From Armatimonadota bacterium (lineage in GTDB: Bacteria; Armatimonadota; UBA10988), in assembly GCA_016235455.1 (NCBI GenBank), contig JACRKZ010000095.1, positions 1 through 33,401 of the forward strand: DNA of 33,401 nt. The letters run 5' to 3'. Under the pieces are notes generated by a model. The model searched no databases and was not told the origin of the DNA. It was given only the letters and a program-made list of their open reading frames with translations. The position numbers and the translations under genes are program-made. Below are positions 1 to 33,401 of this stretch, piece by piece (position 1 is the stretch's first letter; each line of letters starts with the position of its first letter).

Positions 1-242
1 TCGACCGCTCGCGGCAGCGACCCGCCGTCGGCCGGCTCGATGTACTCGGCGGTCGGCCGGCGACCGTGGTTGGGCAGTTGCGGGTAGATCTCGGTGAAGC
101 ACAGCACCCGCGCACCCATACGCGCGGCGCGCTGCACCCACGGCTCGGTGTCGGCCATGAGCGCGTCGAGCTCGGCCGGCGAGCAGACGCCGCCGCCCGC
201 GGGTCGCCGGTTGAGGCTGGCCAGAACGGTCTTGCTACCCAT
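1..242 (-). CDS. Carbon-nitrogen hydrolase (nitrilase superfamily) protein, 5' part; runs off the left edge
   Basis: Not in the ORF track. My translation from ATG at 242 is MGSKTVLASLNRRPAGGGVCSPAELDALMADTEPWVQRAARMGARVLCFTEIYPQ...YIEPADGGSL. AARMGARVLCFTE matches the nitrilase A..GA.lv.fPE catalytic Glu motif. It starts 9 nt after the SBP stop. Confidence 0.75.
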   Translation of the reverse strand, partial: MGSKTVLASLNRRPAGGGVCSPAELDALMADTEPWVQRAARMGARVLCFTEIYPQLPNHGRRPTAEYIEPADGGSLPRAV

Positions 243-251
243 GGCGGTGAC

Positions 252-1586
252 TCACTTGGCTTTGGCCGCGCCGGCAGCCTTGGCCAGCGCCGCGTCGGCC
301 TTCTGGTCCAGCACCTTGACGATGTCTTCGGGGCTCTTGAGCCCGTTCATGTAGTTGAGGTGCGCCTCTTCGAGCGCCTTGCGCACATCCTGCCAGCCAG
401 CGACGTTGGGCTCGGCCACGGCGACATCGAGGATCTCCAGCGCGCGGCCGTTCTGCGGCGCGGCGGCCATCTGGTCCTTGACGGTCTGCGTGTCGAGCGC
501 CGACTTGCGCACCGGCAGGTAGCCCGACGCCACGGCCCAGCGCGCAGTGACCTCCTTGGAGGCGAAGTACCGGATGAAGTTCCAGCCGGCCTTCTCGCGC
601 TCGGGGTTGGAGGTGAACAGGCAGATGTTGGCGCCAAACAGCACGGTCACCGGCTTCACGCCGTCGGCGTGCGGCAGGCAGCCGGCGTCCCATTTGATCT
701 TGCCGGCCACGAGCCGGCCGATGTCGGGTCGCGCGGTGGACGAGCGTAGGAAGAAGGCGGTCTTGCCCGCGGCGAAGTCGGCGTTCTGGTTGTCCTTGCT
801 GGTGGGCTCATAGACCAGCTTGTCCTTGACCATGTTGGCCCAGAAGCGCAAGGCCTCGACGGTGGCCGGCGAGCCGAACCCGGCGCTGCCGTCGGCGTCG
901 AGCAGTTTGCCACCGAACGACAGAATGATGCCGTCGAGCGCCGAGGCGTCCTTGACGAACGAGAACGGCTTGACCTCCGGGTGCTTGGCCTTGATCTTGC
1001 GGCAAGCGTCCATCAACTCGGCCCAGGTCTCGGGCGTCTTGGCGCCTACCTCGGCCAGCATGTCCTGGTTGGAGTAGAGCATCAGCACGCTCTTGGTGAA
1101 GGGGAAGGACAGCAGCTTGCCGCCGAACTGAGCGAAGCGGTTCGTCTCCAGGAAGGCGGGGTAGATGTCAGTCGCGGAGTCTTTATCGAGCCCGATCTTC
1201 GGGTCGGTGACGAAGCCGTCGAGCGGCCGCACGGCGTCGGCGGCCATGTAGTCGGCCACCATGCTCTCGTAGGCCACCGCCAGGTCAGGCCGCGCCGAGG
1301 CGTCCTGGGCGTGGAGACCGGCACGCACCTTCTCGAAGACCTGGTCGTAGCTGCCGATGTAGGTAGCCTCGACCTTGGTCACGCCGGGCTGCTTGTTGTA
1401 GTCGTCGACGATGGCGACCAGCGCCTTCTCGTTGTTCTGGGTCTGCGTGTGCCAGAAGCGCAGCGGGCTGGCGTCGGCCGCGCCGCTCTTGGCCGGCCCG
1501 TCGCTGGGCGGCGCCGTCGGCTTGCCACAGCCTGCCAGCAGGCCCATCGCCACCATCATGCCAACCCATGCTCGCCTCGCCCTCAT
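252..1586 (-). CDS. ABC transporter extracellular solute-binding lipoprotein (sugar/glycerol-phosphate-type, family 1)
   Basis: Lipobox LLAGC and family-typical segments FWH, PDLAVAY, SFPFTKSVLMLYSNQDML, TPETWAEL, GWNFIRYF, SGYLPVRKSA. GGAGG lies 6 nt before ATG 1586. The ORF-track extension to 2393 overlaps the upstream gene and is spurious. Confidence 0.9.
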   Translation of the reverse strand: MRARRAWVGMMVAMGLLAGCGKPTAPPSDGPAKSGAADASPLRFWHTQTQNNEKALVAIVDDYNKQPGVTKVEATYIGSYDQVFEKVRAGLHAQDASARPDLAVAYESMVADYMAADAVRPLDGFVTDPKIGLDKDSATDIYPAFLETNRFAQFGGKLLSFPFTKSVLMLYSNQDMLAEVGAKTPETWAELMDACRKIKAKHPEVKPFSFVKDASALDGIILSFGGKLLDADGSAGFGSPATVEALRFWANMVKDKLVYEPTSKDNQNADFAAGKTAFFLRSSTARPDIGRLVAGKIKWDAGCLPHADGVKPVTVLFGANICLFTSNPEREKAGWNFIRYFASKEVTARWAVASGYLPVRKSALDTQTVKDQMAAAPQNGRALEILDVAVAEPNVAGWQDVRKALEEAHLNYMNGLKSPEDIVKVLDQKADAALAKAAGAAKAK

Positions 1587-1659
1587 GGCCATCCTCCGCT
1601 CGTCTGCATAGTATGACACCAATGGCCAACGGATCCAGAGCCCGAGCCGCGCGGAGTGC

Positions 1660-4575
1660 TCATCGACAACGCAACCAGCCAAAATCGGTGGCCGGGTTGA
1701 GCGTGCCCCACACCAGCCGACCCTTGAGCGGCACGCGCTCGGCCCAGGACACCGACGCTGAGCCAGGTGAGTCGACTGGCAGGCTCCGCACCACGTTGAC
1801 GCGCGGCGAGGCCGTGCCGTCGGCCGAGCCCAGCCAGGCGTAGGGGATCGCCAGCACCACCGACCAGCCCTCGGGGCCAACCGACGACGAAGCGCGCCAT
1901 GTGGCGTCGAGTTCGGGCAGGTAGCCGTCATCGAACTGGCAGCGCGCCGCGCCGCTGGGGCTGAGGTGGAAGATGCGGCGCGGCAGCGTCCGCCGCGGTT
2001 CGATGTAGATCCGCAACCCGTCGCCGGCGAAGGCTGCCATGGACGAAGGCTGGCCGGCTGCCTGGCGGCACAGCACACCCACGTACAGTGCGTCGCGGGT
2101 GTGCAGCGCCTTCCACTGGGTGCGGCGGCCGCGCCGGTCGCGCTCGGCCACCGGCAGGTGGTCGCAAGGGTCGTAGCCACACAGCCGGCGGCGCTCCGTG
2201 TTGGGCACGTCGCGCAGCCAGTGGTCGCACGACACCCACGGCGCGGCGGCCCACGAAGGCCCGAATGGCTGGCCATCGAGTGGCGGCGGCGTGGCCACCG
2301 CGGGGCTGTCGTATACGGCGCCCGTCGGGCGTTCGCCGGTGTAGTCGCCGAACAGCGGGCCGGGCGCGGCGAGGCGGGCTTCGACCTGGGCAAACTCGTC
2401 GCGCAGCAGCCGGCGCAACTGGCCCATGCGCCAGCGGATCAGCGCGGGGTAGTACTTGTAGCCTTCCGCCTCCGAGTGGAACCCCAGCCGGGCATCGGCC
2501 TCGACCAGCGGCAGCAGTTCCGCGTCCAGCGCCAACTCGTCCTGCACGATGGCCTTCATGCGGGCCAGGCTGGCACGACGCGCGGCCAGACCCTTGGCCT
2601 CGGCAAGCGTCTCACGCTCCTGGTAGAAGCTCAGGATGTGGTAGCCGCTGCGCAGTTGCAGGCCGAGCGCGGTGGCCAGGCCGATGTCACGCAGGCGCTC
2701 AGGCTGGGCCGCAAAAGCGCCGCGCAAGCCGTGGAGAATGGCCACGCCGCGGTCCCACTGCTCGGTCATCCCGCCGCACAGCACCACCAGTTCGCGGAGC
2801 GTGAAGCCGTTGGTGGTGCACTCGGCGACGTAGTCACCGCTGGGCGGGTAGCCCAACTGCCAGGTAGGCGCCAGCGGCAGCCGGCGCGGCACCAGGTAGA
2901 GCGGCCACACCGGCCCGTCGTGCATCGGGCCGAAGTAGCCGAAGATGTGCGCCGTGGGGTAGTTGCTGTAGCCCTTCTCGAACCACTCCCAGGCGCTGAC
3001 CACCTGGTCGGCGTGGTCGCCCCAGTCGCGCGCGGCCAGTTGGCGCAGGAAGGCGTGGCCGTCAGGCGCGAACGGCTCGAACGACAGCTCGCCGGCGGCG
3101 CGCGTCATCAGCGACGGGAACGAGCCGAAGTACCACGAATGCATGGCGCTGCTCACGCCCAGTTCGTGCATGGCCTGGTACTTGCGGTAGAGCAGCCCCG
3201 GTGCCGGCACGACCTGCGTGGTGGCCACCTCGTGCGAGCAGCCCACCTGCAGCTTGGCCGACACGCGCACGCCCTGCCCGACCGCGGCGGCGGCGCACTG
3301 CCCGAACAGCTCGCTCGGCCCGGCGTAGGATAGCCAGTAGTCCCAGGTCCGCCGCCATTGGCCGAGCTGGAAGTTGCGCCCACCGGTCTCGAAGTTGTGC
3401 TGGAGGATGACTCCAGGCGGCGTGTGCGCGGCAGCCTCGGCAGTGCGCTCGGGGCCCCAGGCGATGAACTGCCCGTAAGGCCAGGCCACCAGCTCGGCGG
3501 ACGGGTCGACGGCGTCGATGCCCCGCCGCATGGCGGCCAGGGTGTCGCGCAGCACCTCCCAGGGCTGCCGCTTCGAGCAGAGCGGACAGGTGTTGGGGCT
3601 GGGCCACATGCCACCGTCGGGAATGCTGGTCGAATAGCAGTGGGTCTGTCGCTCGCCCACGGGAATGACCATCAGACCGCCCAGGCCGGGCACCTCGGCG
3701 AACAGCGTGCGTGCGGCCTCCTCCACATAGGCGAGGCCGGCAACGCTGCTGGTGCAGAACGAGCCGCGATGGCCCCGCAGCTCGGGATGCGCCGCGGCTG
3801 CCGCCTGCACCTCGGGCGCGGGGCTGGTGAAGGCGGCCGGCTCGATGCAGAAGGGGTAGATGCGGATGCCATACCGGGCGCACTTGGCGACCGTGCGCCG
3901 CAGTCTGGCCAGACGCGGCGCCGAGTCCCGCCCGTACTCGGGGATGAGGCGCGACGGCACGGTGCGGAACCAATCGATGGTCAGCCAGAGCGCGTTGACA
4001 CCCTCGTGAGCCAGGCGGTTCAGGTACTCGTCGGGGTAGTAGTCGGTGTCGTCGGCCAACTCGTCCTTGGACTTCGGCGGCCGGTTGATGGGACCGTAGA
4101 AGCAGCGCGAGATGCGGGTTCGCACCCAGGGTCGGCGGGCCTGTATACCCAGGGGAAGGAACGGCCCGCCGCGACGCATCATCTCGTCCTCGACCCAGAT
4201 CAGCCCGCGCCGGATGCCCTCGGTGTCGGCTGCAGCGACCTCACAGCCGCCGGGCCGCACGGTGATCACCTGAGCTTCGGGCTGCTCGGTGGGCGTCCGC
4301 CGTGTGACGATCTCGAACGGACCGGCGGACAGGCCGACCGTGCCGAGGAAGTGCCGGAAGTCGGCATGCGCAGTGTCGAGCAGGCCGTGCGGGTCGGGGA
4401 AGCCGGGCACCAGATGGACGCCGCTCGCGACGCCCGCTTCGCCCTGACGCGCGCCACGCGGGCGCCAGTGCTGCGGCTGGTGGTAGGGCGTGGTGCGCAG
4501 TTCCTCGACGAACGCCCAACTCGCCTCGGGCGGCTGCGGCGGCACGGGCGGCAAGGATGGCGGACCGAACAGCAT
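1660..4575 (-). CDS. Uncharacterised glycoside-hydrolase-like protein (GH20-like N-terminal domain, probable TIM-barrel core, C-terminal CBM9/DOMON-like domain)
   Basis: 971-aa ORF with GGAG upstream. PEAQVITVRPGGCEVAAADTEGIRRGL resembles the hexosaminidase N-terminal domain. KALHTRDALYVGVLC...GDGLRIYIEP...WSVVLAIPY...RVNVVR resembles CBM9-like folds. No signal peptide. Function is inferred. Confidence 0.6.
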   Translation of the reverse strand: MLFGPPSLPPVPPQPPEASWAFVEELRTTPYHQPQHWRPRGARQGEAGVASGVHLVPGFPDPHGLLDTAHADFRHFLGTVGLSAGPFEIVTRRTPTEQPEAQVITVRPGGCEVAAADTEGIRRGLIWVEDEMMRRGGPFLPLGIQARRPWVRTRISRCFYGPINRPPKSKDELADDTDYYPDEYLNRLAHEGVNALWLTIDWFRTVPSRLIPEYGRDSAPRLARLRRTVAKCARYGIRIYPFCIEPAAFTSPAPEVQAAAAAHPELRGHRGSFCTSSVAGLAYVEEAARTLFAEVPGLGGLMVIPVGERQTHCYSTSIPDGGMWPSPNTCPLCSKRQPWEVLRDTLAAMRRGIDAVDPSAELVAWPYGQFIAWGPERTAEAAAHTPPGVILQHNFETGGRNFQLGQWRRTWDYWLSYAGPSELFGQCAAAAVGQGVRVSAKLQVGCSHEVATTQVVPAPGLLYRKYQAMHELGVSSAMHSWYFGSFPSLMTRAAGELSFEPFAPDGHAFLRQLAARDWGDHADQVVSAWEWFEKGYSNYPTAHIFGYFGPMHDGPVWPLYLVPRRLPLAPTWQLGYPPSGDYVAECTTNGFTLRELVVLCGGMTEQWDRGVAILHGLRGAFAAQPERLRDIGLATALGLQLRSGYHILSFYQERETLAEAKGLAARRASLARMKAIVQDELALDAELLPLVEADARLGFHSEAEGYKYYPALIRWRMGQLRRLLRDEFAQVEARLAAPGPLFGDYTGERPTGAVYDSPAVATPPPLDGQPFGPSWAAAPWVSCDHWLRDVPNTERRRLCGYDPCDHLPVAERDRRGRRTQWKALHTRDALYVGVLCRQAAGQPSSMAAFAGDGLRIYIEPRRTLPRRIFHLSPSGAARCQFDDGYLPELDATWRASSSVGPEGWSVVLAIPYAWLGSADGTASPRVNVVRSLPVDSPGSASVSWAERVPLKGRLVWGTLNPATDFGWLRCR

Positions 4576-4659
4576 CGCTTTCTCCGCGCGACGGCAAGGT
4601 CGACGGGTCGGTACGCCGACCCCGACGGGAACCCTCCTCGCTACGGGCTCCCGTGTTGG

Positions 4660-4668
4660 TGCTATGCT
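4660..4668 (+). promoter_or_regulatory. Possible extended -10 promoter (TG-c-TATGCT) for the darA-like gene
   Basis: TGCTATGCT lies just upstream of the GGAG RBS and GTG at 4686. No convincing -35 element. Confidence 0.35.
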
Positions 4669-4685
4669 TGCCGCGGAGCCGAACC

Positions 4686-5015
4686 GTGAAGCTGCTCATT
4701 GCCATCGTGCCCAACCGCCTGGCGCGCCGGGTGCGCGAGCGCCTGTGCGCCGACGGCCATGGCTACACCGAGTTGTCAGGCTCTGGCGGGCTGTTCCGCG
4801 AGGGCAACGCAACGCTGCTCATCGGCCTTGACGACGCCCAGGTGGAGCCAGTGCTGGCCGCGCTGCGCGAGCTGTGCCAGCCACGCCAGGCAAGCATCAA
4901 CCTGCCCGGCGCCGACCTGCGCGCCTATGCCGATCCGGCCAGCGGCGTCGAGACGGTCGAGATCGGCGGCCTGCACGCCTTCGTGCTCGGTGTCGAGCAG
5001 ATGGTCCACCTGTGA
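4686..5015 (+). CDS. darA: Cyclic-di-AMP receptor DarA/PstA-like PII-family protein (DUF970/YaaQ)
   Basis: From GTG 4686: MKLLIAIV...TELSGSGGLFREGNATLLIGLDD...VEIGGLHAFVLGVE, 109 aa. It is collinear with DarA (MKLIxAIV...TKLxxxGGFLxxGNTTxxIG...VEVGGATVFVxPV). GGAG RBS. Confidence 0.85.
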   Translation: MKLLIAIVPNRLARRVRERLCADGHGYTELSGSGGLFREGNATLLIGLDDAQVEPVLAALRELCQPRQASINLPGADLRAYADPASGVETVEIGGLHAFVLGVEQMVHL

Positions 5016-7387
5016 GCCAGCCCGCGGCGCCGGCACTCAGCCGCCTCGAAGTCTACCGTGGCATGGGACGCTGGAACCTTAGCGGCGGCCTGGCCGCCGT
5101 GTGGCTGTCCATCGTCTTCGGCACCGTGTCGACCGGCTATCTGCTGGCGCTCGGCGCCTCCAACGCCATGGTGGGCCTGCTCTCGGGTGCCAACTCCTGG
5201 GGGCATGTGCTGCAGTCGGTGACGCCGCTGATGAGCGGCCAGGTGAGCCGCCGCAAGCCGCTGTGCACGCTCACCTACGCGCTGGGCTACAGTGTCTGGC
5301 TGGCCGTGGCGCTGGTGGCCTTCCTGCCGGCTGCCATGCCGCGGGCACATCTGGTCATCGCTCTGGTCATCGGCGGCGGCATGTTGATCGCCGTGGGCTC
5401 GCCCTTGGCCAACACCTGGCTGGCCGATCTGGTGCCGCAGGAGTTGCGCGGCCGGTTCGTGGCTCGTCAGCAGAGCATCATGGCCGCCGTCGGCCTGGTG
5501 GCCACACTGGCCACCGGCTGGTACGTCGACCAGTATGACAAGGGCCACCAGATCCCCGCCTTCCAGCTCCTGTTCTACCTCGCGGTGGCCGCGGCGCTGG
5601 CGTCGGTCTGGGTCTGGAGCCGCGTGCCCGAACCGCCGATGAACCGCAGCGGCGGACGGGTCGGACCGGCCATGCTCCTGCTGCCGCTACGCCACCACAA
5701 CTTCCGCAACCTGACCCTTTTCCTGGCCGCGCGCACCAGCGCCATGATGATGGCCGCGCCGTTCTTCGCGGTCTACATGCTCGAGCACCTGCACATCAGC
5801 TACCAGCGCATCGCGCTGTACTCCATGGCCGTGACCATCAGCCAGATCGCCAGCAACCCGTTCTGGGGCTACCTGGCCGACAAGTTTGGCTACAAGCCGC
5901 TGCTGCGGATCAGCACGTTCGGCATCGCGCTCATCCCCATCCCGTGGTTCTTCACCACCCCCACCAACTACCACCTGATCATCCCCGTGGTGCAGATGTG
6001 GGGCGGGCTGATGGGTGCCGGCGTCATCCTCAGCCAGTACAACCTGATGCTCAAGATCGCGCCGGCCGAGCACAAGGAGGTCTACATCGGCGTGCACACG
6101 GCGGTGGTCAACCTGGCCGTGGGGTTGGGCAGCATCCTTGGTGGCCTGGTGGCCGACCTCCTCAAGGACTACGTCCCCGACCCGACCTTCTTCGGCCGGC
6201 CGATCACCTACCTGCACATCCTGTTCCTCGTCTCCGCCCTGCTGCGGTTCCTGGGCCTGTCGCTGCTGCAGCGCGTGCGCGAGGAGCCGGAGGTGGCCGC
6301 GCGGCGCGTCATGCGCGAGGTCAGCCGCGGCAATGTGCTGCGCACGCTGTTCAACCTCGGGCGCATGCAGCGCTCGGCCGACACCGAGGTGCGCGTGCGG
6401 GCCACCCGCGCGCTGGGCAGTCCCGGCAACGTGCTGGCCGTGGAGGAGCTGGTCGCCGCGCTGGACGACAGCCAGATGGAGGTGCGGCGCGAGGCCGCGC
6501 GCAGCTTAGGCCAGATTGCCGACACCCGCGCCGTGGAACCCCTGGTGGCCAAGGCGACGGACCCCGTGGCCGACATCCCCGAACAGGCTGTGGAGGCGCT
6601 TGGGCACATCGAGTCCAACGAGAGCTACTGGGCGCTCGTGCAACTGCTCGACGACCCGCGTGATGCCGTGCGGCGCAGCGTGGCGCAGTCGCTGGGCGCC
6701 ATGGGCGACAGCCGTGCCGTGGGGCACCTGGAAGCGCGCATCGAGGTCGAGCAGGATCCAGCGGTGGTGCTGGCTGTGACCGAGGCCCTGTCTCGGCTGG
6801 GTGGCATCAGCGCGGTGCATCGCCTGCGCCTGCTGCTGCGCAAGCTGACCAGCGACGGCGCGCGCAAGCAGGTGGCCCACTCCATCAGCCATCTGCTTGG
6901 CGACTCCACCACGTTCTACACACTGTTGGAGCTCGACGCGTTGCGCCAGGAGGAGCGCGTGGCCCGCCTGCTGGAGAAGCGTCGCCGGCAATGGGCACGC
7001 TGGCGAGTCGCCTCGGCCGACGACACCACCTACGCCGAGGAGCATCTGACCGAGGCCATGCTGGCCTTCGAGCACGAGGAGTACACCACGGTCATCGCCA
7101 TGCTGCGACAAGTGGCCTCGCGCACGCTCCATGCGCTGGTCGGCTCGGACCAGGGCGACCGCTGGCTGCGCGACATCCGCGCCGACCTGCCGGTGAACAA
7201 GAAGGTGGGCCTATTCCTGGATCAGCAGCCCGAACTGCGGCTGAACTTCGGGTTCCTCAACGCACTATGGCGCGCCTGCCGGGGCCATGAGCCCACGCGC
7301 GAAGAGGCCCTGTTGGCGGTGTTTGCCTTCGACCGCGTGGCCGGCCTGGCGCGCAGCCTGGCCAGGCGTCAGAGCGGCAGCTCGTAG
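5012..7387 (+). CDS. MFS transporter fused to C-terminal HEAT/PBS-lyase-like repeats
   Basis: GTG at 5012 overlaps the darA stop (GTGA). About 12 hydrophobic segments with MFS motifs WLADLVPQELRGRF and GYLADKFGYKP are followed by HEAT repeats (VRVRATRALG, VRREAARSLG, AVEALG, VRRSVAQSLG). Confidence 0.88.
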   Translation: MSQPAAPALSRLEVYRGMGRWNLSGGLAAVWLSIVFGTVSTGYLLALGASNAMVGLLSGANSWGHVLQSVTPLMSGQVSRRKPLCTLTYALGYSVWLAVALVAFLPAAMPRAHLVIALVIGGGMLIAVGSPLANTWLADLVPQELRGRFVARQQSIMAAVGLVATLATGWYVDQYDKGHQIPAFQLLFYLAVAAALASVWVWSRVPEPPMNRSGGRVGPAMLLLPLRHHNFRNLTLFLAARTSAMMMAAPFFAVYMLEHLHISYQRIALYSMAVTISQIASNPFWGYLADKFGYKPLLRISTFGIALIPIPWFFTTPTNYHLIIPVVQMWGGLMGAGVILSQYNLMLKIAPAEHKEVYIGVHTAVVNLAVGLGSILGGLVADLLKDYVPDPTFFGRPITYLHILFLVSALLRFLGLSLLQRVREEPEVAARRVMREVSRGNVLRTLFNLGRMQRSADTEVRVRATRALGSPGNVLAVEELVAALDDSQMEVRREAARSLGQIADTRAVEPLVAKATDPVADIPEQAVEALGHIESNESYWALVQLLDDPRDAVRRSVAQSLGAMGDSRAVGHLEARIEVEQDPAVVLAVTEALSRLGGISAVHRLRLLLRKLTSDGARKQVAHSISHLLGDSTTFYTLLELDALRQEERVARLLEKRRRQWARWRVASADDTTYAEEHLTEAMLAFEHEEYTTVIAMLRQVASRTLHALVGSDQGDRWLRDIRADLPVNKKVGLFLDQQPELRLNFGFLNALWRACRGHEPTREEALLAVFAFDRVAGLARSLARRQSGSS

Positions 7388-9843
7388 TGGACGCCGACAC
7401 GGTACTTCTCGCGCACCGCCTCGGCCTCGAGCCGGTTAGACAGGTCCTCGACCCAGCCTGACACCACGAACCGGCCCAGCGTGCCCATGGTCTTGCTGTA
7501 TTCGAGCGCCAGCCGGCCGGTGGTCACCGAGAGCGGACCCACGGCCCCGCTCTCGGTGTAGGTGGCCTTGAGCGCGCCGAGCCACTTGGCGTCCCAGCTC
7601 AGCGTGGCACTGCGCTCGATCATCGCGGTCAGCGTGTTGCCCGCATCGTGCCGCGTCTGCCAGTGGCCCAGCAGGCGCAGACCGTTGAACATGAAGTTCT
7701 CGGGGGTGGCCACATCGACGGTCACCGACTGGCCCGGCGTCACCGCGGAGGCCGAAGACAGGTCGCCCGGCGTCCGCTCGAAGGCCACCTTCGCCTCGCC
7801 GGTGCCCAGCAGCTTGTGCGTGGCCGCCACCTTCACCGTGCGTCGGCTGTCAGCCGTCCAGTCGCTGTTGGTGCCGGCGTTCTGCTGCACCTCGCCCTGC
7901 ATGGTCAAGCCGCGCCACGGCGAGAACGTGGCGGTCACGAACGCTGTGGGCGTGAACAGCCCGCCGGCCGAGCGCGATTCGCGGTAGCCCATCTCCAGCA
8001 CCGACTTGCCGCCCGGCGCAAAGGCCAGCGCGGCCTCGCGGTTCTCGCGGTCGAGCGCCTGGTCACTTTCGTAGAACGACCAGGTGCCGCGCGCACGCAG
8101 ACCGAACAGCAACGGCTGGGTCAGGTTGACCGACGACTCCGACAGGCTGTGCGGGCCCTCGGCATACTGCGCCGTGGCCGTGGGCTGGCGCCACCACAAG
8201 GTCCGGCGTTCGGCCCCGACCTGGCTGCGGCCCGGCTTGACGGTGGTGCCCACGCGGTAGTGCCAGGCGTTGTCCACGCCGGAACCGAGCACCTTGCTGC
8301 GCCCGGCAATCTGGAAGCTGGAATCGGTCGTGTCACCCCACTGGTCGTAGGCCGCCTGCACCGACCACCAGTCCATGAGCTTGCGGTCGAGCGTGGCACC
8401 CACGTAGTGGCCATCGGGCTTGGTCGGGTCGACCTCCAGCCGGCCGCGCGCCACCAGACCGGCACCGGTCTCGATGGTGGCTTGATGCGTGGCCCGCCAG
8501 GTGCTGTCGCTGCGCTCGGTGGAGTCGTTGCCTGTGTAGCGCAGCGTGATGGCTCGGCCCATCTGATAGCTCGCCTCCAGCCGCCGCAGCACCTCGCCCG
8601 TGGTGGGCTGGGCCGCGCCGTTGCCGGGCGCGCCGCTGCCGGCCGAAGCGCCGCTCAGGCTGCTCTCGGCGGTCAGGGCCAATTTGTGCCGGCCGCGCGC
8701 CACACTCAGCTGCACCTGGTCGCTGGCCTGCGGTGACGAGCCCCACAGGTCACGATGACCGTAGCCGAGCTCCACCCCGTCGAACGGCCGCAGCGTGAAC
8801 GCGCGCTCCTCGCTGTCGGAGCCGCTGGTGCCTTGTACCTGGCGCACCTTTGACCACGTGGCGCTCAAGGCCTTCAGGTTGACCTCGACGCTGTCGTTGT
8901 CCTCGTGGCCGCCACGGAGGCCCATCAGGCTGCCGTAGCCGGCCTCGCGCAGCCAGGCGGCATCCTGGTCGGCGCGCCGCGTCGAGCGCGCCAGCGTCAC
9001 TGGCCCAAACCCGATCTTGTTGCTGACATCGCTGACCCGGACGCCGTTGCGGTCGAGTACGCGGTCGGACCGAGACACCGAGAGCCGGCCCGTCTTGTAG
9101 CCGTACTCCTGGTAGTCGTCCTTCAGCCCGGTGAGCGCATTGAGGTTGGTGAACCCGCCGCCCGAGCCGCGACTGCGCGAGCCCAGGCCGTAGCCTTCCT
9201 TGCTCAGCAGGCGGTCGTGCGCCGCGGACTCCAGCTTCAGCGTGTCGTCGATGGCCAGCCGCTCGCGGCTGTACCACGCGCCCAAGGCGCTGACCGACAT
9301 GAGTTCGCGACCAAGCCCGGTGCCAAAGGCCAGATCGGAGGTGCGGCCACCGTCGAAGGTCAGGTTGAACGTACGGCCCTTCCAACTGGCCGAGTAGTCG
9401 GCGCGGCGGACACCCATCTCGCCCGAGGCCACGCCGAGCGGCTCGGCGGCCGCCACGCGGCGATCGGCCTCGGCCACGTTGAAGCCTACCTGCAGGCCAT
9501 GGCGCGGCACTTCGCCGCGGTAGTTGACCTGCCAGGTCTGCGTGGCTTGCCCTGGGCGCGAGGAGAACAGACCGACGCCTTCGCCATACTTCCAGGTCAG
9601 ATTGCCCTGGCCGGTGACCGGGTCGGTGCCCTGGTACAGCGTCGAGCGGTAGTACTCGCCCGGCAGCACCAGCGCCCCACCCGACTGCTGCAACTTGGAC
9701 GGCGCCGCGGCCGGAGCGGCCGCCGCAGGCTTGTCCTCGGCGCGAGCGCCGCCCAGGCAGAGGCCCAAAGCGAAACAGACCAGCCAGCTCATGTGGAGCC
9801 TGGTTGGTCTGTTCCTGAACGCGGTTGGGTCTTTGAGATGCAC
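7369..9843 (-). CDS. Hypothetical secreted beta-strand-rich protein, putative outer-membrane protein
   Basis: Signal-peptide-like segment WLVCFALGLCLGGARA|ED, alternating amphipathic G/Y/W/S/T-rich strands, and a C-terminus YRVGVHYELPL resembling a beta-signal. GAGG RBS before GTG 9843; ATG 9792 is an alternative start. Confidence 0.6.
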   Translation of the reverse strand: MHLKDPTAFRNRPTRLHMSWLVCFALGLCLGGARAEDKPAAAAPAAAPSKLQQSGGALVLPGEYYRSTLYQGTDPVTGQGNLTWKYGEGVGLFSSRPGQATQTWQVNYRGEVPRHGLQVGFNVAEADRRVAAAEPLGVASGEMGVRRADYSASWKGRTFNLTFDGGRTSDLAFGTGLGRELMSVSALGAWYSRERLAIDDTLKLESAAHDRLLSKEGYGLGSRSRGSGGGFTNLNALTGLKDDYQEYGYKTGRLSVSRSDRVLDRNGVRVSDVSNKIGFGPVTLARSTRRADQDAAWLREAGYGSLMGLRGGHEDNDSVEVNLKALSATWSKVRQVQGTSGSDSEERAFTLRPFDGVELGYGHRDLWGSSPQASDQVQLSVARGRHKLALTAESSLSGASAGSGAPGNGAAQPTTGEVLRRLEASYQMGRAITLRYTGNDSTERSDSTWRATHQATIETGAGLVARGRLEVDPTKPDGHYVGATLDRKLMDWWSVQAAYDQWGDTTDSSFQIAGRSKVLGSGVDNAWHYRVGTTVKPGRSQVGAERRTLWWRQPTATAQYAEGPHSLSESSVNLTQPLLFGLRARGTWSFYESDQALDRENREAALAFAPGGKSVLEMGYRESRSAGGLFTPTAFVTATFSPWRGLTMQGEVQQNAGTNSDWTADSRRTVKVAATHKLLGTGEAKVAFERTPGDLSSASAVTPGQSVTVDVATPENFMFNGLRLLGHWQTRHDAGNTLTAMIERSATLSWDAKWLGALKATYTESGAVGPLSVTTGRLALEYSKTMGTLGRFVVSGWVEDLSNRLEAEAVREKYRVGVHYELPL

Positions 9844-9861
9844 GCGGACCTCACTCGGTCG

Positions 9862-10977
9862 CTAGAACGGCGGCACCTCAATTTGCCGTAAAGGGTCCGG
9901 GCGGGACCCTCCCTTCTCGGCGCCACCCAGGACGCCACCGGTGCCGCTGCCTTCAACTGAACTATCAGACGCTCGCCCGCTGCCCGCCGCCAACCCCGAG
10001 TTGCCCGGTTCTACCGGCGTACGTCGCGGCGGAGGCGGCGACGTCGCGGTCGAAGAGCCGAGCACGCGGCTGGCCGGGGCGCCTAGACTGGCACCTGAAT
10101 CCTTGACGTTCGTGCCACTGCCGGTGTTCCGCGGCGTCGTATTGCGGCGCGGCGGCGGCGGCGTGGTGGAGCGGTGCGCGTCGACCGGCGCGGAAGGCTG
10201 GCGCAACGTGGTGTTGGCCGAGCGCGACGCGTCGGGCGCCGTGCCGGTCACCGGCTGACCGGGCCGCACCGGCGAGTTGGCCAGCGGCTGACCACCGGGC
10301 ATCGGCTGGCCCAGGCCATTGGCCGCGGGAGCGGGCGGTGTGACCACCGGGCTCGGGTTGGTGGTGGTGGTGCCGGCGCTCAACGGCGCGGTGGCGCGCG
10401 AGGCGCGTCCCCAGTGGAAGGCCAGGGCAAACACCGCGGCCGTGGCCAGCAGCGTGGTGGCAATGCGGCGCACGCCCACCGACGTCAGCCGAGGCCGACG
10501 CGCGGCCCGCTGCGCGCCGGATTCGCCGCCGCGGTCCTTGGCTACTCTTATACGGTCGGACAGGTTGTTCGGCGGTTCCTCGTCGACCACGCTGGACAGC
10601 GCGGAGAACATGGCGGCGTGCAGCCGCGCCTTCTCGGCAAAGTCGGCGTCGACGAGCAGATAGTGGTCGACCACCTGGCGTTGGGGCAGACTCAGATCGT
10701 CCTCGAAGTAGGCGTCAAGCCACTCCAGCGCGGTTTGGCGGTCCACTTCCACCGGTGAAGACTCGGCCACGGCTCGCAGGATGCGCGAGCGCAGGTCGGT
10801 GGGCGGATCCGCTTGCGGGATGCCACGCACCATCTTCACCGCCGCGGCCACGGGCTCAAAGTCCCGCAGGTCCTCGGGGTGGATATCGAGCCACGCCTTG
10901 AGCGTCAACTCGTCCTGTTCCGCCAGCTCACCGTCGATGGCTGCTGACAGGTTCTCGAGCCGTTCGGTCCGGTTCAT
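9862..10977 (-). CDS. Anti-sigma-factor-like membrane protein with two tandem zf-HC2/RsiW-like domains, one TM helix and a Pro/Thr/Ser/Gly-rich tail
   Basis: The repeats LSAAIDGEL...PPTDLRSRIL and LDAYFEDDL...PPNNLSDRI resemble the anti-sigma LsayldgeL...pp..L..ri pattern. TM helix IATTLLATAAVFALAFHW. GTG 10989 is an alternative start. Confidence 0.7.
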   Translation of the reverse strand: MNRTERLENLSAAIDGELAEQDELTLKAWLDIHPEDLRDFEPVAAAVKMVRGIPQADPPTDLRSRILRAVAESSPVEVDRQTALEWLDAYFEDDLSLPQRQVVDHYLLVDADFAEKARLHAAMFSALSSVVDEEPPNNLSDRIRVAKDRGGESGAQRAARRPRLTSVGVRRIATTLLATAAVFALAFHWGRASRATAPLSAGTTTTNPSPVVTPPAPAANGLGQPMPGGQPLANSPVRPGQPVTGTAPDASRSANTTLRQPSAPVDAHRSTTPPPPRRNTTPRNTGSGTNVKDSGASLGAPASRVLGSSTATSPPPPRRTPVEPGNSGLAAGSGRASDSSVEGSGTGGVLGGAEKGGSRPDPLRQIEVPPF

Positions 10978-11065
10978 CGCTCTACTCACTCACGCCGAGC
11001 CACGCCTGACCCTTACGATAGGGCCGTCGGCGTCCGCATCGCGGCGGACGCAACCCGCGGTGGAG

Positions 11066-11094
11066 TCAGACACAGCGACCAACACCCGGTTTCC
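11066..11094 (-). promoter_or_regulatory. Putative ECF sigma promoter (GGAAAC-N17-GTCTGA)
   Basis: The minus strand reads GGAAAC cgggtgttggtcgctgt GTCTGA, about 90 nt upstream of the anti-sigma-like gene. This matches the general ECF -35 AAC / -10 GTC(T) pattern. Confidence 0.55.
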
Positions 11095-11291
11095 GCAGGA
11101 CCCCGGCATTTGGCCATCCGAGCCCAATCGCCTCCCGAGTCGCGTCCGAACGCCCTTCGGGCTCGGACTCTTCTCGATCTGGTTAGACCTGTCCGGCGCC
11201 GAAATAGGTGCGCGCTCACATGAATCTATTGTGACAATTCGCGCGCACGTCGGTCCAGCGGACTCGCTGCCCCGCATGAGAGATGAGAAAG

Positions 11292-11366
<75 letters not shown>

Positions 11367-11378
11367 AGAGATAGGCAC

Positions 11379-11407
11379 ATGCTAGCATGGCCGCGCAGAC
11401 TCGTCAA
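11379..11407 (-). promoter_or_regulatory. Sigma70-type promoter for tRNA-His (TTGACG-N17-TAGCAT, with extended TG)
   Basis: The minus strand reads TTGACG agtctgcgcggccatgc TAGCAT, ending 12 nt before the tRNA 5' end. Confidence 0.75.
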
Positions 11408-11488
11408 GCTCGCCTGGTCCGCGCCCAACCGCTGGAAGGAGATCGCTGGCGCTCCACGAAGCGCTCCGGGTTGTCAACGGAGACCACC

Positions 11489-12397
11489 ATGCCAGGTACC
11501 GTTGCCTGCCCCAGTTGGCGCACACCGGCCTCGCCCGCGGCAGCGCTGGCACTGGCTGCGAGCGCCTTGGTCGTCGGCGTCGCGTTTGGCCTGGCCTACC
11601 ACCTCATCGCTCGCGTGGTGGACCTGGTGCTGCTCTCCGCGCTGTTCGCGGGTATCGTCGTGGGCATGCCCGTGGAGGCGGCCGCCCGGCGCCTGCGCAT
11701 GGCCAACTACGTCGTTGTCGGCCTGTGTGGCCTGCTGGCCGGAGCCAGTTGCAGCAGCACCAAGATCCTCCTCGATGGCGACCGCCTGCTGCGCCAGGTG
11801 CGCGCCCACCCCGACCCCGCGTGGTCGGCCACGACGCGTGCCGCGTTCGACTCCGCCATGCGTCGGCCCGCCACGCGCCTGCGGATGGCGATACCGGTGC
11901 AAGCCGAGACAGGCCTGGAAGTAACCCGGTTGGGCGTGTCGACAGCTCAACTTCAGGGCGTCGGCGCCTACGTGCTGCTGGCGCTCGAACTGCTCCTCTG
12001 CGCCGCGGTCGGCGGCATGGCGACGCGCGACCACTTCCGCCGCCATTGGTGCCCCGCCTGCGGCGAGCACTGCCACGCCGAGGTGCTGCTGGAGTTGGCT
12101 CAGGCCAGCGTGCCCGACCTACGGTCCGCCGTCGAGTCCGCCGACTGGCGAGCGCTGGCGCCCATCGCCTGGATGGGCGAGCAGCTGCAGCAAACCGAGC
12201 GCCGCGTCAACCTCGAACACTGCGGCCAGCCAGCCCACGACGGCTACCTGAGCCTGCGCGACCGGCCGGGTCGCTACCTGCAGTCGTGGCTGCTCTCGCC
12301 CGGAGACCTGGCCCGGCTCAGAGCCGAAATCGACTCGTGGCACGACGACTGGCCTGCGGCGGAATCGGCCGGAGCCGAGCCAGACGGCCATGTCTGA
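11489..12397 (+). CDS. Hypothetical membrane protein (about 4 TM helices) with a C-terminal CxxC-containing domain
   Basis: ATG 11489 with GGAG RBS. Hydrophobic N-terminal helices are followed by WCPACGEH and LEHCGQPAH. Confidence 0.65.
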   Translation: MPGTVACPSWRTPASPAAALALAASALVVGVAFGLAYHLIARVVDLVLLSALFAGIVVGMPVEAAARRLRMANYVVVGLCGLLAGASCSSTKILLDGDRLLRQVRAHPDPAWSATTRAAFDSAMRRPATRLRMAIPVQAETGLEVTRLGVSTAQLQGVGAYVLLALELLLCAAVGGMATRDHFRRHWCPACGEHCHAEVLLELAQASVPDLRSAVESADWRALAPIAWMGEQLQQTERRVNLEHCGQPAHDGYLSLRDRPGRYLQSWLLSPGDLARLRAEIDSWHDDWPAAESAGAEPDGHV

Positions 12398-12414
12398 CCG
12401 CGTGGCGGCGCCTA

Positions 12415-13206
12415 TCAGGCCCGTTCGACCAAGACCTCGGTGCCCGGCACCAGGCCCAGCGCCTCCGCGGCCGAGCCGCGGTTGACCGCGATCTCCAGCC
12501 GGCCGGCACTGCCCAGGTAGGCCAGCGGTTGGCCCGCGGGCACATCGGCGAACGCCTGGCTCAGGCCGGCAATGACCGTCGAGCCGACCGTCACCTTGAC
12601 GTTGTCACCCAACGCGGCCAGGTGCGCCGCGCGCAGGCTGCTGATCAGGTTGCCAAAGTGGTCGGAGGTGAGGATCTCCCCGCGCGCCAGGCCGGACTCC
12701 ACGTCCACCAGCGGCTCGGGCAGGCGCACCAGCGTGGCCGGGTCGACCGGCGAGCCCATGGCGCCCACGGGCACGCCAGCAGCCATGTAGCCCGCGCACG
12801 AGGCGAAGACGTCGCGCCCGTGGAAGGTGCTGCTGACCGGCTGACAATGGAAGGCCGAGTTGTCCAGCGCGGTGACCGCCACCGGGTTGATCGCGTTGGC
12901 CAGGATCTCGGTGAACACGCCATTGTCGGGACCGACATAGACCTGGTCGTCACAGACGATGGCGACCGCCAGGCGGTCGGTGCCCACCGTCGGGTCAACC
13001 ACCACGACATGGATGGTCCCGGCCGGATAGTACGGCGCCACCGCGCCAATGACGCACGATGCGTGGCGCAGGTCGCCCGCGGGCACTTCGTGCGACAGAT
13101 CGACGATGGTGGCCGCGGCCGAGCGCGACAGGATGACGCCCTTCATGGCGCCCGCGAAGCCGTCGCGATAGCCATAGTCCGTAAGCAGCGTGATTCGACT
13201 AGCCAT
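12415..13206 (-). CDS. SAM hydroxide adenosyltransferase / SAM-dependent halogenase family protein (DUF62)
   Basis: Motifs ITLLTDYG, DLSHEV, HVVVVDPTVGTDR, YVGPDNG, SSTFHGRDVFA, DHFGNL and LEIAVNRGSAA. Confidence 0.93.
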   Translation of the reverse strand: MASRITLLTDYGYRDGFAGAMKGVILSRSAAATIVDLSHEVPAGDLRHASCVIGAVAPYYPAGTIHVVVVDPTVGTDRLAVAIVCDDQVYVGPDNGVFTEILANAINPVAVTALDNSAFHCQPVSSTFHGRDVFASCAGYMAAGVPVGAMGSPVDPATLVRLPEPLVDVESGLARGEILTSDHFGNLISSLRAAHLAALGDNVKVTVGSTVIAGLSQAFADVPAGQPLAYLGSAGRLEIAVNRGSAAEALGLVPGTEVLVERA

Positions 13207-13215
13207 AGGTATCCT

Positions 13216-14190
13216 CTAGGTGCCCCGTCGCGCCGCGGACAGGTAAGCCTGGCGCAACCAGTGCGTGTTCACTCGGCCATCGGCAGCGCTCGTGCGCGGC
13301 GGCGGTCCGCCGCGCAGCGCTTGTTGGAAGTCCAGCAACTCGAGGCGGTAGACATCGTCCTCGGCCAGCACTACTTCCTCGACGCCCGCGGGTGTGCTTC
13401 GCCACAGCCCGCCATCCACCTGCCGGGCTGTACCGTGCGTACCATACACCTCCACGGCCGTGTGGTTGCCCGCCGTGGCAAAGCTCATCTCCAGCACGCC
13501 CAGCGCGCCGGACTCGAACCGCAGAGCCAGCAGCGCGGAGTCCTCGACCGGCACCGCCCAGGCCCGGCTTGCCACCTGCGCCTCGACCGACGCCAACGGC
13601 CCGACCAGCCAAACGGCGAGATCGAGCAGGTGGCTGCCCAGGTCCATGACCACGCCGCCGCCGGCCTGGGCCGGGTCGGCCCGCCAGAGTACGGCGTCCA
13701 GCGGGTACCACTTGGCCATCTGCGCGCGCAGGTAGGTGCAGTCGCCCAGATCGCCGGCCAGCAGCCAGTCGCGCAAGCGGACCATGGCGGCGCTGTGGCG
13801 CATGGGGAAGCAGACGCTGAGCAGCACGCCGGCCCGTTCGGCCGCCTGCTCCATGGCCTCGCAGTCGGCCACGGTCAGCGCCATGGGCTTCTCGAGCAGG
13901 ATGTGCCGACCGGCCGCGGCCGCCGCCTCGACCAGCGCGCGGTGGCTCGCGGGCGGCGTGGCGATGTAGACGGCCTCCAGGCGCGGATCGGCCAGCATCG
14001 CATGGACATCGTCATAGGCGGCATCGGCGCCAAACTCGGCGGCGATGGCCTCGGCGCGGGCCATCTCGCGCACCATGACCGCGCCGACGCGTACCTGGGG
14101 GAGGCCGGCTACCGCGGGCAACATACGCCGGCGGGCCACGCCGCCGGCGCCGACGAAGCCCCACACCACACGCGCGTCAGCGGCCGACAC
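13216..14190 (-). CDS. Gfo/Idh/MocA family oxidoreductase
   Basis: Motifs WGFVGAGGVA, AVYIATPPASH, HILLEKPMA and GGGVVMDLGSHLLD. The probable GTG start at 14190 overlaps the end of the Lon-N gene. Confidence 0.92.
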   Translation of the reverse strand: MSAADARVVWGFVGAGGVARRRMLPAVAGLPQVRVGAVMVREMARAEAIAAEFGADAAYDDVHAMLADPRLEAVYIATPPASHRALVEAAAAAGRHILLEKPMALTVADCEAMEQAAERAGVLLSVCFPMRHSAAMVRLRDWLLAGDLGDCTYLRAQMAKWYPLDAVLWRADPAQAGGGVVMDLGSHLLDLAVWLVGPLASVEAQVASRAWAVPVEDSALLALRFESGALGVLEMSFATAGNHTAVEVYGTHGTARQVDGGLWRSTPAGVEEVVLAEDDVYRLELLDFQQALRGGPPPRTSAADGRVNTHWLRQAYLSAARRGT

Positions 14191-14887
14191 TGCGCAGGAT
14201 CTCCTCGCTGAGATGCTCGTCGTAGTCGAGCCGGCCATTGCCGGTGCAGATGCGCGTAGCTTCCTTGTCGATGGCGATGCGCCGGCCGAGTAGCGCGGTG
14301 CTGGCGCGCAGCCCTTCGGCCACGCGGCGCAGGCGTTCGGCGGTATCGGTCAGTTCCAACAGCGCCTGGCGCTCGCCCGCATCGGCCTGCAGGCTGCTGG
14401 CCAGCGCGAAGCTGAGTTGGCGCGGGTCGCCGGGGAAGACGGGATCGGGCACCGGCTGGCCCAGCGCATCGCGAACCAGGCGGAAGTGCTCGCCGGCCAG
14501 GCGGGTCACCTCCTCGCGCAGGTTCTGGTCGACATCCTGGGTGTCTGGCTCGTCGTCGAAGAACTCCACATCGGCGCGCAGCAGCCCATGGTCGTCGACA
14601 TACGACAGCACCCGGAAGCGATGCTCGCCGAAGGCGAGCAGCATGTAGCGGCCCTCCTCCATCTCGCGGTGCTCACGGATGCGCGCCACGGTGCCGACCA
14701 GATGCGGCACGGCCGGGCCGCCCACCTCCTGGCCCGAGCGCAGCAGCGTCACGCCGAAGCGGCGGTCGCCGGCCAGACAGTCCTCAACCATGCTGATGTA
14801 GCGCGGCTCGAAGATGTGCAGCGGCAGCATCATATGGGGGAACAGCACGATGCTTTGCAGTGGAAAGAGCGGTAGCGCAACACCCAT
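14177..14887 (-). CDS. Stand-alone LON peptidase substrate-binding (N-terminal) domain protein
   Basis: LPLFPL...VLFP...LPLHIFEPRYISMVEDCL...VGTVARI...G..RFRV...RQALLEL. No AAA or protease domain. GGAGG RBS. Confidence 0.92.
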   Translation of the reverse strand: MGVALPLFPLQSIVLFPHMMLPLHIFEPRYISMVEDCLAGDRRFGVTLLRSGQEVGGPAVPHLVGTVARIREHREMEEGRYMLLAFGEHRFRVLSYVDDHGLLRADVEFFDDEPDTQDVDQNLREEVTRLAGEHFRLVRDALGQPVPDPVFPGDPRQLSFALASSLQADAGERQALLELTDTAERLRRVAEGLRASTALLGRRIAIDKEATRICTGNGRLDYDEHLSEEILRSVGR

Positions 14888-14907
14888 GGCTCATCCCTCC
14901 GCCTCGG

Positions 14908-15123
14908 TCAAGGCCCGGTCCCTTGCCCGGCACGCTGCCTGGCCAGACTGGCTTCGACCCGCCGCCAGATGCGCTCGCGTCGGTCGTCGCTCAGGCCCGG
15001 CCAGCCCATGATCTCGTCCATGGTGCGGTGGCAACCACGGCAGTGGCCGGATGACTCATCGTAGACACACTGGTTGGTGCAGGGCGAGTAAGGTCGCTCG
15101 GCGCCGTGTTCCATCTGGCTCAT
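14908..15123 (-). CDS. DUF1289 family small Cys-rich (putative Fe-S) protein
   Basis: SPCTNQCVYDESSGHCRGCHRTMDEIMGW matches the DUF1289 pattern SPC...C......C.GC.RT..EI..W. ATG at 15123 with GAGGA RBS. Confidence 0.88.
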   Translation of the reverse strand: MSQMEHGAERPYSPCTNQCVYDESSGHCRGCHRTMDEIMGWPGLSDDRRERIWRRVEASLARQRAGQGTGP

Positions 15124-15130
15124 AGTCCTC

Positions 15131-16423
15131 TCACCCGCGAGTCGCTGGCGGCTGGGCCAAGCGCGGCTGAGGCCGGCCCTGGCAGGCGCCGACCACACTC
15201 TCGCGATAGCGCTGATATTCCCAGTGTGGACTGTTCTCGGTCGTGTGGCAAGACTCGCAGCCAGCCTTGTCGCGCGCGGTGGGTTTGCTCGTCCGCGGCG
15301 CCTTGAGGTGCGCTTCGAGCTTGTCGTGGCAGGTGGCGCACTGCACGCCGCGGTCGCCCGATGCCGGTGGCCGTACCCCAGCGCGCCGGAAAGTCTCGTC
15401 GTGGCAGCCCATGCAGCCGGCAACGTCGCGAGCGCGCTGCTCGAGCGTGGTCACGGCCTGCGCGTGGGCATGCGTCCGCCAGGCGTTGACCGCGCGGCCG
15501 TGGCAGCTCACACAGGCCGCCGGCCGCGGGAAGGTCACCTGGGCCGCTGTGGGCGAGGCGGTCGACTCGCCATCGCGCACGCGCCGGTAGTACTCGTCGA
15601 TCCAGGCTTCCATCACCGGGTCGTGCGGGCCTTCTTCGACCAGCGCGGCGCGCGCCGTGCGTGAGCCGTCGGCGGTGAAGTCGATGGTGCTCAGCGACCG
15701 GGCGCGCCGCGCCTGGTACACCCACAGCACGCCGTCGCGCTCCGCCGGCGACTCGGCAAAATCGGAGTCGGTGGCCAGCGCCAGCACCGTCGGCCGCCGA
15801 TCGGCGGGCACCTTGGCCAGCAGCGAGGCGGTGAGTTCACTGCCCAGATGGGAGACCAGCACCACCACCTGGCAGCCATCGGCGCGCAGGCGGGTCACGC
15901 CACCGCCCACGGCGTCGGCCAGGTCGGCCTCGGCCAGCCGGCCGGCGAAGGCGGCCATGATGCCCACCTTCCAGCCGCCACTCTCCACCGTGCGCGCCGC
16001 GGGCACCTCCGGCTGGCCGGCTGCCGGCGGGCCGACGGGCGGCGTGAGGCAGGTACTGGCCAGCAGGTGCGCGCCGAGCACCGGCCCGAGCTTGCTCCAG
16101 TCTTCACAGTCCTGGGCGGAGAGGGCCACGACGTCGACACTAAGTCGCGCCAGGCAGCGCGCGATGACCGGCAGGCGGTCCGTGCGCTGGCCAATGTCGC
16201 CGGCCTCGATGATCACCTTGGCGCCCGGTGTCTCAGCCCGCCATTGGGTCAGCATGGCCGCGCGGCGGGCCAGTCCTCCGGCGTTGCGGCCGCCGCAGCC
16301 GCAGGCCTCCAGGTAGTCCTGACAAAGCCCGCCAATGGCAATCGACAGGTCGCCACGGCCAGGCTGTCCGCCAGCCAACAGCGGCACTGTCGCCAACACC
16401 AGGAGCCACGCACATCGCCTCAT
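15131..16423 (-). CDS. Secreted UshA-like (5'-nucleotidase fold) N-terminal domain fused to a tetraheme cytochrome c (c554-like) domain
   Basis: Signal peptide, then YLEACGC..AGGLARRA..IIEAGD and VVVLVSHLG. The C-terminus has four CxxCH motifs (CVSCH, CMGCH, CATCH, CESCH) plus W..H.HA.A. The start overlaps the upstream stop (ATGA). Confidence 0.85.
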   Translation of the reverse strand: MRRCAWLLVLATVPLLAGGQPGRGDLSIAIGGLCQDYLEACGCGGRNAGGLARRAAMLTQWRAETPGAKVIIEAGDIGQRTDRLPVIARCLARLSVDVVALSAQDCEDWSKLGPVLGAHLLASTCLTPPVGPPAAGQPEVPAARTVESGGWKVGIMAAFAGRLAEADLADAVGGGVTRLRADGCQVVVLVSHLGSELTASLLAKVPADRRPTVLALATDSDFAESPAERDGVLWVYQARRARSLSTIDFTADGSRTARAALVEEGPHDPVMEAWIDEYYRRVRDGESTASPTAAQVTFPRPAACVSCHGRAVNAWRTHAHAQAVTTLEQRARDVAGCMGCHDETFRRAGVRPPASGDRGVQCATCHDKLEAHLKAPRTSKPTARDKAGCESCHTTENSPHWEYQRYRESVVGACQGRPQPRLAQPPATRG

Positions 16424-19400
16424 CGTTCGCTCACCTCGTGGACGCTCTCGTCGCCATCGGCCAGCGACAGGCCGTGGATCCGCAGTGGGTCGCTACCGTT
16501 GCGCCGCGTGCGCAGGCGCAGCGCATCCACCTGCGACCAGTCCAGCCGCGCGCCGTGGACCACCGCCGACAGTCGCCTCAGCTCGACCGCGAGCCGCTGC
16601 CGGCCCGGTCCGCTGGGCGTCACCGTGGCGGCGAACCAGCGCCGTTCGCCTTCAGCCACCGCGCCGATCTCGATGGTTACGGCGCCGCCCTGGCGGCCCG
16701 CGTCCAGGTCGACCACGAGCGCCCGGGCCTGTCCGCCGAGCCGGCGCAGCGCCTGCACGTGGTTGGTGATGAGTCCCAGCGAACGCGCCGCGGCCGTGGC
16801 CGGCAGCGCCAACTCGACCGCGCCATCGCCGGCGAGGCCCAGCGCCACGCCGCGCGCATCAGTCTCGGGAGTGAGCCGGAAGACCGGCTGGCCTTGGGCG
16901 GCGAGCGCGAGTTCGGGGCTCTGCCAGCCCTCACTGCGGGGCAATACGTGGAGATCGGCCAACCGGTAGCTGGTCACGGTGGACCACCGCGCGTGGCCCT
17001 CGGCATCGACCGCCTGAGCCGCCACCGCGACGCTCTGAGCCGGCGCGGCGAGTTTCACCTCGGTGCTCGTGGACCGCGGCTCCACCAGGCTCCACCAGCG
17101 GCCCGGCCAGTTGTCGCTGGACCACGGGCCGACGCTGATCCAGAGCCGCACGGCGCTCACCTGGCCCACGCTGCTGACACCCAGGCTCAAGCGTTCGCCG
17201 GACCCGCGCGCGACCACCTGCAGCGGGGCACGCGTGGCCAGACCGTCGGCCAGCCAGTCGGCCAGCAACGACCCCAACGTCGGCGCGGCCAGGGCCGACT
17301 CGGCGTTGGGTAGCAGGCGGAAGGCTTTGCGGCCGCCGAGTCGCTCATGCAGCCGCAGCACACTGGGCAAGCGCCAGTCGGGCTGGTTGGACGATGCCAC
17401 CTGCAGCACCGGCACGGTCACCCGGGGTGCCCAGCGCTCGGGCGACCAAGCCGTCCGCCAGGCGTCCCGGTACATCGGTGAGCAGCGCTCCAGCGCCTCG
17501 GCCACGCTGCTGTCGACGGGGCGATCGGTGGCGCCGACGTCGGCCAGCAGCAGCGCACTCAGACCGGTCGTCTGAGCCGCCAGAGCGATGACCGGTGGGC
17601 CGGCTGCGCCGGCGGCCACCACCACCGTGCCGGATTCGGCGGCCGGCTCGCGCCCGAGGACCTGGACGCAGCGCCAGACGGCCAGCCCCTGATGCCAGGC
17701 CAGCCCGGTCTTGGGCGAGCGTCCGGCATCCACCAGGCGCGTCGACGGCCAGGCACCCAGATCGCTGTTCCAGTCGCCATCGAGCGCGGGATGCAGGTCG
17801 GGCTGAAGGCAAGTGTAGCCGGCGCGCGCCAGGCGCAGCATGTCGGCCGGCGGCAGGGCCTGTGCCATGTCGCCCAGCCATAGTACGCGGCGCTTGGCCT
17901 GGCCCACGGCCCGCGCCAACAACGCCCGAACCACGATCGGCCGCTCGCTGATGGTCTCCGCGACCAACTGGACGCGGCTCAGCCGTACGCCGTCGACCAG
18001 CGGTCCGTCGCTGACGGACGCCGCGGGCTGCTCCGCCAACTGGGTCGGCGCCCATGCTCGGTACAGCGCTGGCCCAGCCTGCTTCTGGCCACGGCTGACG
18101 GCGATCTCCTCGCGCTCGTGCGGCGCGACGTGAATGCGCCAGCCGGCGCGGGCGGCAAGGGCGACGGTCAACAGGCCGACGAACCAGGCGATGCGCCGCC
18201 GGTCCTCGGGCTGAATGCGCAGCTTGCCCCGGTTGGCCAGGATGAGGAAGGCCGCCATGAACGGCAGCGCCGGCAGGCCGGGCAGACCGCTGCCCAGTTG
18301 GCTCAGCACATGGCCGAGCGTGAAGCCCACGGTCAGCGCGGCGGCCTGGGCCCAGAAGTTGCGCACCAAGCCCAGGTCGAAACGCTGAGCGGCGGCCAGG
18401 AAGAGGGCCAGAAAAACGAAGTCGCCCCACCCGATGGCGCCGTGGATAAGGTCGCTGCCCAGCACCGGCCACGGCAGCAGGCTCACGTCGCGCAGCGCGG
18501 CGGCGAGGCTGGAGCCGCTGGTCATCACCTCGCCCGTGTGGCCGAAGAAGACCAGGTAGATATCCAACACCGCGCCGACCAGCGCGGCCATGACCACGTA
18601 ACTGGTCTGCCGGCAACCCAGCGACAGCAACCAGCCGGCGCCGGTGGTCCAGGCCAGCATGCCCACGCCCACGCCGAGCCACAGCAGTCGCGCCGACGAG
18701 GCCGGCACACAGGCCAGGTCGGGCACGCCCGGTCCGAAGCGGCAGAGCACGGTCAGGCCGACGCCGGCGACCAGCGTGCCCACGGCCACGGTCCAGCGCG
18801 GCCGACGGCTGACCCCGACCAGTACCAGCGCCGAGCCGAGCAGCGCGCCCATGATGGCCGAGACCGGCGCGGCGGCGGACAGCAGGAACGGCTGCAACTC
18901 AGGCGCCAGCCCCGCCACCAGCAGCCAGGACAGGCACCACACGCCGGTGGCGGCGACCATCGGCCAAAGCTCGTCGAGCGCCGCGCGGCGGCCGCGCCGG
19001 GGCCGCGCGCCCCACGGCAACGGCGGCGCGTGTTCGCGCACTCGACCATAGAGCAGGATGCCACTGCCCAACGCCACGCCCAGCAACGCCGCCAGCACCG
19101 ACCACAGCAACGTGCCGGCCAACTGGCGGCGTGGAGTCTCAACCACCACCTCGTCGCGCCGGCCGTTCGGCCGCACGGTGACATAGCGCTCCACCACCGG
19201 GCCGTCGGCGAAGGTCACGGTCAGCTGATAGGCGCCGGGGCTGAGCCCTTCGAAGCGAAAGAGCCCGACGGCATCGGCCCGCGTGGTCAGCGGCGCACCA
19301 GGGCCGAGCAGTTCCACCTCGGCCTGCTCGCTGGGCAGATCGGTCACCAACCGGCCCTGGTAGGCGCAGGTCTCCTGCGCGCCCGCCGCGACGGCGAGCC

Positions 19401-19434
19401 ACAGAAGCAGCAGCAGCGTGCGGGCGGCGTTCAT
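16420..19434 (-). CDS. Multidomain membrane protein: carboxypeptidase-regulatory-like (Cna-B-type) domain + presenilin/SPP-like GxGD aspartyl protease domain + degenerate alpha/beta-hydrolase + C-terminal CBM-like domain
   Basis: ATG 19434 overlaps the cyclase stop (ATGA). Signal peptide; DAVGLFRFEGLSPGAYQLTV; multi-TM region with LDIYLVF, IGWGDFVF and LPALPF; hydrolase-like segments GYTCLQPD and RVTVPVLQVASSNQPDW; terminal LDWSQVDALRL...LRIHGLSL. Confidence 0.75.
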   Translation of the reverse strand: MNAARTLLLLLWLAVAAGAQETCAYQGRLVTDLPSEQAEVELLGPGAPLTTRADAVGLFRFEGLSPGAYQLTVTFADGPVVERYVTVRPNGRRDEVVVETPRRQLAGTLLWSVLAALLGVALGSGILLYGRVREHAPPLPWGARPRRGRRAALDELWPMVAATGVWCLSWLLVAGLAPELQPFLLSAAAPVSAIMGALLGSALVLVGVSRRPRWTVAVGTLVAGVGLTVLCRFGPGVPDLACVPASSARLLWLGVGVGMLAWTTGAGWLLSLGCRQTSYVVMAALVGAVLDIYLVFFGHTGEVMTSGSSLAAALRDVSLLPWPVLGSDLIHGAIGWGDFVFLALFLAAAQRFDLGLVRNFWAQAAALTVGFTLGHVLSQLGSGLPGLPALPFMAAFLILANRGKLRIQPEDRRRIAWFVGLLTVALAARAGWRIHVAPHEREEIAVSRGQKQAGPALYRAWAPTQLAEQPAASVSDGPLVDGVRLSRVQLVAETISERPIVVRALLARAVGQAKRRVLWLGDMAQALPPADMLRLARAGYTCLQPDLHPALDGDWNSDLGAWPSTRLVDAGRSPKTGLAWHQGLAVWRCVQVLGREPAAESGTVVVAAGAAGPPVIALAAQTTGLSALLLADVGATDRPVDSSVAEALERCSPMYRDAWRTAWSPERWAPRVTVPVLQVASSNQPDWRLPSVLRLHERLGGRKAFRLLPNAESALAAPTLGSLLADWLADGLATRAPLQVVARGSGERLSLGVSSVGQVSAVRLWISVGPWSSDNWPGRWWSLVEPRSTSTEVKLAAPAQSVAVAAQAVDAEGHARWSTVTSYRLADLHVLPRSEGWQSPELALAAQGQPVFRLTPETDARGVALGLAGDGAVELALPATAAARSLGLITNHVQALRRLGGQARALVVDLDAGRQGGAVTIEIGAVAEGERRWFAATVTPSGPGRQRLAVELRRLSAVVHGARLDWSQVDALRLRTRRNGSDPLRIHGLSLADGDESVHEVSER

Positions 19435-22400
19435 GCCAGTACCGCCTGGGCCGGCGCCAGATAGAGCCGGCGCACCCGCGCCGACCAGCCGGGCCCGGCC
19501 TGCTCGCCCAACCGCGCCACCAGCGCCTCGGCCCGGTCCAGGTCGGCGGAGCACCGTCGGGCCGCGGCCCGCGCGCCCAGAGCCGCCACTTGCTCCTCGG
19601 CCAGCCCGCAGGCCTCGGCCAGGCGCACCGCTTCATCCAGATCACCCGGCCACACGCGCAGCCGGCGGCCGCGGGCCGCCAGCGGCTCCAGGCCCATGCG
19701 CTCGGCCAGGCTGAGCGCCGCTTCCAGCACGTCGTCCGCCGGCCAGCCCTGGGCCAGTCGCGCCGCCGCCAGGTCGAGCAAGGCTAGCGCGTGCTCTGCC
19801 TCGCGGTGCCCGCTGGCCAGCGTCTTCACGACGCCCTCGGCCAGCGTCTCGGCCTCGTCGGCCCGCCCCAGCGCCAATGCCAGCCGCGATGCGGCCAGGT
19901 CGATCTCCTCGGCCGCCGCCAGTTCGCCCACGCGTTCGCGCACGGCACGTGCTTCGGCCAGCCTGGCCTCGGCCGCGGCGTGGTCGTCGCTGACCCGCGC
20001 CAGCTCGGCCATGGCCGCCAGCGCACCGGCTTCCCAGCGGGAATGACCCGTTTCGCGCGCCAGTTCGAGCGCTTCGTCGAGTTGCTCGCGCGCCTCGGCC
20101 AGCCGGCCGGCGCCAGTCAGTGTGCAGCCCAGCCAGTAGCGTACCTCGGCCTCGATGGTGCGCTCGCCAGTGGCCTGCGCATTGGCCAGCGTGGTGCGAT
20201 AGGAGGCCAGTGCGTCGTCCAAATGGCCCAGATTGCGGTGCGCCGAGCCCAGGTTGCCCGAGGTGTAGCACTGCAACTGCACGCGCATCGGATCGCCCTC
20301 ATCCAGCCCGTCCAGCAGCTCGGCGCAGGTATCGCAGGCGGCCAGCATGTCGGCGAACCGGCCCATGGCGTCGTAGACCGCCGCCAGGTTGTTGTAGGCC
20401 ACCCACTGTCCGAACCGGTCGAACTCCATCTTGCCCAGTTGCACATCGAGAGCTGCCTGGAAGTGCTCCAGCGCGCTCTCGAAATGGCCCTGCAGATACC
20501 ACAGGTTGCCGATGCCAAAGTGCGTGTCGCGCACGCCCGACCAGTCGCCGAGCGCCTCATACTCGGCCAGTGACTGGTCGAAATAGCCGTGGGCGGCATC
20601 GAACTCACCCAACTCGGTGTGCCGCCGCGCGAGCATGTACGAAGCGTCGATGACCGCCAGAGGGTCATCGAGCCGACGTGCCAGTTCCAGGCGCTGAGCG
20701 CAGTAGTCGATCAGCTCGGCATCGCCCGTGCGCGACTGCACCAGGGTGATGCCGCGCAGCACGGCCAGCTTGTCGGCCAGCGCGCTCTCGCCCACCTCAT
20801 CAGTCTTCTCCAGCGCGCGCTTGAAGTGCAGCAGCGCCTGCTGGTTGCTGAACACGCGCGCCGCGCGGTCGGCGCTGCGCGGCAGATAGAGCAGCGCCCG
20901 GCCGGCGGCCGCGGAGTTGTAGTAGTGGTAGCTGAGGTCGTCGAGGTAGGCGTCGAGGCTGGCCGCGTAGTGGTTCTCGATGTACTGGCCCATGCGCTCA
21001 TGCAAGCGGCGGCGCTCGGTGCGCAGCAGCGCGTTGTAAGCCACGTCGCGGGTCAGCGCATGCTCGAAGACGTACTCCTCGTCCTGGTCGTGCCGGCTCT
21101 CCAGGTGCACCAACTCGCGATGGCCCAGCAGGTCCAGCAGGTCGCCCAGGTCGCGCCGTTCCAGCACGAACTCCAGCGCGCTGCGCCGGAAGTAGCGGCC
21201 GATGATGGCCACGCTGGCCGCCTGGAGCAGCGCGCGCGGCTCGCTCGGCAACTTGTCGATGCGCGACAGGAGGATCTCTTCCACGCTGTCGGGCACCAGG
21301 TTGCCCAGTTCATCCTCGGTGATCAGCAGGCGGCCGCGCCGGTAGTCGATGGTCGGCCGACCGCTGAGTTCGGCGCGCTCGACCAGCGCGGTGACCACCT
21401 GGTCGATGAAGAAGGGGTTGCCTTGCGACTTGTGGTAGACCGCCTCGGCCAACGACGGCTCGATGCGCCGCTCGTCTTCGATGAGCCCGCGCGCGGCCAT
21501 CAGCGAGCCGACCACCTCGCGCGTCTCGTCCTCGGTCAGCCGCCACAGGTCGAGCCCCTGGTAGTCCGTAGTCCAGTGCGCCTCGTAGTCGGGCCGGAAG
21601 GCCGTCACCAACAGCAACGGCGCGGCCGGCGCGGCGTCATGGAGGTCGTCGAGCAGCTCCGCGGAGTCGCCGTCCAGCCACTGCAGGTCGTCGACGAACA
21701 CCAGCATGGGTCGCGCGGCGGCCGCCCCGGTGAGCAACGCGGTGAACGCCGCACGCAGCCAGCCGCGGCGCTGCTGCGGCTCCGAGGCCGACCAGGTCTC
21801 GTCGTCGGGCTCCAGACCCAACAGGAAGGCCAGGGCCGGCACCGCCTGCTCGGCCTGTGGGCACGCGTCGGCCACGCCCGCGGCGATCTTGACCAGCCGG
21901 ACGTCACTCGAATCCAGGTCGTCGATGGCCAGCAGTTGGGACAACACCTCGCGCACGGGCAGGTAACTCAGGTTGGCGCCGTAGCTCAGACAGCGACCCT
22001 CGAGGAACCGCGTGGTCGCGCCGTCCAGCCCGCGGGCCAGCTCGAAGACCAGCCGTGACTTGCCCAGCCCGGCCTCGCCACGGACGCCCAGCGTGCCGCC
22101 CTGACCGGACGACGCGCGGTCCCAGGCGTCCTGGATGGCGAGCAGCAGGTCGTCGCGCCCGACCATCCGGCTCATGCCCGCGCTCTGGGCGATCTCGATG
22201 CGGGCCGCGCGCCTCTTCTCGGCCACGACCGACCAGATAGGCACCGGCTGGCTCTTGCCCTTCACCTTGACCGGCGGCAAGGCCTCGAGCTCGAAGCTGC
22301 CCTGGCAGCGCCGGTGGGTGTGGCTGGAGATGAGGCTCTGGCCCCAGGCGCAGGCGGTCATCAGGCGCGCGGCCAGGTTGACCGTGTCGCCCATGGCCGT

Positions 22401-23003
22401 GTATTCCATGCGCCCGCCGGCGCCGACGCCGCCCACGCGCACCGGCCCGGTGTTCAGCCCGATGCGCAGTCGCAGCGGCGCCTGGGCGGGGATGGTGCCG
22501 TCCTCGTGCAGCCGCGCCAGTTCGGCGTGCATCCGCACCGCCGCGCGCAAGGCCCGCTCCGGCGCGTCCTCGTGGGCTACCGGAGCGCCGAACAGCGCCA
22601 TGATGTCGCCATCGAGGAACTTGTCGATATAGCCGTCGAACGAGCGCACGATGTGCTCGCCGGCCAGTCGCTCGAAGACCTGGTTCATGATGTCGGTCTG
22701 GCGTTCGCGACCGAGCCGCTCGGTCATCTCGGCGAAGCCGTCCAGATCGGCCATCATGACGGTGATGGTGCGCAACTCGTCGCGCTTGGCGGTCTCGACC
22801 CCGGCGTTGGGCGCCGTGACCTGGGAGTCGGCCAGCCACAGGCCGCAGCCACCGCAGTACTTGTCGCCCCGCCGGTTGGAGTACCCGCACGCCGGGCACA
22901 ACACTTCCAGCCCGCCCCCACAGCCGGCGTGACCGTCCTCGCCGCCGCAGAAGCGCCGCCGAGCGTCGTTGTCGACTCCGCAGTGGGGACAAACCAAGAT
23001 CAT
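19431..23003 (-). CDS. Class III adenylate/guanylate cyclase with double zinc ribbon, STAND-type AAA ATPase and TPR repeats
   Basis: N-terminal CPHC/CPAC/CGGC zinc ribbons. Cyclase motifs TVMMADLDGF, DKF, LRIGLNTG and YTAMGDTVNLAARL. Walker A GEAGLGKS, Walker B VFVDDLQW, GNPFF, FEHALTRDVAY, then TPR-like helices. ATG 23003. Confidence 0.93.
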   Translation of the reverse strand: MILVCPHCGVDNDARRRFCGGEDGHAGCGGGLEVLCPACGYSNRRGDKYCGGCGLWLADSQVTAPNAGVETAKRDELRTITVMMADLDGFAEMTERLGRERQTDIMNQVFERLAGEHIVRSFDGYIDKFLDGDIMALFGAPVAHEDAPERALRAAVRMHAELARLHEDGTIPAQAPLRLRIGLNTGPVRVGGVGAGGRMEYTAMGDTVNLAARLMTACAWGQSLISSHTHRRCQGSFELEALPPVKVKGKSQPVPIWSVVAEKRRAARIEIAQSAGMSRMVGRDDLLLAIQDAWDRASSGQGGTLGVRGEAGLGKSRLVFELARGLDGATTRFLEGRCLSYGANLSYLPVREVLSQLLAIDDLDSSDVRLVKIAAGVADACPQAEQAVPALAFLLGLEPDDETWSASEPQQRRGWLRAAFTALLTGAAAARPMLVFVDDLQWLDGDSAELLDDLHDAAPAAPLLLVTAFRPDYEAHWTTDYQGLDLWRLTEDETREVVGSLMAARGLIEDERRIEPSLAEAVYHKSQGNPFFIDQVVTALVERAELSGRPTIDYRRGRLLITEDELGNLVPDSVEEILLSRIDKLPSEPRALLQAASVAIIGRYFRRSALEFVLERRDLGDLLDLLGHRELVHLESRHDQDEEYVFEHALTRDVAYNALLRTERRRLHERMGQYIENHYAASLDAYLDDLSYHYYNSAAAGRALLYLPRSADRAARVFSNQQALLHFKRALEKTDEVGESALADKLAVLRGITLVQSRTGDAELIDYCAQRLELARRLDDPLAVIDASYMLARRHTELGEFDAAHGYFDQSLAEYEALGDWSGVRDTHFGIGNLWYLQGHFESALEHFQAALDVQLGKMEFDRFGQWVAYNNLAAVYDAMGRFADMLAACDTCAELLDGLDEGDPMRVQLQCYTSGNLGSAHRNLGHLDDALASYRTTLANAQATGERTIEAEVRYWLGCTLTGAGRLAEAREQLDEALELARETGHSRWEAGALAAMAELARVSDDHAAAEARLAEARAVRERVGELAAAEEIDLAASRLALALGRADEAETLAEGVVKTLASGHREAEHALALLDLAAARLAQGWPADDVLEAALSLAERMGLEPLAARGRRLRVWPGDLDEAVRLAEACGLAEEQVAALGARAAARRCSADLDRAEALVARLGEQAGPGWSARVRRLYLAPAQAVLA

Positions 23004-23050
23004 GAGCAGACCACGCTGGCACCCGCCGCCCCGGCCGGGCGCAGTGCCCC

Positions 23051-23080
23051 AGTATAGGCCCGCCCGCAGGCCATCGTCAA
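23051..23080 (-). promoter_or_regulatory. Sigma70-type promoter for the cyclase operon (TTGACG-N18-TATACT)
   Basis: The minus strand reads TTGACG atggcctgcgggcgggcc TATACT within the 82-bp gap upstream of the cyclase ATG. Confidence 0.7.
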
Positions 23081-23085
23081 ACCGC

Positions 23086-24252
23086 TCATGGCGCGATCTT
23101 GAGGCCGCGGAGCGGCTCGGATACCGCCGGCTCCTGGACCTTGATGCGCCACCCGGGCTGACCGGCAACGGACACGGCCTCGCCGCCATTGGCCAGGATG
23201 ACCCGCTCGGCGAGCCGCAACAGCAGGTCCGCTTGCTCGCTCACCCGGCAGGTGGCTGGCAGCTCCGGTCGGGTCTTGTTCACGAAGAGGTCGGGCATCT
23301 TGCACCGCGGCAGGGCGCTGATACGCTGCCAGCCCCAGCGCGCACCGAGCACGGTGCCGGCCGTCGCCGCATTGCAGTCAGCGTCGTAGCCGAGCGCCAT
23401 GGCATAGCGCAGCGTGGCATCGAAGTCATCTTGGCCGTAGAGCAGCGCCAGGATGACCGCACCGCCGTTGAGCGGCGTGGAGTTGTAGCCCCACTTGCGC
23501 TGGTCATGCCACTTGGCATGAATCGCGGCGCGACCGGCGCGCCAGTCGGCGGGGTGCGCGGCATGGGCGGCGCGGGCGTCCGCGACCACTTCGGCCATGG
23601 CGCTTCTGGGGTCCACGGCGGCCAGCGCGGCGGTGATCGTCGCCTGCAGATCCGGCTGCCCGACCATACTCAAGCTGATCAGGGCGGTCCAGTACTGCGT
23701 GGCCTGCAACGGCTCGCCCGATACGGCGATGCGCGCATAGTGCAGGCCCAGGTCGGCCGCCGCCCGCGGCATGCCGGGCGCGATCAGGCCGAATGACTCC
23801 GTGCAGAACTGCCCCGACAGGTTGTACCAGGCGTGCTCGTTGTGCGCTTGACTGCCGGTCTCGGGCGGTACCAGGCCTTGGTCCATCAGTTCGCGCGCCC
23901 GCTTGTTGGCCACCCACAGGCCGCTGTTCATGTTCGCCTTCCAGATGGCGACGATGCGCTCGTAGGGCAGCTTCAGCGTGCCCTCGCGATCCATGAACCA
24001 GAGATGAGTCCACTCGAAATCGTTGTCGTCGTCGGTGCGCGCGCCGCCGGGCAGGTAATCGAACACGGGCAGCGCGGCGGCGGGCTGCTCGTTGTACTTG
24101 AACTCGTGGGCCAGCCCCTCGATGCCCCCGATGAGCTGGCCTGCCCAGCCGCCGTACAGCCGGTCGCGCAGTTCGGCCTGGGTGATCGCCACGTCGGCCG
24201 CGTGCGCCGTCATCGCCAGACTCCCGACCAACGCCAGCAGGGCCGGGCGCAT
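23086..24252 (-). CDS. ADP-ribosylglycohydrolase family protein with signal peptide
   Basis: Motifs DRLYGGWAGQLIG, TDDDND and GYDADCNAATAGTVLG. Signal peptide MRPALLALVGSLAMTAHA|ADV. The start overlaps the ADH stop (GTGATG). Confidence 0.88.
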   Translation of the reverse strand: MRPALLALVGSLAMTAHAADVAITQAELRDRLYGGWAGQLIGGIEGLAHEFKYNEQPAAALPVFDYLPGGARTDDDNDFEWTHLWFMDREGTLKLPYERIVAIWKANMNSGLWVANKRARELMDQGLVPPETGSQAHNEHAWYNLSGQFCTESFGLIAPGMPRAAADLGLHYARIAVSGEPLQATQYWTALISLSMVGQPDLQATITAALAAVDPRSAMAEVVADARAAHAAHPADWRAGRAAIHAKWHDQRKWGYNSTPLNGGAVILALLYGQDDFDATLRYAMALGYDADCNAATAGTVLGARWGWQRISALPRCKMPDLFVNKTRPELPATCRVSEQADLLLRLAERVILANGGEAVSVAGQPGWRIKVQEPAVSEPLRGLKIAP

Positions 24253-25250
24253 CACGCGCTCCAGTCGAGCAGCACCTTGCCCGCCTGCCCCGCGGCGAAC
24301 AGCGACCAGGCCTCGTCGGCGGCCGCCGCCGGCAGCGTGTGCGTGGCCAGATCGCCCACGCGCAGACCGTCGCGATAGAGCGCGAGCATCGCCGGGTACT
24401 CACCGTAGTGGTAGAACCACGAGCCCACCGCCGTGATGTCGCGCCGGATGAAGTGGTCGCTGGGCGACAGCGACAGCGGCCCCTGCTCGCCGTTGAACAC
24501 CACCGTGCCGCCGGTGCGCACCGCCGCGAAGCACGACAGCGCCGTCTCGGGCCGACCGGCAGCCTCGATGCAGACGTCCGGGCCGCACCCCTCGGTCAGC
24601 TCGCGTAGCGCCGCCACCACATCGCCCGCGCTGGCATCGACGGTCTCCGCCGCGCCCAGCCGCCGCGCCGCGTCGAGCCGCCAGGCCGACAGGTCGACCG
24701 CGATCACGCGCCGGCCCAGATGCGCCTGCACCAGCACGCCGCCCAGGCCGATCGGCCCGGCGCCGAGTATGGCCACCGTCCGCACCTCGGGCGAGGCGAT
24801 CTTGGTCGAGGTGTGGTAGGGCACGCCCAGCCCGTCGCCGGTGAGCAGCACGCCCGCGCCCCAAGGCACATCGTCGGGCAGGAGATGGACCGCGCTGGCC
24901 GCGGCCAGGAAGCGCTCGGCATGCATGTTGGTGTAGACGCGGAACGCGGTGCACCACGTGGTGCGGCCAGCGGCGCACTGCTCACAGTGGCCGCAGCCGG
25001 CCACGGCGCAGACGCCCACGCGCCGGCCGACCAGCGCCGCGTCGACGCCCTCACCCACGGCAGCCACCACGCCGGCCGCCTCGTGACCGCTGTTGCCGCT
25101 GGCCTGGCCGTCGCCGCGATAGCCCCGGAGTTCGCTGCCGCAGAGCGCGGACATGGCGGTCGCGATGAGCACCTCGCCGGCGCCGGGCACGGGCTCGGCC
25201 GCGTCGGTCAGTTCCACTCGGCTACCGCCGAGCATCTTCAGGGACTTCAT
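24252..25250 (-). CDS. Zinc-binding alcohol/sugar dehydrogenase (MDR family)
   Basis: LCGSE, GHEAAGVV, structural Zn site CGHCEQC..C, and Rossmann motif GAGPIG. Confidence 0.93.
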   Translation of the reverse strand: MKSLKMLGGSRVELTDAAEPVPGAGEVLIATAMSALCGSELRGYRGDGQASGNSGHEAAGVVAAVGEGVDAALVGRRVGVCAVAGCGHCEQCAAGRTTWCTAFRVYTNMHAERFLAAASAVHLLPDDVPWGAGVLLTGDGLGVPYHTSTKIASPEVRTVAILGAGPIGLGGVLVQAHLGRRVIAVDLSAWRLDAARRLGAAETVDASAGDVVAALRELTEGCGPDVCIEAAGRPETALSCFAAVRTGGTVVFNGEQGPLSLSPSDHFIRRDITAVGSWFYHYGEYPAMLALYRDGLRVGDLATHTLPAAAADEAWSLFAAGQAGKVLLDWSA

Positions 25251-25750
25251 GTGGGTCGTTCCTCTCGCCTCAACAGGCTGGCGCGGTTCTCCACGCGGTC
25301 GACGAACAGAACGCCGTCGAGATGGTCGATCTCATGCTGCAGGAGCACCGCCTCGAAGCCGTCGGCCTCGAAGCGCAGCGGCGCGCCAGCCAGGTCGAAC
25401 GCCTCGACCACGATGCGCTTGGCCCGCCGCGTCTGGCCGGTGAACTCGGGCAGGCTCAGGCAGCCTTCGCGGAAGGTGCGCGAGCCCACGCGCTCGACAA
25501 TGACCGGGTTGAGCAGCACGCTCGGCGGCAGCGGGCTGTCGGCGTACTTGGCGTGCCGCCGCGGATCGACGAAGATCATGCGCCACAACTCGCCGATCTG
25601 CGGCGCGGCAATGCCGGTGCCGACCACGGTGTCGAGCGTGTCGCGCAGGTCGTCCGCGAGCCGGCGCGCCGCGCTCGTGCCCGGCGTCACCGGGGCACAG
25701 ACCGCCTTCAGGCGGCTGTCGGGATAGACCACGATGTCTCGGACAGCCAT
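25247..25750 (-). CDS. def: Peptide deformylase
   Basis: All three PDF motifs are present: GIAAPQIG, EGCLS and QHEIDHLDG. Confidence 0.96.
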   Translation of the reverse strand: MAVRDIVVYPDSRLKAVCAPVTPGTSAARRLADDLRDTLDTVVGTGIAAPQIGELWRMIFVDPRRHAKYADSPLPPSVLLNPVIVERVGSRTFREGCLSLPEFTGQTRRAKRIVVEAFDLAGAPLRFEADGFEAVLLQHEIDHLDGVLFVDRVENRASLLRREERPT

Positions 25751-25753
25751 GGC

Positions 25754-26284
25754 TCAGAGCGTCTCGCTATCATCGTGCCGCAGGGTGATGTCCACCTTGA
25801 GCTGGTCGCGCAGGCGAGCCAGTTGCACCTCGATTTCGTCGTCCGTCGTGTCGAGCGGGACGATCATTTCGAGCAGCATCAGGTAGACCGGGCCGGCGGT
25901 ATGGGTGGTGACATCCACAATGTTGCAGTCGAGCTGGGACAGTTCCTCGGCCACGTGGTAGACGATGCCGGGCTGGTCGGCGCCGTAGACGGCCAGACTG
26001 CAGGAGCGGCCTTCGGGCGGCGGCACCGGCGCCTGACCACCGAGGTCGCGCAGGTCGACATTCACGGCCAACGCCTTGGCCGCCTCGCCCAGCGAGTCGC
26101 AGAGTCCGTGCAGGTCCGGCTCGTCGGGCAGTTTGGCGATGAGAATCATGGCGAACGCATCACGCAGCCGCATGGCGCTGCTGTCTTCCAGATTGCAGCC
26201 GTGTTCGAAGAGAACCTTGGTGATTCCCGCCACGATCCCCGGCCGATCCTGGCCCAGGACGGTGATCGCTACCCATTTGCTCAT
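25754..26284 (-). CDS. GcvR-like double ACT-domain protein
   Basis: Two ACT starts, ITVLGQDRPGIVAGIT and VYGADQPGIVYHV. GAGGAG RBS before ATG 26284. Confidence 0.88.
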   Translation of the reverse strand: MSKWVAITVLGQDRPGIVAGITKVLFEHGCNLEDSSAMRLRDAFAMILIAKLPDEPDLHGLCDSLGEAAKALAVNVDLRDLGGQAPVPPPEGRSCSLAVYGADQPGIVYHVAEELSQLDCNIVDVTTHTAGPVYLMLLEMIVPLDTTDDEIEVQLARLRDQLKVDITLRHDDSETL

Positions 26285-26446
26285 GGCCACTCCTCACCGG
26301 CCCATTCGGCCCCACGCGCGGGCAACCTCCTCGGGCGCAACCAAAGCGCAACCGCTGGTCTGCAATGTCGCAGCCCTCATGGCGCACAACTGGCAGTAGC
26401 ACCTGCACCGGCGCTCCGGTGCCGGGCGGGTGGAAAGGAGTACCCG

Positions 26447-27556
26447 GTGGACTTCATCGATCGTGACGAGCTGCGGGGGCTGCTCGTCTGGGAAACCTCA
26501 CCTTGCGTCTCGATCTTCCTGCCGACCCATCGCAGTGGTATCGAGGCTCACCAGCAGGACACGATCCGCTTCAAGAATCTGATCCACCAGGCCGAGACCG
26601 CGCTCGGCGCTCACGGCTGCAAACCGCCCGAGGTCCGCGAACTCCTCGCGCCGGCGCGCCGCCTGCTCGACGATAACGACTTCTGGGCCGACCAGAGCGA
26701 CGGGCTCGCCGTCTTCCTCGCGCCCGGCTACGTGCGTACCTACCGCATCCCCATCAGCCTGGAGGAGCTGGTGCGCGTTAACGACCGTTTCCATATCAAG
26801 CCGCTGCTGCCGCTGCTCACGCTCAACACCCGGTTCTACGTGCTGGCGCTGAGCCAGAAGCAGCTACGCTTACTCAAATGCACGCGCCACACCTGGCGCG
26901 AGATCGAGTTGCCCGGCAGCCCGACCAGCCGCGAGGAGGCCTTGGCCTTCGACGATATCGAGAAGGTCATGGCGCCTGGCGGGTTCGACAACGAGCGCCA
27001 ACAGGCGGTCGTGCGCTATCTGCAGTCGGTCAATCGCGGTGTGCACGACCTGCTGCGCGACGAGACGGCACCGTTGGTGCTGGCCGGCGTGGAGCATCTG
27101 GTGGCGGCCTACCGCGAGGTCAATGACTACCCGCACCTGGCCGAACCCGCGATCATCGGCAACCCCGACGAGCGCAACAAGCACGCCAAGGACCTGCATG
27201 CGGCCGCCTGGGAGCTTATCGAGCCCCGGCTCAAGCGCACCCGCGAGGAGGCGTCGGCGCTCTACCAGCAGTACAAGGGCCAGGGCAGCGCGCGGGTCTC
27301 GGCCGACATCGAGCAGATCCTGACCGCGGCCAGCTCCGGCCGCGTCGACACGCTGTTCGTCAGCCGCCGACACCCGATCTGGGGCCACTTCGACGCCGAG
27401 GCCGGCGCGGTGGAACTGCTCGACGCCCAGAACCCCGGCGCCGAGGACCTGCTGGACCTGGCCGCCGGCCAGACGCTGCTCAACAGCGGCCGCGTCTTCG
27501 CCAGCGACGAGGCCCTGCCCGACGAAGGGCTGGTGGCCGCGGTCTACCGCTACTGA
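26447..27556 (+). CDS. Bacterial archaeo-eukaryotic release factor (baeRF family 3/7-like) protein
   Basis: GTG 26447 after AAAGGAG. Motifs PCVSIFLPTHR, DGLAVF, FHIKPLLP, FYVLALS, PLVLAG, GRVDTLF, DLLD..A..TL..G.V and C-terminal AAVYRY. The ORF-track extension to 25322 is antisense to def/ACT and spurious. Confidence 0.82.
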   Translation: MDFIDRDELRGLLVWETSPCVSIFLPTHRSGIEAHQQDTIRFKNLIHQAETALGAHGCKPPEVRELLAPARRLLDDNDFWADQSDGLAVFLAPGYVRTYRIPISLEELVRVNDRFHIKPLLPLLTLNTRFYVLALSQKQLRLLKCTRHTWREIELPGSPTSREEALAFDDIEKVMAPGGFDNERQQAVVRYLQSVNRGVHDLLRDETAPLVLAGVEHLVAAYREVNDYPHLAEPAIIGNPDERNKHAKDLHAAAWELIEPRLKRTREEASALYQQYKGQGSARVSADIEQILTAASSGRVDTLFVSRRHPIWGHFDAEAGAVELLDAQNPGAEDLLDLAAGQTLLNSGRVFASDEALPDEGLVAAVYRY

Positions 27557-27626
27557 GACGTGGGGCGTGGGGCGTGGGCAGGGCCGCAGCTCCCGTCCCA
27601 GGTCCCGGACCCCCCTGCTTGACGGG

Positions 27627-27666
27627 GCCGCGAACGGGGTACACACCTCGTTATCCCGTTCGCGGC
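27627..27666. other. 15-bp inverted repeat/hairpin between the baeRF gene and the paralog cluster
   Basis: GCCGCGAACGGGGTA-cacacctcgt-TATCCCGTTCGCGGC, with one G-U pair on the + strand. No U-tract follows. Confidence 0.6.
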
Positions 27667-27691
27667 TTCGGACGGCCAGGGGAGGCCCCTT

Positions 27692-29749
27692 GTGAACCAC
27701 GCGTTGGCTGGGTTGCTGGCGGTGCTGTTCGGCGTCGCCGCGCTGCGCGCTGAGCCGGTCGTGACGCTGCCGATCGGCAGTGGACGAATCCTCGGTTTCC
27801 ACCTCACCACACCCGGCGCGGCCCAGCGGGTGGCGGTGCGCGGCATGTCGCGCGTCGAGCCACGTACCGTCGCCACCGGCTACACACGCTCCGACCGAGC
27901 CGCCCGCGAGGACGGCTGGATCTTCGTCGACCCCGACCGCGAAGACCGAAACTGGCGCTTCGACCTGGCCGATGGCTCCCACCTGCGCTATGCCTCGCCG
28001 CCCGCGGCGCGGCCGCTCGCCTCCGTGGTGTTGTGCACCAACCACGACATGGCCTCCGCCGACGTCCTGGCGGCGCCGCTGGGCAGCTCGCAGTATGTGC
28101 CCTACAACACACTCCCCGACAGGCCCCGCGCCGTCCTGCTACGCTCGCTCGACGACCTGCCGCCACTGGCGCGGGCGCTCGACCGACTGGATGCCGTGGT
28201 ACTCGACACGCCGGGGCTGTCGCGCCGACCGCGGCTGCAGCGGGCGCTCGCAGCGTATGCGCTCGACGGCGGGCGCGTCATCCTCAGCGCTGAGGCGCAA
28301 GCCGGGTTGGCTACGGGTGATCCGCTGGCCGGCTACCTGCCGCGCGACCGCGCTGGCCGGCTGCACGCCGAGGCGTCGGCCGTGGCCGACATGGCCTGGC
28401 GAGTGGTCGGCGCCGGCCATGTCGTGCAGTTGCCCGGCGGGCTACCGCGCGACGCCGCCTTCTGGCAACGAGTGCGGCTCAACTGCCTGAGTCGGCGCCA
28501 GTATCCGAGCCTCGGGCAGCCGGTGTGCGCGGGTCGCCTGACTTGGATGCTCAACGACCACCGCCGCGTACCGCTGTCGGTGCTGGCCGCCTATCTGCTG
28601 GTGTACCTTGTGGCCATCGTGCCCTGGCGCCGTCGCGCTCGCTCGTGGCTGGCCACACCCCTGCTGGCCTTTGGCTTCGTGGCGCTGGCCGCCGGCCTCA
28701 TGGCGCTGTGCGCTCGGCATCGGCGGGCGTCGTTCGAAGCCACCGTGCTGGCGGCCGAATCCGGCAGCCGCTACGCCCGCGTCAACACGCTGCTGACGCT
28801 CGGCCCCACCCGCGCCGAGCCGGCGATACTGCGGCTGCCGCCGGCCGGCGGGCTGGACCCCAACACGGGCGGGCTCGGTCTGCACGCGGACGCACGCGGC
28901 GAGGTGCTGGGCTCCCTGCCCGTGCGCGCCAACACCTCGCTGGATATCAGCACGACGCGCGTCGATGATGTGGGCGGCCCGGTCTCGCTGGACCTGGCCC
29001 TGCGCCAGGGCTGCCTCGCCGGCACCATCGCCAATCGCAGCCGACTGGCCCTGCATGGCGCCTGTGTGGTCTGGTACAACCGTGGCTATCTCATCGGGGA
29101 ACTGCCACCGGGCGCCACGCACACGCTGCACGCGCGGCCGGCGGCGCGCAGCTTCGACACCGAGGACGACCTGATCCTGTGGCTGGCCAGCCACAGCCCC
29201 TCGCCCACGGCGCGGCGCCTCCGGCCCCACCCGATCCCCGGCCTCGAGCCCACCGAGCCGCGCTGTGCACGGCCCATGCTCTATGCCTGGCTCGACGATG
29301 ACCGCCGGGACCCAGGCAGCCAGGGCTGGGCCGACGACGTCTTTCGCCTGCGCCTGCTCGCCGTGCGGCAGTGCCCGCGCGAGCCGGCCACCGCATGGTC
29401 GAGCGACTACAACGGCCACGGGTTCGCGCCGACAGCCGAGCAGCCGGAACACTGGACAGCCCGCGCCCTCAGCGTTGCCGCCGGCGGCAACCAGCCGCTC
29501 CAGCTGGAGTACGGCGGGGCCGACCCCTACGTCTGGATACCGGGCGAGCAATGCTATGCCCCCGTCCGCGGCCGACGACCGCTCGGCCCCTGGCCCCAAG
29601 GCGAGCGTCCGCGCGCCACCGCTGAGCTGTCCCCGGCCGAGCGCTACCTCAACCATGGGCAACTCGTGGTGGTCGCGCCGTCGGCCAGCGACACAAGCTC
29701 GGTCCGCGCGCGCCTCCGGCCCCCGCCCGAGGCAGCGACAGAGCGCTGA
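27692..29749 (+). CDS. Hypothetical secreted/membrane-anchored protein, paralog 1 of 3 (class I GATase-like segment + TM hairpin)
   Basis: Signal peptide; LPPLARALDRLDAVVLD...ALAAYALDGGRVIL; TM pair LAAYLLVYLVAIVP...WLATPLLAFGF; DVGGPVSLDL...GTIANRS. GGAGG RBS. Confidence 0.7.
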   Translation: MNHALAGLLAVLFGVAALRAEPVVTLPIGSGRILGFHLTTPGAAQRVAVRGMSRVEPRTVATGYTRSDRAAREDGWIFVDPDREDRNWRFDLADGSHLRYASPPAARPLASVVLCTNHDMASADVLAAPLGSSQYVPYNTLPDRPRAVLLRSLDDLPPLARALDRLDAVVLDTPGLSRRPRLQRALAAYALDGGRVILSAEAQAGLATGDPLAGYLPRDRAGRLHAEASAVADMAWRVVGAGHVVQLPGGLPRDAAFWQRVRLNCLSRRQYPSLGQPVCAGRLTWMLNDHRRVPLSVLAAYLLVYLVAIVPWRRRARSWLATPLLAFGFVALAAGLMALCARHRRASFEATVLAAESGSRYARVNTLLTLGPTRAEPAILRLPPAGGLDPNTGGLGLHADARGEVLGSLPVRANTSLDISTTRVDDVGGPVSLDLALRQGCLAGTIANRSRLALHGACVVWYNRGYLIGELPPGATHTLHARPAARSFDTEDDLILWLASHSPSPTARRLRPHPIPGLEPTEPRCARPMLYAWLDDDRRDPGSQGWADDVFRLRLLAVRQCPREPATAWSSDYNGHGFAPTAEQPEHWTARALSVAAGGNQPLQLEYGGADPYVWIPGEQCYAPVRGRRPLGPWPQGERPRATAELSPAERYLNHGQLVVVAPSASDTSSVRARLRPPPEAATER

Positions 29750-29859
29750 GGGCGCGGTGGACTGCTCCTGTTCGCCGCTGTCGACCTGAGCGTCACCGCC
29801 GAACCGGATTCACCCAAACGGGTGGCCGAGGTGGCGCATTACCTTAGCGGGAGAGCCCC

Positions 29860-31959
29860 ATGCCGCTCCGCCACATTGCCGCGCTCTGGCTGCTGAGCCC
29901 GCTGGTCCTGCCAGCGCTCGGCGCCGAGCTGTCGGTTCAGTGGCCGCTGGGCGACATTGGGCCGCGCGTCACCTGGGATGGCTGGGGCGAGGTGGTGCTC
30001 GTCGTCCGCGACGGCCTGCTGTCCTCCGATCTGGCCAGTGTGCGGCGCGATGGGCCGGGCAGCGCCTGGCTGCCCGAGTGGTATCCCGGCGAAGGCACCA
30101 AGACACTAGCCCTGGAGCAGCGTCGCGGCGGCCGTGGCGTGGCCAGCCTGCCTCTCACCATGGCCAACTCGGACGGCGCCGTCGTGGTCGACTGGTGCAC
30201 GCAGCGCACCGATGTCGACGCCGCCGCGCTGCGCGCGCTGAGCCGTGGCTGGGCGAGCCGACAGCCGGGCCGCGCTGACCAGCCGGTGCGCATCATGCCC
30301 ACCTTCGACAGCCTGCCCCCACCGGCCGCCGCGCTGCACAGCGCGCGCCTGATCGTGCTCGACATGCCCGGGCTGGCCACGAGGCCCGGCCTGCGCGCGG
30401 CACTCCTCGACTATGCGGCCACTGGCGGCACGTTGGCGCTGACACCGCAGGCCGACCTGGCCTGGCCCGGAGCCAGCGCCACGCCGGCGCCTGGCCCGCT
30501 GGGCTTCAGCGTCGAGCGCCACGGCTGGGGCGCCGTGCTCCGGCTCGCCGCGAGCCCGCCGCTCGACCCCGAATTCTGGCAGCGCCTGGCCCTGGCCCGC
30601 GCCAGCAGCGGCGGCTACCGCGACGCGCCGTCGCCGGGGCCCGTGCCCGCCCAGCTACTAGCGCGCGGCCTCGATACGCGGCGGCCTATCGGCCCGCGGC
30701 CGTTGGCGGCCTACCTGCTGGGCTACTGCGCCGCGCTGCTAGGACTCGGGTACCGCGCTCGTCGGCGCGATCGGCTCGCGCCGTGGGTGCTGCCAGCCGG
30801 CATCGCCGTGAGCTTCGTCGGCCTGGCGACGGTCCTGGACGCGGGCCGCGGGGCCGCCCGCGATGAGGCCTTCCAGGTGACCCACGCGGCCGTCTGGTCG
30901 GACCAGCGCCAGGCCACGACGGAGACCACGCTGCGACTGTTCACCGGCCGCGGCGGCTCGTATGCAGTGCGCTTCGACGAGGCCCGCGCGACCGGCCGCT
31001 CGCCCGCGCGCCGGCACCTTGTGCCGCCGCGGCTCTCGGCCGATGGCGTGCTCGATGCGTGGCCCTGGCGCATCGCGCCGCGTTCGGCCGACACCATCAC
31101 CGGCAGCGGCCATGCCGATCTGGGCGGCACGGTGTCGCTCCGGCTGCGCGCGACGAGCCGGGGCCTGGTGGGCCAGATCGCCAACCACAGCCCCCGTGCT
31201 CTGCGCCACGCCGTGCTGACCTGGCGCCAGCGTCCGGTGCAGACCTACCTGGTCGGCGATGTGGCGCCCGGCCGGACCGTGCCGTTTGTGGCGGCGGCCC
31301 AGCCCGCGCCCCGCGGATTGCTCGACCTGCTGGCCGAGGTGGAGCCCGGCTTGGCCCGCCCGTTGGAGGAGGGAGCGGCACCGGGCGAACCTGCCCCGCC
31401 GCCACCCTCGCCGGTGTCGGCCAAGCCCGCGGTGCCGCCGCCACCCACCGCCGATCTGTACGCCTGGGTCGACGCACCGTGGTGCCGGGCCACCATCACC
31501 CCAGCCCCGGCCCGCACCACGTCTCGCGCCTTGCTCCAGGTCGGAGCCGTCATCGCGCCGGAGTCCGGCCAGCCACTCCGGGCGGAACTGCGCCGGTCTG
31601 ACAGGCGCTGGGTCGTGGTCGACGGTGAGGCCGAGCCGTGGCGCGCCCAGGTCTACACCCTCGATCCGATGTTCTCGGCGTGGCGTGGCGCACCGCGGCT
31701 GACCGCGACTCTGCCCGACCTGCGCGTCTGGGACCCGCGCCGGCAGGCCTTCACCGCCGTCGGCGACCAGCGGGATCTGACGGCCTATGCCCAGGACGGC
31801 GCGGTGACCCTCGCCGCGCGCGGCCAACTGACGCCGTCCAAGCCGCCGTCCAAGGAGCCGGCATCCTACCGGGTCGCCAAATGGCCGACCCTCGAGGCCG
31901 GGTTGACCGCGCCGCGCGTGGCAACGTCTTGCGGAAGAGAATCCCATGGGCGACAATGA
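29860..31959 (+). CDS. Hypothetical secreted/membrane-anchored protein, paralog 2 of 3
   Basis: Signal peptide; LPPPAAALHSARLIVLD...ALLDYAATGGTLAL; LAAYLLGY...PWVLPAGIAVSF; DLGGTVSLRL...GQIANHS. GGAG RBS. Confidence 0.7.
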   Translation: MPLRHIAALWLLSPLVLPALGAELSVQWPLGDIGPRVTWDGWGEVVLVVRDGLLSSDLASVRRDGPGSAWLPEWYPGEGTKTLALEQRRGGRGVASLPLTMANSDGAVVVDWCTQRTDVDAAALRALSRGWASRQPGRADQPVRIMPTFDSLPPPAAALHSARLIVLDMPGLATRPGLRAALLDYAATGGTLALTPQADLAWPGASATPAPGPLGFSVERHGWGAVLRLAASPPLDPEFWQRLALARASSGGYRDAPSPGPVPAQLLARGLDTRRPIGPRPLAAYLLGYCAALLGLGYRARRRDRLAPWVLPAGIAVSFVGLATVLDAGRGAARDEAFQVTHAAVWSDQRQATTETTLRLFTGRGGSYAVRFDEARATGRSPARRHLVPPRLSADGVLDAWPWRIAPRSADTITGSGHADLGGTVSLRLRATSRGLVGQIANHSPRALRHAVLTWRQRPVQTYLVGDVAPGRTVPFVAAAQPAPRGLLDLLAEVEPGLARPLEEGAAPGEPAPPPPSPVSAKPAVPPPPTADLYAWVDAPWCRATITPAPARTTSRALLQVGAVIAPESGQPLRAELRRSDRRWVVVDGEAEPWRAQVYTLDPMFSAWRGAPRLTATLPDLRVWDPRRQAFTAVGDQRDLTAYAQDGAVTLAARGQLTPSKPPSKEPASYRVAKWPTLEAGLTAPRVATSCGRESHGRQ

Positions 31960-32032
31960 ACTATCAGGCCGGTTGATCTCGTTAGGAAGTGGGCATACTC
32001 ACGTTGGCAGGGGACGTGAGGGGAGAATCACC

Positions 32033-33401
32033 ATGCGGCTGCGCGCTCTGGCTCTGGCTGGCTGCTGGTTGTGGCTTGCGTCGGCGGCGAACGCCGGCGA
32101 ACTGCGGGCCGATTGGCCGCTGGGCGGCAGCCATGGCGGCCCACTGCGTGTGGAGTGGGATGGGCGCGGCGAGCTGACGCTGATCTCAGGCCAGCCCTAC
32201 TCGAGCCGGCCGTCGCGGGCGCGGCGCGCTGGGCCGGGCATCAGTTGGCTCAGCAACCCGTCCTACTACAGCTACTCGCTCGCCTCGAGCGCCACCTTGC
32301 GGCAGACCGTTGGGCGGCATGTGGTGGCCGAGACGGCGCTACCAGCCGTGCCCAAGCTCGGCTGCTGCCTGCTGTGGCTCGGCCAGCCCAAGCTATCCGC
32401 CGACGACCGCGACCGCGTGGCCGGGCTGTGGTGCGACACCGCGCAGAGCCGCGCCATCGCCGTGGGCCAGCCCGCCGATATCCTGCCCGATCGTGCCGCC
32501 CTGCTGCGTTCGCTGCGAGCCGTCGTAGTCGAAGTGCCGCTGACTCCAGCACAGCAGCAGGTGATCGCCGACTACGCTTTCTCGGGCGGCCTGGTGGTCC
32601 AGCGCGCCGGGGTCGCCGCGCTGGTTGCCAAGGATGCGCCGGCAACGGCCCTGCCGGGCCGGCCCAGGCTGACCTGCAGCCCACTCGGCCTCGGCGGCGT
32701 GGTCACGGTCAGTGGCCCCATCACCGCCGACAGCACACTGTGGTCGCGCATCAACGCTGCCGATCTGCGCGCCGGCTCGCCCAGCATGACCTCCTTGCTG
32801 CCCGAGGGGCCGGAGATGGCACGAGCCATGGATGCCTCCAAGCCCATCCACTCGCGCTACCTGCTGGCCTTCCTCCTGGCCTATCTGGCGGCCATCGGTC
32901 CGCTGACCTGGCTGGTGGCGCGCGCGGGCCGCGGCTCGGCCGCGCGCGGCTGGCTGGCGGCGCCGGTGGTGGCCGCCCTGGCCGTGACCGTCGCGGCCGC
33001 CTGGGTCAACGCCAACGGCCGGCGGCAGAGCGCCGCCTATCAGATGACCAACACGACCCTGGACGCCGGCAGCCGCTATGGTGCCGCGCGGACCACGCTG
33101 CGTATCGCCACCAGTTCGGCGACGACCTATACCGTCACGCCAACCGACCGACGTGCCCGCTTCGGCTCGGCCGCGCTGTCGACGCTCGACGACAACGGCC
33201 AGATGCGCGTCGGACCATGGTCCATCCCGCCGCGCTCGGCACGGGTCCTGTCCGGCACCACCATCATCGACGTCGGCGGCACGGTGTCGATGGACCTGCG
33301 GCGGGTGGGCAGCGAGCTGCGCGGCACGATCCGCAACGCCATGCCCTATGCGCTGCGCGGCGCGGTCCTCTGTTGGCGAGACCGGATCCGCCCGCTGGGC
33401 A
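32033..33401 (+). CDS. Hypothetical secreted/membrane-anchored protein, paralog 3 of 3; runs off the right edge
   Basis: Not in the ORF track because there is no stop in the window. My translation from ATG 32033 (GGGGAG RBS) is MRLRALALAGCWLWLASAANAGELRADWPLG...LPDRAALLRSLRAVVVE...IADYAFSGGLVV...LLAFLLAYLAAIGP...WLAAPVVA...DVGGTVSMDLRR...GTIRNAMPYALRGAVLCW. Confidence 0.72.
   Translation, partial: MRLRALALAGCWLWLASAANAGELRADWPLGGSHGGPLRVEWDGRGELTLISGQPYSSRPSRARRAGPGISWLSNPSYYSYSLASSATLRQTVGRHVVAETALPAVPKLGCCLLWLGQPKLSADDRDRVAGLWCDTAQSRAIAVGQPADILPDRAALLRSLRAVVVEVPLTPAQQQVIADYAFSGGLVVQRAGVAALVAKDAPATALPGRPRLTCSPLGLGGVVTVSGPITADSTLWSRINAADLRAGSPSMTSLLPEGPEMARAMDASKPIHSRYLLAFLLAYLAAIGPLTWLVARAGRGSAARGWLAAPVVAALAVTVAAAWVNANGRRQSAAYQMTNTTLDAGSRYGAARTTLRIATSSATTYTVTPTDRRARFGSAALSTLDDNGQMRVGPWSIPPRSARVLSGTTIIDVGGTVSMDLRRVGSELRGTIRNAMPYALRGAVLCWRDRIRPLG

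Follow-up and report, generated by a model that had tools for sequence, protein, structure and literature searches.

What kind of protein is encoded by a long reverse-strand gene of an Armatimonadota contig whose multi-helix middle carries the motifs of intramembrane aspartyl proteases, and what could its additional domains be doing? Presenilin/SPP-type aspartyl intramembrane proteases have been described from eukaryotes and archaea. Substrate choice of such proteases is an open question, and extramembrane parts (nicastrin, the PA domain) have been implicated in it in gamma-secretase and SPPL2. Our literature search on presenilin in Armatimonadota found no report, and broader searches returned nothing on bacterial members. 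The gene was analysed within its window, that is, the whole stretch of 33,401 nucleotides of contig JACRKZ010000095.1 (assembly GCA_016235455.1).

Gene structure and catalytic motifs

The gene and the parts of its product (P0001) are as follows.
16420..19434, (-) strand: whole gene, 1004 aa, resting on the open frame, an identical database protein and full-length homologues
19375..19434, (-) strand: predicted signal peptide, residues ~1-20, MNAARTLLLLLWLAVAAGAQ, read from the sequence as a hydrophobic stretch ending A-G-A-Q
19135..19371, (-) strand: N-terminal beta-sandwich, CarboxypepD_reg / transthyretin-like, residues ~22-100 (PF13620)
18235..19134, (-) strand: nine-helix membrane core with the catalytic motifs, residues 101-400 (AlphaFold2 model, VIA-align)
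18562..18564, (-) strand: codon of Asp291, the first catalytic-type aspartate (AVLDIYLVFFG; translation, conservation)
18430..18480, (-) strand: predicted beta-hairpin directly before GxGD, residues 319-335 (DSSP strands 220-224 and 231-236 of the model)
18421..18432, (-) strand: GxGD motif G335-W-G-D338, within IGWGDFVF (translation, conservation)
18265..18273, (-) strand: PAL motif P388-A-L390 (translation, conservation)
18127..18210, (-) strand: tenth transmembrane helix, residues ~409-436 (model helix 310-337, with a K+R-rich loop ahead)
17239..18075, (-) strand: alpha/beta-hydrolase of the CE7 acetyl-xylan-esterase type without nucleophile, residues 454-732 (AlphaFold2)
16963..17220, (-) strand: first all-beta domain, residues ~739-824 (strands 300-385 of the C-terminal model)
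16459..16920, (-) strand: second all-beta domain, residues ~839-992 (strands in model 400-553)

The ATG at 19434 was preferred to an alternative longer GTG start at 19554, since it fits the N-termini of all homologues and a 100% identical database protein of 1004 aa (P0002); full-length homologues of P0001 span 941-1013 aa. In order, the chain comprises a signal peptide, a beta-sandwich, a 10-TM presenilin/SPP-like core, a pseudo-esterase and two beta domains. A four-domain fusion had been proposed in the initial annotation; the multi-domain chain was confirmed, but the count was not, as the models give five structural modules plus the signal peptide. Public records name fused homologues "carboxypeptidase regulatory-like domain-containing protein", "hypothetical protein" or "dienelactone hydrolase". 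Single-sequence searches with P0001 gave no match in NCBIfam, nothing in Pfam beyond the CarboxypepD_reg match below cut-off that is described further on, and a best E of 0.27 in phmmer against the PDB. Word-based homologue searches retrieved few sequences (3 proteins and 7 proteins), and an exhaustive search of representative sequences returned 169 database homologues at E<=1e-3. The architecture is real, has been without annotation so far and is a variant of a known protease type; its activity, substrate and domain roles are what we infer below.

Translation of 16420-19434 on the (-) strand yielded exactly the codons that had been read as catalytic. The motifs follow one another as D...GxGD...PAL at distances of 47 and 50 residues, and PAL is embedded in LPALPF (L387-F392, 18259-18276). 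Conservation was counted in 150 rows, consisting of the membrane part of P0001 and 149 database matches, from which the identical P0002 and matched stretches with an independent E of 1e-3 or worse had been left out. Results showed that D291 was kept in 138/138 covering rows (12 fragments were gapped there) and D338 in 150/150, while G298 (136/140), G335 (149/150), P388 (148/150) and L390 (144/150) were kept almost throughout. The second Gly of GxGD, G337, varied more (G 104, T 18, A 17, S 8, N 1, other 2 among the 150 rows); it is intact in P0001, and 2/11 fused relatives carry GxAD. At the first Asp, the consensus of the family is ADIWSVFxGP, which resembles the SPP-type motif. Homologues thus conserve the three motifs, as had been expected of a genuine protease family, with both Asp invariant and PAL nearly so; judged from these aligned sequences, the motifs are not a chance pattern.

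Kinship of the membrane core

The AlphaFold2 model of the membrane core reached a pLDDT of 89.7 and a pTM of 0.87. In this model, two successive predicted helices carry D291 and G335-x-G-D338, and P388-A-L390 lies just ahead of helix 390-400, the last core helix. In VIA-align, ranks 1-21 were all PS1, PS2, SPPL2a or PSH (Z 13.8-9.0; next unrelated row Z 8.5), with PS1 best (Z 13.8, rmsd 3.0 over 184 residues), SPPL2a at Z 11.8-12.0 and PSH at Z 11.0-9.0, scores to be read with the alignment tool's own note that helical bundles may reach Z up to ~13 without homology. In a Foldseek-independent search of 48,161 chains, SPPL2a came first (Z 12.0, 190 aligned) and PSH second. The top 13 Foldseek matches were all presenilin-1 or SPPL2a (prob 0.75-1.00), at weak scores (best E 2.5e-3, TM-scores 0.24-0.32). 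The structural alignment spans residues 184-405, from the third helix onwards, and the first two helices (101-180) fall outside it.

Sequence profiles pointed to the same superfamily (MEROPS A22, clan AD). The family profile (alignment A1) matched presenilin-2 (7y5x_B) in the PDB at E 2.8e-6 and presenilin-1 at E 1.2e-5 to 1.1e-4. The segment from GxGD to PAL aligned exactly with the presenilins (GLGD of presenilin-1/2, and PALP), and a weak sub-alignment (domain 1, 6.4 bits) paired D291 with the YD aspartate of presenilin-2. Structural similarity to A22 proteases, on which the initial annotation depended, was found at three levels: the 21 leading VIA-align ranks, the SPPL2a match and the presenilin-2 profile match. 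The model further predicts the beta-hairpin directly before GxGD; a preformed antiparallel beta-hairpin near the active site is described for SPPL2a (PMC12745688).

At E<=1, Pfam listed no presenilin/SPP model (PF01080, PF04258, PF06550) for P0001, and PF06550 and PF04258 gave no match in its own genome at E<=1. Among 11 full-length relatives, PF04258 matched two below cut-off (best E 9e-4; best score 20.7 bits against a cut-off of 23.3) and PF01080 matched one (E 0.035). Because no curated A22 model reaches its cut-off, we placed P0001 outside those Pfam families, on a new branch of the superfamily that has no model yet.

The GxGD motif is also common to A24 peptidases, and the window (~70-74% GC) holds many spurious long frames, which would suit a relative of type IV prepilin peptidases or motifs arising by chance in a hydrophobic frame of high GC content. 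Against both, PAL is conserved in the homologues, which number 169 as given above, Pfam reported no Peptidase_A24 for P0001 at E<=1, and neither VIA search had a prepilin peptidase or FlaK among its best 50 rows. PF01478 did match two other genes in the same genome (G000, contigs C102 and C8), not P0001. With PAL conserved and P0001 free of a PF01478 match, the prepilin peptidase and chance readings were rejected, and we regard them as extremely improbable. These results support the reading of the P0001 core as a distant bacterial homologue of the presenilin/SPP type.

Soluble domains, orientation and origin of the fused form

The N-terminus of P0001 is similar in 10/11 aligned homologues, the exception (P0013) being an N-terminally truncated fragment. 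PF13620 matched the following beta-sandwich at E 4.3e-6, with 27.4 bits against a cut-off of 32.3 that was not reached; it exceeded the cut-off in 3 homologues (33.0-33.8) and matched 10/11 relatives at E<=0.1. The profile of alignment A2 matched the Ig-like repeats of NOMO2 (E 3.6e-11). The Cna-B-like domain proposed for this region is thus retained in refined form, as a CarboxypepD_reg-type domain that stays below cut-off in P0001 itself; CarboxypepD_reg and Cna-B are both members of a transthyretin-like clan.

Charge distribution was used to orient the chain. Over 9 full-length proteins, mean K+R was 4.3, 1.0, 1.9, 0 and 1.8 in the odd loops and 0, 0.1, 1.3 and 0 in the even loops. By the positive-inside rule, the tenth helix is predicted to return the C-terminal domains to the outside. 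Since the predicted signal peptide and the beta-sandwich would place the N-terminus outside and the same rule puts the C-terminus outside, the sequence predicts both ends of P0001 outside the cell, which is the orientation of SPP and not that of presenilin.

The C-terminal part was modelled over 565 residues with a pLDDT of 84.1, from an alignment of 11 rows. Its hydrolase-like domain, recognised as such from the start, matched the CE7 fold (VIA 6agq_A, Z 25.8, rmsd 2.8, 270 aligned), with Foldseek (7xmj_B, E 1.3e-11) and a profile match to cephalosporin C deacetylase (E 4.6e-7) in agreement. At the position of the nucleophilic Ser in the GGSQGG elbow, the 11 sequences read G7/E2/D1/A1 (G609 in P0001), and the catalytic His column held H in 4/11 (S713 in P0001). 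As no Ser/Cys nucleophile occurs in 11/11, the domain is refined here to a CE7-fold pseudo-enzyme. Cocaine esterase gave long Foldseek alignments with poor TM-scores (0.27-0.31), and given these scores no claim was made for it as a fold match of the C-terminal region. The part tentatively labelled CBM-like in the initial annotation corresponds in the model to the two all-beta domains. Neither drew a fold match, since hits to the hydrolase domain took up the structure-match lists of the 565-residue model; in the second all-beta domain, the A2 alignment columns show conserved TN..ALRRLG and W..VD motifs. A word-limited search found no stand-alone C-terminal module (310-989 aa), which is weak evidence.

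A chain that has already lost catalysis in one domain, its C-terminal esterase being clearly a pseudo-enzyme, could have lost it in another. The core might keep the presenilin/SPP fold and serve as an inactive scaffold or anchor that holds periplasmic domains (perhaps with the tetrahaem protein described below) and relays a conformational signal to the cyclase-STAND protein. The distant member P0081 would fit this, since it looks like a receptor in which HAMP and a cyclase domain share the chain with a membrane domain of the variant D / GxSD / PAI; the GxAD of the two fused relatives would fit as well. What counts against an inactive core is the (near-)invariance of both Asp, the first Gly of GxGD and the two PAL residues Pro and Leu in the 150 sequences, fused forms included, as selection for catalysis would be expected to produce; the model also retains the hairpin before GxGD. 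We therefore consider loss of protease function unlikely, and proceed with P0001 as a putative active protease.

The membrane domain is widespread without its additions. A 40-member profile (E<=1e-5) found the stand-alone family in 194/201 sampled Armatimonadota genomes, and the fused form makes up a separate paralogue clade in Fimbriimonadaceae. The fused forms fell into one clade (11/11, support 0.865), nested among shorter forms with beta-sandwich and TM part (clade of 18, support 0.962) and apart from the stand-alone paralogues of the same genomes. The fused proteins are 30-38% identical to P0001, except its closest relative P0003 (67%). In the own genome, a single-protein search found only P0001, and the 40-row profile found a stand-alone paralogue on contig C126; a separate stand-alone copy was present in 4/5 genomes searched (G000, G002, G004, G005). 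As this copy is kept, the fused gene is an extra, specialised paralogue. The tree of these sequences shows an architecture that grew stepwise, from stand-alone core to beta-sandwich plus core to the full fusion.

Gene neighbourhood, proposed mechanism and known systems

Two neighbouring genes bear on the possible function.
19431..23189, (-) strand: upstream gene with double zinc ribbon, class III nucleotidyl cyclase, AAA_16 STAND ATPase and TPR (Pfam)
15131..16423, (-) strand: downstream gene for a secreted UshA-like domain with four CxxCH haem motifs (Pfam cytochrome families)

The stop of the cyclase-STAND-TPR gene overlaps the start of the protease gene (ATGA), and the start of the tetrahaem gene overlaps the protease stop in the same manner (ATGA). 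The UshA-like tetrahaem protein has an invariant E-x-CGCGG (alignment A5) and matches NF041198 at E 6.3e-20, below cut-off. Immediately upstream of the protease, the cyclase gene recurs in 5/5 related loci, which makes 6/6 with the window; the tetrahaem gene follows the protease in 4/4 fused-form loci, or 5/5 with the window. Shared ancestry inflates these counts, since every locus with all three genes in this arrangement belongs to a single family, apart from one genome of the same order. At locus L022, which carries the short form and belongs to another family, the cyclase gene is again the upstream neighbour, and the tetrahaem gene is absent downstream of the protease. Among the other window neighbours tested, LonN, ADP-ribosylglycohydrolase, ADH, baeRF and SAM_HAT were not found in the related loci, and the GFO oxidoreductase reappeared at L022 only.

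Close kinship of all the synteny loci would also suit a general housekeeping peptidase for signal-peptide remnants, its cyclase and cytochrome neighbours being inherited synteny without functional link. A stand-alone family that is near-universal (194/201 genomes) is what one would expect if the family as a whole did housekeeping work, and the SPP orientation fits signal peptides (PMC12745688). The stand-alone copy is, however, also kept in 4/5 genomes searched with the fused gene, so that such a role is probably already covered. Moreover, fused proteins at only 30-38% identity keep the same two neighbours while others differ, both junctions show the ATGA overlap, and the cyclase link extends to the short form of another family (L022). 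On balance, we give the housekeeping reading little weight.

With moderate confidence, we propose instead that P0001 is a distant bacterial homologue of presenilin/SPP intramembrane aspartyl proteases in a single multi-domain chain, acting by the following steps. From sequence and model, D291 and D338 would form the active site, and the hairpin before GxGD would pair with a substrate strand, as proposed for SPPL2a. Given the SPP orientation, the core would cut type II (N-in, C-out) helices, with signal peptides or signal anchors as candidate substrates. The beta-sandwich, dead esterase and beta domains, predicted to be extracytoplasmic, may cover the active-site mouth and there select or admit the substrate or bind a partner, a role functionally comparable to that of the SPPL2 PA domain or nicastrin, with homology to neither. 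Since the C-terminal module occurs only where the UshA-like tetrahaem gene follows, that periplasmic protein would be the likeliest ligand or client. Cleavage might then release or remove a membrane-anchored factor that acts on the cytoplasmic cyclase-STAND-TPR protein, turning a periplasmic signal into cyclic-nucleotide output; this is the weakest of the proposed steps.

It is doubtful that the whole forms a single-chain regulated-intramembrane-proteolysis machine, in which a gatekeeper ectodomain made up of the dead esterase and the beta domains docks the co-encoded tetrahaem protein, whose redox or ligand state leads to cutting of a type II anchor and switching of the co-translated cyclase-STAND-TPR protein. 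If this gatekeeper reading were true, it would be an undescribed bacterial route from a periplasmic signal to cAMP/cGMP via intramembrane aspartyl proteolysis. If the proposal holds, a single-chain bacterial enzyme with a pseudo-hydrolase ectodomain, a partner gene and a cyclic-nucleotide output gene would offer a simple model of substrate gating, and the first physiological context for a bacterial member of the presenilin/SPP type.

In gamma-secretase, the protease is accompanied by nicastrin, whose large extracellular domain has the fold of a hydrolase but is inactive. P0001 likewise has an inactive-hydrolase ectodomain beside its core, by analogy only; this ectodomain lies in the same chain, and its CE7 fold is unrelated to nicastrin. 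Presenilin-1/2 (A22A) gave the best profile match (E 2.8e-6) and the best VIA score (Z 13.8, rmsd 3.0, 184 aligned), but presenilin has a membrane orientation opposite to that predicted for P0001, which also lacks its long cytoplasmic TM6-TM7 loop.

The SPP/SPPL proteases (A22B; human SPPL2a, 9K92/9K93) have the same D...GxGD...PAL order, the matching fold (SPPL2a, Z 12.0, 190 aligned, rank 1 of 48,161 chains) and an N-terminus-out topology, predicted likewise for P0001. A beta-hairpin before GxGD, here predicted, is a further likeness to SPPL2a (PMC12745688). Where SPPL2 proteases have an extracytoplasmic N-terminal PA domain (PMC12043953), P0001 has the CarboxypepD_reg sandwich. Unlike SPP/SPPL, P0001 is bacterial and without a PF04258 match, and it has a tenth helix to the outside and large C-terminal pseudo-esterase and beta domains; its first two helices fall outside the structural alignment.

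Archaeal PSH / MCMJR1 (4HYG, 4HYC, 4Y6K; PF06550) is, like P0001, prokaryotic with the motifs in a single chain, and its fold matches the core (Z 11.0-9.0), whereas PF06550 finds nothing in the genome of P0001. MCMJR1 is an active GxGD protease without cofactors (PMC2947513); PSH consists of nine helices alone and, unlike P0001, has no soluble domains. The CE7 acetyl xylan esterases and cephalosporin C deacetylases (6AGQ, 1ODS, 1L7A) have the fold of residues 454-732; unlike these enzymes, the P0001 domain is without the Ser nucleophile, has Ser at the His position, is fused to a membrane protease and is predicted to be periplasmic. The stand-alone Armatimonadota proteins belong to the same membrane-domain family and are likewise missed by Pfam and NCBIfam. 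These proteins, of ~255-350 residues, are without soluble domains, whereas P0001 represents a paralogue clade with added modules and neighbours of its own.

The fused gene and its catalytic-type motifs

The minus-strand frame 16420-19434 is stop-free and translates into a protein of 1004 residues, hereafter P0001. Its ATG at 19434 agrees with the N-termini of all homologues and with an identical 1004-aa database protein (P0002); an alternative GTG start at 19554 would give a longer frame that overlaps the upstream gene. Large spurious open frames, e.g., 17345-18682 (-) and 18118-19464 (+), overlap the protease gene on both strands, which is expected at 73-74% GC, and gene callers could be misled. 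The presenilin/SPP-like fused gene is a real feature. The initial annotation had placed a membrane aspartate, a GxGD motif and a PAL motif within this gene, and translation of P0001 returned all three at identical coordinates.

18562-18564, minus strand: codon of D291, the first catalytic-type Asp (AVLDIYLVFFG), from translation
18421-18432, minus strand: GxGD motif, G335-D338 (IGWGDFVF), from translation
18259-18276, minus strand: PAL motif (LPALPF), from translation
residues ~1-20: signal peptide-like stretch, read from sequence
residues ~22-100: N-terminal beta-sandwich, probably of CarboxypepD_reg type, from Pfam matches in relatives and a sub-threshold one in P0001
residues 409-436: tenth membrane helix, AlphaFold2 model
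residues 454-732: alpha/beta-hydrolase domain, AlphaFold2 model
residues ~739-824 and ~839-992: two all-beta domains, AlphaFold2 model

Homologues of residues 100-475 were collected by an exhaustive HMMER search against 1.84 billion representatives. A cut-off of E<=1e-3 yielded 169 proteins, of which 34 reached E<=1e-10 and 11 reached E<=1e-30. Conservation was scored on the query plus the 149 matches listed whose matched stretch had an independent E <1e-3, with the identical P0002 left out. Results showed that the homologues keep D, GxGD and PAL, the loss of which would have refuted the initial annotation: D291 was present in all 138 rows covering the position, D338 in 150/150 and P388 in 148/150, together with G335 (149/150), L390 (144/150) and G298 (136/140). 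The second Gly of GxGD was less strict (G 104, T 18, A 17, S 8, N 1; n = 150), and two of the 11 fused relatives carry GxAD instead. The MAFFT alignment of the membrane part (A1) gave the same picture.

Relation to presenilin and SPP, and predicted topology

Curated family models hardly recognize P0001. Pfam returned CarboxypepD_reg alone, below threshold, NCBIfam gave no match, and PF06550 and PF04258 had no match at E<=1 across the whole genome of origin. Among relatives PF04258 always stayed under its cut-off (20.7 and 19.4 bits vs 23.3); it matched 2/11 full-length relatives, and PF01080 matched one of the 11 (E 0.035). Since the curated Pfam models failed, P0001 was assigned neither to A22A nor to A22B but to a bacterial branch of the superfamily that no model covers. 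The A1 profile, searched against 177,635 PDB sequences, found PS2 (7y5x_B, E 2.8e-6) and PS1 (E 1.2e-5 to 1.1e-4), with presenilin matched position by position from GxGD to PAL; the first Asp was aligned with the presenilin YD aspartate in a separate weak stretch (6.4 bits), and SPPL2a reached only E 1.5. A reading as prepilin peptidase (A24) was rejected, as P0001 has no A24 match and the A24 model picks two other genes of the same genome.

The fold check proposed in the initial annotation was carried out on a confident AlphaFold2 model of residues 100-475 (150 sequences, pLDDT 89.7, pTM 0.87), and its top structural neighbours were presenilin, SPPL2a and the archaeal presenilin homologue PSH. 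VIA-align ranks 1-21 held only PS1/PS2, SPPL2a and PSH (Z 13.8-9.0), led by PS1 8x53_B (rmsd 3.0, 184 residues), and the first unrelated match had Z 8.5. The best 13 Foldseek matches in the PDB were PS1 or SPPL2a only (prob 0.75-1.00), and these matches were weak (best E 2.5e-3, TM-scores 0.24-0.32). In a Foldseek-independent search of 48,161 chains, the best match was SPPL2a 9k93_A (Z 12.0, rmsd 3.8 over 190 residues), followed by PSH (Z 9.0); the other matches listed were three-helix bundles aligned only to model residues 1-111. The structural alignment covers model residues 85-306 (protein 184-405) and leaves the two N-terminal helices outside.

The model has ten membrane helices, with D291 on the sixth, GxGD opening the seventh and PAL before the ninth. 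A beta-hairpin is predicted at residues 319-335, ending at GxGD. In nine full-length proteins, Lys plus Arg averaged 4.3, 1.0, 1.9, 0 and 1.8 in loops 1-2, 3-4, 5-6, 7-8 and 9-10, and 0, 0.1, 1.3 and 0 in loops 2-3, 4-5, 6-7 and 8-9. Together with the putative signal peptide, this loop pattern predicts an N-out/C-out protein, with both termini outside the cell.

The outer domains were compared separately. A profile of the fused relatives matches NOMO2 (E 3.6e-11) at the N-terminal beta-sandwich. In the model of residues 440-1004 (11 sequences, pLDDT 84.1, pTM 0.84), the hydrolase domain resembles CE7 acetyl xylan esterases/cephalosporin C deacetylase by Foldseek (E 1.3e-11), by VIA against CE7 (Z 25.8, rmsd 2.8, 270 residues) and by profile search (E 4.6e-7). 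Judged from its sequence, this CE7-type domain is a pseudo-enzyme, because the column of the catalytic Ser (GGSQGG) holds G, E, D or A in 11/11 family members (G609 in P0001) and the catalytic His column holds His in only 4/11 (S713 in P0001).

Distribution and gene neighbourhood

With a 40-row profile at E<=1e-5, the membrane domain was detected in 194/201 sampled Armatimonadota genomes and in 164/170 of those of high quality, nearly all matches being open frames of ~260-400 residues. Family f17 was the sole sampled Armatimonadota family without a profile match (0/5; G021, G034, G047, G059 and G071, genomes 96-97% complete, 2.2-2.7 Mb). Full-length matches to P0001 occur in four of the five other genomes of its family, the fifth being 80% complete, and a 446-aa short form of beta-sandwich and core occurs in one genome of the same order. 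A separate stand-alone paralogue, which has the motifs VVDLWGV and IGPGD and in which PGL replaces PAL, is kept in the fused-form genomes G000 (the genome of origin), G002, G004 and G005; it was not found in G003 (72% complete). The copy in G000 is locus L034 (contig C126:13046-13888, plus strand, profile E 5.4e-37).

A FastTree phylogeny was built from 105 sequences of >=200 residues over 257 columns, with shorter fragments left out and a midpoint root only. The 11 fused forms, and no other sequences, grouped together (support 0.865) with P0012 as sister (0.997), nested in a clade of 18 (0.962) that includes the short beta-sandwich forms. The stand-alone paralogues of the family fell into a distinct clade of their own with 5 members (support 1.0); L034 has orthologues in G001, G002, G004 and G005. 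The midpoint-rooted tree suggests that the architecture grew by stepwise accretion.

Two neighbours overlap the protease gene.

19431-23189, upstream: cyclase gene (double zinc ribbon, class III cyclase domain, AAA_16, TPRs); its stop overlaps the protease start in ATGA
15131-16423, minus strand, downstream: tetrahaem gene, secreted, UshA-like domain (NF041198, E 6.3e-20, far under cut-off); its start overlaps the protease stop in ATGA

The tetrahaem protein has an invariant E-x-CGCGG and four CxxCH haem motifs; its scores against the NCBIfam 'UshA-like (seleno)protein' models are well under cut-offs, and it carries Cys at the position for which the name of the model implies Sec in other members. 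By tblastn, the cyclase gene adjoins upstream in 5/5 related loci, including the short-form locus L022, and the tetrahaem gene lies downstream in 4/4 fused loci and is absent at L022, counts that are not independent because the genomes are kin. The tetrahaem gene is thus found together with the C-terminal module. The related loci are assigned to Armatimonadota, 3/4 of the fused ones to Fimbriimonadaceae, and the fused proteins are 30-38% identical to P0001, the closest relative excepted. The GFO gene recurs at L022 alone, and tblastn detected none of five further neighbours from the window in the related loci. A second, independent tie between the membrane domain and cyclases is P0081, a distant family member and 1076-aa metagenomic representative. 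Its single chain starts with a D/GxSD/PAI variant of the membrane domain and continues through a lengthy middle part to HAMP and a domain of the guanylate/adenylate cyclase type.

Elsewhere in the window, 25322-27556 (+) encodes 744 aa whose C-terminal domain resembles bacterial archaeo-eukaryotic release factors (baeRF family 3, E 3.7e-38), and 14177-14887 (-) encodes 236 aa, a stand-alone LON substrate-binding (N-terminal) domain without the ATPase/protease part. Three frames without a Pfam match at E<=0.001 are candidate genes in this 70% GC window: 7369-9843 (-), 824 aa; 9862-10989 (-), 375 aa; and 11387-12397 (+), 336 aa.

Proposed role and comparison with known systems

P0001 may act as an SPP-oriented intramembrane aspartyl protease. 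The periplasmic sandwich, pseudo-esterase and beta domains would choose or let in type II substrates, or serve as a docking site for the tetrahaem protein, and cleavage could be linked to the cyclase-STAND protein in the cytoplasm; as a substrate, the signal peptide of the downstream gene product is a candidate only. New features are the fusion of the domains, the pseudo-esterase, the tenth helix and the conservation of the three genes as a unit. None of the public names given to the fused homologues refers to a protease. No literature linking Armatimonadota with presenilin was found, the two topics standing apart among the matches listed in a further search, and the matches listed in broader literature searches held no bacterial presenilin/SPP members.

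The nearest known relatives of P0001 are SPPL2a/SPP, presenilin and archaeal PSH, of which the PSH MCMJR1 has been demonstrated to be active in the absence of cofactors (PMC2947513). The predicted orientation of P0001 is that of SPP and opposite to that of presenilin, and SPP-family enzymes cut mainly type II helices (PMC12745688). Beside the predicted hairpin of P0001 can be set the SPPL2a structure, in which an antiparallel hairpin lies preformed close to the active site and is proposed to pair with a substrate strand (PMC12745688).
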